A stretch of 58,963 nt of DNA from Candidatus Limnocylindria bacterium (GTDB lineage: Bacteria > Chloroflexota > Limnocylindria > QHBO01), in NCBI GenBank assembly GCA_038253355.1, contig JBBSHF010000002.1, positions 1-58,963 on the forward strand, in the 5' to 3' direction. The position numbers were made by a program, and so were the translations under genes. The notes under the pieces are model-generated. The model did no database searches and was not told the DNA's origin. It saw only the letters and a program-made list of their open reading frames with translations. Of this stretch, positions 1 through 58,963 are shown in pieces. How positions within the stretch are numbered: the first letter of the stretch is position 1; every line of letters starts with the position of its first letter.

Positions 1-1
1 C

Positions 2-109
2 TTCAACCGCTTCGACCCGACCTCGCCGTTCGGCGGCTACAAGGAGTCCGGGTACGGCCGCGAGGGCGGGCTGCACGGCCTGGCCGCCTACCTGAAGCTC
101 GACGCATGA
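2..109 (+). CDS. aldehyde dehydrogenase family protein, C-terminal end (partial, begins upstream of window)
   Basis: Frame 2 reads FNRFDPTSPFGGYKESGYGREGGLHGLAAYLKLDA-stop, a typical ALDH C-terminus. Its stop TGA 107-109 overlaps the next ATG (ATGA). Confidence 0.75.
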   Translation, partial: FNRFDPTSPFGGYKESGYGREGGLHGLAAYLKLDA

Positions 110-1080
110 GCCCGCGCACCGTTGCGAAGTCGAGCTCGCGCGCATCGGTCCTCAAGGAGACAGCGCAAGCTCCGCTGGCCACTACCGCGAACGGCACGTC
201 GGCGGAGCGGATCGGCGTCCGCAAGACGTACAAGCTGTACATCGGTGGTGCGTTTCCGCGGACCGAGTCGGGGCGTGCCTACGAGGTCTTCGACGCACAT
301 GGTCGGCTGCTGGCCAACGCGTGCCGCGGTACGCGCAAGGACATCCGCGAGGCGGTGCGCGCGGCACGCAGGGCGTTTCCCGGGTGGGCGGCCCGGACCG
401 CGTACAACCGATCGCAGATCCTGTATCGCATCGCCGAGCTGATGGAGGGGAGGCGCGACCAGTTCAGCGCCGAGGTCCAGGCGGCCCAGGGGGTGGGGCA
501 CCGACGGGCGCTTCGCGAGGTGGATACCGCCATCGACCGATGGGTCTGGTACGCCGGCTGGGCCGACAAGTTCACCCAGGTCGTCGGATCGGTCAACCCG
601 GTCAACGGCCCGTACTTCAACTTCACGGTGCCGGAGCCGACCGGGGTGGTCGGCCTGGTCGCTCCCGAGGAGTCGTCGCTGCTCGGATTGGTCAGCCGCC
701 TGGCGCCGGTGATCGTTTCCGGGAACGCAGCGGTGGTCGTGGCAAGCGAGACGCGGCCATTGCCGGCTGTGACGCTGACCGAGGTGCTGGCCACCTCCGA
801 CGTCCCGGGCGGTGTGGTGAACGTGGTCACCGGGCTGCGGCGAGAGCTGGTTCCCACGCTCGCCGGCCACATGGACGTGAATGCGCTCGATGCCTTTGGC
901 CTGACGCCCTCCGACGCTGCCGCCGTCGAGGAGACCGCCGTCGAGAACGTCAAGCGCCTCATCCGTCCGCCGGCGGACGGGCTCGACCGCTACGACTGGT
1001 TCGGCGAGCGTGCGCAGTCGCCGTACCTGATCGGTGAGTTCGTCGAGACCAAAACGGTCTGGCATCCCATCGGGAGCTAG
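106..1080 (+). CDS. aldehyde dehydrogenase-like protein, short form lacking the catalytic Cys region
   Basis: The 324-aa ORF has an ALDH N-terminal/NAD-binding signature (KLYIGG, RKDIREAVRAARRAFPGW, EPTGVVGLVAPEESSL, GVVNVVTG). It has only one Cys (ANACRG) and no ELGGK/catalytic-Cys block. It is ATGA-coupled to the upstream ALDH. Confidence 0.75.
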   Translation: MSPRTVAKSSSRASVLKETAQAPLATTANGTSAERIGVRKTYKLYIGGAFPRTESGRAYEVFDAHGRLLANACRGTRKDIREAVRAARRAFPGWAARTAYNRSQILYRIAELMEGRRDQFSAEVQAAQGVGHRRALREVDTAIDRWVWYAGWADKFTQVVGSVNPVNGPYFNFTVPEPTGVVGLVAPEESSLLGLVSRLAPVIVSGNAAVVVASETRPLPAVTLTEVLATSDVPGGVVNVVTGLRRELVPTLAGHMDVNALDAFGLTPSDAAAVEETAVENVKRLIRPPADGLDRYDWFGERAQSPYLIGEFVETKTVWHPIGS

Positions 1081-1084
1081 ACAA

Positions 1085-1200
1085 CCGCTTCGCCCGGCCG
1101 CTTCGCCGCTTCGCCGCTTCGCCGCTTCGTCCCTTCGTCCCTTTCGTCCCTTTCGTCCCTTCGTCCCTTTCGCCGCTTCGCCGCTTCGCCCCTTTCGTCC
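1085..1200. repeat. tandem 8-9 nt minisatellite (CCGCTTCG and TCCCTTTCG units, about 14 copies)
   Basis: Direct reading gives ccgcttcg x5 (the first separated from the rest by cccgg), then tccc(t)ttcg x5, then ccgcttcg x2 and a final cccctttcg. It starts 5 nt after the ALDH-like stop. Confidence 0.9.
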
Positions 1201-1208
1201 TGCGCTGG

Positions 1209-1455
1209 TCCGTCATTCATCTGGGAATGTGCGCGGACCAGGCCAGCGGCAGCATCGGTTTCTGATTCACGTGGGAATGTGCGTGGACCGGGCCGGCGGC
1301 AGCATCGGTCCGTCATTCACCTGGGAATGTGCGCCGACCAGAGCCCGTGCTCACGTCAGTCCAGACGGCTTCTGTGAATGAGAGCTGGCGGGCAGCGGCT
1401 GGGAGCTGGCGAGCACCAGCCCCGACGTCCAGTCACATTCTTCAGTGAATGACGG
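1209..1455. repeat. structured repeat module, copy A (three ~50-nt subunits plus tail; 1264-1451 aligns with copy B)
   Basis: CATTC-N6-GAATG boxes at 1214-1229, 1264-1279 (one arm degenerate), 1314-1329 and 1436-1451. A GGACCG..CGGTCC hairpin follows the second box; the first subunit's hairpin is degenerate. Offset to copy B is a constant 941 nt. Confidence 0.9.
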
Positions 1456-1469
1456 GGACGAGATCCAAG

Positions 1470-2156
1470 CTACTGGCGACCTCGTGCCCGGATCCACAAG
1501 AGCCCGTCGCGGTCCACTGGTCGCCCCTGGCGGATAGCGGCCAGCACATCACGGGAAGACGCGGGCAACGCCGCCTTGATGAGCATGAGGTGAGCGGCAA
1601 CCGCCGTCCGGTTTCGCTCGGTGTCACGGAGGCCCATCACGAATGCCACCGACCGTTCGTGTCGTTGCTGGAGACCGTCGCGCTTCAGGTGACCGCGGCG
1701 CAGCTGGGCCTGGAAGTCAGAGAGCGCCGACTCGAGCTCAATGTGCACTCCTGCCTCGGACAGGAGGAAGAGCATGTCGGCGGCCTGGTTGCCGTCGTCG
1801 CCGGTCGGCGCTTCGAGAACGATTCTCCACGATGGGTGTGCCAGCGCTCGAATCGCCTCGGCCATGGGTAGCTGGCCGCTGTCCCGCAGCCCGACGCCCG
1901 TACCTGGGTATGCCCGCAGCGGCAGGTCGCTGCCGAGTGCCGCGAAGATGCGGACGACGATCGAGATCGACCCGCGGACGTCTCCGGCCTCCAGCCGTGC
2001 GACCGACGCCTGCGATACGCCAGCGCGGCGGCCGAGCAGCGCCTGCGTCCAGCTAAGCCCGATGCGGAGGCTCTTCGCTTCCACACCGAGCCGCTGCATC
2101 TGTTGATGGAGCTTGCTGAGTGCGGCATCGACCGGGCGTGTACGAGGAGAACCCAT
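1470..2156 (-). CDS. XRE-family helix-turn-helix protein with C-terminal PD-(D/E)xK-like domain
   Basis: The N-terminus LSWTQALLGRRAGVSQASVARLEAGDVRGSISIVVRIFAALG is a classic HTH_3. The C-terminal half carries ADMLFLL..(9 aa)..HIELES, a D..ExE nuclease-like signature. GC3-rich codons support this strand. Confidence 0.7.
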   Translation of the reverse strand: MGSPRTRPVDAALSKLHQQMQRLGVEAKSLRIGLSWTQALLGRRAGVSQASVARLEAGDVRGSISIVVRIFAALGSDLPLRAYPGTGVGLRDSGQLPMAEAIRALAHPSWRIVLEAPTGDDGNQAADMLFLLSEAGVHIELESALSDFQAQLRRGHLKRDGLQQRHERSVAFVMGLRDTERNRTAVAAHLMLIKAALPASSRDVLAAIRQGRPVDRDGLLWIRARGRQ

Positions 2157-2177
2157 GCTGGTGATGGTTGCACGCGA

Positions 2178-2196
2178 CCGATTACTGGCCGATTAC
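2178..2196. promoter_or_regulatory. direct repeat CCGATTAC-tgg-CCGATTAC upstream of the XRE gene start
   Basis: Two identical 8-mers with 11-nt periodicity lie 22-40 nt upstream of the ATG at 2156 (minus strand). Confidence 0.35.
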
Positions 2197-2202
2197 GTCG
2201 CG

Positions 2203-2393
2203 CTTACTCACCTGGGAATGTGCGCGGACCGGGCCAGCGGTAGCATCGGTCCGTCATTCACCTGAGAATGTGCGCCGACCAGAGCCCGTGCTCACGTCAG
2301 TCCAGACGGCTTCTGTGAATGAGAGCTGGCGGGCAGCGGCTGGGAGCTGGCGGTCACCGGCCGTGACGTCCACTCACATTCTTCAGTGAATCG
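2203..2393. repeat. structured repeat module, copy B (direct repeat of 1261-1453)
   Basis: By eye there are about 14 mismatches over ~188 nt versus copy A, including an ~83-nt identical core. Boxes lie at 2205-2220, 2255-2270 and 2377-2392. The copy ends 4 nt before the NRAMP-related stop codon. Confidence 0.9.
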
Positions 2394-2396
2394 GCG

Positions 2397-3716
2397 TCAA
2401 TGGACAAGGCCGAGCCAGCCGGCGATCGTCGAGCCGAAGAGCACCAGGGTCAGCAGCGTGATCAGCCCGGTGAGGCCCCAGGCGACCACGTTCAGCCACA
2501 GCGGGTTCACGTGGCGGCCCATGATCCGCGGATTGTTCACCAGGCGCAGCATGAAGATCAGGATGATCGGCAGCAGGATGCCGTTGAGGTTCTGGCTGAC
2601 CAGGATCAGGGCACCCAGCGGCATGCCGGGGAGCAATACCACCACCGCTCCGATCACGATCAGGGCGGTGTACAGGCCCATGAAGACGGGCGCCTCGCTG
2701 AAGCGCCGCGACACGCCCGACTCCCAGCCGAAGGACTCGCACACGGTGTAGCTGGTGGTCAGCGGCATGACGGTCGCAGCCAGGACCGATGCACCGAACA
2801 GCCCCAGCGCGAACAGCAGCTCGGCGAAGCGGCCGGCCACCGGCGCCAATGCGCGGGCCGCATCCTGCGCGCCGTTGCGGAGTTCGACGCCGGTGCCGAA
2901 CAGGGTGGCCGCCGTGACGATCACGATGAACAGGGCGATGACGTTGGTCCAGACCGCCCCGAGCACCGCATCGCCGCGTTCGTAGGTGAGCTCCTCGGGC
3001 CCCAGTCCCTTATCGGCGACCGAGGATTGCAGGTAGAAGAACATGTAGGGGGTCACCGTGGTGCCCACGGTCGCGACCATCAGTAGCAGCACGCCAGGCT
3101 CGAACGAGACCGATGGAGTGACCAGCCCGTGTCCCACATCGGCCCAGTTGGGTCCTGCCATGAACGCGCTGACGATGTAGGCGACGAAGACGACCGCGAC
3201 CGACAGAAAGACGCGCTCCACCACTCGATAGCTGGCGAAGACGACCAGCGCCCAGATGCCCGCCGCCACGACCGGCACGCTGATCCAGCGCGGGATATGG
3301 AAGATCTCGAGTGCCGCGGCGGCGCCGGCAAACTCGGCGGCGATGTTCGAGCCGTTGGCGATCAGCAGCACGACCATGGCGAACAGGGTCCAGCGGATGC
3401 CGAAGTCGTCACGGATCAGGTCGCCCAGGCCCTGCCCCGAGATGGCGCCCATGCGCGCCGCCATCTCGAGCACCACGATCAGCATGATGGTCGTGATCGG
3501 CAGGATCCAGAGCATGCTGAAGCCTGTCTTCGCGCCGAGCACGCTGTAGGTGAAGATGCCGCCAGCGTCGTTGCCGGCGAGCCCGGCGATCAGCCCCGGG
3601 CCGAGCACGCCAAGGAAGGCCAGGACGCCCGACCGATGGACGCGGAAGTTCGGCAGCCGCTCGCGCACCGAACGCTGTGCGCGCCGGATCGGGCGCGGCA
3701 GCGCCAGGCGGCTCAC
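2397..3716 (-). CDS. NRAMP-related divalent cation transporter (non-canonical metal site, NRMT-like)
   Basis: A 439-aa polytopic protein with NRAMP architecture. The TM1 motif is NDAGG (3558-3572) instead of DPGN. TM6 is GTTVTPY (3045-3065) instead of A..MPH. Confidence 0.8.
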   Translation of the reverse strand: MSRLALPRPIRRAQRSVRERLPNFRVHRSGVLAFLGVLGPGLIAGLAGNDAGGIFTYSVLGAKTGFSMLWILPITTIMLIVVLEMAARMGAISGQGLGDLIRDDFGIRWTLFAMVVLLIANGSNIAAEFAGAAAALEIFHIPRWISVPVVAAGIWALVVFASYRVVERVFLSVAVVFVAYIVSAFMAGPNWADVGHGLVTPSVSFEPGVLLLMVATVGTTVTPYMFFYLQSSVADKGLGPEELTYERGDAVLGAVWTNVIALFIVIVTAATLFGTGVELRNGAQDAARALAPVAGRFAELLFALGLFGASVLAATVMPLTTSYTVCESFGWESGVSRRFSEAPVFMGLYTALIVIGAVVVLLPGMPLGALILVSQNLNGILLPIILIFMLRLVNNPRIMGRHVNPLWLNVVAWGLTGLITLLTLVLFGSTIAGWLGLVH

Positions 3717-4981
3717 CGCTCGTCCGCCGGCTCGAAGATCTCCGGCAGCCGCTTGCGCCAGCCCTCGCCGAGCGCGCGCTCGAAGGCATCGTCGACGGTC
3801 ACCATGCCCAGCATGCGGCCCTCGTCGTCGACGACCGGCAGGGCCAGCAGGTTGTAGCGGGCGATCGCCGCGCCAACCTGCTCGGCATCCAGGCCCACCT
3901 CGACCGAGATCGGTTCATGACGCATGAACTCGCTGACCGGCGTCTCGGGCCGAGCCACGACCAGCCCGCGCAGGGTCACGGTGCCTTCAAGATGCCCGTC
4001 GGCATCGGTCACGTACAGGTAGTAGGCGCGGTCGGCGGGCGGGGCGAGTGCGCGCAGGCGGTCGATCACCTGCTGCGCCGTCTGGTTGGGCGCGATGGTG
4101 ATGAAGTCGGTCGTCATCAGGCCGCCCGCGGTCTCCTCGCCATAGGCGAGCAGCTCGCGCACCTCATCCGCCTCGGCGGGCTGCATCAGGCTGAGCAGCT
4201 CGGCCTGGCGCTCCTGCGAGAGGTCGGCCATCAGGTCAGCGGCCTCGTCCGGGCCCATCTCCTCCAGGATGTCGGCGGCGCGCTCGGGTGGCAGCGCCTC
4301 GAGCACGTCGACCTGGTCTTCGGCGTCGAGCTCCTCCATGACGTCCGCGGCCCGTTCGTCGTCGAGCGAGGCCAGGATGCCGGTCCGATCCCGCGGAGCG
4401 AGCTGCTCGACGATGTGCGCTACATCGGCGGGATGCAGCGTGGAGAGCGCCTGGTGTGGCACGCGCAGCTTCAGTGAGCTGACGCTCGATTCGACCGGGT
4501 CGACGTCCTCCCACTCGATGTAGTTCTCGACCTCGAGGCGAAGGGCGCGGGCCAGCCGCTCGCCGGTGCCCGACAGGCCGAGCCGCCGCAGGATCCCGGC
4601 AAGACCCACGTCCACCGCCACCAGCCGGATGCGACCGTGCACCGGGGCGAGCTGGATGTCGTTGACGCGCACGATCTTGCGCCCCTCGACGTCAACGATC
4701 TGCTTGTCCTGCAGGTCGAGCCACAGGCGGATCTCGTTGGGACGCCGGCGGAACGAGGTGATATTGATGCTTGAGGTGCGCAGGCGCGCGCCGGAGGTGT
4801 CGATCTCGCTGACGTCGGACCAGGGCAGGAAGATGTCACGTCCGCCGGCGACGCGCACCACCAGGCCGGTGACCGGCGGGTACTGCTCGCCGAGCGCCAC
4901 GATCAGGTCGCGCACCTTGCCGAACGGCTCGCCGTGACGGTCGAGCACCGGCTTGCCGATGATCTGGCTCAGAAAGAGCAT
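3713..4981 (-). CDS. soluble PRC-barrel / MgtE_N / CBS-pair protein (MgtE cytoplasmic module without membrane domain)
   Basis: N-terminal PRC-barrel-like repeats (GKPVLDRHGEPFGKVRDL; IVDVEGRKIVRVNDI). Acidic MgtE_N helices (DDERAADVMEELDAEDQVDVLEALPPERAADILEEMGPDEAADLM) and a CBS pair follow. Start chosen at the ATG with GAGGTGG 7 nt upstream. The stop overlaps the transporter start by 4 nt. Confidence 0.8.
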   Translation of the reverse strand: MLFLSQIIGKPVLDRHGEPFGKVRDLIVALGEQYPPVTGLVVRVAGGRDIFLPWSDVSEIDTSGARLRTSSINITSFRRRPNEIRLWLDLQDKQIVDVEGRKIVRVNDIQLAPVHGRIRLVAVDVGLAGILRRLGLSGTGERLARALRLEVENYIEWEDVDPVESSVSSLKLRVPHQALSTLHPADVAHIVEQLAPRDRTGILASLDDERAADVMEELDAEDQVDVLEALPPERAADILEEMGPDEAADLMADLSQERQAELLSLMQPAEADEVRELLAYGEETAGGLMTTDFITIAPNQTAQQVIDRLRALAPPADRAYYLYVTDADGHLEGTVTLRGLVVARPETPVSEFMRHEPISVEVGLDAEQVGAAIARYNLLALPVVDDEGRMLGMVTVDDAFERALGEGWRKRLPEIFEPADER

Positions 4982-5216
4982 GAAATGACCACCTCGCTCT
5001 CGAAGGGTGCTGCGCACGCCAGCGGGTGGTCTCGGGTGACATCGCGGGGTTCCTGCGACACGTCATTGCTCGACGCTAAGCGATCACCTCGCGCACCCAC
5101 CATTCGCCACGGGCGCGGTCATTGCGTGTACTGGGTCCGGCGTCCACGTTGGTCGCGTGTTGCCTCGTTGCGTGATTGGTTGGCCGCGAATTGCCGCGAG
5201 TGACGGCCGCGGGCAC

Positions 5217-5222
5217 ATTCTA
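5217..5222 (-). promoter_or_regulatory. candidate -10 box TAGAAT for the MgtE_N-CBS/NRAMP-related operon
   Basis: The minus strand reads gcgcTAGAATgtgccc. It would give a ~230-nt leader to the ATG at 4981. Confidence 0.3.
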
Positions 5223-5254
5223 GCGCCGCAAGTCATTCTCCGGCGAGCCCGCCG

Positions 5255-5884
5255 CTACGCGCCCGCGACATCGGCCCTGGTTCGGGCGCGATGCCGCGCC
5301 ACCTTGGCCTGGTTGCCGCAGGTCCGCATGTCGCACCAGCGGCGCCGGCCCGCGGGGGATCGGTCCACGAAAAGGTAGCGGCAGCCGGGATTCGCGCAGA
5401 CGCGCAGGCGCTTGGCGGCGTCATCGGCCAGGAAGTGGGCGAGTGAGCTGGCGATGGTGGCGCGAGCCTGGTCCAGGCGGTCGCCCACCTGGGTGAAGGC
5501 GTAGCGAGTGCCGTCGGGGTCGAAGCGCAGCTGGTGGTAGTGCAGGCCGTGACGCAGGATGTGATTGAGGTCGCGCAGCTGCGTCTTGCTTGGCTGTCTG
5601 CCGTCGCTGACCCTGCCGGCGATCTCATGCAGCACGCTCCGCAGATGTGCGAAGCGTTCCAGGCGCCGCGTCGCCTCGAGTGACTCCCGGCGCAGCCGTC
5701 CGCCCTCGGCTGCGCGGGCGCGATCGCTGATCAGGTCGTGGTCGCGCAGCCAACCGAGCAGCGCATCAGTGTCGGGCAGCTCATCGACTGGCTCGCCACG
5801 TTCGTATTCGAGCGTGTTCGCAAAGTCGACGAACAGGTCGCAGCGCTGATCGGGCTCCGGCATGGTGTCGTGGTTCAGGCTCAT
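5255..5884 (-). CDS. CGNR zinc-finger (ABATE domain) protein
   Basis: The C-terminus CANPGCRYLFVDRSPAGRRRWCDMRTCGNQAKVARHRAR is the CGNR zinc-finger signature. Start set at MSLNHD; the upstream 112 codons of the ORF look non-coding. Confidence 0.8.
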   Translation of the reverse strand: MSLNHDTMPEPDQRCDLFVDFANTLEYERGEPVDELPDTDALLGWLRDHDLISDRARAAEGGRLRRESLEATRRLERFAHLRSVLHEIAGRVSDGRQPSKTQLRDLNHILRHGLHYHQLRFDPDGTRYAFTQVGDRLDQARATIASSLAHFLADDAAKRLRVCANPGCRYLFVDRSPAGRRRWCDMRTCGNQAKVARHRARTRADVAGA

Positions 5885-5887
5885 CAG

Positions 5888-5971
5888 GTAACCATTATAT
5901 GCCGCTTGACAAGTTACGCCGGTTGCCGTACCTTTTTTCATGTAACCGCTTAGGCGGATGGCACAAGTTAC
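5888..5971. promoter_or_regulatory. two tandem GTAAC-N20-GTTAC inverted repeats (54-nt period) in the divergent CGNR / small-ORF promoter region
   Basis: GTAAC 5888-5892 pairs with GTTAC 5913-5917, and GTAAC 5942-5946 with GTTAC 5967-5971. Both right arms are ACAAGTTAC. TTGACA at 5906-5911; minus-strand TATAAT at 5894-5899, 9 nt before the CGNR ATG. Confidence 0.5.
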
Positions 5972-5996
5972 AATTTCCAGCGAGGAGGACGATTCC

Positions 5997-6107
5997 ATGG
6001 CAGTGCTGCTGATCTTGGCGATCATCCTGGTGATTGACGTCGCCGCCGTGCTGCACGGGGTCGACAGCCGACCTGGAATCGCTGAAACGCCGCGTTCCAA
6101 CATCTGA
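5997..6107 (+). CDS. small hydrophobic peptide (36 aa), hypothetical
   Basis: MAVLLILAIILVIDVAAVLHGVDSRPGIAETPRSNI, with a strong GAGGAGGA 7 nt upstream. One predicted TM helix. Not in the supplied ORF track because it is too short. Confidence 0.4.
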   Translation: MAVLLILAIILVIDVAAVLHGVDSRPGIAETPRSNI

Positions 6108-6129
6108 CCGATATTCCAAGGGGGCATGC

Positions 6130-6285
6130 ATGACCAGCTACTGGGCGTTGCAGGCCGAGCTGCGCCAGCAGGAGCTGCTGGACGACGCGCAACGGCGCCG
6201 AGTCTCAAGCTCTCCGACACGTCGCCGCGGGGCGAGAATCTTCAATCTGACCCTGCCGCGGTTCCGTCGCAGCTCGAACCGCTGA
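6130..6285 (+). CDS. small basic hypothetical protein (51 aa)
   Basis: An internal ATG of ORF 6034..6285 gives MTSYWALQAELRQQELLDDAQRRR... with GGGGG upstream. Weak support. Confidence 0.3.
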   Translation: MTSYWALQAELRQQELLDDAQRRRVSSSPTRRRGARIFNLTLPRFRRSSNR

Positions 6286-6337
6286 CCAACATCTCGAGAT
6301 AGACCGATGCGGCCCGCTCCACGGAGTGGGCCGTTTG

Positions 6338-6353
6338 GCATTCTTTAGAATGC
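6338..6353. promoter_or_regulatory. perfect 16-bp palindrome GCATTC-TTTA-GAATGC overlapping a TAGAAT -10 box upstream of polX
   Basis: Read directly. TAGAAT at 6346-6351 lies 7 nt before the ATG at 6359. An outer GGCATTC (6337-6343) pairs with GAATGCC (6357-6363). Confidence 0.45.
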
Positions 6354-6358
6354 AGGGA

Positions 6359-8110
6359 ATGCCTCGACCGCGTTCTGCTCCACGCAGCGCCGATGCCGCC
6401 ATCAGCAACGGCGACCTGGCGCGTATCTTCAGCGAGATCGCCGACATGCTCGAGATCATGGGCGAGGTGGTCTACAAGTCGGTCGCCTACCGCCGCGTTG
6501 CCGATGCCGTGGAGCGCTATCCCGATGACGTCGCCGCGTTGTTCCGACGTGGCACGCCGCCGAAGCTGCCCGGCGCCGGCGCGGCGCTGACCGCCAAGCT
6601 GGCCGAGCTGGCCGAGACCGGCCAGCTCGAGTACCACGCGCGGCTGCGTGCCCAGGTACCCGATGGGTTGCTCGACATGCTGCGCATTCCGGGGGTCGGG
6701 CCACGCACCGTCAAGATGCTGCACGGCGAGCTGGGAATCGACTCCGTCGACGCGCTGCGCGTCGCGGCCGAGCAGGGCCTGCTGCGTGGCCTGAAAGGGC
6801 TCTCCGCCCGGACCGAGGAGAACGTGCTGGCCGGCATCAGCCGTATCGAACAGCGCGGCAGTCGCCTGCTGCTCCACGACGCCGATGCGCTGATGCAAGG
6901 GCTGCTCGCCCGCCTGGGCCAGGTGCGCGGCGTGGTGCGCATGGAGGCCGCCGGCTCGCTGCGACGGCGGCGTGCCACCATCGGCGACCTCGATCTGCTC
7001 GCGGCGGTCGAGGACGCGGCTGCGCTGATCGCCGCGCTGGACGGCCTGCCGGAGGTCGATCACATCGTCTCTGCCGGCATCGATAAGTCGAGCATCGTGC
7101 TGCGTGACGGACCGCAGGTCGACCTGATGGTCTGCCCGCCCGCCGCGTGGGGCACCCACCTGGTGCACTTCACCGGCAGCAAGGGGCACAACGTGGCCCT
7201 GCGCGGACGCGCGCTGGCACGCGGGTGGTCGCTCTCCGAGAAGGGGTTCAAGGTGGTTGACAGCGGCGAGCTGCTGCTCTCCGACAGCGAGGAGGAGGTC
7301 TACGCCCGGCTCGAGATGGACTGGGTGCCCCCCGAGCTGCGCGAGGACAGCGGCGAGATCCAGGCGGCCGCCGAGCGCTTACTGCCCCGACTGCTGACCC
7401 TTGACGACGTGTGCGGCGATACGCACACCCATTCCGACTGGACCGATGGCGTCGACTCGATGGGGGCCATGGCGCGCGCAGCCCGCGCGCTGGGACGCGA
7501 GTGGATGGTCCTGACCGATCACTCGCCCTCGCTCGGCATCACGCGCGGCCTTTCGCGGGAGCGCATCGCTGAGCAGGGCGCCGAGATCGCCCGGTTGAAC
7601 GGGGAGCTCGCGCCGTTCCGCATCCTGCATGGCACCGAGATGGAGATCCGCTCCGACGCATCCCTGGATTACCCCGACGACCTGCTCGCCGGCTTCGACG
7701 TCGTCGTCGCCAGCGTCCACACCGGCCGTGGGCAATCGGTCGAGCAGCTGACCGCGCGGGCGCTGTCGGCGATCGAGAACCCGCACGTCGACATCCTGGC
7801 CCATCCCACCGGAAGGATCGTCAATCGCCGAGAGCCGATGGTGCTCGACTGGCCGCGCGTCTTCGAGGCCGCCGCGCGTACCGGTACCATGCTCGAGCTC
7901 AACGGCAGCCCGCGGCTGGACCTCGACGATGTGCTGGCGCGCGCGGCGGGCGCTGCCGGGGCGCGGCTGACGGTGTCCAGCGACGCGCATCGGACCGAGG
8001 AGCTGGGTCAGCTGCGTTACGCGGTCTCCATGGCGCGCCGCGCCTGGCTGACTCCCGGCCAGGTCCTCTCGACGCGTTCCGCCGACGCGCTGCTCGAGCT
8101 CGTCCGATGA
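6359..8110 (+). CDS. polX: DNA polymerase X family protein with C-terminal PHP domain
   Basis: N-terminal HhH/Pol-beta-like region (NGDLARIFSEIADMLE, GVGPRTVKML, GSLRRRRATIGDLDLL). C-terminal PHP motifs (GDTHTHSDWTDG, TDHSP, SDAHR). The start is uncertain (6326 GTG, 6350 or 6359 ATG); 6359 fits the TAGAAT-N7-ATG leaderless pattern. Confidence 0.85.
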   Translation: MPRPRSAPRSADAAISNGDLARIFSEIADMLEIMGEVVYKSVAYRRVADAVERYPDDVAALFRRGTPPKLPGAGAALTAKLAELAETGQLEYHARLRAQVPDGLLDMLRIPGVGPRTVKMLHGELGIDSVDALRVAAEQGLLRGLKGLSARTEENVLAGISRIEQRGSRLLLHDADALMQGLLARLGQVRGVVRMEAAGSLRRRRATIGDLDLLAAVEDAAALIAALDGLPEVDHIVSAGIDKSSIVLRDGPQVDLMVCPPAAWGTHLVHFTGSKGHNVALRGRALARGWSLSEKGFKVVDSGELLLSDSEEEVYARLEMDWVPPELREDSGEIQAAAERLLPRLLTLDDVCGDTHTHSDWTDGVDSMGAMARAARALGREWMVLTDHSPSLGITRGLSRERIAEQGAEIARLNGELAPFRILHGTEMEIRSDASLDYPDDLLAGFDVVVASVHTGRGQSVEQLTARALSAIENPHVDILAHPTGRIVNRREPMVLDWPRVFEAAARTGTMLELNGSPRLDLDDVLARAAGAAGARLTVSSDAHRTEELGQLRYAVSMARRAWLTPGQVLSTRSADALLELVR

Positions 8111-8886
8111 TGGCGCGCATGTTCGATGGCAAGCGAGCGAACCAGGTGCTGCAGCGCATCGATCGGCCCGAGGCGATCGGGCTGGCGGTGGTGCTCGCGG
8201 CGCTGGTGGCCATCGGCTGGTTCGTTGCGCCCTTCTGGCTGGCAGTCATGGTCGCGGCCCAGCTGGCGATCGCCGGACTCGGAGGCGTGCACCTGATCGG
8301 TGCGGCGCGCCCGGGGATGGGCTTTGCGCGCTATGCGACGCTGGCGATCGCGGCCGTGGCGCTCACCCTGTTTGGCCGCCTGCTGCCCGGTGGCGTGGCG
8401 CTGCTGCTCATTCCGGTGGTGGCCGTCCTGCTCTGGTCGGTCCTGTCGCTCGAGCTGCGGGCGGCGCGTGGCGTCGGCGCGCGGACGATGCTCGACCTGG
8501 CGCTGGTCGGCATCCTGTTCGCCGGAGCGTCGGGCATCTGGCATCTGTTCGGTGAGAATGCGTGGCCGCCGCCGCTGGTCCCGGTGCTGCTGCTCGCATT
8601 CGTCGTGGCCCTCCGTTCCGCCGAGGCGCGCGGTTGGGGCGGGATCGAAGCGGTCGGCCAGGCCGCGCTGCACGTTCTCGCGGTGGGTCAGGTCGGCGCC
8701 GCGCTGGTACTGCTCGATCTGCCCGGCCTGGTGGCACCCGCAATCGTGGCGCTGACCTTCCACGCGTGGGGCGGCGCCGTCGAAGCACTGCAGGAAGGCG
8801 CGTCGCTGCGCAGCGTGGCACTCGAGTTCGGAACGTTGGGGTTACTCGGCCTGATCGTGGCATTCCTCCTGCATCAGCCCGCGTGA
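8107..8886 (+). CDS. polytopic membrane protein, hypothetical
   Basis: 259 aa with about 7 hydrophobic segments and GC3-rich codons. ATGA overlap with the polX stop. Confidence 0.6.
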   Translation: MMARMFDGKRANQVLQRIDRPEAIGLAVVLAALVAIGWFVAPFWLAVMVAAQLAIAGLGGVHLIGAARPGMGFARYATLAIAAVALTLFGRLLPGGVALLLIPVVAVLLWSVLSLELRAARGVGARTMLDLALVGILFAGASGIWHLFGENAWPPPLVPVLLLAFVVALRSAEARGWGGIEAVGQAALHVLAVGQVGAALVLLDLPGLVAPAIVALTFHAWGGAVEALQEGASLRSVALEFGTLGLLGLIVAFLLHQPA

Positions 8887-8926
8887 CGGTGTGACGGCGC
8901 GCCAGGGCTCGCTCGAACGACACGCG

Positions 8927-8955
8927 TTGACACTCGGCAGAGGCGGTGCTACAAC
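8927..8955 (+). promoter_or_regulatory. candidate sigma-70-type promoter TTGACA-17-TACAAC
   Basis: TTGACA at 8927-8932, an exact 17-nt spacer, then TACAAC at 8950-8955. It lies ~80 nt upstream of the TPR gene ATG. Confidence 0.4.
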
Positions 8956-9036
8956 AAGGCGCCCTTCCGCCGGGTCAGCCCGAGTCGGAGGGCCTTTCTG
9001 CGCATAACACCCACCTAGCGGAGACGTTGATCAACG

Positions 9037-9897
9037 ATGACGCTCGGGGAAGTCGACACCATCAACCGCCAGCGCCGCCAACTCGGCGACGCCGCCATCG
9101 GGCACGCCACCCGGGGCGACTGGGAGGAAGCGGTCGAAGCCAACCGGCAGCTTCTGGAGCTCGGTCCGGATACCGATACCTATAACCGCCTGGGCAAGGC
9201 GCTCGCCGAGCTTGGACGTGACGTCGACGCGCTCGACGCATATGAGCAGGCGCTCGCGCGCGACAGCACGAACCGGATCGCGGAGCGCAACGTCGAGCGC
9301 CTGCGCGTCCTGGTCGCCACTCGCACGGCCGGCAGTGCCGCGGCCAAGAAGCCGTCCGGCGCGAAGGGCAAGAACATCAAGCCGGAGAAAGCATCGGCTG
9401 CCCACTTCATCGAGGAGATGGGCAAGACCGGCCACGCGCGACTGATCAACCTGGCGGCGCCGCGCGAGCTCGCACTGCTCTCGCCGGGCGATGCCGTGCA
9501 TCTCGAGATCGAGGGTGAGCAGCTGGTGGCACACAGCGGCGAGACGCAGGTTGGTCAGCTGGAGCCCCGCGTCGGGACGCGTCTGGTCAAGCTGATGCAC
9601 GCCGGCAATCGGTACGAGGCAGCCATCACGGTGCTGCAGAACGACGACCTGCGGATCATCATTCGCGAGGTGTTCGGCCACCCGTCGAACTTCGGCAAGG
9701 TTTCCTTCCCGGGCACCGCGGCCTCGCGTGCCGGTGACGTCCGACCGTACATGAAGGGCACCGCGCTCCGCTACGATGACGACGAGGAGAGCGAAGAGCC
9801 CGACGAGGATGCGGAGGAGGTCGAGGAGCTCGACACGACCCTTCCGGAATTCTCGACCGAGCCAGAGCTCGAGGAAGATCTGCTCGAAGAATCGTAG
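9037..9897 (+). CDS. TPR-repeat protein with central beta-rich module and strongly acidic C-terminal tail
   Basis: TPR-like helices (GDWEEAVEANRQLLELGPDTDTYNRLGKALAELGRDVDALDAYEQALARD). The tail is YDDDEESEEPDEDAEEVEELD...EPELEEDLLEES. Confidence 0.75.
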   Translation: MTLGEVDTINRQRRQLGDAAIGHATRGDWEEAVEANRQLLELGPDTDTYNRLGKALAELGRDVDALDAYEQALARDSTNRIAERNVERLRVLVATRTAGSAAAKKPSGAKGKNIKPEKASAAHFIEEMGKTGHARLINLAAPRELALLSPGDAVHLEIEGEQLVAHSGETQVGQLEPRVGTRLVKLMHAGNRYEAAITVLQNDDLRIIIREVFGHPSNFGKVSFPGTAASRAGDVRPYMKGTALRYDDDEESEEPDEDAEEVEELDTTLPEFSTEPELEEDLLEES

Positions 9898-9903
9898 GAG
9901 CCC

Positions 9904-12702
9904 ATGTGCGCGGCTGACCGGAAGCGACTTGATCACGTCGTCCTTCCGCGTCGGCGCGCCGGCCTGGCCTTGCTCGAGCGCTACTTTCCATCCCCCGCTG
10001 ACAACCTGCTCGACGCCGAGCTGAGCTCCTTCGCACGCCCCGGCGACACGGTGCTGGATCCGTGGGCGGGGACCGGCTGGACCGCGCGCCGCGCGATCGC
10101 ACAGGGAGTGCGCGCGGTCGCCGCCGATCCAAGCCCGTTCGCCCAGCTCGCCGGCCAGGCGTTTCTGTTGGCGCCCGATCCAGCGGTCATCGATGCCGGC
10201 TTCGCGCAGCTCGCCGCTTCGCGTCGTGTCGACGTGCCGTTGCGCCAGCATGTCGAGGAGCTGTACGCCACCCACTGTGCCGCCTGCCGCCGTCCGGTGG
10301 TGGGCGAGCAGTTCATCTGGCCCGGTGACGCCGATGCGCCGGGTCGCAAGCTCTACCGATGTCCAAGCTGTGACGCGTCGGTGGGCGGTCCGATCGAGCG
10401 CGTCGCGGCGGTCGACGAGGCCGATCTCGCCAAGCTCGGGATCGACCGTCGCCCGTCGCCATCCGACGAGTCGCTTGCCCCCGACCCGTCACTCGACGCG
10501 GAGGACGACCTGCCGCCGGCACCGGTGGGCCTGACCGGGTCGTCGCTGGGTGAGCCCGGTGGTCCCCCTCCACCGATCGCGGTTCAACCCGATCCACCCG
10601 GCGGCGCGGCATCCACGGCAGGACCACGCTGGGCGTCGACGGTGCATCCCGATCCGGCTCCGCTCGCGGGAGGTGACGTGCGCCAGGGCCTGCACTATCA
10701 GCAGCTGCACGAGCGCTTTCCGGTGCTCGACGGCAGAGGGGAGCTGATCGATGAGCTGCTTGGGCTGTACTCGCCGCGCAACCTGTATGCGCTGCAGGTC
10801 ATCGCCAACAAGATCGACGCGGAGTTTCACGATCAGCCGATGGCCGCGGTCCTGCGCCTGGCGCTGGCCGCCTGCCTGTTGCCGGCCAGCAAGCTGAACG
10901 GCTATCCGGGGCGGGTCGCCTCGCTGCGGATCGCCAACGGCCACGTCCGCCAACCGGCGTCCCGCCATCAGCGCGAGGTCAACGTCTGGCGGCTCTTCGA
11001 GTCGGCGGTGGCTGACGTGCGCACGGCGCTGGCATCGGCTGCCGGCGACCGCAAGCCGGCTCGCTTCGCCAGCGATTTCGCCGATCTCGGCGGCGTGCGA
11101 GCCGCCAACGTCTTCTGGGTGCGTTGTCGGCCGGCTGTGGTGGGCCAGTACCTGCCCACGGAGAGCGTGGACCTCGTGTTGGGGTCCACCGGCGCCTCGC
11201 CGAGCCTCGACGAATTGAGCTTCGAATACCTCGCCACGGCCTGGCTGATGGGCCGCGAGGCCGCCGAGACGCTGCGCCTGGAGCCGCTCTTCGGTACGCC
11301 GATCGGCCAGAACGACGGCACCGAGGCGACCGCGCTGCGTCACGCCATGGCATCGGCGGCCGGAGCCCTGAAGCCCGATGGCTGGTTCAACGTGGTGCTC
11401 GATGGCGAGGACGTCGATCGCATGCTGAGCGTGGCGGTGGCCGCGGCGCTGGCCGGTCTCGAGCTCGTCGACGTCATTCCTCGCGAGTCGCGGCGTTCGG
11501 GGGACGGCGCCAGCCTCCACTTCCGCAAGCCCTCCGCGGAGGACCGTTTGCGCGCCGCTGTCCAGCCGGGCCCGCTGCGTCTGGGCAGTGCCGGGGAGCG
11601 GCTGACCTACCCGGAGCTGGCCGAGGCGATGGATCGTGCGGCGACCGACCTGCTGCGCGATCGGGGCGAGCCGGCCGGGCTCGCTCGCATCGCGGCCGCG
11701 GTACTCCTGGAGCTGCAACGCCGCGGGTTGCTGCGGCGCGTGGCCCTGCTGCGAGCCAACGGTGAGCCGCGGACCGAGGCCGACATCGAGCAGCAACAGA
11801 CTGACGAGCGGCTCGACCGCGGTGGCTCGGCCCTCCTGGCCAAGCTGCTGCGCGAGGAGCTCTGGCGTGACGACCATCCGGCCCTGCTCCGTCTCGGCGA
11901 GGCGGAGCGTCCGCAGTGGTGGCTGAGACAACCCGAGCTCGCCAATTCGCCGCTCGCCGATCGCGTGGAGTGGGCGACCTTCTCGATCCTGTCGACGGCA
12001 GGCGGCCTCGACGAGGATGCCTTCCTGGATCGCATCTACGCGCTCTTCCCGGGGCTTGCGGCGCCCGATGAGGAGCTGGTGCGCGCCTGCCTGGCGGCCT
12101 ATGCATCGGTCGGCGAGCGCGGCCAGCTGCGGACGGAGGATGATCTGGCGCGTCGGCTGGATGACCACGCGCGGATCATCGGCCTGCTGAGCGACTACGG
12201 GCACCGCGTCGGCCTGCGAGTGTGGATCAGCAAGCGCGAGCAGTCGCGTCGCCTCGACGGCGCCACGCTGGGGGAGGGGCTTCGTGAGGAGGAGCAACGC
12301 GCCTATCTCCCGCTGGTGGTGCGCGCTCCAGCCGAGGCGCTCGGCGCCGTGGACGTCATTTGGTACGCGCGCGGCCGCCTCGCCTTCCTGTTCGAGGTGG
12401 AGTGGACCGCCATGGTTGGCGAGGCGGTGCTGCGGCGCGGTCGATCCATTCCGCCGACCGAGCAGCAGGCGCGCTTCGTGGTGGTCCCCGCCGAGCGAGC
12501 CGAGCTGCTGCGGCTCAAGCTCGAGCGGTCACCGTGGCTGCGCGCCGAGATGGAGCGCCAGAACTGGTACGTCCTCAAGTGGCGGCATCTCGAGAGCCTG
12601 GCCGGGCGGGACGGAGCAAGCCTGGAATGGCTCGAACCGGTGCTTGGACTCGACCCGCTGATCGAGCGTGGCGGGCAGCAGCTGACCATGTTCGGGGAGT
12701 AG
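9904..12702 (+). CDS. large Zn-ribbon methyltransferase-like protein with degenerate motif IV and C-terminal PD-(D/E)xK-like core
   Basis: AGGAG lies 5 nt upstream. Motif-I-like block GDTVLDPWAGTGWTARRA. CxxC..CxxC at 10276-10371. Motif-IV position reads VDLVLGSTGASP, followed by ALKPDGWFNVVLDGED. C-terminus VDVIWYARGRLAFLFEVEWT. The antisense ORF 10489..12297 is an R/G/Q-rich shadow. Confidence 0.75.
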   Translation: MCAADRKRLDHVVLPRRRAGLALLERYFPSPADNLLDAELSSFARPGDTVLDPWAGTGWTARRAIAQGVRAVAADPSPFAQLAGQAFLLAPDPAVIDAGFAQLAASRRVDVPLRQHVEELYATHCAACRRPVVGEQFIWPGDADAPGRKLYRCPSCDASVGGPIERVAAVDEADLAKLGIDRRPSPSDESLAPDPSLDAEDDLPPAPVGLTGSSLGEPGGPPPPIAVQPDPPGGAASTAGPRWASTVHPDPAPLAGGDVRQGLHYQQLHERFPVLDGRGELIDELLGLYSPRNLYALQVIANKIDAEFHDQPMAAVLRLALAACLLPASKLNGYPGRVASLRIANGHVRQPASRHQREVNVWRLFESAVADVRTALASAAGDRKPARFASDFADLGGVRAANVFWVRCRPAVVGQYLPTESVDLVLGSTGASPSLDELSFEYLATAWLMGREAAETLRLEPLFGTPIGQNDGTEATALRHAMASAAGALKPDGWFNVVLDGEDVDRMLSVAVAAALAGLELVDVIPRESRRSGDGASLHFRKPSAEDRLRAAVQPGPLRLGSAGERLTYPELAEAMDRAATDLLRDRGEPAGLARIAAAVLLELQRRGLLRRVALLRANGEPRTEADIEQQQTDERLDRGGSALLAKLLREELWRDDHPALLRLGEAERPQWWLRQPELANSPLADRVEWATFSILSTAGGLDEDAFLDRIYALFPGLAAPDEELVRACLAAYASVGERGQLRTEDDLARRLDDHARIIGLLSDYGHRVGLRVWISKREQSRRLDGATLGEGLREEEQRAYLPLVVRAPAEALGAVDVIWYARGRLAFLFEVEWTAMVGEAVLRRGRSIPPTEQQARFVVVPAERAELLRLKLERSPWLRAEMERQNWYVLKWRHLESLAGRDGASLEWLEPVLGLDPLIERGGQQLTMFGE

Positions 12703-12749
12703 CGGCCAAGCGCTCGGCGACCGCTTGACCCGCGACGTACACTCAGCCC

Positions 12750-12782
12750 GGGAGTGCCGTGGTTCCCCCCTGCGGCACTCCC
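12750..12782. terminator. bidirectional hairpin between convergent genes (GGGAGTGCCG / CGGCACTCCC)
   Basis: A perfect 10-bp stem with a 13-nt loop and no U-tract. Confidence 0.5.
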
Positions 12783-12813
12783 TGCGCGTGTCCCCGCGGT
12801 ACAGTCGGATGGG

Positions 12814-13152
12814 TCAGCTCGCCGGTTCGCTGAGCTCCTGTGTCGGCCGTCGCGCGGCTCGTCGGCCCACGGCTCGCCGCACGACGGTCATCACCTCGTC
12901 GACGTAGGGTTGGCCCTGGCCGGTCTCGACGGCATGGCTCAGGCAGCCCGAGATATGGTCCTCCAGCAGCAGCAGCGCCACCTGGTCGGCGGCCGCGGTG
13001 AGCGCCTCGACCTGCTGCAGCACGTCCAGGCAATAGGCTTCCTCGCTGACCAGCCGCTGGATGCCTCGCGCCTGCCCCTCGATCCGCTTGAGGCGGTTCA
13101 GCAGCAGGCGGCGATCCTTGGTGTAGGCGTGACGAAAGAGGGTCGGCTCCAT
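12814..13152 (-). CDS. csoR: CsoR/RcnR-family metal-sensing transcriptional repressor
   Basis: LLNRLKRIEGQARGIQRLV...YCLDVLQQVEA...LLEDHISGCL matches the DUF156/CsoR pattern with C..H..C ligands. Start chosen at MEPTLF, 10 nt after a TTGACC-17-CATACT promoter. Confidence 0.8.
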   Translation of the reverse strand: MEPTLFRHAYTKDRRLLLNRLKRIEGQARGIQRLVSEEAYCLDVLQQVEALTAAADQVALLLLEDHISGCLSHAVETGQGQPYVDEVMTVVRRAVGRRAARRPTQELSEPAS

Positions 13153-13162
13153 ACTGCGGGTG

Positions 13163-13191
13163 AGTATGTGTTCCGGCTCCCCGCCGGTCAA
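13163..13191 (-). promoter_or_regulatory. candidate promoter TTGACC-17-CATACT for csoR
   Basis: The minus strand reads TTGACC (13191-13186), a 17-nt spacer, CATACT (13168-13163), then 10 nt to the ATG at 13152. Confidence 0.4.
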
Positions 13192-13223
13192 TCGCCCAGT
13201 CGCGGTTCGGGCTCGATTCGGGG

Positions 13224-13229
13224 TAGCAT
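13224..13229 (+). promoter_or_regulatory. -10 box TAGCAT, 9 nt before the ATG at 13239 (leaderless-type)
   Basis: Read directly: gggTAGCATgcgtcgattATG. Confidence 0.35.
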
Positions 13230-13238
13230 GCGTCGATT

Positions 13239-13964
13239 ATGAGTCCCATCGAGAAGCATGAGCTGGTCAGCCCACTGGAGCGCGCGCTGGTGATCGTCAG
13301 CCATCCCGACGACGCGGAGTTCGGTGCCGCGGCGACCATCGCGGCGCTCACCGGCGCCGGCGTGCGAGTCGACTACGTGGTCACCACCGACGGCGGCAAG
13401 GGGACCGATGATCCGGCGGTCACCCCCGAGCAGCTGAGCGCCACGCGGACCGCCGAGCAGCGCGCCGCGGCGGACGTGCTGGGCGTCAGCGAGATCGTGC
13501 ATCTCGGCTATCCCGACGGCTATCTGACCCCGTCGCTCGACCTGCGGCGAGATGTCACGCGCCAGATCCGCCGCTTCCGCCCGGACCTGGTGCTGACTCA
13601 GAACCCGCAGCGGCGGCTCGACCACAATCCGTTCATCGGGCATCCGGATCATCTCGCCACCGGCGAGGCCACGCTCGCCTCGGTATACCCCGCAGCGCGC
13701 GACCGCCTGAATTTCCCCGAGCTGCTCGACGAGGGGCTCGAGCCATGGAAGGTGCGACAGGTCCTGCTCTCCGGCGTCGAGGAGCCGAACCTGTGGATCG
13801 ACGTCGCCGCCACCTTCGACACCGGAGTGCAGGCGCTGCTGCGCCACGCCAGCCAGATTGGGGATCGCGACGTCGAAACCCGGGTGCGCGAGCGGGCCGA
13901 GCTGGTCGGAGCGCCGCAGGGGATCGGCCTGGCGCAGGCGTTCCTCTCGATCATCCTGGAATGA
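13239..13964 (+). CDS. PIG-L (LmbE-like) family deacetylase
   Basis: VIVSHPDDAEFGAAATIA and HPDH motifs. Confidence 0.8.
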   Translation: MSPIEKHELVSPLERALVIVSHPDDAEFGAAATIAALTGAGVRVDYVVTTDGGKGTDDPAVTPEQLSATRTAEQRAAADVLGVSEIVHLGYPDGYLTPSLDLRRDVTRQIRRFRPDLVLTQNPQRRLDHNPFIGHPDHLATGEATLASVYPAARDRLNFPELLDEGLEPWKVRQVLLSGVEEPNLWIDVAATFDTGVQALLRHASQIGDRDVETRVRERAELVGAPQGIGLAQAFLSIILE

Positions 13965-15874
13965 CGCGCCGCGGCGGGCACTGGGGATCCGGACCGGAGC
14001 CGGATCTGACGGCACGTCCGGGCAGCGCGCGCCCAACGCTGCGGCGCATCGTCGCGTTCTTCTCTCCGTATCGCGGACGCCTGGCGGTCATCGCCTGCTC
14101 GATCGTGGTCACGGTCAGCATCGGTGTCGTCAACCCGATCCTGATCAAGCTGATCATCGACAACCTGCTCGGTCCGAGGGACTTCGGCCTGCTCTACCTG
14201 CAGACCGGGCTGATGATCGTGCTGCCGATCATCACCAGCCTCATCGGTGTCGGACAGTCGTACCTGTCGAACGTGGTCGGTCAGAACGTCATGAACGACC
14301 TGCGCCTGGCCCTCTACAGCCACCTGCAGTGGATGCCACTGCGCTTCTTCACCGAGACACGCACGGGCGAGATCCAGAGCAGGGTGGGAAACGACGTGAA
14401 CGGCGTGCAGTCGGTGGTGACCGATACCGCCGCTGCGCTGCTCTCGAACTTCGCGACGGTGACGACGACGGTCATCGCCATGCTGATCATCGACTGGCGG
14501 CTCACCGCGCTGAGCCTGGGCATGCTGCCGATCTTCGCCTACATCACCTACCGCGTCGGCAAGGTGCGGCGCCAGGTCTCGGCGCTGACCCAGCAGTCGA
14601 TGGCCGAGGTGAGCGCCATCACCGAAGAGTCGCTCTCCGTGTCGGGGATCCTGCTCTCGAAGACCTTCGGCCAGCAGCAGGCCTCCATCGACAGGTTCGG
14701 GCGCGAGTCGCGGCGGCTCGGCGACCTGCAGATCCGGCAGCAGATGATCGGCCGATGGTTCTTCGCCCTGATCGGCACCTTCTTCTCGATCAGCCCGGCG
14801 CTCGTCTACCTGCTTGCGGGGATCCTGATCATCGGTGGCGACCTGCGCATCACCATCGGCACGATCGTGGCCTTCACGACGCTGCAGTCGCGCCTCTTCT
14901 TCCCGATCGGGCAGCTGCTCGGCGTGCAGGTCGAGATCCAGGGCGCGCTGGCGCTCTTCGATCGCATCTTCGAGTACCTCGAGATGCCCCGCGAGATCAC
15001 TGACGCGCCCGACGCGGTCGCGCTTGACTCGTCACACGCCCGCGGTGACGTGGCATTCGAGCACGTCTCCTTCGGCTATCCGGTGGCCCCCGCCCAGGTC
15101 GCGGTGGCGAGCGAGGTGGCGGAGGCCGAGGCGAGTGGTCGCGCGGTTCCGACGGCGCTGCGTCCCTTCTCCCTGCAGGACGCCAGCTTCGGGGCGCGCT
15201 CCGGCCAGCTGGTGGCGCTGGTCGGGCCATCAGGGGCAGGCAAGACCACCACGACCTACTTGATCCCGCGGCTCTACGACGTGGACGCCGGTGCCGTGCG
15301 AATCGATGGCATTGACGTGCGCCACATCCGGCTGGAGTCGCTGGGACAGGTGATCGGCATGGTCACCCAGGAGACCTATCTGTTCAATACCAGCGTCGTC
15401 GACAACCTGCGCTACGCCAGGCCCGGCGCGACCATGGCCGAGATCGAGGACGCGGCGCGTGCGGCGGCGATCCACGATCGGGTCATGGAGCTGCCCGACG
15501 GCTACGACACTGTCGTGGGGGAGCGCGGCTACAAGCTGTCGGGAGGCGAGAAGCAGCGCGTGGCGATCGCCCGTGTCCTGCTCAAGAATCCACGCGTCCT
15601 GATCCTGGATGAGGCGACATCCGCACTCGACACGGTCAGCGAGCGGCTCATTCAGCTGGCCCTGGCGCGGCTGATGGAGGGCCGCACCACGATCGCCATC
15701 GCGCACCGCCTGTCCACGATCCTGCGCGCCGACCAGATCCTGGTCCTGGATCGCGGGCGCATCGTCGAGCGCGGCACGCACCAGGAGCTGCTGCGCCACG
15801 AGGGCCTCTACGCGCGCCTCTACCACGAGCAGTTCGTCTCGGGCATGACCGAGCCGACTGCCCGGGTGGTCTGA
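13961..15874 (+). CDS. ABC transporter, fused permease/ATP-binding exporter (MsbA-like)
   Basis: Six-TM domain followed by an NBD ([35 protein letters not shown]). Start set at the ATG in ATGA overlap with the upstream stop. Confidence 0.85.
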
Positions 15875-15881
15875 TCCGGCG

Positions 15882-17939
15882 ATGCCAGATTCCGAGGCCA
15901 TCCACACCAACCGCCTCGCGGGCGAGACGAGTCCGTACCTGCTGCAGCACGCCCACAACCCGGTCGACTGGTATCCGTGGGGCCCCGAGGCGCTCGAGCG
16001 GGCGCGCGCCGAGGATCGGCCGATCTTCCTGTCGATTGGTTATTCGGCCTGCCACTGGTGCCACGTCATGGAGCGCGAGTCCTTCGAGGATCCGGCCATC
16101 GCGGCCCTCATGAACGAGCACTTCGTGAGCATCAAGGTTGACCGCGAGGAGCGCCCTGACCTCGACGACGTCTACATGGCGGCGGTGCAGGCGATGACCG
16201 GCAGCGGTGGTTGGCCGATGAGCGTCTTTCTGACCCCCGACCTGCAGCCCTTCTTCGGTGGGACCTACTTCCCGCCCCAGGACAAGCATGGCATGCCCGG
16301 CTTCCCGCGTGTTCTGGAGGGCGTATCGGCCGCCTATCGCGAGCGGCGCGACGAGGTAGTTGCGCAGGGGCGCGAGCTCGCCGCGCACATGCGCAACCAG
16401 CTCGAGGTGCGAGCTGGCAGCAGCGAGCCGCAACGCACGCAGCTGCAGGCAGCCGTCGGTCACCTGGCACAGCGCTTCGACGCCACCGGCGGCGGCTTCG
16501 ACGGTGCTCCCAAATTCCCGGCGCCGATGACCCTCGAGTTCCTGCTGCGATCCTGGCGAGAGACGCAGGACTCGCAGACGCGAAGGATGGTCACCGAGAC
16601 GCTCGACCGCATGGCGGACGGCGGGATTCACGACCAACTGGCCGGCGGGTTCGCGCGCTACAGCACCGACGCCCAGTGGCTGGTGCCGCATTTCGAGAAG
16701 ATGCTGTACGACAACGCGCTGCTGGCTCATTGCTATCTCGAGGCATTCCGCGCCTTTGGCATCGCACGGTATGCCCAGGTCGCGAACACCACGCTCGAAT
16801 TCATGGTGCGTGAGCTCCAGACCGATGCCGGCGGATTCGCCTCCGCACTCGACGCCGATACTCAGGGCGAGGAGGGCAGCTTCTACGTCTGGTCACACGA
16901 AGAGTTCAGCCTGGTCCTGCACGACGCCGGGCTTGGCCCAGACGAGGTCGCGGTGCTGGCCAGCTACTGGGACGTGACGCCGTCCGGCAACTGGGAGGGG
17001 CGCTCGATTCTGCACGTGAGCGGGCCAGCACCACCCCACGAGCTGGTGGCTCGCGGACGCGAAGCGCTGCTGAAGGCCCGGCAGCGGCGCACGCGGCCGG
17101 GTCGGGACGGCAAGCAGCTCGCCGCCTGGAACGGCATGGCGCTGCGTGCCGTGGCGACCGGCTCGCTGCTGCTCGGTGAGGACCGCTACGCCCAGGCGAC
17201 GCGGCAGCTCACCGAGTTCGTCCGGCGCGACCTGCTGCGCGAGGACGCCCGGTTATGGCGCACGGCACGTGAAGGGACAGCGCACACCCCCGCATTCTGT
17301 GAGGACTACGCGAACCTCGCCGACGGCCTGCTGGCGGCCCATGCGGCGCTCGGCGCGGCCGACGACCTACTGCTCGCACGCGCGCTGATGGACCGAGCGA
17401 TCGCCGACTTCTGGGACGATGCATCAGGGACCTTCTTTAACACCGGCCCGCAGCATCAGGTCGCCGTGGTGCGGCCGCGCTCCCTGATCGATTCGGCCAC
17501 GCCGGCCGCGAACTCGGTCGCCGCCGACGTGCTGCTGCGCCTGGCGCTGGTCACCGGCGAGGTCGATTACGACCGACGTGCTCGGGCGATCCTGCGCGCG
17601 GTTGCGCCGGTCCTCGAGCGACAGCCGCTGATGTTCGGTCGGATGCTGTGCGCCGTCGATCGGTCGCTCTCGCAACCCAGCGACGCGGTGATCGCGGCAG
17701 GCGCCATGGCGGACGCCGAAGCGCTGCGTCGTGCCGTGGCTCGTCCCTACGCGCCCGATCTGGTGATCGCCTCGATCGAGCCCGGCTCGCCGCTTGCCGC
17801 CTGGACGATCTTCGTCGACAAGATTCCCCGCCATGCGGCGCCGACCGCCTACATTTGCCGCGGCTATGCCTGCGAGGCCCCGACCGCCGACCCGCATGAA
17901 GCCGCAGCCCAGGTCGAGCGAATGGCGACGGCAGGCTGA
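15882..17939 (+). CDS. thioredoxin-domain (DUF255/YyaL-like) protein
   Basis: [25 protein letters not shown]...[24 protein letters not shown] is the DUF255 signature. An alpha/alpha-toroid-like C-terminal region follows. Confidence 0.85.
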
Positions 17940-17940
17940 G

Positions 17941-18354
17941 TCAGCCGGGGAGGAACGAGAGCAGGACCCGACGCCCTGAGTGATCGAGGTTTGGGTCCAG
18001 CAGGCCGACCGACTGCCAGGTGCCCAGCGCCATCCGTCCGCCGAGCACCGGAATATCGATCGACGGCGGCACAAGCAGCGGCAGGACATGGTCCGCGCCG
18101 TGACCCGCCGAACCGTGCGCGTGGCGCCAGCGGGCGTCGCGGGGGAGCAGCCGATCGAGGGTCTCCATCAGGTCGACGTCAGAGCCCGAGCCGAGCTCCA
18201 TGACAAGCACGCCCGCGGTGGCATGTGGCACGAAGACGTTGAGCAGCCCATCGCGCTCTGCGGCGACATCGGCCAGGAAGCGGCTGCAGGCATCGGTCAG
18301 GTCGAAGACGCCCCGACGGGCGCCCGTCTCAACCTCGACCTGGCGGTTCTCCAC
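17941..18354 (-). CDS. YjbQ/UPF0047 family (secondary thiamine-phosphate synthase-like) protein
   Basis: HATAGVLVMELGSGSD...GHGADHVLPLL...LGTWQSVGLLD pattern. GTG start 6 nt after a minus-strand TAGGCT. Confidence 0.75.
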   Translation of the reverse strand: MENRQVEVETGARRGVFDLTDACSRFLADVAAERDGLLNVFVPHATAGVLVMELGSGSDVDLMETLDRLLPRDARWRHAHGSAGHGADHVLPLLVPPSIDIPVLGGRMALGTWQSVGLLDPNLDHSGRRVLLSFLPG

Positions 18355-18360
18355 CGTGTC

Positions 18361-18380
18361 AGCCTAGCACCGGCTATCAT
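18361..18380. promoter_or_regulatory. back-to-back -10 boxes: TAGGCT (minus, for yjbQ-like) and TATCAT (plus, for the LCP gene)
   Basis: agccta at 18361-18366 lies 6 nt from the GTG at 18354. TATCAT at 18375-18380 lies 8 nt from the ATG at 18389. Confidence 0.4.
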
Positions 18381-18388
18381 CGGCGCCG

Positions 18389-19354
18389 ATGATTCGATCC
18401 CGCCCCGCCGCCACGCTGGTGGCCCTGTCGATCGCGGCCATCCTCGCCGCATGCAGCGCCGCGCCCTCGCCGACATCCACTCCGAGCCCCACGCCCAGCG
18501 CGTCGCCCACGGCGAGCCCCACGCCCAGCGCGTCACCCACGCCGACGCCGAGCCCCACCCCGGTGCCGCTCGATCAGGCGTTGCTCAACAAGCGTCTCAC
18601 CGTGCTGCTGATGGGTTTCGACTCGAACCCCGATCGCGCGTCTCGGAACATGCCGGCCAACACGGACACGATGATTGTCGCCAGCGTCGACGCCAAGCAC
18701 ACCCGGATCGCCACGGTCGCCCTGCCCCGCGATACCATCGATCTGCCGCTGGCCGGAGGTGGCATCTGGAGCCTGAAGGCGAACGCGTTGGTGCGCTGGC
18801 GGGGTCCGGACGCATTGGTCGGCGCCCTGGAGGCCGCCTACGGGATTCACATCGACGGCTACATGGCGATCAACATGTCCGACTTCGGCAGGCTGGTGAA
18901 CGCCGTCGGCGGCGTCGATGTCATGGTGCCCTACGCGCTGTATGACCCGGCGATCGGCCTCAATCTGCCGCCTGGGCGCCAGCATCTCGACGGCAACAAC
19001 GCCAGTCGCTACGTGCGCACTCGGCACCAGGACAGCGACTATGCGCGTGGTGGCCGCCAGCAGCAGGTCCTCCTGGCGCTCACCCGTAAGCTGCTGGATC
19101 CGAAGACGAGGGTCAGTATTCCCAAGCTGGTTCGGGGGTTCAGCTCCGTGCGCACCAACCTGCCGCTCGCCAAGCTTCCGACATTCATTGAGATCGGGCG
19201 TCGCAGCCTGAGGGCCAAGGTGACCAGCATGGAACTTGCTCCGCCGCGCTTCGCGCTGTTCCAGGGTCTCGATCCGAGCCGCGGCGGCGAGTGGGTCATG
19301 CGGCCCAATATCGCCGAAATGCGTGCCTACGTCCGCAGCGTGATGGCTGACTAG
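18389..19354 (+). CDS. LytR-CpsA-Psr (LCP) family protein with lipoprotein-like signal and Pro/Thr/Ser linker
   Basis: LAAC lipobox, SPTPSASPT linker, then LLMGFDS...NTDTMIVASVD...ALPRDT, the LCP core. Confidence 0.8.
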   Translation: MIRSRPAATLVALSIAAILAACSAAPSPTSTPSPTPSASPTASPTPSASPTPTPSPTPVPLDQALLNKRLTVLLMGFDSNPDRASRNMPANTDTMIVASVDAKHTRIATVALPRDTIDLPLAGGGIWSLKANALVRWRGPDALVGALEAAYGIHIDGYMAINMSDFGRLVNAVGGVDVMVPYALYDPAIGLNLPPGRQHLDGNNASRYVRTRHQDSDYARGGRQQQVLLALTRKLLDPKTRVSIPKLVRGFSSVRTNLPLAKLPTFIEIGRRSLRAKVTSMELAPPRFALFQGLDPSRGGEWVMRPNIAEMRAYVRSVMAD

Positions 19355-19373
19355 CCGAAGCGGGCAGCCCGGG

Positions 19374-19766
19374 TCAGGCCGTCGAGCCCGGCGTGCGCGT
19401 CCCACAGCGATAGCAGGCCTCGTCCGCCGCGCGAATGGTGGTGCCGCATTTCGCGCAGTCGACCATCAGGTCGCCCTCGCAGCGCGGGCAGAAGCGGGCG
19501 CCCGGCGGGAACTGCAGGCCATCGACCGGGCAGTAGGCGACCCCGCGAGGCGCCTCGACCACCCCATCGGGTGCGCGCTGCAGTCGGATCGCCTGACCTG
19601 CGCTGCCACCCTCCGGCCCGATGCCGACCTGCGAGACACGCAGGTAGCCGGCGACCAGCCAGAGCAGGTACACAGCGATGAGTCCCAGTAGCAGAAATGG
19701 GAAGATCGTGACGAGCGTGGTGGCGCTGTCCCTGGCGATCCATTCGATCGCGCCCTTGATGTCCAT
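19374..19766 (-). CDS. membrane-anchored zinc-ribbon protein, hypothetical
   Basis: One TM helix. The C-terminus has CPVDG..CPRC..CAKCG..CYRCG double zinc-ribbon spacing. Confidence 0.6.
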   Translation of the reverse strand: MDIKGAIEWIARDSATTLVTIFPFLLLGLIAVYLLWLVAGYLRVSQVGIGPEGGSAGQAIRLQRAPDGVVEAPRGVAYCPVDGLQFPPGARFCPRCEGDLMVDCAKCGTTIRAADEACYRCGTRTPGSTA

Positions 19767-19877
19767 GGCCGGCCGATTCTACATCGGCGTCCGGAGCGGC
19801 GAGCGGCGTGCGGGCGCCCGCGCAGCATGGCCGCCGCTGGTACACTCCGGCCAACTCGCAGACTCCGCGAAAGGTCC

Positions 19878-20951
19878 ATGCCCCGGCCCAGACTCGATCC
19901 CCGGACGCCGCTCACCGAGCTCCACGTGCACCTCGGAGCGGCCGTCACGCCAGCGATCATGTGGGGCATCGCGCACGCGCAAGGCATCCGACTGCCGACC
20001 AAGGACTTCTGGGCGTTTCGCGACCTGATCACCGTCGGTCGGCAGCAGCGCAGCTTCCAGGCCTACCTCGACCTCTTTCACTGGACGGAGCTCATCCAGT
20101 CGAGTCCCACGGCCGTCGAGCGGAGTGTCTACGAGGTCATCGGCGGAGCCTACCGCAAGAACAACATCACCGAGATCGAGCTGCGCTTCAATCCCATGAA
20201 GCGCAACCGCGGCGGCGAGCAGGACCTCGACCACATCATCGCCGCGGCCGTGCGCGGCATGGACCGCGCCGTGCTGGAATATCCGCAGGTGCGCGCCGGC
20301 CTGATCTTCTGCCTCGACCGTGGCTTCTCGGTCGAGCTCAACGAGATCATCGCGGCCAAGGCGATCAGCTGGCGCAGCCGTGGCGTCGTGGCCGTCGATA
20401 TCGCCGGACCGGTGGTCGATTCGTTCCGCTTCGCCGACTATCGGCAGATCTTCGCCGAGTGCCGTCGGGCCGGCCTGGGCGTCACCGTGCACGCGGGGGA
20501 GACCGGCGGAGCCGACGAGGTGCGCGAAGCGGTCGAGGCACTCGAGCCGTCGCGCATCGGTCACGGCATCAACAGCGCCGGCGACCCGGTGGTCATGGGC
20601 CTGCTGCGTGAGCGCGGCATCGTCCTGGAGGTCTGCCCCAGCTCGAACCTCAACACCGGGGTGGTGCACGACCTGGGCCAGGTCCGCTCCCTGCTGCGTA
20701 GCCTGATCGAGCACGACGTCGCCTTTGCCATCTCGACCGATGGGCCCGAGATGCTGCGCTCGACGCTGCGCAGCGAGTTCAATCTTCTGCTGCGCAACGA
20801 AATCCTGTCGCTCGACGAGGTGCATCGGGCGATCGGCACCGCCCACCGTGCCAGCTTCGTGGACCGCGCCCCGAAATTGCAGCCGACCTTGCTGCCGCTG
20901 GAGTCGCCGCCTGCCGATCGTGCGTCGATCGGCATCGGGATGGGCGTTTAG
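19878..20951 (+). CDS. adenosine/AMP deaminase family protein (divergent paralog)
   Basis: ELHVHLGAAV, TVHAGE, RIGHG and STDGP metal-dependent deaminase motifs. The start (19827 or 19878) is uncertain. Confidence 0.7.
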   Translation: MPRPRLDPRTPLTELHVHLGAAVTPAIMWGIAHAQGIRLPTKDFWAFRDLITVGRQQRSFQAYLDLFHWTELIQSSPTAVERSVYEVIGGAYRKNNITEIELRFNPMKRNRGGEQDLDHIIAAAVRGMDRAVLEYPQVRAGLIFCLDRGFSVELNEIIAAKAISWRSRGVVAVDIAGPVVDSFRFADYRQIFAECRRAGLGVTVHAGETGGADEVREAVEALEPSRIGHGINSAGDPVVMGLLRERGIVLEVCPSSNLNTGVVHDLGQVRSLLRSLIEHDVAFAISTDGPEMLRSTLRSEFNLLLRNEILSLDEVHRAIGTAHRASFVDRAPKLQPTLLPLESPPADRASIGIGMGV

Positions 20952-20969
20952 GCCGATATACTGCCGGCC

Positions 20970-21830
20970 GTGTCATCGATCTGGCGACCGGTCCGAGAGC
21001 GCAACCCCGCGCGGAGCCTACTGATCGTCGTCGCGCATCCGGGCGATGAGGCGTTCGGTTTTGGCGGGGCGATAGCCACTGCCGCTGCGGCGGGCGCATA
21101 TGTCGTGGTGCTGTGTGCCACGCGCGGCTTCTTCGACCCGCGCTTGCTCGACAAGGCGCCGGCCCCCGGCGGTCGCAACCGCTCGTACATGAAGCCGGTT
21201 GTCTGGCGCAACCTCGACACCGTCCGCGAGGACGAGCTGCGACGCTCGGTGTCTCTCCTGGGGGTGCGCGTGCTGCGCATGCTCGACTACGCCGAGGGCG
21301 AGCTGCCATCGGTCGATCCGGACGAGCTGGTCGGCCGCATCGTGCAGCCGATTCGGATGCATCGGCCGGAGGTGATCCTGACCTTCGGACCGGACGGTGT
21401 CACGCGCGATGCGGATCACGTGGCGCTCTCGGCAGCGGTGAGCCTCGCCTTCGACCGGGCCGCCGAGCCGCTCGACTACGAAGACGACCTCGAAGAGGAC
21501 CAGGTGGCCTGGCGCGCGGCCAAGCTCTACCAGCTGGTCGTGCCACCCTCGCAGCTGGCCGGCCTCGCCGCCCGAGCGCCCGATGCCTACGGAACCGCGC
21601 AGGAGTCGGAGACGCTCAGCCTGGAGCTCGGCGAGCTGGCGCAGCTCAAGCTGGCGGCGATCGATCGCCACATCTCGCAGACCGGCTCCGCCGGAGCCTT
21701 CAGCGACTGGCCGGCCGATGCACGCGAGCACTACCTGGCCACCGAGTCGTATCGGCTGGTGCAGTCCAACCTGCCGGTGCCGGTGGGCGTCGAGTCAGCC
21801 GAGGCCGGGCTCTTCGACGGGCTGCTCTAG
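20970..21830 (+). CDS. PIG-L family deacetylase
   Basis: LLIVVAHPGDEAFGFGGAIA and DADH motifs. Confidence 0.75.
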   Translation: MSSIWRPVRERNPARSLLIVVAHPGDEAFGFGGAIATAAAAGAYVVVLCATRGFFDPRLLDKAPAPGGRNRSYMKPVVWRNLDTVREDELRRSVSLLGVRVLRMLDYAEGELPSVDPDELVGRIVQPIRMHRPEVILTFGPDGVTRDADHVALSAAVSLAFDRAAEPLDYEDDLEEDQVAWRAAKLYQLVVPPSQLAGLAARAPDAYGTAQESETLSLELGELAQLKLAAIDRHISQTGSAGAFSDWPADAREHYLATESYRLVQSNLPVPVGVESAEAGLFDGLL

Positions 21831-21845
21831 CTCAAACGGTCCCTG

Positions 21846-21865
21846 GGCTCAACATGGGTTGAGCC
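21846..21865. terminator. short hairpin GGCTCAAC-atgg-GTTGAGCC
   Basis: A perfect 8-bp stem 16 nt after the stop at 21830. Confidence 0.35.
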
Positions 21866-21939
21866 ACGGCGCAGCGTTTGTCTGCTAGGCTCGATGGGAG
21901 TTCACTCATCGGTACACGAAAGGAAGCCGTGAGCTTCGC

Positions 21940-23055
21940 ATGCCCGAGATGCTGACCAACGAGAACATCATGACCGCCATGGGGCGCGTCAAGGACCCCG
22001 AGATCGGGCGCGATCTGGTCTCGCTGGGAATGATCAAGTCGATCGAGATCAGCGGCAGCACGGTCGACATGACCGTCGAGCTGACCACGCCGGCGTGTCC
22101 GCTGAAAGCCAAGATCGAGTCCGAGATCGTCGTCGAGCTGGAGGGCCTGGGCGCCACCGCCGTGCGGGTGGACTGGGCGTCGAACGTCAAGCGCTCGTTC
22201 GGCGGGCCGGCCGCCGACCTGATCCCCGGCGTGCGCAACACCATTGCGGTCGCATCGGGCAAGGGCGGTGTCGGCAAGACCACCGTGGCGGTCAACCTGG
22301 CGGTCTCGCTGGCGCGCGACGGCGCCCGGGTGGGGCTGCTCGACGCCGACATCACCGGGCCGAACGTGCCGCTGATGATGGGCACCGGCAGTGCCCATGT
22401 GACGGGCAACGGTGGCCGCGTCAACCCGGTGACCAGTCACGGCGTGCAGATGATGAGCATCCAGTACTTCCTGACCGGCGACGCCCCGGTGATCTGGCGC
22501 GGACCGTTGATCCACTCTGCGATCCAGCAGTTCCTGCGCGATGTCGAGTGGGGCGAGCTCGACTACCTGGTGGTCGACCTGCCGCCGGGGACCGGCGACG
22601 CCGTGCTCTCGCTCTCGCAGCTCATTCCGCTGACCGGCGCGGTGGTGGTCACCACCCCCCAGGAGGTCGCGCTGCTCGACGCCCGCAAGGCGATCGCCAT
22701 GTTCAACAAGGTGAACGTGCGGACCCTGGGCGTGGTCGAGAACATGAGCGGCTTCATCTGCCCGAACTGCCGCGAGGAGCACGACATCTTCGGCTCCGGC
22801 GGGGGCAGCAAGATCGCGCGTGAGCTGGAGCTCGAGGTGCTGGGCCGCATTCCGCTCGAGCCGGGCGTGCGCACCGGTGGTGACGCCGGCGTGCCGATCA
22901 CCTCGACGCAGTATCCGGGCGCGGAGGATTCGGCTGCGGCTGCGGCGCTGCGCGAGCTGGCGCGGACCGTCGCCGGCCGGGTCAGCGTGGTGGCGGCGCC
23001 CTTCGCCAGCGCGTCGCTGGTGGCCGCCGGCGGCGTCGCAACCGCGAGCCGTTAG
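21940..23055 (+). CDS. Mrp/NBP35 (ApbC-like) iron-sulfur cluster carrier ATPase with N-terminal DUF59
   Basis: DUF59-like VKDPEIGRDLVSLGMI, a deviant Walker A SGKGGVGKTT, and CPNC. Confidence 0.85.
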   Translation: MPEMLTNENIMTAMGRVKDPEIGRDLVSLGMIKSIEISGSTVDMTVELTTPACPLKAKIESEIVVELEGLGATAVRVDWASNVKRSFGGPAADLIPGVRNTIAVASGKGGVGKTTVAVNLAVSLARDGARVGLLDADITGPNVPLMMGTGSAHVTGNGGRVNPVTSHGVQMMSIQYFLTGDAPVIWRGPLIHSAIQQFLRDVEWGELDYLVVDLPPGTGDAVLSLSQLIPLTGAVVVTTPQEVALLDARKAIAMFNKVNVRTLGVVENMSGFICPNCREEHDIFGSGGGSKIARELELEVLGRIPLEPGVRTGGDAGVPITSTQYPGAEDSAAAAALRELARTVAGRVSVVAAPFASASLVAAGGVATASR

Positions 23056-23094
23056 ACGGACCGATGTACGGAGCCACGGTCGCCGATTAGGGGA

Positions 23095-23122
23095 TTGCCC
23101 AGCAACCTGCCGAGCATAGACT
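23095..23122 (+). promoter_or_regulatory. candidate promoter TTGCCC-16-TAGACT, 7 nt before the ATG at 23130 (leaderless-type)
   Basis: Read directly. Confidence 0.4.
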
Positions 23123-23129
23123 CCGCGGC

Positions 23130-23864
23130 ATGCGCATCGCCGTCGTCGCTGATCTGCACGCGAATCTGCACGCGCTGCGCGCCGTCCTCGACGACGTGGC
23201 CAGGATCGGCTGCGACGCGATCTGGTGCGCCGGAGACGTGGTCGGGCGTGGCCCACATCCCAACGAGGTCGTCGAGCTGCTGCGCGGGCTCGACGTTCCC
23301 ACCGTGCAGGGCAACTGGGACGAGGCGGTGGGCATGGACCGCGAGCATGCCGGTGCCCTGTGGGCCACTGCCGAGGGCGAGGCGCAGGGTGAGGCCTCGC
23401 TGGCCTGGACGAAGCAGAACATCACCGAGGAAAATCGCACCTGGCTGCGCAACCTGCCGACCAGCGCGCGTTTCAACGTCGACGGTCGATCAGTGCTTCT
23501 CTTCCACGGCTCACCGTTCAAGCAGACGGAATACCTCTGGGCGAACAGGCCGTCTCGCTATTTCGCGCGCATCGCCAGCGACGAGGCCGATGATTTGTTC
23601 TGCTTCGGGCATACCCACGAGAGCTTCCATCGGGTGGTTGGCCAGAGCCATTTCGTGGCGTCGGGCTCGGTCGGGTGCGGTCTGGACGGCGATTCGCGCG
23701 CTCGATACGCGGTGATCTACGTCGGCCAGCCCGATGTGGTGGTCGGCTTCCGCAGCATCGACTACGACCACGCGCCGGTGGTGCGTGACCTCGCGGCGGC
23801 GGGCCTGCCGCTGGACCTGCTGCGCGTGGCGCCCGTCTCGCACCCGCTGGAGGCCGCCAGCTGA
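23130..23864 (+). CDS. metallophosphoesterase (YfcE/MJ0936-like)
   Basis: VVADLHAN, AGDVVGRG, QGNWD, FHGSP and FGHTH motifs. Confidence 0.75.
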   Translation: MRIAVVADLHANLHALRAVLDDVARIGCDAIWCAGDVVGRGPHPNEVVELLRGLDVPTVQGNWDEAVGMDREHAGALWATAEGEAQGEASLAWTKQNITEENRTWLRNLPTSARFNVDGRSVLLFHGSPFKQTEYLWANRPSRYFARIASDEADDLFCFGHTHESFHRVVGQSHFVASGSVGCGLDGDSRARYAVIYVGQPDVVVGFRSIDYDHAPVVRDLAAAGLPLDLLRVAPVSHPLEAAS

Positions 23865-23892
23865 CCCAGGGCGTGCCTGCGTGGAGCGAGCG

Positions 23893-24987
23893 TCAGGCGG
23901 CCTTCGTTTCGCGCTCGTAGGGCTGTCCATCGGCCGCCGGTGGCGTGCTGCGGCCCACGACCCCGGCCAGCACGATGATCGTCACGATGTACGGCAGGGC
24001 AGTGAACACCTGGGCGGGGATGGTGGTCAGCATGACACCGAGGTCGCCGACCGGCGGAGACTGGCGAATCGCGGTGCCGAGTGCATCCGCGAGGCCGAAG
24101 AGGAGCGCTGCACCGACCGCGCCGATGGGTGTCCATCGGCCGAAGATGAGGGCTGCAAGAGCGATGAAGCCCCGCCCGTTGGTCATGCCGCTCTGGAAAG
24201 AGTTGCCATACTCGATGGTGAACCAGGCGCCGGCCAGCCCTGCCAGCAGGCCGCCGAGCAGCACGTTGCGGTAGCGCAGGGCGATGACGTTGATGCCCAC
24301 CGTCTCGGCGGCGCGCGGATGCTCGCCCACGGCACGCGTGCGCAGCCCCCAGCGCGACCGGTACAGCAGGATCTGCAGGACGACGACCACGACGAGCATC
24401 GAGAGGGTGATCGGGCCGTGCTCCAGGAACGTCTCCATCAGCCAGCCAACCACCGGGATACTGATCACGCCAGCCGGGAAGGTGAGGCTGTCGAAGTTCC
24501 CTGCCGTGGCCGGCGAGTTCTGGCTGATCAGCAGACCAAGGTAACCGGTGATACCCAGCCCGGCGATGTTGATGATGGTGCCGGAGATGATCTGGTCGGC
24601 ACGCACGCTGATCGAAAGCCAGGCGTGGACGGCCGAGACCAGAACGCCGGCCACCAGGGCGGCGATCAGCCCGACCAGCAGCGGCAACGTGATGCCAAGT
24701 GGTCCGGCGGTGGCGGGCAGGACCGGGACAACCAGTGCCGCGACCCACCAGGCGGCGAAGGCGGCGACGATCATCATCCCCTCGATGCCGATGTTCACCA
24801 CGCCGCTGCGCTCGTTCATGAAGCCGCACAGCGCGCCCAGCCCGATCGGCGTGGCAACGGTCACGATCAGCCCGCCATTCTCGATCATGACCTGGACCAG
24901 GTAGGCCACGAATTGCAGCAGCAGGCCGATGACGGGGAAATGAAGAATGAACTCCATCGGTTGGCTACGGCGTCGTCTGTCCGCCAT
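23893..24987 (-). CDS. ABC transporter permease (BMP/nucleoside-type importer)
   Basis: Polytopic BPD_transp_2-like protein, last gene of the operon. The start (24987 or 24957) is uncertain. Confidence 0.8.
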   Translation of the reverse strand: MADRRRRSQPMEFILHFPVIGLLLQFVAYLVQVMIENGGLIVTVATPIGLGALCGFMNERSGVVNIGIEGMMIVAAFAAWWVAALVVPVLPATAGPLGITLPLLVGLIAALVAGVLVSAVHAWLSISVRADQIISGTIINIAGLGITGYLGLLISQNSPATAGNFDSLTFPAGVISIPVVGWLMETFLEHGPITLSMLVVVVVLQILLYRSRWGLRTRAVGEHPRAAETVGINVIALRYRNVLLGGLLAGLAGAWFTIEYGNSFQSGMTNGRGFIALAALIFGRWTPIGAVGAALLFGLADALGTAIRQSPPVGDLGVMLTTIPAQVFTALPYIVTIIVLAGVVGRSTPPAADGQPYERETKAA

Positions 24988-26080
24988 ACGACCGCGATAC
25001 GGTCTGCAGCTCGGCCACCTCGGCCTTCGCCGCTCGTACCCGGAAGATGGCGCGCACCAGCAGCTCGGCAGCCAGGAAGAAGAGGATCACGCCCTGAAGG
25101 ACGTCGATCATCTGCACCGGCACCCCGGCGTTGATCTGCATCAGGTTCGAGCCCGCGCGCATGGCGCCCAGCAGCAGGCCGCTGAACAGGATGCCGATCG
25201 GGTTGGCGCGGCCCAGCAGCGCGACGGTGATCCCGTCGAAGCCGACATTGGTCGAGTAGCCGGCTGGCATGTAGCCGCTGATCCCCAGGATTTCGCCGGC
25301 GCCGGCCAGGCCGGCCAGCAGCCCGCAGACGGAGAGCGTCGCGATCAGCACGGCCTTGGGCGACATGCCGGCGTAGCGGGCCGCGTCTGGGTTGGCGCCC
25401 ACCGTGCGCACCTCGAAACCGAGCGTCGTCCGATAGAGCAGCCACCAGGCCAGCGGCACGGCCGCGATGGCGAAGATGATCCCCAGGTGGCCATTGTCAC
25501 CGATCAGGATGGGGAGGCTGGCCGCGCCGACATCGGGAGACCGGGCGAAGGTGGCGCCTGCCGCTCGCAGCGGCCCGGTGATCAGGTAGGCGACGAACTG
25601 GATCGCGACGTAGTTGAGCATGATGGTGGTGACCACCTCGTGGGCGCCGGTGAACGCCTTGAGGAAGCCCGGGATGAAGCCGTAGATCGCGCCGGCGATC
25701 ATGGCGGCCAGCACCGCCGCCGGGATCGCCACGAAGGGCGAAGCATGGGCCAGCCCGGCGCCCACCGCGGCGGCCGCGACGGCGCCGATCAGGAACTGGC
25801 CCTGCGCACCGATGTTGAACAGGCCGGCCTTGAAGCCGATGCCGACCGCCAGGCCGGCGAGGATCAACGGGGTCGCGCTGACCACGGTCTGGACCAGGGC
25901 GTCCACGGAACCGAATGCACCACTGGCCAGCGCCGCGTAGGCCACGAACGGCAGGGTCACGTCCAGGCTGCCATTGACCAGCGGCGAGGAGAGGATCATG
26001 ACCGCGCCGCCGACGATGAGCGCCAGTACGATCGCCAGGGTTGGGATGGTGAGCACCGAAATGGTCCGCCGCAGGTTCAC
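24965..26080 (-). CDS. ABC transporter permease (BMP/nucleoside-type importer)
   Basis: Polytopic protein, ATGA-type overlap with the upstream ATPase gene. Confidence 0.8.
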   Translation of the reverse strand: MNLRRTISVLTIPTLAIVLALIVGGAVMILSSPLVNGSLDVTLPFVAYAALASGAFGSVDALVQTVVSATPLILAGLAVGIGFKAGLFNIGAQGQFLIGAVAAAAVGAGLAHASPFVAIPAAVLAAMIAGAIYGFIPGFLKAFTGAHEVVTTIMLNYVAIQFVAYLITGPLRAAGATFARSPDVGAASLPILIGDNGHLGIIFAIAAVPLAWWLLYRTTLGFEVRTVGANPDAARYAGMSPKAVLIATLSVCGLLAGLAGAGEILGISGYMPAGYSTNVGFDGITVALLGRANPIGILFSGLLLGAMRAGSNLMQINAGVPVQMIDVLQGVILFFLAAELLVRAIFRVRAAKAEVAELQTVSRSYGGQTTP

Positions 26081-27648
26081 GCTGCGTCTCCCGTCGCCGG
26101 GGGAATCGGCGCCGCCTCGCGCCCGCCGGTTGCCATCAGCAGCCCGACCTCCTCGCGCGTTGCGTCGCGGGCATCCATGACCCCCACCAGACGGCCGCGG
26201 TACATGACTCCGATCCGGTCGGAAAGCTCCATGACCTCGTCGAGTTCAGCGGAGACGAGCAGGATCGCGGTGCCGGCGTTGCGCTTGGCAATCACCTGGC
26301 GGTGGATGAACTCGATGCTGCCCACATCCAGGCCGCGCGTCGGCTGGTCGAGCACCAGCAGGCGCAGCGTTCCATCGAATTCGCGCGCAACAACGACCTT
26401 CTGCTGATTTCCACCCGAGAGCGTGGCCGCCGTCACGTCAATCGAGGGCGTGCGCACGTCGTACTGCTGCACCGCCTCCTTCGCGCGGCGCCGGATCGCC
26501 GCGTCGTCGCGCACGATACCGTGGGCATACGGCTCGCGGTAGTAATCGGTCAGCACAAGGTTGTCGCTGAGTGGGTACGAGAGGACCAGTCCGAATCGCT
26601 GCCGATCGGCGGGCACGAAGGCGATGCCACGCTTGATCAGGGCGCGACTCCGGTCCCGGGTAACGTCTCGGCCGTCGAGGGTGACTCTGCCGGCGCTCGA
26701 CGCCCGCAGGCCGGTCAGCGCCTCCACCAGCTCGTCTTGGCCGTTGCCTGCCACTCCGGCGATCCCAAGAATCTCTCCGGCACGCACCTCGAGGCTCACA
26801 TCATGGACGACCTGGCGACCGCGGTCGTCTTTGACGCAGAGTCCGTCCACCCTCAGCGTCGGACCTCCGGGGTGACTTTCGCCGCGGTCGACGGTCAGCT
26901 CCACCTCGCGCCCGACCATCAGCTCGGCGAGGTCCTCTTCGTTTGTTTCTGCCGGCAAGCGTTGCCCAACGACCTTCCCGCGGCGGATGACCGTGATGCG
27001 GTCCGCAATCTCGAGCACCTCGTACAGCTTGTGGCTGATGAAGATGATGCTGTAGCCCTCCCCGGTCAGCCGTCGCAGGACGCCGAAGATCTCCTTGGTC
27101 TCCTGCGGGGTGAGCACGGCGGTGGGCTCGTCGAGCACCAGGATCTGGGCCTGGCGATACACCGCCTTGAGGATCTCGACCCGTTGCTGCCAGCCGACCG
27201 ACAGGTTCCCGACGCGAATGGACGGATCGACCTCCCATCCAAAGAAGCTGGCGAGCTCGCGGATGCGCGCATCGGCGCCGTGACGGTCCATCAGGATCGG
27301 CCCGGACATCGGCTCGTCGCCGAGCAGGATGTTGTCGGCGACCGATAGGACCGGGACGAGCATGAAGTGCTGGTGGACCATGCTGATGCCGCGCGCGATG
27401 GCATCCGATGGGCTGGTGATCACGGCCGGCGTTCCATCGAGCAGGATCTCGCCCTCGTCGGGCGTGGCCAGGCCATACAGGATGTTCATGAGGGTGGTCT
27501 TGCCGGCGCCGTTCTCGCCGAGCAATGCGTGGATCTCGCCGGGCCGCACGTCGAGATCGATGTGGTCGTTGGCGAGCACCCCCGGGTAGCGCTTGGTGAT
27601 GCCCCGCATCTCCAGCGAAGGGGGAGCGGGATTCGGCTCGATTCGCAT
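26077..27648 (-). CDS. ABC transporter ATP-binding protein, duplicated NBD
   Basis: Two NBDs, with GENGAGKTT and LSVGWQQRVEILKA in the first and LSGGNQQKVVVARE in the second. Confidence 0.85.
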   Translation of the reverse strand: MRIEPNPAPPSLEMRGITKRYPGVLANDHIDLDVRPGEIHALLGENGAGKTTLMNILYGLATPDEGEILLDGTPAVITSPSDAIARGISMVHQHFMLVPVLSVADNILLGDEPMSGPILMDRHGADARIRELASFFGWEVDPSIRVGNLSVGWQQRVEILKAVYRQAQILVLDEPTAVLTPQETKEIFGVLRRLTGEGYSIIFISHKLYEVLEIADRITVIRRGKVVGQRLPAETNEEDLAELMVGREVELTVDRGESHPGGPTLRVDGLCVKDDRGRQVVHDVSLEVRAGEILGIAGVAGNGQDELVEALTGLRASSAGRVTLDGRDVTRDRSRALIKRGIAFVPADRQRFGLVLSYPLSDNLVLTDYYREPYAHGIVRDDAAIRRRAKEAVQQYDVRTPSIDVTAATLSGGNQQKVVVAREFDGTLRLLVLDQPTRGLDVGSIEFIHRQVIAKRNAGTAILLVSAELDEVMELSDRIGVMYRGRLVGVMDARDATREEVGLLMATGGREAAPIPPATGDAA

Positions 27649-27680
27649 CGGCCAGGCCGTCTCCGATGAAGGAAGGGAAC

Positions 27681-27711
27681 GAGCGGGCCACCCGCGATGG
27701 ACGGCCCGCTC
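27681..27711 (-). other. intercistronic stem-loop between the SBP and ATPase genes
   Basis: GAGCGGGCC / GGCCCGCTC, a perfect 9-bp stem with a 13-nt loop, in the 97-nt gap. Confidence 0.5.
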
Positions 27712-27745
27712 GAATGCTACGAGTCTACTGGACTGGGCGCCAGGC

Positions 27746-28855
27746 TCAGACGCAGGCGTTCGGCTTGCACGGATCGATGGACCCGTCCTTGAGTCCCTTG
27801 ATGGCCGCGTCGATCTTCGCCTGGATATCGGCTGTGATCAGGTTCTGATGATCGTAGAACGGCGCCAGGCCGACACTGTCGGTCGTGATATCGAGGGTCA
27901 CGGTGCCGCCCTTGTCGGTCTTGTCGGAGACGCGACCGATGGCATCCGAGACCGCCTTCTGCAGGTTCTTCTCGGCGCTGGTGACGATGCACTTGTCCGA
28001 CTCTGGAGTGGACAGATGCTGATCCACGTCGACGCCGATGGCGTTGATGCCCGCGCCGCAGGCCGCCTGCAGCACGCCGTTGCCGGTCTTGCCGGCGACC
28101 TGGAAGAGGACATCGATGTCCGAGCTCTGTCCCAGCAGCTGCTCGGCGAAGGCCTTGCCGCCGGCCGGGTCATTGAATGCCTTGGCATCGGGTGCCTCGG
28201 AGACGAACTTCAGATCGACCTTGATGTCCGGCTTGACCGACAGCGCGCCGTTTGCGTACCCGGCCATGTAGTTGGCCACCGCGGGTACCACCTTGGTGCC
28301 GCCGATCGCGGCGATGTGCCCGCTCTTGCTGATGCTGGCGGCGACGATGCCCGCCAGGTAGCCCGGCTGGAACTCCTTGAAGACGAGGCCCTGGTAGTTC
28401 GGCAACAGCTTGGCGGCGTCACCCTTGCAGCCGAAGTTTGAATCGGGAGCGCCGCTCTCGTCGACGCAGATGCCCTGGTCGACGCCGATGAACTTGATCG
28501 AGGGATTGGCCTTGGCGGCCTTCGTGGTGTCGTTGCCGAGGGCGAAGCCGACGGTCACGATGACGTCGAACTTCTGGTCAACGAACGACTTGATGTTCTT
28601 GGCGTAGTCAGCCGATGCGGTGGTGACCACCGACTTCGGCGCCGGAGCGCCGATCGCCGCGGCGCCGGACTTGGCGCCTTCCCAGCTGAACTGGTTGAAG
28701 TTCTTGTCGTCGAGCGTGCCGACATCGGTCACCAGGCCGATCTTCAGAGCGCTCGTCTTGCCTCCGCTGGCGCCGGGTTTGTTGCCCTGACAGGCGCCGA
28801 GCACGAGTGCGGCCGCCATGAGGCTGGCCACCAGAGTGAACCGCTGCTTTCGCAT
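27746..28855 (-). CDS. BMP-family (PnrA/Med-like) ABC substrate-binding lipoprotein
   Basis: MRKQRFTLVASLMAAALVLGAC lipobox with AGGAG upstream. The BMP-family body includes IGLVTDVGTLDDKNFNQ. Confidence 0.85.
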   Translation of the reverse strand: MRKQRFTLVASLMAAALVLGACQGNKPGASGGKTSALKIGLVTDVGTLDDKNFNQFSWEGAKSGAAAIGAPAPKSVVTTASADYAKNIKSFVDQKFDVIVTVGFALGNDTTKAAKANPSIKFIGVDQGICVDESGAPDSNFGCKGDAAKLLPNYQGLVFKEFQPGYLAGIVAASISKSGHIAAIGGTKVVPAVANYMAGYANGALSVKPDIKVDLKFVSEAPDAKAFNDPAGGKAFAEQLLGQSSDIDVLFQVAGKTGNGVLQAACGAGINAIGVDVDQHLSTPESDKCIVTSAEKNLQKAVSDAIGRVSDKTDKGGTVTLDITTDSVGLAPFYDHQNLITADIQAKIDAAIKGLKDGSIDPCKPNACV

Positions 28856-29008
28856 GGAATCTCCTAACCCGCCGTTGGGGATCTCCCGCCGCAACCCTCG
28901 CGGCGTGGGGTTGCGCCGCGGCTCGTGTTGAGCCGGCGCGAATCTGCGGCATGATACTGCCTCGCTGCTCGGCACCTCAAGCAATCCGCGCACGTCGGGT
29001 GCGCACCG

Positions 29009-29014
29009 TATCAT
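29009..29014 (+). promoter_or_regulatory. -10 box TATCAT, 7 nt before the ATG at 29022 (leaderless-type)
   Basis: Read directly: ccgTATCATcgggccgATG. Confidence 0.35.
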
Positions 29015-29021
29015 CGGGCCG

Positions 29022-29873
29022 ATGCAGACCGATGCCGCTCCGCGGCTGCGCCTGGTCATCTTCGACCTCGACGGGGTCGTCTACCGTGGCGACCGAGCGG
29101 TCGTCGGCGCTCCCGAGCTGATCGCCCGGGTGCGCGACCATGGGCTGACCGTACGCTTCGCCACCAATAATTCGATGCTCGACCCGGCCGATTTCGTCCG
29201 CCGCCTGGTGGCCCTGGGCATTCCGGCAGCAGAGGACGAGATCGTGACCTCGACGATGGCTACGGTCGAGTATCTGCGCCGCCACCTGCCCACGGCGCGC
29301 GACGTCCTGGCGGTCGGTGAGCGCGGGCTGCTGGAGCTGCTGCGTGGCGGCGGGTACCGCGTGACGCCGGCCGGTGACGCCCTGCCGGACGACTTCGACG
29401 GAGAGGCGCTGCATCAGTACGACGCGGTCGTCGTCGGCCTCGATCGTTTCTTCGATTTCCGCCGCCTGGCGGCGGCGCACGCGGCGATCCGCGGCGGCGC
29501 CCGCTTCATCGCCACCAACGCGGATGCCTCGTATCCGACGGTGCACGGCTTCGTGCCGGGCGCCGGAGCGATGGTCGCCGCAATCCGTGCCGCGAGCGGC
29601 GTCGAGCCCACCGTGATCGGCAAGCCGGAGCCGGGCATCTTCCTCGCCATTCTGGACGAGGCCGGCGTCAGCGCCGCCCAGGCACTGGTGGTCGGTGACA
29701 ATCCGGCGGCCGATATCGTGGCGGCGCATCGCGCGGGGATCGCCTCGGTCCTGGTGCTCACCGGCGTGGCGGACGCGTCCATGGCGGCAGCACTCGACGG
29801 CGAGCGCCGGGCCGACTGGGTGGTCGCCGGTCCGTCCCAGCTGGCCGCGTTGATCGACGCGCGGGTCAGCTGA
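29022..29873 (+). CDS. HAD-IIA family hydrolase (NagD-like)
   Basis: FDLDGVVYRG, FATNNS and VGDN..DI motifs. Confidence 0.8.
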   Translation: MQTDAAPRLRLVIFDLDGVVYRGDRAVVGAPELIARVRDHGLTVRFATNNSMLDPADFVRRLVALGIPAAEDEIVTSTMATVEYLRRHLPTARDVLAVGERGLLELLRGGGYRVTPAGDALPDDFDGEALHQYDAVVVGLDRFFDFRRLAAAHAAIRGGARFIATNADASYPTVHGFVPGAGAMVAAIRAASGVEPTVIGKPEPGIFLAILDEAGVSAAQALVVGDNPAADIVAAHRAGIASVLVLTGVADASMAAALDGERRADWVVAGPSQLAALIDARVS

Positions 29874-30909
29874 TGAGCGACTCCTCGGCCGCCCAGCGCC
29901 GCCACGCGGGCGCAGCGATCGCCTGCATCGCGTCCAGCGCCCCGCGTGGCGCGAAGCCGCGGCGGAAGCCATTCAGCGCGATCTCGGCCAGCTCGCCGCG
30001 GCTCAGGCCGACTGCCGCCGCGGTGCGTACCAGCTCAACGGTCAGCGAGGTGTCACTCACCGTGCGGTCATCGGTCGAGAGCGTGACGCTCACCCCGCCC
30101 CGATGCAGTGACGCCAGTGGATGGCCGGCCAGGTCGGCCACGATCCCGGCCTGCACATTGCTGGTCGGGCACATGTCGAGGTTGACGTCGCGCTCGCGCA
30201 GCAGCTCGACGATCGCCGGGTCCTGGGCGGCGGTGACGCCGTGCGCGATGCGTGTCACGCCCAGGTCCAGTGCCTCGCGGATGTGCTGCGGGCCCGGTAT
30301 CTCACCGGCATGCGCAGTCAGCCCCAGCCCGCCCGCCTCTGCGGCGCGGAAGGCGGCGGCGTGCGGCGGCATCGGGTATTCCGCCTCCGGCCCGGCCAGG
30401 TCGAAGCCGATCACCGGGGCGCCAAAGGCCGCAGCCGCGTGTGCCAGGGCGACGTTGGCGGCGGGTGGATGCGAGCGCATGGCGGTCACGATCAGCCCGA
30501 CCAGCGGCATGGCCGGACCGATGGACTGCGCCGCTTCGGCGATCCCCAGCGCCACCGCCTCGATGACCTCGTCGACGGACAGGCCGCCCTGCAGGTGCAG
30601 GCGTGGCGCCCAGCGGATCTCTGCGTACGCCAGGCCGTCGGTCGTCATGTCGGCGATCAGCTCGGCCGTCGTGCGGCGCAGGGCGCCCGCGGTCTGCAGC
30701 AGGGCGATCGGCAGGTCGAAGTAGGTGAGCAGCTCGGCCTGGTTCGCGCATCGTCGCGGCGCGACCATCCGGACGCGTGCCTGCTGGAGCGTCAGCTCCA
30801 TCCCCATCTCGTGCGCCAGCTCGACCGCCGTGGCTGGTCGCATGGCGCCATCGAGGTGCAAGTGCAGCTCGGCCTTGGGCAGCACGCGAATCGCGGCGAG
30901 CGGGTCCAC
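29866..30909 (-). CDS. add: adenosine deaminase
   Basis: LPKAELHLHLDG, LTAHAGE, RIAHG and STDD motifs. Start set at the GTG at 30909, 6 nt after a minus-strand TATCAT (30921-30916). The upstream ORF extension is Arg-rich shadow. Confidence 0.8.
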   Translation of the reverse strand: MDPLAAIRVLPKAELHLHLDGAMRPATAVELAHEMGMELTLQQARVRMVAPRRCANQAELLTYFDLPIALLQTAGALRRTTAELIADMTTDGLAYAEIRWAPRLHLQGGLSVDEVIEAVALGIAEAAQSIGPAMPLVGLIVTAMRSHPPAANVALAHAAAAFGAPVIGFDLAGPEAEYPMPPHAAAFRAAEAGGLGLTAHAGEIPGPQHIREALDLGVTRIAHGVTAAQDPAIVELLRERDVNLDMCPTSNVQAGIVADLAGHPLASLHRGGVSVTLSTDDRTVSDTSLTVELVRTAAAVGLSRGELAEIALNGFRRGFAPRGALDAMQAIAAPAWRRWAAEESLIS

Positions 30910-30915
30910 CGCGGC

Positions 30916-31827
30916 ATGATACGGGGACGCTCGCCGGCTGACAGAACGCCGTCGCGTCGAACGGCCGTGGTGCTGGGTGCGGTGGCGGTGTGCGGTCTTG
31001 GCCTCCTGCTCGGGCTGCGCCCCGCCGACCCCAGCCGCGCCGATCCCGCAGCAGCGGCCGCCTACCGGCAGCAACTCAGCGCGACGGCCGGCGGAGCCGA
31101 CGCGGCGATTCGGCGTTTTGACGATGACCTGCGTGCGGCTCTCGAGTCGGCGCGGCAGGGAGCGGCTGACACGGTCAGCGGCGATGAGCCGCCCGGCCCC
31201 CGCCTGGTCGCCGCCGCGGATCAGATCGAGGCGCTCGGCGATCGCCTGTACGCCGCTCGGGCGGCGCTCGGGCGGGTGTCATCACTGCTGGCCATCCACG
31301 GCGAGACCGATGCACCCCGGTTGAGTCTCGGTACCGGGGACCTGGCCGCCATTGGCCAGGAGCTGCGCGGAACCGCTGCGCCGTCCGACGATTTCGCCGC
31401 CATGCGGCGCAGCAGCCAGGCAGTGCTGGCGGAACTGCGGGCAGCGCTGATCGCCACGGACGCCGGGCATGCGAAGGTGGCCCTCGCGGCGGTGACGGCC
31501 GGGGAGCAGCGCCTGGCCGAGGTGCGTGCCTACGATGAGCAGCTCGTCACCCTGCCCGTCTGGGCGGAGACCAGCGGCGCGCTGCTCGCGGCATTGCGTG
31601 ACCTGGCCCGCGCCCGGGTCGACCACGATGTCGAGGGGGAGCGCACGGCATTGCGCTCCTATGCGCGCGCCGCAGCCAGCGCGGCGCAGGCCGATCGCGG
31701 CCTGGCGATCGCGCTGGCGGAGGGCGGTGCCGCGATCGCGCGCAGCCCGCTCGGCGGACTTGCCGACGCGCTCGCGCAGATCGAGGATGCGCGTGCCGCA
31801 TTGGCACCGCTCCTGCATCAGGAATGA
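30916..31827 (+). CDS. membrane-anchored Ala-rich hypothetical protein
   Basis: N-terminal TM helix (AVVLGAVAVCGLGLLLGL) followed by a helical Ala/Arg-rich region. ATGA overlap with the kinase gene. The start is uncertain. Confidence 0.5.
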   Translation: MIRGRSPADRTPSRRTAVVLGAVAVCGLGLLLGLRPADPSRADPAAAAAYRQQLSATAGGADAAIRRFDDDLRAALESARQGAADTVSGDEPPGPRLVAAADQIEALGDRLYAARAALGRVSSLLAIHGETDAPRLSLGTGDLAAIGQELRGTAAPSDDFAAMRRSSQAVLAELRAALIATDAGHAKVALAAVTAGEQRLAEVRAYDEQLVTLPVWAETSGALLAALRDLARARVDHDVEGERTALRSYARAAASAAQADRGLAIALAEGGAAIARSPLGGLADALAQIEDARAALAPLLHQE

Positions 31828-33167
31828 GCGTGCCGCCGCATAGCGCCGACCTGGGCCCGTCGGGCGGGCTGCCCATGGCATCCGACTCGGCACCCGACCC
31901 GTTGCTCGGTCAGGTGCTTGGCAGGCGGTATCGCATCGCTGGCCTGCTGGCGCGCGGCGGCATGGCGCACGTCTACCGCGCCCGCGATGCGCGCCTGGAT
32001 CGGGACGTGGCGCTCAAGGTGCTGTCGCGCCCGTATGCCGACAGCGCGGACTTTGGCAGCCGCTTCCGCGCGGAGGCCCGCGCAGCGGCGTCGCTCTCCC
32101 ATCTGAACCTGGTTCACGTCTATGACTCTGGCGCCGAGGGTGAGCTGCGCTATATCGTCATGGAGCTGCTCGAGGGATATCGGTCATTGCGAACGGAGAT
32201 CGCCGAGCGCGAGCGGCTGGCCTCCGCAGAGGCGGTGGGCATCGCGCGCGAGGTGCTCGCCGGGCTGCAGGTGGTTCACGCCCACGGTCTGCTGCATTGC
32301 GATGTGAAGGCCGCCAACGTGATGGTCGGCTCCGGGCCGACCAAGCTGATCGATTTCGGGATTGCTCGTGCTCCGCACGCTGTCACGCAGGACGGCACGT
32401 CGCTGGGATCGCTGCATGCCATGGCACCGGAGCAGCTGCGCGGCGAGGAGCTGACCGCCGCCGCCGACCTGTTCGCGGTGGGCGCGGTGCTCTACGTCGC
32501 GCTCACCGGCCGCGTGCCGTTCGCTGGCGAGGATCCGGCGCAGGTCGCCGCGGCGCAGGCGTCGGGGCACCCGACGCCGCCCTCAGAGCTGGTCGCCGGC
32601 ATTGGTCCGCGGCTCGACCAGGTGGTGCTGCAGGCGCTCGAGACAGAGCCGGCGCTGCGATTTCATTCGGCGAGCGAGATGTCGCGCGCGCTCGACGAAG
32701 CCTCCGGCGACCCGCAGCCGGGCGCGCCGCCCGCGGACGAGACGACCCAGCTGGTTCGCCTCGCTCGACGACCGCGGGGACGCCACGTGAGCCGGCCGCG
32801 CCGTCAATGGGCGGTTCCTGTGCTGGCCGTGGCGGTGCTTGCCGCAGGCGTGGTGCTCGGGATTGGGCTGGGCCTCAACGGCGGTTTGGGCCGATCGACC
32901 CGCGGCGGTGTGCCGCGTGCCGCAGATGCATCGTCGGCACAGCCCACCCCGAGCCTGGCCCCGGGCAAGGTCCGCGTGCCGAAGACGATTGGCCTGAGCG
33001 AGAAGCAGGGCGAAGCGCTTGGACGGGCCGCCGGGTTGGAGTGGACCATCCGCTGGCAGGAATCGGCCGAACAGAGCCCCGGCATCTACGACCAGCAGCC
33101 GTCCACCGGCACCATCGTCGACACGGGCTCGCGGTTCACCATGTTTGCGTATCGGCCGCCCGGCTGA
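31824..33167 (+). CDS. Ser/Thr protein kinase with one C-terminal PASTA domain
   Basis: GGMAHVYRARD..VALKV, HCDVKAANVMV and DFGIAR motifs, a TM helix, then a PASTA-like VPKTIGLSEKQGEALGRAAGL... Confidence 0.85.
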   Translation: MSVPPHSADLGPSGGLPMASDSAPDPLLGQVLGRRYRIAGLLARGGMAHVYRARDARLDRDVALKVLSRPYADSADFGSRFRAEARAAASLSHLNLVHVYDSGAEGELRYIVMELLEGYRSLRTEIAERERLASAEAVGIAREVLAGLQVVHAHGLLHCDVKAANVMVGSGPTKLIDFGIARAPHAVTQDGTSLGSLHAMAPEQLRGEELTAAADLFAVGAVLYVALTGRVPFAGEDPAQVAAAQASGHPTPPSELVAGIGPRLDQVVLQALETEPALRFHSASEMSRALDEASGDPQPGAPPADETTQLVRLARRPRGRHVSRPRRQWAVPVLAVAVLAAGVVLGIGLGLNGGLGRSTRGGVPRAADASSAQPTPSLAPGKVRVPKTIGLSEKQGEALGRAAGLEWTIRWQESAEQSPGIYDQQPSTGTIVDTGSRFTMFAYRPPG

Positions 33168-33249
33168 GCTCTCGATCTATACTCGGGGGCCGTCACCAAT
33201 TCGGGGGTGACCGTTTCGCAGCCAATGACCAACCGAGGAGCTCATCTGC

Positions 33250-34728
33250 ATGCGCCTGCGCGCCGAATCATCAACGCCGGCATCTGTGAAGGCCGATGTT
33301 CTCGCCGTCCCGATCTACAAGGAAGACCGCGAGCTGAGCGGAGACCTTGCCGAGCTGGATGCGGCGGCGGGGGGCGTCATCAGCCGCGCCATCGAGTGGG
33401 GCGAGTTCAACATCAGCGAGCACTACAGCGCGCTGCTCGACGCCGGCAACCTGGCCGCCGACAAGCTCCTGCTGGTGAACGGCGTGCGCCGTGGCCGCGG
33501 AGCCTGGCGAGCGCGGCGGATCGCCTCGACCGCCACGCGGCGGCTGCAGGGTCGGGGAGTGGAGCGTATGGCGCTCTGGCTGCGCGACGGCGAGGACGAG
33601 GATGGATTCAGCGCTGCCGTGGTGGGGGCGCTGCAGGGGACGTATCGGCCAATGGACATCTATGGGCGGGTGCGTGATACCGAGGCCATGAAGCGCACCG
33701 TCGGGGAGCTAGTTCTGCTGAACGCGCCGAGCCAGGACCTGCTCGATGGCGCCCTGATCCTGGCCGAGGCGGTCGAGTGGGGCCGCACCCTGGCAAATCG
33801 CGCCGCCAACGACCTCTATCCGGAGAAAATGGCCGAGGCGGCGCGCAGCCTCGAGGACGACGGCTGCACGGTCGAGGTGCTGGGTCCGGACGAGATGGCC
33901 GAGCTGGGCATGGGCTCGCTGCTCGGCGTGGGGCAGGGCTCCGCACACGGGCCGAGGCTGATCGCCATCAAGCTCCCCGGCTGGGAGAAGGCGTCAGCTG
34001 ACCGCCGCTTGGCGATCGTGGGCAAGGGCGTCTGCTTCGACTCCGGGGGCATCAGCATCAAGCCGTCGGCCAGCATGGAAGAGATGAAGCACGACAAGTC
34101 GGGGGCGGCAGCGGTCATCGCCGCTGCCCGCGCGGTCGCGCGCGTGGCGCCCGACGCGCCACTGATGGCCGTGGCGCCGATGGTCGAGAACATGCCCGGG
34201 GGCAACGCCCAGCGTCCAGGAGACGTGGTCAAGGCGATGAACGGCAAGACGATCGAGGTGATCAACACCGATGCCGAGGGGCGCCTGATCCTGGCGGACG
34301 CGCTGCACTGGGCGGAAACCCAGGGTGCCACGCACCTCGTCGACATCGCCACCCTGACTGGCGCCTGCTCGATCGCTTTCGGTGAGCTGATCAGCGCCTA
34401 CTTCAGCAAGCCGCGTGACTGGGGCGGCGCGGTCCAGGCGGCCGCGGATGCAACCGGCGAGTGGTTCTGGGAGATGCCGCTGGCGACCGAGTACCGGCCC
34501 AACCTCGACACGCCGCATGCCGACATGACGAACTCGGGCACGCGCGACGGCTCGCTCATCAAGAGCGCCATCTTCCTCTCCGAGTTCGTGACCAAGCCCT
34601 GGGTCCACGTCGACATCGCCGGCACGGCGTACCTGACGTCGGACAAGGCCTGGAACCCGAAGGGTGCGCTGGGAACGGGCGTCTCGACCCTGGCGCGCCT
34701 CGCGCTCGACTACGCCAAGGGCTCCTGA
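33250..34728 (+). CDS. pepA: leucyl aminopeptidase (M17)
   Basis: VGKGVCFDSGGISIKP and NTDAEGRLILADAL motifs. Confidence 0.85.
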   Translation: MRLRAESSTPASVKADVLAVPIYKEDRELSGDLAELDAAAGGVISRAIEWGEFNISEHYSALLDAGNLAADKLLLVNGVRRGRGAWRARRIASTATRRLQGRGVERMALWLRDGEDEDGFSAAVVGALQGTYRPMDIYGRVRDTEAMKRTVGELVLLNAPSQDLLDGALILAEAVEWGRTLANRAANDLYPEKMAEAARSLEDDGCTVEVLGPDEMAELGMGSLLGVGQGSAHGPRLIAIKLPGWEKASADRRLAIVGKGVCFDSGGISIKPSASMEEMKHDKSGAAAVIAAARAVARVAPDAPLMAVAPMVENMPGGNAQRPGDVVKAMNGKTIEVINTDAEGRLILADALHWAETQGATHLVDIATLTGACSIAFGELISAYFSKPRDWGGAVQAAADATGEWFWEMPLATEYRPNLDTPHADMTNSGTRDGSLIKSAIFLSEFVTKPWVHVDIAGTAYLTSDKAWNPKGALGTGVSTLARLALDYAKGS

Positions 34729-34748
34729 TTCTTTCCCTGAACACGAAG

Positions 34749-34779
34749 TGACGGGCGCCGGAAAGCCCGGTACCCGTCA
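34749..34779. terminator. bidirectional hairpin between pepA and the CsbD-like gene
   Basis: TGACGGG-cg-CCGG-aaagc-CCGG-ta-CCCGTCA. Confidence 0.45.
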
Positions 34780-34793
34780 TCGATCAATCCGCC

Positions 34794-35000
34794 TCAGGCG
34801 GGGTCGTCAGTGGTGTCACTGTCGCCCAGTGCTTCGCGGCCTGCATCCTTGGCTTTGCCCCAGCCCTGCTGCAGGTTGCCCTCGGCCTGATCCTTCACGC
34901 CTTCGGCCTCGGTGCCGGGGTTATTGGTGGCGTCGCCCACCTTCTCCTCGGCCTTGCCCCAGCCTTCCTTGGCCGCGCCTTCGATGCGATCCTTATCCAT
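34794..35000 (-). CDS. CsbD-family stress protein
   Basis: MDKDRIEGAAKEGWGKAEEKVGDATNNPGTEAEGVKDQAEGNLQQGWGKAKD with GGAGGAG upstream. Only the last 68 codons of ORF 34794..35669 look coding. Confidence 0.75.
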   Translation of the reverse strand: MDKDRIEGAAKEGWGKAEEKVGDATNNPGTEAEGVKDQAEGNLQQGWGKAKDAGREALGDSDTTDDPA

Positions 35001-35184
35001 CGTTCTTCTCCTCCATGCTTCGCACGGCCAGGCGGCCGATGCACCACCGCTGAGGCAGGTGGCGTGCCACCGCGCATGCGCAGGACGATCGGCCCATGTG
35101 GGGCGCTGGCCCAGCACGGGTAGGATTTGCGCTCTGCGGCGCGGCGTTGCGCCTGCCTGCACATGACCTGAGGAGTCCCGGCTC

Positions 35185-35883
35185 GTGCTCATCGTCATCG
35201 GCGTCGGCCTGATCTTTGCCTTGCTCGGCGCCCTGGCCGAGCGGCTTGCCAGCGTCTGGCCCTCCGATGAGGCAAGCCGGCGGCGGTTGGGGCCGCGCAC
35301 CTTGATCCTGGCCCTGGTCTCCGGTGCCGCGGCAGGCGCGATCAGCTGGCGGTCGGAGCTTCCGGCGTGGGCGACCGCCGCGTACCTGGCGATCCTGGCG
35401 CTGCTGGTGATCCTGTCAGCCACCGATCTCGAGCAGCGCCGCCTGCCGCACCTGGTGCTCGACCCCCTGATCGTGGGGGTGATCGCCTTTGTTCCCTTCA
35501 ACCCGAGCGTGCACGTGGTCGACGCGCTGATCGGTGCAGCAGCAGCAGTCACCTTCCTGGGAGTGCTCGGCCTGCTTGTGCGCGGCGGCGTGGCGATGGG
35601 GGATCTGTATCTGATCGCGCCGCTCGGCCTGCTGCTCGGCTGGCCGGCCATCTTCCTGGCAATCTTCATTGCCGCACTGCTGGCAGCCGTCGCCAGTCTT
35701 GTGCTTCTCGTGTCGCGGCGGGTCGGGATGAAGAGCTACATCCCGTTCGGCCCGTTCCTGGCCGCCGGAGCGGTCCTCACCCTGCTGCGCGAGCCGCACC
35801 TGCTCGGCGATCGCTTGGCGCTGCTGCCCGACCTGCCGGTGGCGCTGGCGACCCTGATCGAGCATCTGCCGGGCATGCGCTGA
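35185..35883 (+). CDS. A24-family prepilin peptidase-like membrane protease
   Basis: Polytopic protein with SATDLEQRRLP and GVAMGDLYL (two catalytic Asp contexts). GTG start after GAGGAG. Confidence 0.7.
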   Translation: MLIVIGVGLIFALLGALAERLASVWPSDEASRRRLGPRTLILALVSGAAAGAISWRSELPAWATAAYLAILALLVILSATDLEQRRLPHLVLDPLIVGVIAFVPFNPSVHVVDALIGAAAAVTFLGVLGLLVRGGVAMGDLYLIAPLGLLLGWPAIFLAIFIAALLAAVASLVLLVSRRVGMKSYIPFGPFLAAGAVLTLLREPHLLGDRLALLPDLPVALATLIEHLPGMR

Positions 35884-36051
35884 CGGACGACATCGGTCCT
35901 GTTGCACGGACCCGGGGCGGGCAGGGTATCCTGTGCCGGTCATTCGTTCCGCGCAGGCCATTTCCACCCTGCGGTCGCGCGGCAAGGAACACGCGTCGGG
36001 CGCATCCAGATTGAAGACTCGGCGGCACTGAGTCGCCTTCCTCGGGAGCTC

Positions 36052-37353
36052 ATGTCGCAAGATTCACGCCATCCTCTGGCCATCCTCATCGTCGCACTGC
36101 TGCTGGCGCTCGTCGCGCTGCCGGGAAATGACAGCCGCAGCGCCCTCGCCGGTACTCCGACCGTCAACGATGCAATTGCCGAGCAGCAACGCATGCAGGC
36201 CGAGCTCGCGCAGCGCCAGGACCAGCTCGCCGAGCTGCAGCGCGATCAGGCCAGCCTGAGCAGCAGCCTGAAGGCGCTCAGCGGCAGTCTCGACAAGGTC
36301 GGCCTCGAGATCGATGCCGCGGCACGTCAGCTGGATCAGCTGTCCGCCGCGTTGACCAAGGCCAGGGCACAGCTCAAGGATTACCTGCAGCAGATCGCGA
36401 GCCTCGAAGCGGACCTGGCGAAGGTGGCCAGCGGGATCCAGCGGTCGAAAGTCGACCTCGCCGCGCGCCAGACGCTGCTGCAGGCCCATCTGCGCGCCGC
36501 CTATGAGCAGAGCCAGACCTCCGTACTGGAGGTGCTCCTCTCGACCGATTCCCTGAGCGACGCGACCAACCAGCTCGGGTTCATGCTCACGCTCTCGGAC
36601 GAGGACACGCGGCTGGCCCAGGAGATCAAGCAGGCGCGCCAGCGGCTCGAGATCAAGCAGACGACGCTGCGCGACGGACGCCAGACGCTCGCCGAGCTGC
36701 GCGACTCGACCGCGCAGCGTGCCGCCGTGCTCGACGGCGAGCAGAAGCAGGTGGCGGCAGCCAAGCGGATTCTGGACGGCAAGCGCCGGCAGCTCGCCAC
36801 GCTGCAGGCCGATCGTGAATCGCAGCTGGCCAGGACCGTGAAGAACGCAGCCGAGCAGGCACGCCTGATCCGCGCCCAGCAACGCGCGCTCGAAGGGCAG
36901 CGGGTCCTGGTCGAGCGCCTGAAGCAGGAGGCCCTCAAGCTCGACCTGGCGTTTCACGGTCGCTTCGCCTGGCCGGAGCGGGGCGATTTTGTCGTCACTC
37001 AGGAGTTCGGGCACACCTCGTTCGAGCAGTTCCACACCGGGATCGACATGGCCTACACCTCGCCGCACTGCGGCGGTCCCATCTACGCCGTGGCCGACGG
37101 AACGGTGCTGGCCGATGGACGACCCAACGCCGCCTACGGCGACACCGCCATCGGCGTGGTCATCGGCCACTCGCAGCGCCTGCAGAGCTGGTACTGGCAC
37201 ATGTCGCGCGAGATCGTGAGCGTCGACCAGAAGGTGCACGCCGGCGACCTCATCGGCTACGAGGGCGCCACCGGCATGGCGACCGGCTGTCACCTGCACT
37301 TCCAGGTGATGTTTGACGAGCAGCCGGTCAATCCGAGACTCTACCTGCCGTAG
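36052..37353 (+). CDS. M23 peptidoglycan DD-metalloendopeptidase with long N-terminal coiled coil
   Basis: Signal/TM segment, a Q/L/A-rich coiled coil, then HTGIDMA and ATGCHLHFQV. Confidence 0.8.
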   Translation: MSQDSRHPLAILIVALLLALVALPGNDSRSALAGTPTVNDAIAEQQRMQAELAQRQDQLAELQRDQASLSSSLKALSGSLDKVGLEIDAAARQLDQLSAALTKARAQLKDYLQQIASLEADLAKVASGIQRSKVDLAARQTLLQAHLRAAYEQSQTSVLEVLLSTDSLSDATNQLGFMLTLSDEDTRLAQEIKQARQRLEIKQTTLRDGRQTLAELRDSTAQRAAVLDGEQKQVAAAKRILDGKRRQLATLQADRESQLARTVKNAAEQARLIRAQQRALEGQRVLVERLKQEALKLDLAFHGRFAWPERGDFVVTQEFGHTSFEQFHTGIDMAYTSPHCGGPIYAVADGTVLADGRPNAAYGDTAIGVVIGHSQRLQSWYWHMSREIVSVDQKVHAGDLIGYEGATGMATGCHLHFQVMFDEQPVNPRLYLP

Positions 37354-37413
37354 ATCCATACGAGCGGGGCTCCGCACCCCGCCAGCCGATTCGACCGCAG
37401 GCGCGGCGGCTGC

Positions 37414-37419
37414 TACCGT
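37414..37419 (+). promoter_or_regulatory. -10-like TACCGT, 8 nt before the ATG at 37428
   Basis: Read directly: ctgcTACCGTagcgctcgATG. Confidence 0.3.
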
Positions 37420-37427
37420 AGCGCTCG

Positions 37428-40214
37428 ATGCACCCCGCCATGCAGCGTCGCCGCCATCGCCTGATGCTGCGCCGCACCACGTCACGGCGCAATCCACGTC
37501 GGGGATTGGCCACCTTCCTGCTCGGCGCCATCGCGGCGGTCGGGATCATGCTCGGCGGCTCGCTGGTGGGCACCGCCGGCGGCATGCTGGCGGCCTACAA
37601 CTACTTCGCCAGCGGCCTCCCGGACGCGCGCGTGCTGGACGGCATCCAGCTGCCGCAGTCGACCTACGTCTATGACCGCACCGGCAAGACCCTTCTGGCG
37701 CGCTTCGAGTGTCAGAACCGCGAGTCGGTCGCGTTCAAGGACATTCCAAAGGTCCTGGTCAATGCCACGGTGGCCAGCGAGGACCGCACCTTCTGGACGA
37801 ACAACGGGATCGATCCGCAGGGCATCGGCCGCGCCGTGCTGGCCAACCTGCAGGCCGGGGCGATCGTGCAGGGCGCCTCAACCATCACCCAGCAGGTGAT
37901 CAAGTACGCAGGCTCGATCAGGGAAGCAGCGCAGAAGGCGCCACCGCCCAGCGGCGCGCCGCGCGCTTCGGCCGAGCTCGATCCCAGCGCCAAACCGGCT
38001 GCAAACGAAACCGATGTCTGCCAGCCACCCGATCTGACGTTTCTCCAGGGACGCAGCTTCGAAACGAAGATCCGCGAGAACATCATGGCCACCAAGGTCA
38101 CCGAGGCCTACCCCGGTCGTGCTGGCAAGGAGCGCATCCTCGAGACCTACCTCAACCTGATCAACTACGGTAACGGCTCGTACGGGATTAAGGCGGCCGC
38201 CGCCAACTACTTCGGCACCACCAACCTGGGTGAGCTGGCCCTGCCGCAGGCGGCCTTCCTGGCGGGTCTGCCCCAGGCGCCCGGGGCGTACGATCCGTAC
38301 CTTGACAACCACGGCCCCAAGCGGGCGATGGAGCGCCGCAACCAGGTGCTCCGCTCGATGCTGGATGTCGCCTATATCACCAAGGCGCAGCACGACGCCG
38401 CCGTCAAGGTCACCTGGGAGCAGATGGGCCCGAGCCGCATCTCGTCGCCACTGCGCGAACCGCACTTCACCTTCCGCGTCCAGAAGGAGGCGGAGAGCAT
38501 CCTTGCCTCGCTGGGCTACAAGGATCCGCAGCAGGCAGTGCGCACCGGCGGCTTCAAGATCACGACCACCATTGACATGGGCCTGCAGGACGTGGCGCAC
38601 AAGCAGGTCGCCAAGTGGGTCAACGCACTGAGCGACAAGAACGTGCACAACGGCGCACTCGTCTCGATCGACTCAAAGACCGGCCAGATCGTGGCCTACG
38701 TGGGCAGCGTCGACTACTACGACCGCAAGGATCCGCGCGTGCAGGGTCAGTTCGACGTGGCCGGTCTCGGCCGCCGCCAGCCCGGATCAGCCTTCAAGCC
38801 GATCACCTACAGCTCGGGGTTCGTGGCCCGCGCGGTGACGCCGGCGACCTTCCTGCTGGACAACACCACGAAGTTCGGAACGGACCCGAAGCAGCTCTAC
38901 GTGCCCACCAACGCCGACATCAAGGACCATGGCCCGCTGCTGGCCACCGATGCGCTGCGCTACTCGCTCAACGTCCCGTCGGTGATGATGCAGTACCTGG
39001 TCGGACCGAAGGTTACCGCCAGGTTCGCCGAGTCGATGGGGGTCGCCAGCGCGAAGTACATCAACGACCTCGATCCGGGGCTGACCCTGACCCTGGGATC
39101 GGTGCCGATCAACCTGACCAACATGACCCAGGCCTACGGCGTCTTTGCCGAGCAGGGCGCCCTGCATACGGCGACCACCATCGTCGAGATCCGCGATCGC
39201 AATAACCGGATCGTCTACTCGCCAACGGCCAATGGCCCGGTCGTCAGGCATCCCATGACGGCGGCCGAGTCGTACCTGACGCACTGGATGCTGGAAGGCA
39301 ACACCAATCCGCAGACCAACGTGCTGTGGGGTTCGCGCGCGGAGCTGAAAACTCCCGACGGGCAGCGCCGGCACGCCGGCTTCAAGACCGGGACGACCAA
39401 CGACTTCCGCGACGTGTCCGGCTTTGGCTACGTGCCGGGCAGCCTGGTCACCGGCGTGTGGATGGGCAACAACAACCAGGAACCGATGTCGACGGTGCTG
39501 GGGCAGGGCCTCTTCTCGGCTGACGGACCGCTCTACCTGTGGCATGACTTCATGGAGATCGCCCTCAATCGACCATGGGATTGGAACGGCAAGAAGCCGG
39601 TGCCGCAGACCGATTTCGCACGCCCCGACGGCGTGACCGTCGCGAAGGTCTGCAAGTTCAGCGGCATGCTGGCCACGCCGCAGTGCGGCCAGACTCGCGA
39701 CATCCCGCTGTTGACCGGGACCGAACCGCCGCGCGACAACGTGCACAGCAGGGGTTGCTTCGACGTCGTGGCCGAGGTGCAGCAGGACTCGCGACGCCCA
39801 CAGCAGTGGATCGATTCCGCCAGGACCTGGGCCGATCGCTTCGTCAACGGCGAGCTCGGCGGCCGTGGCGATCCGAGCAAGATCAAGGAGGATCCGGACA
39901 AGATCCGTCTGTCGATCGCGCCGGTGCTGGGCAACAGCGGCTTCGGCGGCCCGATCTGCGGCGCTGTCCGACATCGGGCTGCGACACCCTCGCCGTCGGC
40001 GAGCGGTTCGCCCGGCGCATCGTCGTCCGGAAATCCCACGCCCAGCAGCTGCGTGCCCAAGCCGAAGAGGGGCCAGACCTGCCCGCCGCAGCCCACCGCC
40101 GCCGGACCTGGCTCGCCGACCGGTGCGTTTCTCGTCCCGCTCTTCGGCGCGCCCGCGCTGCTCGGGGCCATCCCGTACGTGGTGGCCCTGAGACGGCGCC
40201 GGCGACGACGCTGA
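37428..40214 (+). CDS. class A penicillin-binding protein (transglycosylase/transpeptidase, PBP1A-like)
   Basis: [29 protein letters not shown] and KTGTTND motifs. C-terminal Pro/Ser-rich region plus a TM-like tail. Confidence 0.85.
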
Positions 40215-40248
40215 GCGGCAGCATTCGCGGCGCGCGCGGAAACGGGCC

Positions 40249-41508
40249 ATGCCGGCATCGGTCCTGACGCTGATCCTCGCCGGTGGCGAGGGTGAGCGGC
40301 TCTCCATTCTCTCGCAGGTGCGCGCCAAGCCCGGCGTGCCGTTCGGCGGCAAGTACCGGATCATCGACTTCGCGCTGAGCAACACCGTCAACTCCGGCCT
40401 CTCCGACGTCGGCATCCTGACGCAGTACGCCCCGCGCTCGCTGATCGATCATATCGGCGTCGGGCGGCCGTGGGATCTCGATCGCAGCCGCGGCGGCGTG
40501 GCCCTGCTGCAGCCGTACATCGGTCGTGGACGAGCGCGCGACTGGTATCGCGGCACCGCCGACGCCGTGCTGCAGAACCTCGACTTCGTGGCCGATCGCG
40601 ATCCCGAGCTGGTCCTGGTGCTGGCCGGCGACCACGTCTACAAGATGGACTACCGGCTGTTCATCGAGCAGCATCGCGCGACGGGCGCCGAGGTCACCTG
40701 CGCGGTGCGCACCGTGCCCATCGAGGAGGCGCACCGCTTCGGAATCCTGGACGTCGACCCCAGCGGACGGGTGACGGACTTCATCGAGAAACCGGCCAAC
40801 CCGCCGTCGAACCTGGTGAGCATGGGCGTCTACGTCTTCGCGTGGCCCTTCCTGCGCGAGATCCTGAGCCCCGACCGCGTCGATTTCGGGCGCGACGTGC
40901 TGCCCCGCATGGTCACCTCGGGCCGGCGCGTGTACGCCTACGAGTTCGACGGCTACTGGCAGGATGTCGGCACCATCGAAAGCTACTGGCGCACCAACCT
41001 CGACCTGCTCAGCGACGATCCAGGGATCGACCTGTACGAGCGCGGCTGGCTGATCTACACCCGCAGCGAGGAGCGCGCGCCGGCCATGATCCGGCCCGGC
41101 TCGACGGTCAGTCGCAGCATGATCAGCCACGGCTGCGTGATCGATGGCACCGTCGAGCACAGCGTCCTGTCGCCCGGCGTGCGCGTCGCTGCCGGTGCCC
41201 TCGTCCGCGACTCGATCGTCATGTTCGACAGCGTGATTGGCCCTGGGGCGGTCCTCGACCGAGCCATCGTCGACAAGGAATGCGTCATCGGCGACGGCGC
41301 ACAGGTAGGCTCCGGGGACGACCTGCGGCCGAACCGTGACGAGCCGGAGCGGCTGTACTCCGGCCTCACGATCGTCGGCAAGCAGGCGCGCGTGCCGGCC
41401 CGGGTGGTGATCGGCCGCAACTGCCGGATCGATCCAGGTGTCACCCAGGCCGACTTCGGTCGGCGAAAGCGCATCAATTCTGGCGAGACGGTCGTCCATG
41501 ACGGCTGA
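40249..41508 (+). CDS. glgC: glucose-1-phosphate adenylyltransferase
   Basis: [36 protein letters not shown] with a left-handed beta-helix C-terminus. Confidence 0.85.
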
Positions 41509-42073
41509 GCCGGCGCCGCCGCTCGATGCGTGGCTCGCCGAGCTGGGGGTCGAGGTGGTGGGCGCCAGCGGCTCGGCGCATGATCCTGCCTTCAGCCGCG
41601 ACGTCCTGCTCGATGGCGATCGGCGCTTCGACCTGCGTGTCACGCTCGCCTGGGTGGCGGGCGTGGGCCTGTCGCTGTGGGCCTACTACGGCCTCGAAGC
41701 CATGGAGATCCCCAAGAGGACCTATGGACGGATGCTGCGCGCCAACTTTGACTATCCATTCGTGAAGTTCGCCATGACCGATGATGATCGGCCGATGCTG
41801 ATGACCGAGCTGCCGGCCTCGGCCCTGGATCGCGAGCAGGTGGCCCGCGGCCTCGTGCGCCTGGTGGTCGTTGCCGACCGCCTCCTGGAAGAGACCGCCG
41901 CGGCGGTCGTCGATCGTGGCCAGCTCCCTGATTGGCGTGGCCGCGAGGGGCGAAACGGTGACCTGCTGGCCGCGTACCGAGCCGAGGTCGAGGCGGCCAT
42001 GCCGGCCTGGGAAGCACCGCTTCCGCGGCGCCGGCGGCGCGGACTCGTTACACGACTGCTGGGTGCTCGATGA
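41498..42073 (+). CDS. YbjN-like (putative sensory/chaperone-fold) hypothetical protein
   Basis: 191 aa, 11-nt overlap with glgC. YbjN-like pattern (RMLRANFDYPFVKFAMTDDDRPMLMTELP). Low-confidence family call. Confidence 0.5.
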   Translation: MTAEPAPPLDAWLAELGVEVVGASGSAHDPAFSRDVLLDGDRRFDLRVTLAWVAGVGLSLWAYYGLEAMEIPKRTYGRMLRANFDYPFVKFAMTDDDRPMLMTELPASALDREQVARGLVRLVVVADRLLEETAAAVVDRGQLPDWRGREGRNGDLLAAYRAEVEAAMPAWEAPLPRRRRRGLVTRLLGAR

Positions 42074-44037
42074 GGCGGCGCCTGCCCGTCTGGCTGGTTG
42101 CCCTCGCCGCGGTCCTGGGTTCGCTGGCGCCCATCGGCCACAGCCCTCCGGTTCGCGCCGCCGAGCCGTACACCCTGGCGACCGGCGCGCGCTACCACGT
42201 GCAGGTCGAGAAGCGCTCTGTCGCGGTGACGGTGGCGGTGACCTTCACCAACCTGACGCCCGATCCTGCGGGCAGCTTCAGCGTCTTCGAGACCGTGCCG
42301 CTGGCGGTGCACGACGTGGCGGCATCGGTCAGCGCCAGGGACGCCAGGGGCTCGCTGGCGCTGAAGGTGGCGATGCAGAAGGGATCCGACGGCAAGCCGG
42401 TCAACGTCGCGACCGTCAAGCTGCGCCAGGCGCTGCGCTACCGGAAGAGCGCCGCCTTCACCCTGAGCTACCGCCTGCCCGATGGCAAGGATCCGGCGAT
42501 CCACGTTCGGGCGGCGGTGGTCACCTTTCCGGTGTGGAGCTTCGGCACGAGCAGCGTGGTGACCGTCGACCTGCCCGCCGCCTACGAGGTGCGCGCCGAT
42601 GGTGATCCGCTGACCGCCGCGCGCAGCGGGGACATCACCACCCTGAGCAGCGGCAAGATCGCCGATCCCGCGCACTGGCTGGCACTGCTGAGTGCCGATC
42701 GCGAGACGCCAATGCAGACCACGTCGGCCAGTGTGCCGCTCGATGGCGGGACGCTCGACCTCAAGGTGAATGCCTGGGTCGACGACGTGGCATGGGGCAG
42801 TTCGACGCTCGCAGTGCTGAGCGGCGCGCTGCCACGCCTGCAGAAGGCGATCGGCCTCCCGTACTCCGGGCTCGGGCCGCTGCTGGTGACCGAGGCGCTG
42901 CCGAGCTCCGAGGCGGCAATTGGCGAGGCGCAGCCCGGGGCCCAGGAGTTGCAGATCGCGTTCGATGCGCCCCGCTTCACCGTGCTGCACCAGGCCGCGC
43001 ACGTGTGGCTGGGCGACCAGCTCATCGGGCAGCGCTGGATTGGCGAGGGCCTGGCCTCGCACTACGCCGCGGAGGTGGCGGGCGAGATGAAGGTCAAGCC
43101 ACCCTACGATCCGGCCAGGCAGGCCGGCGCCGCGGCCAAGGATGCCTTCCCGCTCGAGGAGTGGACCGCGGACGGGACGGACGCGCAGGGCGGATACGCA
43201 TATGCCGCTGCGTGGGCGTTCGTCGACGGCCTGGCTGGCAAAGTCGGCGACGACACGATCCGCAGCGTCCTGCAGCGCGCCGCGGCCGGGATGGATGCGT
43301 ATGAGCCTGTTGGGGATGGCGCGCCGCGGGCCAGCGGCCGGCCGGTCACCGCGCTCGACTCGCGCCGCCTGCTCGACCAGCTGGAGGCGTTGAGCGGCCG
43401 CGGCCTGGGCGCCGACTTCAACGCCACGGTTTTCGGCGCCGAGTCACGCGGGCTGCTTCCGGCACGTGCCGCCGCGCGGACCGCCTATGCCGGGCTGCTC
43501 CGCCGCGCGGGCGATTGGGGCGCGCCGGATCCCACGCGGACGGCCATGGCAGCCTGGCGCTACGACGAGGCGACGCCCCAGATCGGCGCCGCGCAGGATT
43601 GGCTGGCCGATCGCGACACGCTGCTCGCCGCAGTGGAGCGTGCCGGCCTTTCGGCGCCGCAGCGTCTGCGCGATCGTTACCAGAGCAGTGGTGGCGGCGC
43701 CGAGGCGCGCGACGAGCTGAATGCCGAACGGGCCGTGGTCACCGACTACCAGGCGGTCCTGGACCGCGGCAGCGCCAGCCGCTCGCTGCTGCAGCGCATC
43801 GGTCTGTTGGGTGCCCAGGACCCTGACGTGCTGCTCGCGGACGCGCATGGCCGCTTCGCGGACGGTGACCTGCGTGGCGCGGCCGATGCCACCTCGCAGG
43901 CGCGGCTGCGTCTGGATGGTGCCGAGGCGAGCGGCCTGCTGCGCCTGGCGAGCGTTGTCGTCGTGCTGCTGATCGCGCTGATCGTCGCCTTCTACCTGCT
44001 GCGCCGTCGTCGTACACTGCTCCGCCATGACGGTTGA
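42070..44037 (+). CDS. secreted, C-terminally anchored M1-aminopeptidase-like protein with HQxxH in place of HExxH
   Basis: Signal peptide (LVALAAVLGSLAP), HQAAHVWLGDQLIGQRWIGEGLASHY at 42988-43065, and a C-terminal TM helix plus RRRR. Confidence 0.6.
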   Translation: MRRRLPVWLVALAAVLGSLAPIGHSPPVRAAEPYTLATGARYHVQVEKRSVAVTVAVTFTNLTPDPAGSFSVFETVPLAVHDVAASVSARDARGSLALKVAMQKGSDGKPVNVATVKLRQALRYRKSAAFTLSYRLPDGKDPAIHVRAAVVTFPVWSFGTSSVVTVDLPAAYEVRADGDPLTAARSGDITTLSSGKIADPAHWLALLSADRETPMQTTSASVPLDGGTLDLKVNAWVDDVAWGSSTLAVLSGALPRLQKAIGLPYSGLGPLLVTEALPSSEAAIGEAQPGAQELQIAFDAPRFTVLHQAAHVWLGDQLIGQRWIGEGLASHYAAEVAGEMKVKPPYDPARQAGAAAKDAFPLEEWTADGTDAQGGYAYAAAWAFVDGLAGKVGDDTIRSVLQRAAAGMDAYEPVGDGAPRASGRPVTALDSRRLLDQLEALSGRGLGADFNATVFGAESRGLLPARAAARTAYAGLLRRAGDWGAPDPTRTAMAAWRYDEATPQIGAAQDWLADRDTLLAAVERAGLSAPQRLRDRYQSSGGGAEARDELNAERAVVTDYQAVLDRGSASRSLLQRIGLLGAQDPDVLLADAHGRFADGDLRGAADATSQARLRLDGAEASGLLRLASVVVVLLIALIVAFYLLRRRRTLLRHDG

Positions 44038-45082
44038 CGACCTGCAGGGCGACCCGCACGCCCAGGCGCCGCGCTTCCAGCCGGCGGCCGACGTTCTCTC
44101 GGGAGAGACCGCCGACGTCTATTTCGAGCGCGCCGCTGCGATCCTGAAGGCCGAGCACCTCGACCCGGTGGTCAGCATGGAGATCTTCGCCCGGGCCGAC
44201 GGCATCCTGTGCGGCGCCGAGGAGGCGCTCGCCTATCTGCGCGAGATCCTGGGCAATGGCAAGCGCTTCGACCATGAGCCGCTGGTCGAGTCGCTGCACG
44301 ACGGCGAGGCCATCAGCCGCAAGGAGGTGGTGATGCGCATCCGCGCGAGGTACTCCGCCTTCGGCCTGTACGAGACGGCAATCCTGGGGATCTTGGCGCA
44401 GTGCACCGGCTGGGCGACCGCGGCGCGGCGCATCGTCGACGCCGCGGCACCCATTCCGGTCATCGGCTTCGGGGCTCGGCACGTCCACCCCAGCGTGGCC
44501 GACCAGATGGACTATGCCAGCGTCATCGGCGGCTGCATCGGCGCATCCACGCCAGCCGGCGCGCGGCTGGCCGGACTTGCCCCTACCGGCACCATGCCGC
44601 ACGCCTTCATCCTGATCTTCGGCGACACGGTGCGTGCCGTCGAGGCGTTCGACCGCCACGTCGATCCCGAGGTGCCGCGCATTGCGCTGGTCGACACCTT
44701 CAAGGATGAGGCGGAGGAATCGCTGCGGGTCGCCGACGCGCTCGGTGAGCGGCTGTGGGGCGTTCGCCTCGACACGCCCAGCGAGCGCGGCCGGGTGACG
44801 GCTGATCTCGTCAAGGAGGTGCGCGCACGACTTGACCTGGCGGGGCATTCGCACGTCCGCATCGTGATCTCGGGCGGGCTCGACGCGGAGCGGATCGACT
44901 ACTTCAAGGCAGCCGGGGCCCCGGTCGACTCGTTCGCGGTGGGCTCGGCCATCTCGGACGCCAGCCCCATAGACTTCACCGGTGATCTCAAGGAGATCGA
45001 CGGGCGGCCCATCGCCAAGCGCGGCCGGATCCCCGGGCTGACGGCCAATCCCAGGTTGGAGCGTATCGACCTGCACGCCTGA
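44027..45082 (+). CDS. nicotinate phosphoribosyltransferase family protein
   Basis: PRTase type II pattern (GTMPHAFILIF, VDTFKDE, GVRLDTPSERG, ISGGLD). Confidence 0.8.
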   Translation: MTVDDLQGDPHAQAPRFQPAADVLSGETADVYFERAAAILKAEHLDPVVSMEIFARADGILCGAEEALAYLREILGNGKRFDHEPLVESLHDGEAISRKEVVMRIRARYSAFGLYETAILGILAQCTGWATAARRIVDAAAPIPVIGFGARHVHPSVADQMDYASVIGGCIGASTPAGARLAGLAPTGTMPHAFILIFGDTVRAVEAFDRHVDPEVPRIALVDTFKDEAEESLRVADALGERLWGVRLDTPSERGRVTADLVKEVRARLDLAGHSHVRIVISGGLDAERIDYFKAAGAPVDSFAVGSAISDASPIDFTGDLKEIDGRPIAKRGRIPGLTANPRLERIDLHA

Positions 45083-45129
45083 GCCACGCCGTTCGGCGCG
45101 GCACGGGTCTGGCATGCATCGGCATCGTC

Positions 45130-45528
45130 ATGGAGTCCCAGGCGCAGGATGAGCAGCAGCCGAGCGGCGAGCGCGAGTCCGCCTACGAGCTCTTTCGACG
45201 CGGGTCGCGGCTGCTGGCCGAACGGCATCCGGGTGCCGCCGCGGTGGTGCTCGAGCGGGCGTCGCGCCTCGAGCCGGGCAAGGCGTCGATCCTCGAGGCC
45301 CTCGGCCGCGCCTACTACAACCAGGGACAGCCGCAGCTGGCCGCCGAACGCTTCCGCCAGATCGTCGAGCGCGATCCACTGGCGCACTACAGCCATTTCG
45401 GCCTGGGCCTCAGCCTGCGGCGGCTGGGTGAGACCGATGCTGCGCGGCGCCATCTCAAGATGGCCGTCTCGCTGAAGCCGCAGATCGCGGACTATCGGCG
45501 CGCCCTGCAGCGCCTCGGGGCGGCGTAG
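45130..45528 (+). CDS. small TPR-repeat protein
   Basis: ILEALGRAYYNQGQPQLAAERFRQIVERDPLAHYSHFGLGLSLRRLGETDAARRHLKMAV. Confidence 0.7.
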   Translation: MESQAQDEQQPSGERESAYELFRRGSRLLAERHPGAAAVVLERASRLEPGKASILEALGRAYYNQGQPQLAAERFRQIVERDPLAHYSHFGLGLSLRRLGETDAARRHLKMAVSLKPQIADYRRALQRLGAA

Positions 45529-45529
45529 C

Positions 45530-46455
45530 TCAGCCGGCGCGTCGCTCCTCCTCCGCCAGTCGCCGACGGAGCAGTGCCAGCACCGCCGCCTCCTCCGGCC
45601 CAAGCTCGGAGAGCGACTCGCCGAGCGTGCGGTCCGCCCGTTCGCGGACCTCGCGCACGACGTCCCCATCGAGGTATGCATCGATCACCTCAGGATGGAC
45701 GTAGGACTTGCGCGAGACGGCCGGCGTGTTGCCCAGCAGCTCGGCGACCGTCTCGATGGCGTGGACCACGTTCCTCTTGGCCTGTGCCTCGGAGGGGACC
45801 TGCGCGAACTCCTTGAGTGCCCACGCGGCGAGCGCGCCACGATGCGCGCCAGGCGGCGATCGCTGACCGAGATCTGATGCACCTTGCCCGACTTGCCCTT
45901 GAACTTGAAGCGGATCTGGGACGTGCCCACATCGGCGTGCCGATCGCGCAGCGTGGTCAGCCCAAAGGAACGATTCTCTCGCGCGTATTCGGGGTTGCCG
46001 ACCCGGATGCGCGTCTTCTCGAGCAGCCGCACGACCGCCGCCAGCAGCTTCTCGCGTGGCAGCCCGCGACGGGCAAGGTCGTCGTCGACCCGGCAACGGA
46101 TCTGCGGCAGTGCCCGGCCAAAGGCGAGGGTGTGCTCATACTTCACCTCATCGCGCACGGCGCGCCAGCGCGGGTGGTAGCGGTACACCTTGCGGCCGCG
46201 CGCGTCGCGCCCTGTCGCCTGCAGGTGACCGAGCTGGATGGGGCAGATCCAGACATCGGTCCATGCCGGCGGAATGGCCAGGCGCCGGAACCAGGCCAGG
46301 CGTTTCTGGTCGGTGATCCGAACGCCGTCGGGCCTGATGTAGCTGAATCCCGTGCCGACCCGCCGCCGACGCACCCCGGGCATGGTGTCGCTGACGTAGC
46401 GCAGCCCTCCCTCTTCGGCGGATTCGATGGCGTCGAGCTCGGTCATGCGCGGCAC
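45530..46455 (-). pseudogene. DNA topoisomerase IB, disrupted (frameshift with apparent internal deletion near 45832-45846)
   Basis: The N-terminal part lies in ORF 45685..46455 (..FKFKGKSGKVHQISVSDRRLARIVAR). The C-terminal part lies in ORF 45530..46096 (GALAAWALKEF...GNTPAVSRKSYVHPEV, active-site Tyr context) in another frame. The expected CQDLPG...FTAKDFRTW block is absent. Confidence 0.6.
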
Positions 46456-46488
46456 TCCTTCGCAGGACGGATGCCAGCGCTGGCGCGC

Positions 46489-47010
46489 CTAGAGATGCTT
46501 CACCAGCCTGACGGCTGGCTTGCGCCGCGCGGTCGCCACGCTCGATCGGTCGCGGGGCACGACGCTGATGGTGCCGTCCGACTCGAGCACCGCCAGCTCG
46601 ACCTCGCTGACCTGCTGGATGCCGTGTGCGCGCAGCGCCGCTTCGCAGTCCTCCTGGTCGAGGTCCTCACGGGCGAGCGCCTCGGTGATCCACGCTCCGT
46701 CGCGGGCGAGCACGGTCGGCTGCGACTCGAGGAGCCGCCGCACGCCCGGGATGCGCGCGCGGGCAGATGCCACCAGGCGGTTGACGACAACCAGGGTCAG
46801 GATGATCACCAGGCCGCCGCCGAGCGAGTTGTCCGGTCCGGTCATGGCCGGCTGCACGGCGTTGGCCACCAGCAGGATCAGCACCAGGTCGAACAGCGTG
46901 AACTGTCCGACCTCCCGCTTGCCAAAGAGGCGCAGCATGACGACCATCGCGACGTAGATGACCGCCGAGCGCAACACGAGCTCCAACGGCGGCACCACGA
47001 AGTCAAACAT
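46489..47010 (-). CDS. DUF421 (YetF-like) membrane protein
   Basis: RLFGKREVGQFTLFDLVLILLVANAVQ signature. Confidence 0.75.
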   Translation of the reverse strand: MFDFVVPPLELVLRSAVIYVAMVVMLRLFGKREVGQFTLFDLVLILLVANAVQPAMTGPDNSLGGGLVIILTLVVVNRLVASARARIPGVRRLLESQPTVLARDGAWITEALAREDLDQEDCEAALRAHGIQQVSEVELAVLESDGTISVVPRDRSSVATARRKPAVRLVKHL

Positions 47011-47560
47011 CGGCTGAGGCTCTTGGCGCGCGCGTTCGCAGGTGTCGATCCACCCAGAGCACGCCGGCGATCGACTTGGCGTCGATGATCCGGCCCTCGT
47101 CGATTGCCTGCAGCGCCTCGTCGAGGCTCAGCCAGCTGCGTTCGATCTCCTCGTCGTCTGCGGCGTGCGCCTCTGGCGCGGCACTGAGCTGGGTGGCCAG
47201 GAACAGCGACAGCCGCTCCGTGCAGAATCCGGGCGCGGTGAAGAAGCTTGGTCCGGCTTCCCAGGTCGCCGCGCTCAGCTGCATCTCCTCGGCAAGCTCG
47301 CGACGCGCGGTGGACCCCGGCTCCTCGCCGGAATCCAGGGTGCCGGCCGGAATCTCGAGCAGCGTACCCGCGGTCGCCTGGCGCCATTGCCGGACCATTG
47401 CCAGCCGGCCGCCGTCCCAGGCCAGGATGCCGACCGCGCCGGGATGCTCGACCACCTCGCGCTCGGTACGCCGGCCGCTGGCGAGCTCGACCTCGTCGAC
47501 GCGCAGCGAGATCAACTGCCCGTCATAGGCTCGGCGACTGTACAGCGTTCGCTCTTCCAC
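47003..47560 (-). CDS. NUDIX hydrolase (ADP-ribose pyrophosphatase-like)
   Basis: Nudix box GTLDSGEEPGSTARRELAEEMQL. GTG start 6 nt after a minus-strand TAGGAT (47572-47567). Confidence 0.8.
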   Translation of the reverse strand: MEERTLYSRRAYDGQLISLRVDEVELASGRRTEREVVEHPGAVGILAWDGGRLAMVRQWRQATAGTLLEIPAGTLDSGEEPGSTARRELAEEMQLSAATWEAGPSFFTAPGFCTERLSLFLATQLSAAPEAHAADDEEIERSWLSLDEALQAIDEGRIIDAKSIAGVLWVDRHLRTRAPRASADV

Positions 47561-47618
47561 GCCGCCATCCTAGCGTCCGTGCGAGACGCGCAGCGACCCG
47601 GTAGGCTGCATCGGTCTC

Positions 47619-47672
47619 ATGAATGTAGCCAGCCACGCCCCTGCGCTGCCGGCACGGCCCGCAGACCGATGA
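47619..47672 (+). CDS. possible 17-codon upstream ORF coupled (ATGA) to the ABC ATPase gene
   Basis: MNVASHAPALPARPADR-stop. The ATG lies 11 nt after TAGGCT (47602-47607), and the stop TGA overlaps the ATG at 47669. Speculative. Confidence 0.2.
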   Translation: MNVASHAPALPARPADR

Positions 47673-48631
47673 TCGAGGTCGATGGGCTCGGCAAGCGCTT
47701 CGGCAGCCTCACGGCGGTCCACGATCTCTCGTTCCGCGTGGCGGAGGGTGAGATCTTCGGCCTGCTGGGACCCAACGGCGCGGGCAAGACGACCACTGTG
47801 CGCATGTTGGCGGGACTGATCGCGCCGAGCAGCGGAACGGCCAGCATCAATGGGCATCGGCTGGGCGACGACACGCGGTCGATTCGGGCGATCAGCGGCA
47901 TCCTGACCGAGAGCCCCGGCCTGCACGACAAGCTGACCGCGCGCCAGAACCTGGCCTACTACGGTCGCCTGTACGGTCTGCGCGGCGGCGCCCTGGCCGG
48001 GGCGGTCGATCGCTACCTCGGCGTCGTGGGCCTCCCCGATGTGGGTGACCGGCGCGTCGGCGGGTTCAGCAAGGGGATGCGCCAGAAGGTCGCCATCGCG
48101 CGGGCCATGCTGCATGAGCCGGAGGTGATCTACCTCGACGAGCCGACCTCCGGCCTGGATCCATCGGCCGCCAAGACGGTGCGCGACTTCGTGGCCACCC
48201 TGCGCGAGCTTGGCCGCTCGATCGTGATCTGCACGCACAACCTCGACGAGGCGGAGCGGCTGTGCGACCGCATCGGGATCCTGCGCGGCAGCCTGCTGCT
48301 GGTCGACACGCCGGCGGCGCTGCGACGCCACGGCCGCGCGGCCACGACCCGTGTCGAGCTGGGCGGCGCGCGCGGACCGGAGTCATTCCTGGGCGCGCTG
48401 GTCGAGCTGCCCTTCGTGCTGGGCGCCCAGGTGACCGATCACTCGCTGCTCGTGGAGGTCGGCGATCCGCATGGCGACAACCCGGAGCTGGTGCGGGCGC
48501 TGGTCAGCGAGGGCGCGCGCATCGTCAGCGTCCGCGAGGAGGCGGCGTCGCTGGAGGAGGTCTATCTGCAGCTCGTCGGCGAGGCCGGGGAGCGCGATGG
48601 GGCATCGGCCTTCGATGGAGCGACCCACTGA
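47669..48631 (+). CDS. ABC transporter ATP-binding protein (ABC-2 type)
   Basis: GPNGAGKTT, FSKGMRQKVAIARA and IYLDEPTSGLD motifs. The N-terminal extension of ORF 47042.. is antisense to the NUDIX gene. Confidence 0.85.
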   Translation: MIEVDGLGKRFGSLTAVHDLSFRVAEGEIFGLLGPNGAGKTTTVRMLAGLIAPSSGTASINGHRLGDDTRSIRAISGILTESPGLHDKLTARQNLAYYGRLYGLRGGALAGAVDRYLGVVGLPDVGDRRVGGFSKGMRQKVAIARAMLHEPEVIYLDEPTSGLDPSAAKTVRDFVATLRELGRSIVICTHNLDEAERLCDRIGILRGSLLLVDTPAALRRHGRAATTRVELGGARGPESFLGALVELPFVLGAQVTDHSLLVEVGDPHGDNPELVRALVSEGARIVSVREEAASLEEVYLQLVGEAGERDGASAFDGATH

Positions 48632-49422
48632 TGCGACCGGGCTACGTCTGGGCCGTCTTCGTCAAGGAATGGCGTGACCTGCTCAGCAACCGGCTGCTGA
48701 TCGGCGCGGTGTGGCTGCCGGCGCTCGTGTTCGCGGCCATCCCGACCGGCCTGGTCGCCTTCATCCAGCTCCACGACCTCGACCCCAACCAGCTCAGCCA
48801 GATCCAGCAGTACATCGCCAACTTCCCCGACCTGTCGGCCAAGCTGGCGGCACAGGGGTTCATCGTCACCAACTTCATGGCCTACTTCCTCCTCATTCCG
48901 GCCATGGTGCCGATGGCCATCGCCAGCCAGTCGGTGATCGGCGAGAAGGTCGCCCGCTCGCTTGAGCCACAGCTCGCCACCCCGCTCGAGGTTCCCGAGC
49001 TGCTCGCCGGCAAGACCCTGGCGGCGGTCGTGCCCGCGGTCACCGCGACGTGGGGCGTCTTCGCGCTCTACGGCTTCGTCAACGGCGCGATCGCCGATCC
49101 GCGCCTGACGCGGCTCGTCTTCAGCGATGTCTGGCTGGTGGCCATGGTCACCCTGGTGCCGCTCATCTGCGCCTTCAGCGTGCTGCTGGGCATCGTGGTC
49201 AGCTCGCGGGCGACCGATGCGCGCACCGCGCAGCAGATCGGCGGCTTCGTGGTGATCCCCATCATCGCCGTGGCCGTGGCCCAGTTCTTCGGCGGCCAGG
49301 CGACGTTCAGCATGTCGCAGGTGCTGCTCGGCGACCTGATCGTGGCCGGGCTGATCGGTACGGTGCTGGTGGTCGGGGCGTGGGCCTTCGACCGGGAGCA
49401 GATCCTGACCCGCCTAGGCTAG
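48631..49422 (+). CDS. ABC-2 type transporter permease
   Basis: 263 aa with about 6 TM segments. Its start overlaps the ATPase stop by 1 nt (TGATG). Confidence 0.65.
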   Translation: MRPGYVWAVFVKEWRDLLSNRLLIGAVWLPALVFAAIPTGLVAFIQLHDLDPNQLSQIQQYIANFPDLSAKLAAQGFIVTNFMAYFLLIPAMVPMAIASQSVIGEKVARSLEPQLATPLEVPELLAGKTLAAVVPAVTATWGVFALYGFVNGAIADPRLTRLVFSDVWLVAMVTLVPLICAFSVLLGIVVSSRATDARTAQQIGGFVVIPIIAVAVAQFFGGQATFSMSQVLLGDLIVAGLIGTVLVVGAWAFDREQILTRLG

Positions 49423-49434
49423 CGTTCGGCCCTC

Positions 49435-50343
49435 TCAGCCCTTGACAGAACCGCCCACGATGCCGCGCACGAAGTAGCGCTGCAGGCTGAAGAACACGAC
49501 CAGCGGCAGGGCCATCGACAGGAAGGCGGCGGCACCCAGCAGCTGCCAGCCGCCGCCGAGCGAGTTGACCAGTCCGGCAATCGCCTGCGTCAGCGGCTGG
49601 TTCGCCTTGACCGGCCCGATGTAGATCAGCGCCACCAGCAGATCGTTCCAGACAAACAGGAACTGGAAGATGGCCAGCGCCGCGATCGCCGGCACGCTCA
49701 TTGGCAGCGCAAGTCGGAAGAAGGCGGTCACCGGGCTGGCGCCATCGATGGCGGCCGACTCGAAGACCTCGCGCGGCAGCGAGCCCATGAAGTTGCGCAG
49801 CAGGTAGATCGCGAAGGGCAGGCCGTAGCCGGTGTGTGCCAGCCAGACCGCCAGGAACTGGCCGTTGATCCCGAGCTCGCGGAACAGGCTCAGGACCGGG
49901 ATCAGTGTCGACTGCAGCGGAATGACGAGCAGGCCGACGACCGCCACGAACAGGATGTTGCGACCGGGGAACTCCATCCATGAGAAGGCGTACGCCGCGA
50001 AGGCAGCCACGAAGAGTGGAATGACGGTGGCCGGGATGGAGATGAACAGGCTGTTGATGAAGGCGTCGCCGATGCCGCTCTGCGACAGCACCTGCGCATA
50101 GTTGTCGAATGAGAGCTGGTACGGCGGCAGAAGTCCGTTCCACCAGCCGGTGGTCGCCACCGCCTGCGCCGGCCGGAACGAGTTGATGAACAGGCCGATG
50201 GTCGGAATCAGCCAGACGAGCATCAGGACCACGAGCGCGGTGTGCACGCCAAAGGCCCTTCGCCCAACCCGACCGAGCCGGCTGACGGCCGAGGTCGCCT
50301 CGAGCCTGGTATCGGTGGGCGGAACCGGTGCGATGGCCGTCAT
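49435..50343 (-). CDS. carbohydrate ABC transporter permease
   Basis: MalG-like BPD_transp_1 protein with the EAA-type loop ESAAIDGASPVTAFFRLALP. ATGA overlap with the upstream permease. Confidence 0.8.
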   Translation of the reverse strand: MTAIAPVPPTDTRLEATSAVSRLGRVGRRAFGVHTALVVLMLVWLIPTIGLFINSFRPAQAVATTGWWNGLLPPYQLSFDNYAQVLSQSGIGDAFINSLFISIPATVIPLFVAAFAAYAFSWMEFPGRNILFVAVVGLLVIPLQSTLIPVLSLFRELGINGQFLAVWLAHTGYGLPFAIYLLRNFMGSLPREVFESAAIDGASPVTAFFRLALPMSVPAIAALAIFQFLFVWNDLLVALIYIGPVKANQPLTQAIAGLVNSLGGGWQLLGAAAFLSMALPLVVFFSLQRYFVRGIVGGSVKG

Positions 50344-51332
50344 CGGATCGCCTCCTGTGCCCGGAAGCGGCTCACGTTGAAGAGCATGACCGGGACGATC
50401 GCCAGCAGAAGCACGACGGCGATGGCTGAAGCGCGCCCGAAGTTGCCACTGTTGAACATCTCTTTGTACATCAGGTTGGCGATGACATCGGTGTTGTAGG
50501 CGCCGTTGGTCAGGGTGTAGACGATATCGAAGGCCTTGAGCGCGGTGATCACGATGGTGGTCGAGACGACCGCCAGCGTCGGCACCAGCAGGGGGAAGAC
50601 GATGCCGCGGAAGACTTGCCACTCGGTGGCACCGTCCACGCGTGCCGCCTCGAGCAGCTCAACGTTGATGCCCTTCAGGGCAGCCGAGATGATGACCATG
50701 GCGAACCCGGTCCACATCCAGGTCATGATCAGGATGATCATGATCGAGTTCATGCTCAGCGTGTCGTTGGTGGGGAACGGAATGAGCGGCAGGCCCACGC
50801 CGTTGAGCACGCCGTTGATGGTCCCGGTCTGCGGCGTGCCCGGCGGCGCGTAGGCGTACATGAACTTCCAGATGACGGCCGCCGCGACCATGCTGATGGC
50901 CAATGGAACGAAGATGATCGACTTGGCGAATGACTCGTAGCGCACCTTGTCGACGAGCACGGCGATCAGCAGTCCCAGCCCAACCGTGAAGAGGGTCAGG
51001 AAGACCAGCCACAGCACGTTGTTCTTGAGGGCGCCCAAGGCAGAGCTGTTGGTGAAGAACCAGGCGTAGTTGTCGAGCCCGATGAAATGCGCTCCGGTGC
51101 CCAGGATCGAGCCCTTGCTCTGCAGGCTGCGCAGGACGGTGCCGATGGTCGGATAGACCAGGAAGACCCCCAGGAATCCCAGCGCCGGCAGCAGCCAGAG
51201 CCAGGGCCGCAGGCGTGGCTTCAGCCGTTCGGGTGCCAGCCGCAGCACCTGCTCGGTGCCCCAGATGTATCCGACCAGCACGGCCGGGACGCCGACCACG
51301 ACGATGATCGCGGTCACGAGCCGGGGATCCAT
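50340..51332 (-). CDS. carbohydrate ABC transporter permease
   Basis: MalF-like protein with the EAA loop EAARVDGATEWQVFRGIVFP. Confidence 0.8.
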   Translation of the reverse strand: MDPRLVTAIIVVVGVPAVLVGYIWGTEQVLRLAPERLKPRLRPWLWLLPALGFLGVFLVYPTIGTVLRSLQSKGSILGTGAHFIGLDNYAWFFTNSSALGALKNNVLWLVFLTLFTVGLGLLIAVLVDKVRYESFAKSIIFVPLAISMVAAAVIWKFMYAYAPPGTPQTGTINGVLNGVGLPLIPFPTNDTLSMNSIMIILIMTWMWTGFAMVIISAALKGINVELLEAARVDGATEWQVFRGIVFPLLVPTLAVVSTTIVITALKAFDIVYTLTNGAYNTDVIANLMYKEMFNSGNFGRASAIAVVLLLAIVPVMLFNVSRFRAQEAIR

Positions 51333-51358
51333 CGGCCTCCTCCTGCGGGAGTGGAATG

Positions 51359-51388
51359 GGGGAGAGCCGTCAAGCGACGGCCCTCCCC
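51359..51388 (-). other. intercistronic stem-loop between the SBP and permease genes
   Basis: GGGGAGaGCCGTC-aagc-GACGGCcCTCCCC, 12 bp with one mismatch. Confidence 0.5.
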
Positions 51389-51414
51389 CCGAGCATCAAC
51401 CCGTGGAACGCCCC

Positions 51415-52722
51415 CTACTGTGCGGCATAGGCGTCCTTCTGTGCCTTGTCGAGGTCCGCAAGGATCGAGTCGAGCTTCGACTGGTCCTTGGTGTAGTTGA
51501 GGATGGCGGAGAAGAACGCAGTGTTCATCGCGTTCGGCATCAGGTCGGAGGCATCGAACGCGAAGATCTTCGCGTTCTGCAGCAGCTCAGCCGAGCGCTT
51601 GGCGATGTCATCGGGGTAGTCGGTGACGGCCTTGTTCGCCGACAGCGCGCCACCGATCTTGACCCAGATGGCCTGGGCCTCGGGGGTAACCAGGTACTTG
51701 ATCAGCGCCTTTGCCTGCGGCGTGTCGTTGAACATCCCGAAGAGGTCGCCAGCGCCCTCGACGGCTCCCGTGTAGGACGGGTTGATATCGGGGAAGGGGA
51801 AGAAGTTGTAGTCGGTGCCGGCCTTCTTATCCTTGAAGGCGCCCAGGCCGGTGATGAAGCTGGCCTGGTGGAGCAGTTGGCAGCCCGCCGGGCTCTTGAA
51901 GAGCGGGTCACCGGCGTTTGCGAAGTTGGTGGTGGCCACGGTGCTGGGACCGCCGTACACGGCGCCCTGCTTGACGACGTCGCCGTAGGCCTGGAAGGCC
52001 TGCTTGATCTCAGGCGAGGTCCACTTCAGCGTGCCCTCGTACCACTGCTTGTACTTGTCCGGACCGGACTGGCGCAGGACGAAATCCTCGATCCAGTCGG
52101 TGCCCGGCCAGCCGGACGCCGCGCCGGACTCGAGGCCGACGCACCAGGCCGAAGCGGCCTTGCTGGCGTTCGCCCCCAGCTGGCTCTTCAGCTCGTCCCA
52201 CGTCTTCGGAGGGGTGCTGAAGTCGGCAACTTTGGGGCTGTACCACATCAGGCCCTTGATTGCGGTCTTGATGAAGACGCCGACCACCTTGCTATCGACC
52301 GTTCCGAGATCGACCAGTGCCTTGGCGGTCTGGTCCTTGTACTTTGCGATGTCGAGCACGTCATCGAGCGGCTTCAGCGCGCCGGCCTTGGCGAACTCGG
52401 CCATCTGGCCGGGGCCGGGAAGTCCGGCCAGGTCAGGGAGCACTCCCGACTGCACGCCCGTGGTCAGCACCGCGTTCAGGTCGCGTGTGCCGGTGTACTG
52501 CACGTCGACGCCGGTCTGATCCTCGAAGGGCTTCACCATCTGGAGGAAGGCCTTCTCCTCATCGCCACCCCAGGTGCCGATGACGGTGACCTTGCCGCCG
52601 AGCTTTCCACCGGCCGCGCCGGAGCCACCGGCACTTGAGCTTGGGCTGTTGCCGCTCGAGCAGGCCGCCAGGACCAGCATGAGCACCAGGGACGGCGCCG
52701 CAAGGCGCTGCCAACGAATCAT
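51415..52722 (-). CDS. carbohydrate ABC transporter substrate-binding lipoprotein
   Basis: LAAC lipobox with a family-1 solute-binding-protein size and composition. Confidence 0.8.
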   Translation of the reverse strand: MIRWQRLAAPSLVLMLVLAACSSGNSPSSSAGGSGAAGGKLGGKVTVIGTWGGDEEKAFLQMVKPFEDQTGVDVQYTGTRDLNAVLTTGVQSGVLPDLAGLPGPGQMAEFAKAGALKPLDDVLDIAKYKDQTAKALVDLGTVDSKVVGVFIKTAIKGLMWYSPKVADFSTPPKTWDELKSQLGANASKAASAWCVGLESGAASGWPGTDWIEDFVLRQSGPDKYKQWYEGTLKWTSPEIKQAFQAYGDVVKQGAVYGGPSTVATTNFANAGDPLFKSPAGCQLLHQASFITGLGAFKDKKAGTDYNFFPFPDINPSYTGAVEGAGDLFGMFNDTPQAKALIKYLVTPEAQAIWVKIGGALSANKAVTDYPDDIAKRSAELLQNAKIFAFDASDLMPNAMNTAFFSAILNYTKDQSKLDSILADLDKAQKDAYAAQ

Positions 52723-52783
52723 TCGGGTTCCTCCATCACGATTCCAAGGTTAGAGCGACAGTACGCTCGGGGGTACGGGAGAT

Positions 52784-53875
52784 TCACTCGGCGAGGCTCT
52801 TCTCGCTCTCGGGATCGAACAGGTGCAGCTTATCCACCGGGATGGCGAACTCGACCGATTCCCCAACGGTCACTTTGCGATCGGACGGCACCAGTGCCAC
52901 CACCTCGTGGCCCTCCGACTTGGCATGGATCAGCTCCTCGTTGCCCAGGTACTCGACAACGTCAACCTTGGCCGGAATGCGCACCGCGCCCGCTCCCTGT
53001 CCGTTGGCGATCTCGAGGTGTTCCGGACGGAAGCCGATCAGCAGGTTCGAGCCCTTCGGCCGATCGGCCGCCGCACGCGCGGCGGCGCCGGACAGCTCCA
53101 GGCGCGCGCTGCCCAGCAACAGGTTGTCGCCCTCGGTGGTCGTGGTCGCGAAGTTCATCGACGGTGAGCCGATGAAGCCCGCCACGAACACGTTCGACGG
53201 ATGGTCGTAGAGGTCCTGCGGGGTGCCGACCTGCTGCAGCAGTCCGTCGCGCATCACGGCGATGCGGTCGCCCATGGTCATCGCCTCGACCTGGTCATGG
53301 GTCACGTAGATGGTCGTAGTGCCCAGCCGCTGGTGGAGCCGCGCGATTTCCGCGCGCGTCTGCACCCGCAGCTTGGCGTCGAGGTTGGAGAGCGGCTCGT
53401 CCATCAGGAAGACGGACGGCTCGCGCACAATGGCGCGGCCCAGCGCGACGCGCTGGCGCTGCCCACCGGAGAGCGCCTTTGGCTTGCGGTCGAGGAACTT
53501 CTCGAGGCCCAGGATCCCGGCCGCCTCGTCGACACGACGGCGGATATCGGCCTTGGGAGTCTTGCGCAGCTTCAGGCCGAAGGCCAGGTTGTCGTAGACG
53601 CTCATGTGCGGATAGAGCGCGTACGACTGGAAGACCATGGCGATGTCGCGATCCTTGGGAGCGACGTCGTTGACCACGCGTTCGCCAATGCGCAGCTGAC
53701 CGTCGGAGATCTCCTCCAGCCCGGCGACGCAGCGCAGGGCGGTGGTCTTGCCGCAGCCCGACGGGCCGACGAGCACCAAGAACTCCCCATCGTTCACTTC
53801 GAGGTTCAAGTCGTTGACCGCGATCACGTCGGCGCTGTACCGCTTGGTGAGGTGATCGAACGTGACGGTGGCCAT
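52784..53875 (-). CDS. carbohydrate ABC transporter ATP-binding protein (MalK/UgpC-like)
   Basis: GPSGCGKTT, LSGGQRQRVALGRA and a TOBE-like C-terminus. Start at MATVTF, with GAGGAG upstream. Confidence 0.85.
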   Translation of the reverse strand: MATVTFDHLTKRYSADVIAVNDLNLEVNDGEFLVLVGPSGCGKTTALRCVAGLEEISDGQLRIGERVVNDVAPKDRDIAMVFQSYALYPHMSVYDNLAFGLKLRKTPKADIRRRVDEAAGILGLEKFLDRKPKALSGGQRQRVALGRAIVREPSVFLMDEPLSNLDAKLRVQTRAEIARLHQRLGTTTIYVTHDQVEAMTMGDRIAVMRDGLLQQVGTPQDLYDHPSNVFVAGFIGSPSMNFATTTTEGDNLLLGSARLELSGAAARAAADRPKGSNLLIGFRPEHLEIANGQGAGAVRIPAKVDVVEYLGNEELIHAKSEGHEVVALVPSDRKVTVGESVEFAIPVDKLHLFDPESEKSLAE

Positions 53876-54084
53876 GGATGTGGGCTCCTCAGTTCCTGAA
53901 CTACCGAACGGCGACCGTCCGGAGCGATCCACGTCAGAATGGTGCATCATAGTACCTGACGGAAACTCCACCACCGGGTTTCTCCATGCGCTGCGTTCGA
54001 CGCCGATGGCGCACGTTCGGCCGCCCGGCGATTCTTTCCTCGCTCTACGACCTCCATCCGCATGCCGCCGCGGCCGTGCGCCGC

Positions 54085-54540
54085 ATGCGGGGCGTTGAGA
54101 TCGTGCCCGTCGATCGGATCGTGGGTACCACGCGCCATCCCTCGCAGGTCACCGCCGACTTCCTGCCGCTGCCCGAGCTGCGCGGCCAGAACTGGCGCGC
54201 TCGCTGGCTGCGCATTCGCAAGGCGGTCGACGCGCTGGCGGTGCTGCCGCCGGTGGACCTGCTCAAGGTTGGCGACGAGTACTTCGTGACCGATGGCCAC
54301 AACCGGGTGGCCGCCGCGCGGCGTGCCGGCGTGGTCGGCATCGATGCCGACGTGACCGAGCTGCTGCTCCCCGGCGTCACCTCCGACCCAACGCCGCAGC
54401 AGACCCCAACCTCCATGCTCGAGACGCATGCGCTGCGCCGCGCCGGGCAGGGGCGCGTCTCGCGGACCGTGGAGCAGCCGGCCGACTCAGACCGGATCCG
54501 CCGCGACGAGCTGTTGCGTCCCGAGCCGGAGGAGCCGTGA
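54085..54540 (+). CDS. ParB/sulfiredoxin-fold N-terminal-domain-like small protein
   Basis: IVPVDRIVGT...PPVDLLKVGDEYFVTDGHNRVAAARRAG resembles the ParB N-domain DGHHR box. The start is uncertain (53986 or 54085). Confidence 0.5.
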   Translation: MRGVEIVPVDRIVGTTRHPSQVTADFLPLPELRGQNWRARWLRIRKAVDALAVLPPVDLLKVGDEYFVTDGHNRVAAARRAGVVGIDADVTELLLPGVTSDPTPQQTPTSMLETHALRRAGQGRVSRTVEQPADSDRIRRDELLRPEPEEP

Positions 54541-55241
54541 CCCATCGGCTCAGCGTGCCATGGCCCGATCCCGACCTCTTCGCCGCGCGCGGCGGCCGCT
54601 CACTCCGCATCCTGGCGCTCTCGGACGAGCTGGAGCCGACCCTCGAGTCGCCGGCCACCCGCCAGGGGCTGGAGCCGATCGATCTGATCGTGGGCTGCGG
54701 CGACCTGCGCGCCGACTACCTCGCCTTCGTGGCCGATGCGTTTCGCGGCGTTCCACTGGTCTACGTGCGCGGCAACCACGACACCGGGCCGGCGTGGGCG
54801 ACGACCGAGCTGCAGGCGTTGCCGCGGCCGCTGCCCGACGGCCGGCTGCATACTCAGGACGGCCTGGCGATCATGGGCTTCGGTGGCTCGCCCGAGTACA
54901 ACCATCCCGGGGATGCGGTCCAGGTTTCCGGCCTCCAGATGTGGCTGCGGGCGATCCGCGGCTGGCTGGCGCTGTGGCCGGCGATGTGGCTCCACCAGCG
55001 TCCGCTGCTGGTCATCAGCCATGCTCCGCCGCGCGGCCTGAACGACGCGATGGACAGGACGCACCGCGGGTTCATCGCCTTCCGCTGGCTGATCGACCGA
55101 TTGCGGCCGCCTCTCTGGCTGCACGGCCACACGGCGCTGGTGCGCCGCGGGATCGATGCACGCTGTCTGCAGCACCACGGCACGCTTCTCTACAACTGCA
55201 CCGGTGCCACGCTCGTTGAGCTGGTTCCAGGGGGCGACTGA
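54537..55241 (+). CDS. metallophosphoesterase family protein
   Basis: ILALSD, GCGDL, VRGNHD, ISHAPP and LHGHT motifs. GTGA overlap with the upstream gene. Confidence 0.7.
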   Translation: MTHRLSVPWPDPDLFAARGGRSLRILALSDELEPTLESPATRQGLEPIDLIVGCGDLRADYLAFVADAFRGVPLVYVRGNHDTGPAWATTELQALPRPLPDGRLHTQDGLAIMGFGGSPEYNHPGDAVQVSGLQMWLRAIRGWLALWPAMWLHQRPLLVISHAPPRGLNDAMDRTHRGFIAFRWLIDRLRPPLWLHGHTALVRRGIDARCLQHHGTLLYNCTGATLVELVPGGD

Positions 55242-55244
55242 AGC

Positions 55245-55712
55245 GTGCCCGTCGTCCGCTACGCGGTTGCGGCGTTGCTGGGCCTGGCGCTCCTGGTGGG
55301 CGTGATGCTGCTGGTCCGGCCGCTCATCTTTTCGATGGCACCCGAACGCGGCGACCAGAACTACCCGGTGGCGGCCGCCGGCGACCTCGCGCGCGGCCCC
55401 ATCGTGCGCGAGGTGCTGCTCAACCACTCGCACGGGCTGATCGGCGAGCGGCCGAACGGTCAGCACGTGGCGCTGCGCCTGGTCATCGCTCCGGGGCCGG
55501 CCGGGAACGTGACGGTGGTCGACGCGTGGAGTTCGACCCACCACTGCGCGGTCGAGATCCACGTTGATCGGCTGCGCGATTGCGCGGGCGATGCATGGAC
55601 CTTCCAGGGCATCCCGATCGTCGCCAACGGTCCGCCACTGCAGCAATTCTCGGCGGTGGTTCGATCCGGCGCGGTGGTGGCCGATCTGACACACTCGCAG
55701 CCGGCGGGCTGA
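55245..55712 (+). CDS. membrane-anchored hypothetical protein
   Basis: N-terminal TM helix followed by a beta-rich region. It starts 3 nt after the phosphoesterase stop. Confidence 0.5.
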   Translation: MPVVRYAVAALLGLALLVGVMLLVRPLIFSMAPERGDQNYPVAAAGDLARGPIVREVLLNHSHGLIGERPNGQHVALRLVIAPGPAGNVTVVDAWSSTHHCAVEIHVDRLRDCAGDAWTFQGIPIVANGPPLQQFSAVVRSGAVVADLTHSQPAG

Positions 55713-55764
55713 CGCGGCACGCATCCTGCCCAGGCGGATCGCGAACGCGCACAAGGAGAAGAGC

Positions 55765-56037
55765 ATGCCGCAGGGATTGGACTGGCTGGGCTGGATCATC
55801 ATCGGTCTGCTGGCCGGCGCCATCGCCGGCTTCTTCGTGCCGGGCCGCGAGCGTTATGGCTGCCTGGGCACGACGCTGATCGGGATCGCGGGCGGCCTCA
55901 TAGGTGGCTGGCTGTGGACGGGTCCGCTCAACCAGAGTCCGGCGACCGGCTTCCTCGGGGCGCTGCTGATCGCGATCCTGGGCTCGCTGATCGTCCTGTT
56001 CGCGATCCGCGCCCTGACCGGCCAGACGCACCACTGA
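55765..56037 (+). CDS. GlsB/YeaQ/YmgE (transglycosylase-associated) family membrane protein
   Basis: WIIIGLLAGAIAGFFVPGR...GIAGGLIGGWLW with GGAGAAG upstream. Confidence 0.8.
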   Translation: MPQGLDWLGWIIIGLLAGAIAGFFVPGRERYGCLGTTLIGIAGGLIGGWLWTGPLNQSPATGFLGALLIAILGSLIVLFAIRALTGQTHH

Positions 56038-56118
56038 GATCTGGCAGGCGGTCTGCGTGCCGAGCGATCCCGATTCGTGCGGCGCGCCGAAATGACTGCA
56101 GCGGATGGACGGATCGCA

Positions 56119-56124
56119 GAGAAT
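56119..56124 (+). promoter_or_regulatory. -10-like GAGAAT, 7 nt before the ATG at 56132
   Basis: Read directly: gcaGAGAATctgaccgATG. Confidence 0.3.
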
Positions 56125-56131
56125 CTGACCG

Positions 56132-58384
56132 ATGAACGCTCGACAGCGCCGGTCTGAGGAGCGCCCGGAGACTCGGCATACCGAGCCCACCGTGCCCGGC
56201 GCGGCTTCCGATCTGCCGCGCGATATTGTCGAGATCGAAGACCGCTATTACATCTTGGCCGCCTCGTCACTGGCCGACGAGCAGAATCGCGTCCTCAAGC
56301 AGGGCGAGACGTTCGCCGTGTTCGATCGGTACGGCGATATCAAGCCGGTTGGCCTTGGCGAGGAGGGGATCTATCACAAGGACACGCGCTTCCTGTCCGG
56401 CCTGCTGCTGCGCCTGGCTCGCGAGCGACCGATGCTGCTCAGCTCGACGATCCGCCAAGACAACGCGCTGCTGGCGGTCGACCTGACCAATCCCGACGTA
56501 TCCGACGACGACGGCGAGCTGCTCATCCCGCGCGGCACGCTGCACATCGCGCGCACCGCCTTCCTGTGGCAGGCGGTCTGCCATCAGCGCATCACGTTTC
56601 GCAACTACGGGCTGAACACCGTCAGCGTCCCGATCGAGCTGCGTTTCGATGCCGACTTCCGCGATATCTTCGAGGTGCGCGGCACCAAGCGCGAGCGTCG
56701 GGGCACCGTGCATCCCGCACAGTTCGATGGCAGCGACGTGCTGCTCGGCTATGACGGGCTCGACGGGAAGCGCCGTTCGACGCGGCTGCGCTTCAGCCCC
56801 AAGCCGGAGAAGCTGACCCACACCAGCGTTCATTATCGGGTCGAGATGGAGCCGCAGCAGGAGCTGGTGCTGGAGGTCGCCATCGCCTGCGAGGAGGTGG
56901 GCGAGCCCGTGCGACGCCCGAAGGTCGCCACCGGTCCGCAGGCGATCAGCGAGTCGCTGGCCCAGAAGCGCCGTCGCGGTGCGGATATGCAGACCACCAA
57001 CGAGCAGTTCAACGACTGGCTGCGTCGCAGCGACGCCGATCTGGCCATGATGACCACCCGCACGCCGTACGGTGACTATCCGTACGCCGGGGTGCCGTGG
57101 TTCAGCACCGTCTTCGGTCGCGACGGGATCATCACCGCACTCGAATGCCTGTGGGTCGAGCCGGTAATGGCGCGCGGCGTGCTGCGCGTCCTCGCCGCGA
57201 CCCAGGCAACATCGCTCGTGCCGGAGGAGGATGCGGAGCCGGGCAAGATCGTGCACGAGATGCGCAGGGGCGAGATGGCCAACCTGGGCGAGGTGCCCTT
57301 CGGCCGCTACTACGGCAGCGCCGACGCGACGCCGCTCTTCGTCATGCTCGCGGCGGCCTACCACCGGCGCACCAACGACCTGGCCCTGATCCGCGAGATC
57401 TGGCCGAACGTCGAGCGCGCGCTGGAGTGGATGACGAGCTATGGCGACCGCGACCACGACGGCTTCCTGGAGTACGAGCGCCAGTCCGCCAGCGGCCTCG
57501 GCAACCAGGGTTGGAAGGATTCCTACGATTCGGTCTTCCATGCCGATGGCTCGCTGGCCGAGGGTCCCATCGCGCTCGTCGAGATCCAGGGTTACGCGTA
57601 TGCCGCGCGCCGGGGAGCGGCCACCCTGGCGCGCGCGCTCGGCGACGACGCGCAGGCCGATCGGCTGGAGCGCGACGCGGAGACCGCGCGACAGCACTTC
57701 GAGGAGGCGTTCTGGCTCGAGGACCTGGGCACTTACGCCGAAGCGCTCGACGGCCAGAAACGCCCCTGCCGGGTGCGCACCTCGAATCCGGGCCACTGCC
57801 TGTACACCGGCATCGTCGACCCGGCACGCGCGGAGCGCGTCGCAGAGGGCCTGCTCTCGCCGGATGGATTCTCCGGCTGGGGCGTCCGGACGGTGGCCGC
57901 CGGCGAGCCGCGCTACAACCCGATGTCGTACCACGACGGATCGGTGTGGCCGCACGACAACGCGATGATCGCCGCCGGCATGGCGCGCTACGGCATGACT
58001 GACGCCGCGCTGCGCATCCTCGAGGCGATGTATGCCGCCAGCCTGTTCATTGACCTCCGCCGGCTGCCCGAGCTGTTCTGCGGCTTTCCGCGGCGCCACG
58101 GTGAGGGCCCCACGGCCTATCCGGTAGCCTGCTCGCCGCAGGCCTGGGCATCCGCATCGGTCTTTCTGCTGTTGGAAGCCTGCCTTGGCGTCGAGATCGA
58201 TGCCCCGGGCCGCGAGGTGCGTTTCAGCCACGCGCGTCTGCCCGATTTCGTCGAGGAGCTGTGGATCAGCGGCCTGCGCATCGGCGGCGCGACCCTCGAC
58301 CTGCTGCTGCAACGGCGCACCGACGACGTGGGCATCACGGTGCTGCACAAGCGCGGCGACGTGCAAGTGGTCGCCGTCAAATAG
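56132..58384 (+). CDS. amylo-alpha-1,6-glucosidase / glycogen-debranching-like protein (GDE_N_bis + GDE_C)
   Basis: YAGVPWFSTVFGRDGIITA, GKIVHEMRRGE, YGSADATPLF and GWKDSYDS motifs. The antisense ORF 56267..58366 is a shadow. Confidence 0.85.
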   Translation: MNARQRRSEERPETRHTEPTVPGAASDLPRDIVEIEDRYYILAASSLADEQNRVLKQGETFAVFDRYGDIKPVGLGEEGIYHKDTRFLSGLLLRLARERPMLLSSTIRQDNALLAVDLTNPDVSDDDGELLIPRGTLHIARTAFLWQAVCHQRITFRNYGLNTVSVPIELRFDADFRDIFEVRGTKRERRGTVHPAQFDGSDVLLGYDGLDGKRRSTRLRFSPKPEKLTHTSVHYRVEMEPQQELVLEVAIACEEVGEPVRRPKVATGPQAISESLAQKRRRGADMQTTNEQFNDWLRRSDADLAMMTTRTPYGDYPYAGVPWFSTVFGRDGIITALECLWVEPVMARGVLRVLAATQATSLVPEEDAEPGKIVHEMRRGEMANLGEVPFGRYYGSADATPLFVMLAAAYHRRTNDLALIREIWPNVERALEWMTSYGDRDHDGFLEYERQSASGLGNQGWKDSYDSVFHADGSLAEGPIALVEIQGYAYAARRGAATLARALGDDAQADRLERDAETARQHFEEAFWLEDLGTYAEALDGQKRPCRVRTSNPGHCLYTGIVDPARAERVAEGLLSPDGFSGWGVRTVAAGEPRYNPMSYHDGSVWPHDNAMIAAGMARYGMTDAALRILEAMYAASLFIDLRRLPELFCGFPRRHGEGPTAYPVACSPQAWASASVFLLLEACLGVEIDAPGREVRFSHARLPDFVEELWISGLRIGGATLDLLLQRRTDDVGITVLHKRGDVQVVAVK

Positions 58385-58393
58385 GCGCGCGCC

Positions 58394-58792
58394 TCACGCC
58401 TCTGCCTCCGCTGCCCTGCGGTCGTCATGGTTGCCGGACTCGTGCTCACGCACCGCATCGAGCTTCTGCTTCTCCTTGGCCAGCTCCTCCTCGTCCTCTT
58501 CCTCGGCACCGATGAAGCGGTCGCGGGCCTCGTCAAGCGAACGGATCAGCTCGTCGAGCTTGAGCTGCGTCGCCTTCGCGTCGCGGTTCTGGGTGTTCTG
58601 AATCACGAAGACCATCAGGAAGGTGATGATCGTGGTGCTGGTGTTGATCACCAGCTGCCATGTATCGCTGAACCCGAAGATCGGTCCGCTGGTAGCCCAG
58701 CCGGCGATCACCAGCAGTGCCACCAGGAAGGCCCAGGCGGACCCCAGGATCTCCGAAACCCGTGTCGCGGCATGCGCGAACCAAGCCGACAT
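58394..58792 (-). CDS. low-affinity iron permease family protein
   Basis: GPIFGFSDTWQLVINTSTTIITFLMVFVIQNTQNRDAKATQLKLDELI signature. Start set at MSAWF; the ORF extends to 58903. Confidence 0.75.
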   Translation of the reverse strand: MSAWFAHAATRVSEILGSAWAFLVALLVIAGWATSGPIFGFSDTWQLVINTSTTIITFLMVFVIQNTQNRDAKATQLKLDELIRSLDEARDRFIGAEEEDEEELAKEKQKLDAVREHESGNHDDRRAAEAEA

Positions 58793-58963
58793 GCCGCCCC
58801 TGGTGCTGTCGTGCCGCGCTTCGCTCGCGCGCTCCTGACCAGTGGCGGCCGCGGTTTCCGTGTCGCCGTCTGTGCGTGCTCCCACGAGCTGGCGCTCAAG
58901 CACTGAGCGTGCCAGCGACGGATGAGCGCGGGTTCAGTGAGATTCCGTAGGAGATTTGAGACA

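Follow-up and report, generated by a model that had tools for sequence, protein, structure and literature searches.

Two arrays of repeated palindromic boxes, together with the gene between them, were found to constitute a dispensable, invertible cassette in an uncultivated lineage of soil Chloroflexota. The window, i.e., the complete stretch of 58,963 nt that was analysed, carries this array-gene-array segment between an aldehyde dehydrogenase (ALDH)-family gene and an NRAMP-family transporter gene, and the segment is present, absent, or inverted at the same junction in relatives. Judged from its sequence, the enclosed gene encodes an XRE-type helix-turn-helix (HTH) protein, and this protein most likely binds the boxes as its cognate sites. 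The arrays are accordingly read, with slightly better than even confidence, as clusters of cognate binding sites (operators, possibly engaged in looping), and deletion, inversion, and gene conversion as further consequences of their repetition. The features of the region are as follows.

106..1080, plus strand: short ALDH-family gene, 324 aa (Pfam Aldedh, E = 1.8e-39)
1085..1200, no strand: minisatellite with units of 8/9 nt (CGCTTCGC / CCCTTTCGT), located after the ALDH stop and before the array (repeat search)
1210..1259, no strand: extra 50-nt array sub-unit extending copy A, box at 1215-1228 (repeat search, TRF)
1262..1450, no strand: repeat copy A, the array downstream of the XRE gene (repeat search, MAFFT, box scan); boxes at 1265-1278, 1315-1328, and 1437-1450 (the last in inverted sense), half-box at ~1366-1379
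1470..2156, minus strand: XRE gene, 228-aa protein with HTH (aa 22-82) and C-terminal domain (aa ~85-228) (Pfam, AF2)
2157..2205, minus strand: leader/promoter stretch from the last box to the start codon, with three GTAA/TAAG motifs ~11 nt apart
2203..2391, no strand: repeat copy B, the array upstream of the XRE gene (repeat search, MAFFT, box scan); boxes at 2206-2219, 2256-2269, and 2378-2391, half-box at ~2307-2320
2397..3716, minus strand: NRAMP-family transporter gene (Pfam Nramp, E = 1.8e-89), the other conserved border of the junction
3713-5017: gene with MgtE_N, CBS, and PRC domains (Pfam) before the NRAMP gene

The sequence-only reading of the window had claimed two near-identical direct repeats, and a repeat search, with which MAFFT agreed, returned a 189-nt pair (1262-1450 and 2203-2391; 93% identity, 941 nt from start to start). 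Its estimates by eye of about 14 mismatches and an ~83-nt identical core came close to the direct count of 13 mismatches and a perfect run of 87 nt (1325-1411). Identity between the copies ended sharply on either side of the unit, and mismatches were unevenly placed, with all 13 in the 102 nt that lie beyond the core; a mismatch-free run of 87 nt has a probability of ~0.002 at the overall mismatch rate and ~7e-6 at the rate outside the core. Such a core is in line with a conversion tract. Between the copies, the 687-nt gene at 1470-2156 is the sole convincing one, and the copies do abut the 3' ends of both neighbours: copy B ends 5 nt from the NRAMP stop codon (2397-2399), and the gap after the ALDH stop codon (1078-1080) is filled by the minisatellite, the extra sub-unit, and copy A. 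The extra sub-unit, to which copy B has no counterpart, contains the box match ATTCATCTGGGAAT; a 73-nt unit occurs in three copies (1217, 1267, and 2208), and TRF gave a period of 50 with 2.4 copies for the copy A region. The minisatellite is specific to the window and absent at the equivalent place in loci L005, L039, and L046. The feature resembling terminal inverted repeats that had been noticed on the copies is likewise real, with arms that are 82% (1310-1331/1434-1455) and 86% (1434-1455/2251-2272) complementary.

Short-read contigs end within the repeat cores, and arrays without the gene exist (L036, L037, and the orphan modules described below), as would be expected if the unit were a generic dispersed intergenic repeat (REP/MIRU-like) or a chance segmental duplication and the bracket a coincidence of the assembly. 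This is extremely improbable. Two independent Logan assemblies from other SRA runs yielded contigs matching the window at 2237..1280 (99.3%) and 2295..1382 (100%), each covering the XRE gene and portions of both repeat copies and both reproducing the copy-specific mismatches; the repeat-gene-repeat arrangement is therefore not an assembly artefact. No third copy of the unit was found by BLAST in the 59 kb of the window, and no near-identical copies turned up besides the two flanking ones. A ubiquitous REP-like element, named beforehand as the outcome that would refute the cassette, was not what related sequence contained: phased arrays numbered 12 in 481 kb (0.0 in shuffles), and an XRE-family gene adjoined ten of them. 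The bracket furthermore recurs in at least ten orthologous loci and, with other box sequences, beside paralogues located elsewhere.

Each repeat is an array of 14-bp palindromes (ATTCAC-N2-GnGAAT) phased ~50 nt apart, with the consensus A[T/G]TCAC-NN-GTGA[A/C]T on the sense strand of the gene; the boxes in the window read ATTC(C/T)CAGGTGAAT. Box scans gave 15 matches in the window (5.8 expected), 14 of which lay inside the two arrays, and nine in L003 (0.56 expected), all of them in three tri-box modules with an exact spacing of 50 nt. A scan of metagenome contigs for the two-box pattern of the window hit six loci, all unrelated simple repeats without a homologue of any window protein, so that no additional copies of the arrays were obtained there, and a literature search on Limnocylindria found no paper on repeats in this class.

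It is very unlikely that the arrays are cis-acting RNA or transcription elements (hairpin terminators, insulators, or small-RNA units) whose linkage to the XRE gene is secondary. Compared with shuffles, the region has a somewhat stronger tendency to fold (plus strand z = -2.05, minus strand z = -3.15), arrays are often located at the 3' ends of convergent genes, and the L028 unit, GTCCCGC-TGG-GCGGGAC with GTTT after it, looks like the hairpin of a terminator. However, no Rfam 15 covariance model matched at E ≤ 1 in 900-2700 on either strand, and no intrinsic-terminator pattern was detected in 1000-2500. A 6-2-6 palindrome would leave a 2-nt loop, which is too small, and mismatches between half-sites are uncompensated; the half-sites are individually degenerate (ATTCCC vs GTGAAT), which suits recognition of half-sites by a protein more than it suits an RNA stem. 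Across paralogues, conservation extends to DNA palindromy and 50/51-nt phasing rather than to a fold, and the box type follows the recognition helix of the HTH.

Boxes were present on both sides of the gene in the orthologous loci L003/L010, L006-L009, L039, and L046, with L005 being a weaker case due to degenerate boxes on the NRAMP side. A BLAST self-match between flanks was absent in L005-L008 and L046 and reached 73% identity in L003 and 68.5% in L009; the spacers have thus mostly diverged, and boxes and phasing are the conserved part. The ALDH-proximal arrays of L005 and L039 are homologues of copy A and are oriented towards ALDH as it is, and the orientation of the NRAMP-proximal box relative to NRAMP is kept in L005, L036, and L039. 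Phasing at 50/51 nt was also observed beside distant paralogues elsewhere (both flanks of L020; L012, L014, L015, L019, L026, and L028), whose arrays carry different palindromes; in the acs-linked paralogues, the downstream array is more constant than the upstream one. Loci with ATTC-type boxes encode an HTH reading GWTQ...SQA(S/T)V(A/S)RLE and those with AGTC-type boxes one reading GMSQ...SQTSVGRLE, while the palindromes GTTGC-N7-GCAAC (L026) and GTCCCGC-N3-GCGGGAC (L028) accompany very different recognition helices. As far as these alignments indicate, box type changes together with the recognition helix, in clades that are few and phylogenetically nested. Tri-box modules also occur away from the gene as orphans (L003 15729-15842, L009 759-872, and L026 13686-14000); the 481-kb scan counted two and the window none.

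Several known classes of repeat-associated loci were compared with the segment, and the integron, CRISPR, retroelement, and partition classes were rejected. For an integron cassette or att-flanked element, a tyrosine or serine recombinase would be needed, and none is encoded within ~5 kb here or in relatives. The inter-box "spacers" of neighbouring units are 84-95% alike (period 50 nt, box 14 bp) and no cas genes are among the neighbours, unlike in a CRISPR array. A diversity-generating retroelement was dismissed since the 13 mismatches span all four bases with no adenine bias and no reverse transcriptase gene is among the neighbours, and a ParB/SopB-type partition locus since there is neither an adjacent ATPase gene nor a plasmid homologue. 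With respect to REP/REPIN-RAYT systems, the protein had no Y1_Tnp match; the repeats do flank the gene, and their dispersal amounts to the two orphan modules in 481 kb. With respect to MITEs, one 8-bp direct repeat surrounds the L009 module, on which there are no clear terminal inverted repeats.

Relatives were sampled at the junction through the ALDH gene, which converges on the XRE gene, serves as a conserved border on one side of the variable segment, and adjoins a cassette or an empty site in L003, L005, L007-L009, L021, and L036-L046. Orthologues in Limnocylindria MAGs are situated at the same ALDH/NRAMP (or MgtE) junction. The comparison with relatives that had been proposed for finding empty sites produced clean ones in L038 and L042-44; L036 and L037 have boxes without the gene (solo arrays), L040/41 have a different gene (MgtE) at the junction, and in L005, L039, and L021 the XRE gene is in the opposite orientation. 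L005, L040, and L042 differ in occupancy despite flanking proteins that are 91-98% identical, and a two-gene XRE-SemiSWEET segment between arrays occurs in both orientations (L005 vs L045). Of the earlier proposal of a cassette or insertion footprint, the cassette is thus borne out by empty sites, solo arrays, and inversions, but the att-like or MITE-like footprint is not: att-like or target-duplication flanks of a recent insertion are not supported, as phased box arrays flank the gene in essentially every orthologous locus. Its statement that no integrase or transposase is present holds within ~5 kb, where the neighbours are ALDH, NRAMP, MgtE_N/CBS, and ABATE/zf-CGNR genes.

The divergence of the XRE protein tracks that of the flanks at ~3 × their rate (ABATE/zf-CGNR diverges similarly fast), a pattern more in keeping with vertical inheritance and repeated loss than with an insertion of recent date. 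For L021 and L046, horizontal replacement of the XRE allele was considered and is not needed, as the protein evolves ~3 × faster than its flanks throughout. L021 remains odd in being truncated, inverted, and equipped with another box type. L046 has the flanks closest to those of the window (NRAMP 92%, ALDH 90%) and the same arrangement with arrays unlike each other; the near-identity of the copies in the window thus points to recent homogenisation.

The HTH of the encoded protein belongs to the XRE/Cro-C1 type, with Pfam scores above the curated thresholds for HTH_31 (E = 4.1e-8, 33.9 bits vs a cut-off of 27) and HTH_3 (E = 1.6e-6, 28.5 bits vs a cut-off of 23), both at aa 22-82. Profile searches of the PDB matched this domain to HipB, HigA, C.BclI, C.AhdI, and 434 Cro/cI, and Foldseek gave a TMt of 0.8-0.88 to HipB. 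The C-terminal domain of the window protein had no match in Pfam, NCBIfam, PHROGs, or PADLOC; the paralogue P0095 had a faint PADLOC REase_II match (E = 0.0035), and PADLOC and PHROGs otherwise returned HTH matches alone. Its AF2 model (pLDDT 92.5, pTM 0.87) has the element order H-E-E-E-H-E, in agreement with the alpha-beta-beta-beta-alpha-beta core of PD-(D/E)xK enzymes, and the top Foldseek matches in the PDB were almost all PD-(D/E)xK nucleases (R2 RLE, NucS/EndoMS, R.BspD6I, Bax1, McrC, and Hjc), although weak (best E = 4.7e-3, TMq ≤ 0.45). The domain is therefore predicted from the model to adopt a PD-(D/E)xK nuclease-like fold. Across 21 aligned members, E115, D127 (start of strand 2), E140 (in strand 3), R153, and K158 (in the helix after strand 3) are invariant and Q151 nearly so, while residue 142, the position of the lysine in the catalytic motif, is E or D. 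The resulting D...ExE arrangement (D127, E140, residue 142) would be a BamHI-like variant. The invariant acids together with the acidic residue 142 argue for catalysis, which a regulatory model does not need; on the basis of the model, the domain could be catalytic or could serve merely as an oligomerisation scaffold.

Among 1.84 billion proteins, 194 representative clusters were assigned to the family; nearly all of them combine the HTH with the nuclease fold, and none has a curated annotation. The exact 228-aa product was absent from the protein record, where a 209-aa call was present solely on two Logan contigs of ~0.9 kb. No relatives were detected in plasmid and phage collections (tblastn), and a family scan of IMG/VR contigs found no member. 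The GTAA/TAAG pattern upstream of the start codon recurs in L003, L005-L009, L020, L022, L023, L039, L045, and L046; a sigma-70 consensus promoter was not matched in 1000-2500.

From the fit between protein, boxes, and their co-variation, we infer that the protein binds the boxes and that this binding may regulate the gene or form a loop. Operators of 434-type XRE repressors are 14-bp palindromes. Dimers of the protein, a 434/Cro-like XRE HTH fused to a PD-(D/E)xK nuclease-fold domain, would occupy the boxes; the upstream array, ending 50 nt before the start codon, would be an autoregulatory operator cluster, and the downstream array a second cluster able to pair with the first when the protein oligomerises, so that the 0.94-kb gene would be looped out in the manner of OL/OR and lambda CI. 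Since the arrays are repeated DNA with boxes in both senses, they would also be recombination substrates. The perfect 87-nt core and an identity of 93%, which this lineage alone shows, would be due to gene conversion; solo arrays and empty sites in relatives would stem from recombination of one direct copy with the other, and inverted cassettes from recombination between boxes. Some observations count against the operator reading. A spacing of 50 nt corresponds to ~4.8 helical turns, which puts neighbouring boxes off one helix face, and arrays persist without the gene as solo arrays (L036, L037) or orphans (L003, L009, L026). The gap that holds the downstream array lies between convergent 3' ends and offers no promoter for regulation, and this, together with the constant downstream array of the acs-linked paralogues, leaves a plain promoter-operator logic incomplete. 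The 8-bp direct repeat around one orphan module resembles mobility more than regulation.

In a rival reading, considered rather unlikely overall, the ~120-190-nt box modules are non-autonomous mobile or recombinogenic elements of a RAYT/REPIN-like or nuclease-driven system. The HTH-PD-(D/E)xK protein would then recognise and cut the modules, the gene would be flanked by its own substrates as RAYT genes are by REPINs, and cutting at boxes would drive the insertion of modules elsewhere and the excision or inversion of the cassette. RAYT genes are documented as flanked by REPINs and vertically inherited (PMC3116915, PMC3337134). The invariance of the putative catalytic acids across the family, the nuclease identity of the fold matches, a repeat type of its own for each paralogue group, the orphan tri-box modules, the presence, absence, or inversion of cassettes between flanks whose proteins are 91-98% identical, and the two orientations of the XRE-SemiSWEET segment all speak for such mobility. 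The L009 module is a 147-nt block that is missing from the 92-93% identical L003 site and is bounded by an 8-bp direct repeat (GATCACTC) holding an ATCAC half-box, and six L003 and L009 modules align without gaps over 147 nt. However, the apparent copy number is low, the spacers of orphans are only weakly similar to the gene-flanking arrays and give no sign of recent copy-and-paste, and the 8-bp repeat is equally explicable by a microhomology-mediated deletion in L003. Loss and inversion are seen, but insertion is proven in no case, and the protein is not an HUH/Y1 transposase and has no family member on plasmids, phages, or IMG/VR contigs. A more far-reaching form, in which the protein is an active site-specific nuclease or recombination factor acting on the phased arrays and the whole a new self-contained DNA-rearrangement module, is doubtful. 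It would work in a RAYT/REPIN-like manner with an enzyme of restriction-endonuclease fold, persist vertically in Limnocylindria, invert or excise its own cassette, and seed tri-box modules at new places between genes with 8-bp duplications.

The protein family that emerges is small and restricted to its lineage, and its DNA counterpart is very regular, i.e., palindromic boxes every 50-51 nt whose sequence changes with the protein. For an uncultivated class that is nonetheless abundant in soil and freshwater, this provides a protein-DNA recognition code that is ready to be tested. The junction is also a natural case of a cassette being lost and inverted, and of gene conversion, through repeats at one fixed place in the chromosome. 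Should the nuclease domain be active on the arrays, this would be a second, mechanistically unrelated case, after RAYT/REPIN, of a vertically inherited gene living with its own repeats; should the protein only regulate, the two phased arrays around its gene would make an unusual arrangement of operators.

Among known systems, MITEs and solo-LTR-like dynamics share the direct repeats bracketing a gene, solo copies after loss, and one module bounded by 8 bp, but the 147-nt module here lacks clear terminal inverted repeats, a high-identity copy family, and a transposase, and the flanking arrays are ancient and conserved rather than insertion footprints. REP/REPIN-RAYT systems (PMC3116915, PMC3337134) have in common a single-copy, largely vertically inherited gene for a DNA-cutting type of protein, its own palindromic repeats flanking it, paralogues with different repeat families, and additional copies in intergenic 3' regions; their protein is an IS200/IS605-type HUH tyrosine transposase instead of an HTH-PD-(D/E)xK protein, and their repeats are REP doublets, whereas phased arrays of short boxes at low apparent copy number are found here. 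Controller (C) proteins and C-boxes of restriction-modification systems would be analogous in combining an XRE HTH with palindromic boxes upstream of a restriction-endonuclease-fold protein. Here, however, a single polypeptide carries both HTH and nuclease fold, the gene has arrays on either side, no methyltransferase is encoded within ~5 kb, and PADLOC gave weak HTH matches and a single faint REase_II match. In the F plasmid, the partition centromere sopC lies shortly after sopB and is a tandem array of 43-bp units that each contain a short inverted repeat; tandem units of ~43-51 bp with a palindromic box directly downstream of an HTH-protein gene are shared (L026, L028, and copy A), but the present locus is chromosomal, has no ParA-type ATPase partner and no plasmid homologues, occurs in several paralogous copies, and encodes a protein with a nuclease-fold domain. 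Compared with lambdoid and 434-type repressors (OL/OR), the clusters here are direct copies instead of mirror images, and their sites are spaced by 50 nt rather than adjoining. The C-terminal domain is predicted to have a PD-(D/E)xK fold where those repressors have an S24-peptidase or oligomerisation domain, and there is neither a prophage context nor a family member in phage collections. OL and OR are multipartite operators on both sides of the repressor gene that engage in long-range looping, and 186 CI and TP901-1 CI have flanking sites too. With these repressors the cassette shares the XRE/Cro-C1 HTH, 14-bp palindromic sites at about three per cluster, and one cluster at the promoter of the gene with a second ~0.9 kb away across it, and autoregulation would be expected by analogy.

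The two near-identical direct repeats that the sequence-only reading had placed around a single gene were recovered by a repeat search, and equally with MAFFT, as one 189-nt family (copy A, 1262–1450, on the ALDH side; copy B, 2203–2391, on the NRAMP side; 93% identity, 941 nt spacing), with similarity stopping sharply at both edges. Counted base by base, the copies differ at 13 positions and share a perfect 87-nt run at 1325–1411. All 13 mismatches fall within the 102 nt outside this core, so divergence of the copies is not uniform (probability of such a clean run ~0.002 at the overall mismatch rate and ~7e-6 at the outer rate). A BLAST search for further copies in the whole 58,963-nt window yielded no third one. 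An assembly artefact was ruled out by two independent Logan assemblies with contigs equal to 2237..1280 and 2295..1382, both of which span the XRE gene and parts of copies A and B. The repeats abut the 3' ends of both neighbours, as had been described: copy B ends 5 nt short of the NRAMP stop, and the gap after the ALDH stop is filled by a minisatellite, a sub-unit and copy A. In the related loci L005, L039, and L046, the minisatellite was not found at the same position. Both repeat copies consist of arrayed 14-bp palindromes of 6-2-6 form (boxes), and the features are as follows.

1085–1200: minisatellite of ~13 units of 8/9 nt (CGCTTCGC / CCCTTTCGT), right after the ALDH stop and ahead of the arrays
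1210–1259: extra 50-nt sub-unit preceding copy A
1215: additional box
1265, 1315, and 1437, plus strand: boxes of copy A (ATTCACGTGGGAAT, ATTCACCTGGGAAT, and ATTCTTCAGTGAAT, respectively)
near 1366/2307: half-box
1470–2156, minus strand: XRE gene, product of 228 aa with an XRE-type HTH at aa 22–82
2206, 2256, and 2378: counterparts of these boxes in copy B

The arrays hold 14 of the 15 box matches in the window (expected: 5.8). Neighbouring boxes are 50–51 nt apart, except for one step of 71 nt, and the XRE ATG lies 50 nt past the end of the last upstream box. The outermost box of each array is inverted relative to the others, and it is this box that had been noticed as a TIR-like feature (arms 1310–1331/1434–1455 and 1434–1455/2251–2272). 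That the arrays are RNA elements is very unlikely: folding of the repeat region is modestly better than that of shuffled sequence, there is no Rfam match to a structured RNA in it, a hairpin from a 6-2-6 palindrome would have a loop of just 2 nt, and each half-site is degenerate on its own, so the boxes resemble DNA sites for a protein more than stems of an RNA. Generic repeats are the least probable explanation; phased arrays of the box family of the window and L003 numbered 12 in 481 kb versus none in shuffles, and an XRE gene is next to ten of these. The stretch that separates the last box from the XRE start codon (2157–2205, minus strand) holds three AT-rich GTAA/TAAG motifs ~11 nt apart (e.g., GAGTAAGCGCGACGTAATCGGCCAGTAATCGG), a trio repeated in most orthologues and some paralogues (L003 9925–9990, L005 3850–3885, L039 1360–1385, L046 ~1975–2010). 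This stretch has no match to the sigma-70 consensus, and the motifs may serve as promoter or -10-like elements or be bound by another factor.

The C-terminal half of the 228-aa protein has no match in Pfam, NCBIfam, or PHROGs, and PADLOC returned a single faint REase_II match, on a paralogue. The AlphaFold2 model of this domain is confident (pLDDT 92.5, pTM 0.87), and its top Foldseek matches in the PDB are nearly all PD-(D/E)xK nucleases (R2 RLE, NucS/EndoMS, R.BspD6I, Bax1, McrC, Hjc), with weak scores (best E-value 4.7e-3). Five residues (E115, D127, E140, R153, and K158) do not vary within the family, and Q151 hardly does; D127 and E140 are candidate catalytic acids, at the positions expected for this fold. 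The family is small (117 clusters in a search of 5.8 billion proteins, 194 representatives in an exhaustive search), shares the two-domain architecture in almost all members, and is essentially restricted to Limnocylindria/Chloroflexota MAGs, with no members in plasmid, phage, and IMG/VR collections. No published description of the family or its arrays was found, the Limnocylindria literature retrieved being taxonomic and ecological. In some relatives, the XRE ORF runs into the downstream array (L039 1412–2248; L003 10640–10726), giving non-conserved C-terminal tails (proteins P0008, 278 aa, and P0023, 241 aa).

Orthologues occupy the same site as in the window in L003/L010, L007, L008, L009, and L046, with the gene order ABATE/zf-CGNR, then MgtE or MgtE_N plus NRAMP, then XRE, facing an ALDH pair. 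A 124-nt direct repeat (73% identity) brackets the XRE gene in L003, with three boxes (AGTYAC-NN-GTGACT) per copy spaced exactly 50 nt apart, and L009 is built likewise, its repeat being 68.5% identical. Recognisable boxes flank the gene on both sides in L006 (neighbouring genes not syntenic with the window), L007, L008, L039, and L046, and more weakly on the NRAMP side in L005. Since the spacers of these six loci are too diverged for BLAST, the conserved part consists of the boxes and their phasing. Box type varies together with the HTH: ATTC-type loci carry GWTQ...SQA(S/T)V(A/S)RLE, and AGTC-type loci carry GMSQ...SQTSVGRLE. The 93% whole-array identity is unique to the window and absent even in L046, whose flanking proteins are 90–92% identical; this restriction points to recent gene conversion, with the 87-nt core as the putative conversion tract.

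In the window (2397–5017), a gene for a stand-alone MgtE_N/CBS/PRC cytoplasmic domain overlaps the NRAMP gene start by 4 nt, and a full MgtE takes that position in the L003 clade. The short ALDH-family gene (324 aa) matches no more than the N-terminal half of the Pfam model and is preceded by a full-length ALDH with a stop/start overlap ATGA at 106–109; every relative keeps the pair (window 1–1080, L003 10820–13278), which may be one enzyme, either split or composed of two subunits.

Comparison of the ALDH/NRAMP junction among relatives, suggested earlier as a way to find empty sites, was carried out via ALDH homologues, independently of XRE, and sites without the gene were indeed obtained.

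L036: gap of 189 nt holding two boxes at 50-nt spacing, without gene
L037: gap of 102 nt holding two boxes, without gene
L038: 29 nt from stop codon to stop codon
L042–44: 13 nt from stop codon to stop codon
L040/41: full-length MgtE gene
L039: XRE gene in inverted orientation compared with the window (same strand as ALDH)

The XRE gene is also inverted in L005 and L021, and an XRE-SemiSWEET pair lies between arrays in either orientation (L005 versus L045). The orientation of the arrays themselves relative to ALDH and NRAMP is kept. Flanking proteins of L005, L040, and L042 are 91–98% identical, and the contents differ (XRE plus SemiSWEET, MgtE, and nothing, respectively). The MgtE of L040 (6932–8260) sits exactly at the spot of the XRE cassette elsewhere. 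The relics in L042 (CGGCGCATCGGTC, 6910–6922) and L038 (GGCGGCATCGGTC, 6925–6952) match the conserved spacer motif GCATCGGTC / GCAGCATCGGTC of the array units (window 1249–1259, 1299–1309, 2240–2250), which fits deletion between repeated units; a short relic may be either a deletion remnant or an ancestral seed of the arrays. XRE divergence tracks that of the flanks at ~3x the rate (33% versus 8–10% for window/L046; 13% versus 1–6% for L003/L009), so the locus history would need no more than vertical inheritance plus recurrent loss and inversion, and none of the loci compared demonstrates gain of a cassette.

Arrays were also found away from the XRE gene (orphan modules).

L003 15729–15842: tri-box module between deoC and a mazE-PIN pair
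L009 759–872: tri-box module
L026: array beyond acs, in inverted orientation

In L009, the module forms a 147-nt block (742–888; 734–896 with its bounding repeats), absent from the 92–93% identical L003 sequence and bounded by an 8-bp direct repeat, GATCACTC, that occurs once in L003 (847–854); the repeat could be either a target-site duplication or the mark of a microhomology deletion. The repeat contains an ATCAC half-box and overlaps the stop codon of the adjacent 942-aa gene. Across 147 nt, six modules of L003 and L009 can be aligned gap-free, with boxes in register and spacers partly similar. The stretch L003 15724–15846 (= L010 15754–15876) is made up of 50-nt units in tandem (2.4 copies) that have hybrid boxes (AGTCACCTGTGAAT) and lies between the deoC stop and the mazE-PIN toxin-antitoxin pair; this junction is variable, being occupied by another small gene in L021 and, in L037, by a DSBA gene.

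Distant paralogues (32–43% identical) reside at other conserved sites, many between nitrilase and acetyl-CoA synthetase genes, with their own 50/51-nt arrays and palindromes unrelated to the window boxes.

L020: arrays on both flanks
L026: palindrome GTTGC-N7-GCAAC
L028: palindrome GTCCCGC-N3-GCGGGAC
L012, L014, L015, and L019: palindrome pairs 50–51 nt apart

In L012 (9962–13486) and L016 (5740–9775), the acetyl-CoA synthetase gene lies between two paralogues; in L026 (9914–14050) one paralogue is absent, yet 51-nt arrays flank acs on both sides in inverted orientation. The nitrilase-XRE-acs regions of L014 (Methylomirabilota bin) and L025 (Steroidobacteraceae bin) share 85–90% nucleotide identity and gene order with Chloroflexota loci, and these contigs are probably mis-binned Limnocylindria. 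One paralogue group has flanking elements whose shape recalls REPINs, ~100-nt units with terminal inverted arms instead of tandem 50-nt units (L022 315–416 and 1200–1300; L023 251–350 and 1181–1277; L027 3757–4060; arms CTGATCACAGTGCAC ... GCACTGTGATCAG in L022 and L027, GTTATG..ATGACCGAT in L023).

The anatomy of the arrays, their association with the gene, the co-variation of box and HTH, and the dynamics of the locus are observed; binding, regulation or looping, and the role of the nuclease fold are inferred. As the reading with most support, we lean towards the arrays being the cognate sites to which the encoded HTH protein binds. The protein would occupy the boxes of both arrays, the upstream array acting as an autoregulatory operator cluster and the downstream one as a second cluster, which may associate with the first to loop out the intervening gene, as lambda OL/OR do; repeated boxes in two senses would also predispose the locus to gene conversion, deletion, and inversion. 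The invariant acidic residues, the location of arrays in convergent gaps without promoter, and the 8-bp repeat around the L009 block count against a purely regulatory role and keep alive RAYT/REPIN-like or nuclease-driven rearrangement, which we nevertheless regard as unlikely; that array-gene-array constitutes a new nuclease-based self-rearranging module is similarly doubtful.

Among known systems, RAYT membership was rejected for want of an HUH transposase, a partition locus for want of ParA, and an R-M controller system for want of a methyltransferase within ~5 kb; CRISPR and DGR were rejected on their defining tests. An integron or att element was likewise rejected, as there is no recombinase within ~5 kb. 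The layout of the arrays is reminiscent of sopC-type centromeres, the lifestyle of the array-gene system resembles that of RAYT/REPIN (PMC3116915, PMC3337134), and in mode of working it is closest to multi-operator XRE repressors.

What the first reader, a model, noticed from the sequence alone, without database searches (positions are those of the whole stretch)
9037..12782. Self-contained two-gene module: TPR/acidic-tail protein plus a 932-aa Zn-ribbon methyltransferase-like / endonuclease-like fusion
The pair is bounded by a TTGACA-17-TACAAC promoter (8927-8955) and a perfect 10-bp hairpin (12750-12782). The two ORFs are 6 nt apart, with AGGAG overlapping the first stop codon. The ORF2 N-terminus (YFPSP..GDTVLDPWAGTGWTARRAIAQGVRAVAADPSPFAQLAGQAF) resembles the FPxxL / DPFxGSGTT SAM-binding block of N4/N6 DNA methyltransferases. 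It is followed by a CxxC..CxxC ribbon, a Pro-rich insert, a motif-IV-like block, an LKPDGWF block, about 250 aa of helical region and a D..EVE nuclease-like core. From memory, this order (motif I, Zn ribbon, distal motif IV plus an LSDFFYVWL-like helix) matches COG1743-type 'adenine methylase with Zn-ribbon' proteins of defence islands. Here there is no ATPase or helicase partner, and the coupled gene is a TPR protein. I know of no characterised system with this composition, so it is the best candidate for something undescribed in this window.
Basis: partly seen in the sequence, partly recalled or inferred. Interest (0 to 1): 0.75.

Follow-up and report, generated by a model that had tools for sequence, protein, structure and literature searches.

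The report
Clamp-tethered dead-methylase/nuclease operon, Limnocylindria
A two-gene operon found at the same chromosomal position in every related Limnocylindria (Chloroflexota) genome examined encodes a small repeat protein and a large uncharacterised protein built from a probably inactive DNA-methylase module, a nuclease-like module and a tail that looks like the standard handle for the replication sliding clamp, so it looks like an undescribed DNA-maintenance factor and not a phage-defence system.

Summary
ORF1 (9037-9897, TPR plus acidic tail) and ORF2 (9904-12702, 932 aa) are real genes, 6 nt apart, between a promoter and a hairpin. Both flanking elements are conserved in relatives.

ORF2 does derive from N6/N4 DNA methyltransferases and has a PD-(D/E)xK-like C-terminal domain. 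But the catalytic motif IV is absent and that loop is hypervariable. No DUF1156/COG1743 domain is detected.

The locus is not a defence island. In species-level Limnocylindria genomes, ORF1 lies directly upstream of ORF2 in 69/69 and PolX lies upstream in 61/61. ORF2 diverges at about the same rate as its neighbours. No relatives were found in viral, plasmid or phage collections.

New findings:
- The ORF2 family spans Chloroflexota, and intact members almost always end in Q-L-x-L-F. This is the canonical beta-clamp-binding motif (QLTMFGE here).
- The ORF1-ORF2 pairing persists in a sister clade at 37% identity.
- The downstream hairpin is a sequence-invariant plus-strand RNA stem-loop.

Best reading: a lineage-core, clamp-tethered DNA repair or processing factor. 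It would read DNA through a dead methylase module and may cut it, working with the TPR partner next to PolX. All evidence is computational.

The parts
8927..8955 (+). Promoter of the ORF1-ORF2 operon: TTGACA, 17-nt spacer, TG-C-TACAAC (extended -10 type)
   Evidence: Read directly. The -35 hexamer, the spacing and the TG-N-TACAA core are conserved in 13 of 13 relatives while the flanks vary. Not listed by the consensus scan because the -10 ends in C.
9037..9897 (+). ORF1, 286 aa: TPR region, conserved middle domain of unknown fold, conserved acidic tail
   Evidence: Homologues are 57-90% identical across Limnocylindria. It is 45% identical to the partner gene in a sister clade.
9079..9306 (+). 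ORF1 TPR region (about residues 15-90)
   Evidence: Pfam TPR_1 33.6 bits and TPR_2 33.7 bits, both above cut-off. PDB profile hits are confined to residues 17-91 of ORF1.
9385..9771 (+). ORF1 middle domain (about residues 117-245), highly conserved, with no family or PDB sequence match
   Evidence: Alignment A5. No Pfam family reaches its cut-off here; the only match in this stretch is TPR_21, E 0.0041 and below cut-off. No PDB match.
9772..9894 (+). ORF1 acidic C-terminal tail, conserved in sequence (EVEELDTTLPEFSxEPELEEELLEE)
9896..9900 (+). AGGAG ribosome-binding site for ORF2, overlapping the ORF1 stop codon
   Evidence: The same 6-nt gap is seen in L001 and L003.
9904..12702 (+). ORF2, 932 aa, member of a Chloroflexota-wide uncharacterised family
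9904..10233 (+). ORF2 methyltransferase-like N-lobe. Motif I is DPWAGTG (residues 52-58) and the acidic motif II residue is D75; both are conserved within the clade
10261..10383 (+). ORF2 four-cysteine zinc ribbon (C125, C128, C153, C156)
   Evidence: All four cysteines are invariant or near-invariant in the whole family.
10441..10689 (+). ORF2 proline-rich, probably disordered insert, specific to the Limnocylindria clade. It carries short conserved motifs (DDLPPAPVGL, GEPGGPP, ASTV)
   Evidence: The region has pLDDT below 50 in the full-length model, which is low-confidence over most of ORF2.
10690..11568 (+). ORF2 methyltransferase-like second half. Strand VDLVL is followed by a degenerate motif IV loop (residues 427-431, nt 11182-11196), then LKPDGWF (489-495)
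   Evidence: Aligned to DPPY of relative P0379. The loop is hypervariable in the clade.
11569..12138 (+). ORF2 helical and winged-helix-like region (residues 556-745), with conserved RGEP and PLADRVEW blocks
   Evidence: Model m25bdf966fc1e, pLDDT 91.9. Weak fold matches to winged-helix-containing proteins.
12139..12618 (+). ORF2 PD-(D/E)xK-like domain (residues 746-905), with D817 and E831-V-E833
   Evidence: Secondary-structure order helix, 3 strands, helix, strand. Precomputed PF27126 NmeDI_C. PADLOC REase_II E 0.045. Weak fold matches to NucS, EcoT38I, N.BspD6I and MmcB-like proteins. Column counts.
12679..12693 (+). ORF2 C-terminal QLTMF, a candidate beta-clamp-binding motif in a flexible tail
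   Evidence: A Q[LIM]x[LM][FL] motif lies at or near the C-terminus of nearly all intact family members. The last 10 residues have pLDDT about 54. Consensus QL(S/D)LF is taken from PMC9690074.
12750..12782 (+). Sequence-invariant RNA stem-loop in the 3' untranslated region of ORF2 (13-pair stem, loop UUCCCCC)
   Evidence: Found in 76/76 assessable genome loci. In 102 of 108 assessable metagenome loci it lies downstream of an ORF2 homologue. 98.6% of cells are paired, with two compensatory pairs and many G-U pairs that fit the + strand only. No Rfam match reaches its family threshold.
6326..8110 (+). Context: PolX-family DNA polymerase (Pol beta-like plus PHP domains), always upstream
   Evidence: Present in 61/61 loci. 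Also linked in the sister clade.
8107..8886 (+). Context: 259-aa hydrophobic (probably membrane) protein with no family match. Its start overlaps the PolX stop by 4 nt

Best explanation
This is a lineage-core chromosomal operon of Limnocylindria, not a mobile defence module.

A conserved sigma-70-type extended -10 promoter drives ORF1 and ORF2. The two genes are translationally close-coupled, and the transcript ends at or carries a conserved 3' stem-loop.

ORF2 belongs to a Chloroflexota-wide family descended from an N6/N4 DNA methyltransferase with an inserted zinc ribbon. In the window protein the cofactor-binding motif I is kept, but the catalytic (D/N/S)PP(Y/F/W) loop is gone. I therefore infer that this module no longer methylates and serves as a DNA-reading module, perhaps a base-flipping or SAM-sensing one. 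It is followed by helical and winged-helix-like domains and a PD-(D/E)xK-like domain with D...ExE residues. The protein ends in a flexible tail carrying QLTMF.

I infer that the tail docks ORF2 onto the beta sliding clamp. ORF2 would then act on newly replicated or repair-intermediate DNA. It would recognise a feature through the methylase-derived module and, in this clade, nick or cut the DNA. The neighbouring PolX would be a plausible gap-filling polymerase. The TPR/acidic-tail protein would be its adaptor or inhibitor; the tail could act as a DNA mimic.

Shown: gene structure, homology of the domains, loss of motif IV, conservation of the tail motif, the synteny, and the conserved promoter and RNA hairpin.

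Inferred: clamp binding, nuclease activity, the repair role, and the role of ORF1.
For: Fixed, lineage-wide locus:
- ORF1 is directly upstream in 69/69 species-level genomes and PolX is upstream in 61/61.
- Mean identity is ORF2 68.8%, PolX 73.4% and ORF1 66.7%.
- The surrounding genes are housekeeping genes.
- No relatives in viral contigs, plasmids or phages.

Methylase descent and decay:
- PF01555 is hit in 17/35 family members. One of them, P0379, reaches 76 bits and keeps DPPY.
- PDB profile hits cover the motif X/I region only.
- The motif IV position reads S-T-G-A and the loop is hypervariable.

Clamp motif:
- Q[LIM]x[LM][FL] lies at or within a few residues of the C-terminus in nearly all intact members, down to 25% identity.
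- Q926, L927 and F930 are invariant in close clades.
- The tail has low pLDDT next to a confidently folded domain.
- The consensus QL(S/D)LF and the NucS precedent come from PMC9690074.

Nuclease-like domain.

Repair-flavoured neighbours in independent clades:
- PolX, and DinB_2 (a DinB-superfamily protein), in the sister clade.
- TPR-ORF2 in the sister clade.
- A gene divergent from recA-recX, with a GAAC-N4-GTTC box 77 nt upstream.

Own conserved promoter and 3' RNA element.
Against: - There is no experimental evidence of any kind.
- The clamp motif is a five-residue pattern, and binding is untested.
- Fold searches gave no significant match. The best E-value was about 0.02, and the PD-(D/E)xK hits are weak.
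- The classic lysine is replaced by glutamate. E831 and E833 are kept in only 38 and 45 of 77 family members. So nuclease activity is not a family-wide property and may be absent here too.
- The residues most conserved across the family are not catalytic ones. A purely structural or regulatory role therefore fits as well.
- The neighbours of distant relatives are mostly unrelated to DNA metabolism. The recA-linked box is a single case and may belong to recA.
- Motif I is strictly conserved in this clade. Some SAM-dependent chemistry through a non-canonical catalytic loop is therefore not excluded.
Confidence: 0.45

Rival explanations
1. ORF2 is a non-enzymatic scaffold or regulator. It would be a DNA- or chromatin-associated protein that uses dead methylase and dead or vestigial nuclease folds only to bind DNA. 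It would still ride on the clamp, for example to control replication, clamp unloading or polymerase traffic. ORF1 would act as an adaptor.
For: - The family-wide invariant residues are the zinc ribbon cysteines, R292, the E-x-N-x-W block, W820, R865 and the tail motif. They are not the catalytic residues of either enzyme fold.
- Motif I GxG is lost in many distant members and motif IV in almost all.
- E831 and E833 are lost in about 40-50% of members.
Against: In the window's own clade, D817, E833 and the motif I residues are invariant and E831 is nearly so, across species whose ORF2 homologues are 61-87% identical to the window protein. That suggests these residues are still used.
Confidence: 0.2
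2. ORF2 is an active, clamp-tethered orphan DNA methyltransferase that marks newly replicated DNA. This would be a bacterial analogue of PCNA-tethered DNMT1, or a Dam/CcrM-like housekeeping methylase, using a non-canonical catalytic loop.
For: - Motif I (DPWAGTG) and the motif II acid are strictly conserved in the clade.
- The family contains members with full FxGxG and DPPY motifs that score well above the PF01555 cut-off.
- The housekeeping context and the clamp motif would fit a maintenance methylase.
Against: - The position aligned to DPPY is S-T-G-A, and the loop is hypervariable among close relatives.
- ORF2 scores 17.4 bits against a cut-off of 26.7.
- This reading does not explain the conserved nuclease-like domain.
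Confidence: 0.12
3. The pair is a defence system. ORF2 would be a solitary Type IIG/IIL-like restriction-modification fusion, or a new anti-phage module, with the TPR protein as sensor.
For: - Methylase-like and restriction-endonuclease-like domains occur in one polypeptide. PADLOC MTase_II matches at E 4e-7 and REase_II at E 0.045, and NmeDI_C is found.
- A DUF1156 methylase is a remote relative.
Against: - The locus has a fixed position and is universally present across species of the class, and it diverges at the same rate as its neighbours.
- No defence genes lie nearby.
- No relatives in viral, plasmid or phage collections.
- Without a catalytic motif IV the host could not protect its own DNA.
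- Distant relatives are stand-alone genes in housekeeping contexts.
Confidence: 0.08

Closest known systems
Beta-class N6-adenine/N4-cytosine DNA methyltransferases (Pfam PF01555; M.RsrI, TTHA0409, CcrM, M.MboIIA)
   Same: The motif X/I/II region is homologous, with profile E-values of 4.5e-8 to 6e-3. The LKPDGWF block is typical of the fold. Some family members pass the Pfam cut-off and keep DPPY.
   Different: - Motif I comes first and motif IV about 370 residues later, with a zinc ribbon and a helical region between them.
- Motif IV is lost in the window protein.
- About 380 extra C-terminal residues carry winged-helix-like and nuclease-like domains and a clamp motif.
COG1743 / DUF1156 'adenine-specific methylase with Zn ribbon' proteins
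   Same: These are large methylase proteins. A Haloarcula DUF1156 methylase is a remote hit of the family profile, covering 14% of it at E 4.6e-18.
   Different: No DUF1156 domain is found in ORF2 or in 35 family members. ORF2 has a housekeeping context, a degenerate catalytic loop and a clamp motif.
NucS/EndoMS, the clamp-dependent mismatch endonuclease of Actinobacteria and Archaea
   Same: NucS has a PD-(D/E)xK nuclease domain and a C-terminal clamp-binding motif that tethers the nuclease to the replication clamp (PMC9690074). There is a weak fold match to P. abyssi NucS, 2vld, probability 0.47.
   Different: There is no detectable sequence homology. ORF2 is about four times larger and has a methylase-derived module in place of the NucS N-terminal DNA-binding domain. 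No activity is known for ORF2.
Type IIG/IIL restriction-modification fusion enzymes and R.NmeDI (PF27126 NmeDI_C; PMC2095814)
   Same: A methylase fold and a restriction-type nuclease fold occur in one chain. The C-terminal domain matches the NmeDI_C model.
   Different: ORF2 is not in a variable island and has no catalytic motif IV. It is core to a bacterial class. It carries a clamp motif and has a TPR partner.
Eukaryotic DNMT1-PCNA (maintenance methylase tethered to the clamp; from general knowledge)
   Same: The concept is the same: a DNA-methylase-fold protein recruited to the replication clamp through a short peptide motif.
   Different: The lineage is unrelated, and the motif is a PIP box and not QLxLF. 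DNMT1 is catalytically active, whereas the window protein probably is not.

Membership tests
N6_N4_Mtase (PF01555) DNA methyltransferases | Motif I, F/W-x-G-x-G cofactor loop, with a downstream acidic motif II residue | tested here: met
   DPWAGTG (52-58) and D75 align to M.RsrI and TTHA0409. They are invariant in the clade.
N6_N4_Mtase (PF01555) DNA methyltransferases | Catalytic motif IV, (D/N/S)PP(Y/F/W), after strand beta-4 | tested here: not met
   The position aligned to DPPY of relative P0379 reads S428-T-G-A431. The loop is hypervariable among close relatives.
N6_N4_Mtase (PF01555) DNA methyltransferases | Score above the Pfam gathering threshold | tested here: not met
   ORF2 scores 17.4 bits against 26.7. 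Distant relatives do pass: 76.2, 38.9 and 31.0 bits.
N6_N4_Mtase (PF01555) DNA methyltransferases | Methyl transfer to DNA | not testable with these tools
   Needs an in vitro assay or a methylome.
COG1743 / DUF1156 Zn-ribbon adenine methylases | N-terminal DUF1156 domain (PF06634) | tested here: not met
   No hit in ORF2 at E up to 1, nor in any of 35 family members at E up to 0.01. The control protein P0452 does hit it.
PD-(D/E)xK nucleases | Core fold: helix, three strands, helix, strand | tested here: inconclusive
   A confident model (pLDDT 91.9) has this order of elements at residues 748-875. Foldseek matches to NucS, EcoT38I, N.BspD6I, MmcB-like and VRR-NUC proteins all have E above 0.01.
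PD-(D/E)xK nucleases | Catalytic D ... (D/E)-x-K residues | tested here: inconclusive
   D817 and E831-x-E833 are present; glutamate replaces lysine, as in BamHI (from general knowledge). Conservation is 64, 38 and 45 of 77 family members.
PD-(D/E)xK nucleases | Profile match to a nuclease family | tested here: inconclusive
   Precomputed PF27126 NmeDI_C is recorded on ORF2 and on many homologues, and is flagged weak where it is graded. PADLOC REase_II gives E 0.045. The model is not in the local Pfam copy.
Bacterial beta-clamp-binding proteins | QL(S/D)LF-type pentapeptide, usually C-terminal and in a flexible segment | tested here: met
   QLTMF at 926-930, two residues from the end. QLSLF, QLTLF, QLPLF or QIPLF occur in nearly all intact relatives. 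The tail has low pLDDT. The consensus is from PMC9690074.
Bacterial beta-clamp-binding proteins | Physical binding to DnaN | not testable with these tools
   Needs a binding assay or a complex prediction; no multimer prediction was available.
Anti-phage defence systems / restriction-modification | Patchy distribution, location in variable islands or on mobile elements, match to a known system | tested here: not met
   Synteny is fixed: 69/69 and 61/61. No viral, plasmid or phage relatives. PADLOC gives only generic methylase-domain hits and one weak generic REase_II hit, with no hit for ORF1.
TPR proteins (ORF1) | TPR repeats above family threshold | tested here: met
   TPR_1 33.6 bits against 27.8, and TPR_2 33.7 against 27. 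The rest of ORF1, about 200 residues, has no match that reaches a family cut-off.

The most novel reading that the evidence does not exclude
The ORF2 family would be the nuclease/reader of a third kind of replication-coupled DNA correction pathway, specific to Chloroflexota. The two known kinds are MutS-MutL and NucS. A dead methyltransferase module flips and inspects bases on clamp-marked nascent DNA. A fused PD-(D/E)xK domain incises. PolX fills the gap. The TPR/acidic-tail protein gates the reaction.
Probability: 0.1. Interest if true: 0.85.

Novelty: new variant of a known kind. Interest (0 to 1): 0.58.

Why it matters
If the clamp link holds, this is an unstudied protein family with at least 1,600 sequence clusters. 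It is core to a widespread soil and freshwater bacterial class. The family would add a new client to the bacterial sliding-clamp interactome.

It would also show a DNA methyltransferase fold being reused as a non-catalytic DNA reader fused to a nuclease. DNA repair in Chloroflexota is largely inferred by homology, so a lineage-specific factor placed next to PolX would be a concrete, testable entry point.

The finding also removes a false lead. The module should not be counted as a candidate defence system.

Tried and rejected
- The full-length AlphaFold model built from a shallow alignment was too poor to use (pLDDT 47.8). It was replaced by a C-terminal model built from a diverse alignment (pLDDT 91.9).
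- Foldseek of that model against the PDB and BFVD gave no significant match. The nuclease assignment therefore stays provisional.
- Single-sequence and profile searches of the PDB found only the motif X/I region for ORF2 and only TPR repeats for ORF1.
- PHROGs gave nothing useful. NCBIfam gave nothing above cut-off.
- A literature search for PF27126 found nothing. Its name, NmeDI_C, came from a precomputed annotation.
- The first genome scan with the very diverse alignment failed because it had no conserved stretch. The second returned only the closest 80 loci, all Limnocylindria. Distant contexts had to be taken from single look-ups.
- The third word-indexed protein search, with distant members, yielded almost no named organisms.
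- I looked for LexA-type boxes upstream of ORF2 homologues and found one only in L210. I do not rely on it.
- I rejected the idea that the hairpin is a repeated REP-like element. It occurs once per locus and once in the window.
- I rejected the idea that it serves the convergent CsoR-like gene. Its G-U pairs fit the plus strand only, and it persists in L029, where no CsoR-like gene was detected next to ORF2.

Full report
**Observation**

The window carries two co-oriented genes. ORF1 is 9037-9897 (286 aa) and ORF2 is 9904-12702 (932 aa). Both have a third-position GC of 0.84, like the other genes of this high-GC genome.

They are 6 nt apart, and AGGAG overlaps the ORF1 stop codon.

Upstream lie TTGACA (8927-8932), a 17-nt spacer and TACAAC (8950-8955). 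A TG lies one base before the -10 hexamer. The consensus scanner does not list this site because the -10 ends in C. In an alignment of 13 relatives, however, the -35 hexamer, the spacing and the TG-N-TACAA core are conserved while the rest of the intergenic region varies. I take it as a real extended -10 promoter.

Downstream, GGGAGTGCCGTGGTTCCCCCCTGCGGCACTCCC (12750-12782) folds into a 13-pair stem with a 7-nt loop.

**Organism and locus**

All close homologues of both proteins come from metagenome-assembled genomes. Those with a source name are mostly labelled Candidatus Limnocylindria or Chloroflexota, and all are annotated as hypothetical or TPR proteins.

The best 80 loci were almost all labelled Limnocylindria, Chloroflexia or Chloroflexota. 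In these:
- ORF1 lies directly upstream of ORF2 in 69 of 69 loci with enough flank.
- A PolX-family polymerase lies upstream in 61 of 61.
- Where flank is available, a 259-aa hydrophobic protein, a convergent CsoR-like repressor and a PIG-L deacetylase are usually present in the same order. The latter two are each undetected in some loci.
- Mean identity to the window proteins is 68.8% for ORF2, 66.7% for ORF1, 73.4% for PolX and 76% for PIG-L. ORF2 therefore diverges like its neighbours.

The rest of the window is ordinary metabolism, transport and cell-wall genes. No relative of ORF2 was found in IMG/VR viral contigs, PLSDB plasmids or GenBank phages. This is not a variable defence island.

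**ORF2, N-terminal two thirds**

ORF2 alone gives only sub-threshold hits to DNA methylases over residues 36-104: Pfam PF01555 at 17.4 bits against a cut-off of 26.7, PADLOC MTase_II at E 4e-7, and M.RsrI at E 0.003.

An exhaustive profile search found 1,623 representative clusters, 292 of them at E below 1e-30. Many are full-length proteins of 750-985 aa at 25-41% identity. The few that carry names are Chloroflexota, including Dehalococcoidales.

A profile of this wider family matches TTHA0409 (4.5e-8), M.RsrI (2.5e-7), an N4-cytosine methylase, M.MboIIA and CcrM. Every match covers only the motif X/I region. Seventeen of 35 members hit PF01555 and none hits DUF1156.

One relative (P0379) scores 76 bits and keeps both FxGxG and DPPY followed by LSYLWLSW. 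The family therefore descends from a true methyltransferase. Aligned to that relative, the window protein reads VDLVLG-S-T-G-A where FT-D-P-P-Y stands. Among Limnocylindria this loop is the most variable stretch of the otherwise 78%-identical alignment.

Motif I (DPWAGTG) and the following acidic residue are invariant in the clade, but the GxG is lost in many distant members. The four zinc-ribbon cysteines are invariant or near-invariant throughout. The proline-rich insert (about residues 180-262) exists only in the Limnocylindria clade.

My inference is that the methylase fold is retained as a DNA- and perhaps SAM-binding module. Methyl transfer is unlikely.

**ORF2, C-terminal third**

A model of residues 556-932, built on a 77-sequence alignment, is confident (pLDDT 91.9, pTM 0.89). 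It shows helical and winged-helix-like units. These are followed, at about residues 748-875, by the helix, three strands, helix, strand order of PD-(D/E)xK nucleases. D817 starts the second of the three strands, and E831-V-E833 ends the third.

Foldseek found nothing significant. The weak matches include NucS (2vld, probability 0.47), EcoT38I, N.BspD6I, SfsA, MspJI and, among viral models, MmcB-like repair proteins (probability up to 0.9), VRR-NUC and Mrr.

The collection's precomputed Pfam annotation places PF27126 (NmeDI_C) on ORF2 and on many homologues. R.NmeDI is a characterised Type II endonuclease (PMC2095814). PADLOC gives a REase_II match at E 0.045 over residues 755-863.

Across 77 family members, D817 is kept in 64, E831 in 38 and E833 in 45. 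W820 and R865 are almost invariant. The domain is nuclease-like. Activity is plausible in the window's clade but is not a family-wide property.

**The tail**

The most striking family-wide feature is the extreme C-terminus. QLSLF, QLTLF, QLQLF, QLPLF, QIPLF, QLALF or QMPLF lie at or within a few residues of the end in nearly every member whose C-terminus is intact. In the window it is QLTMFGE. Most sequences without the motif are fragments or appear frame-shifted.

Q926, L927 and F930 are invariant in the closer clades. The tail is the only low-confidence part of the model's C-terminal region.

QL(S/D)LF at the C-terminus is the consensus beta-clamp-binding motif of bacterial replication and repair proteins. 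The clamp-dependent mismatch nuclease NucS is a precedent for a PD-(D/E)xK enzyme that uses it (PMC9690074). Binding is inferred, not shown.

**ORF1 and the pairing**

ORF1 has TPR repeats at residues 15-90. It also has a strongly conserved middle domain with no family or PDB match, and an acidic tail that is conserved in sequence and not only in composition.

The pairing extends beyond Limnocylindria. In a sister clade where ORF2 is 36-37% identical, a 288-aa TPR protein lies directly upstream. In another contig the order is PolX, two small genes, the TPR protein (45% identical to ORF1), an inverted DinB_2 gene, and then the ORF2 homologue.

More distant relatives (28-35%) stand alone among housekeeping genes. 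One is divergent from recA-recX, with a GAACCCATGTTC box 77 nt upstream of its start.

So ORF1 is a clade-level partner, not a family-wide one. DNA-repair neighbours recur but are not universal.

**The hairpin**

The 33-nt stem-loop is far more conserved than a terminator needs to be.
- It is present in 76 of 76 assessable species-level loci, in 17 sequence variants.
- It occurs once per locus and once in the window.
- In 102 of 108 assessable metagenome contigs that carry its 19-mer, it lies 32-219 nt after the stop codon of an ORF2 homologue. The six exceptions lack the second arm.
- Across the variants, 98.6% of cells pair, two pairs show compensatory double changes, and about 25 cells are G-U pairs that would be A-C mismatches on the other strand. 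It therefore functions as RNA on the ORF2 strand.
- The loop UCCCCC is invariant.
- No U tract follows it, and no Rfam family matches above threshold.

I regard it as a 3'-end stem-loop of the operon mRNA, acting as a terminator, a stabiliser or a protein-binding site. Which of these it is remains unknown.

**Interpretation**

The best-supported reading is a lineage-core operon for a clamp-tethered DNA-maintenance protein. The protein is built from a decayed methyltransferase, a zinc ribbon, winged-helix-like domains and a nuclease-like domain. It is partnered in this clade with a TPR/acidic-tail protein and sits next to PolX. I give this reading 0.45.

The rivals are:
- a non-enzymatic clamp-associated scaffold (0.2);
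- an active clamp-tethered orphan methylase with a non-canonical loop (0.12);

**Novelty**

Each ingredient is known: methylase-nuclease fusions, clamp-tethered nucleases and pseudo-enzymes. I found no description of this combination as a core gene family. No source names the proteins beyond generic methylase or methyltransferase labels, and the full-text searches I ran turned up no description of it.

I file it as a new variant of known kinds, of moderate to good interest. The claims rest on sequence and predicted structure alone.

Noticed in passing
window 12750-12782: The 'terminator' hairpin is a near-invariant 33-nt RNA stem-loop with loop UUCCCCC. It is always found just after ORF2 homologues. 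Compensatory and G-U changes fit only the plus strand. It has no U tract and no Rfam family. Its function is unknown.
   Followed up: yes
window 8956-8975: Just after the conserved -10 hexamer, the start of the 5' leader (AAGGCGCCCTT, a short imperfect palindrome) is also conserved in most relatives while the rest of the leader varies. It may be an operator or a leader structure.
   Followed up: no
window 6326-8886: The PolX gene stop overlaps by 4 nt the start of a 259-aa hydrophobic protein with no family match. This PolX-membrane protein coupling is conserved across the class. It is an odd partner for a repair polymerase.
   Followed up: partly
L210 7924-7935: A distant ORF2 relative (29% identical) lies divergent from recA-recX-rny-dnaG-rpoD. 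The only GAAC-N4-GTTC (LexA-type) box in the 18-kb locus sits 77 nt upstream of its start and about 240 nt from recA.
   Followed up: partly
window 10441-10689 (ORF2 residues 180-262): The proline-rich insert is specific to Limnocylindria but contains invariant short motifs (DDLPPAPVGL, GEPGGPP, ASTV-x-P). These look like linear peptide motifs and could be what the TPR partner binds.
   Followed up: no
proteins P0379 and P0443 (relatives, not in the window): A few family members keep canonical FxGxG and DPPY motifs and pass the methylase threshold, and P0379 ends in QLRLDSL. They may be active clamp-tethered methyltransferases that represent the ancestral state.
   Followed up: partly
window 30121-33167: A 568-aa protein with no Pfam match overlaps by 4 nt the start of a Ser/Thr protein kinase gene. 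This is a possible coupled pair.
   Followed up: no
window 42070-44037 and 54600-55823: Two further sizeable genes (655 aa and 407 aa) with gene-like codon bias have no Pfam match at E up to 1e-5.
   Followed up: no
window 13745-15874: The mechanical ORF for the ABC transporter (709 aa) overlaps the PIG-L gene by 220 nt. Relatives have 632-636 aa products that start at the end of the PIG-L gene, so the true start is probably further downstream.
   Followed up: no
window 45130-45528: A second, small (132 aa) stand-alone TPR protein follows a quinolinate phosphoribosyltransferase-like gene.
   Followed up: no
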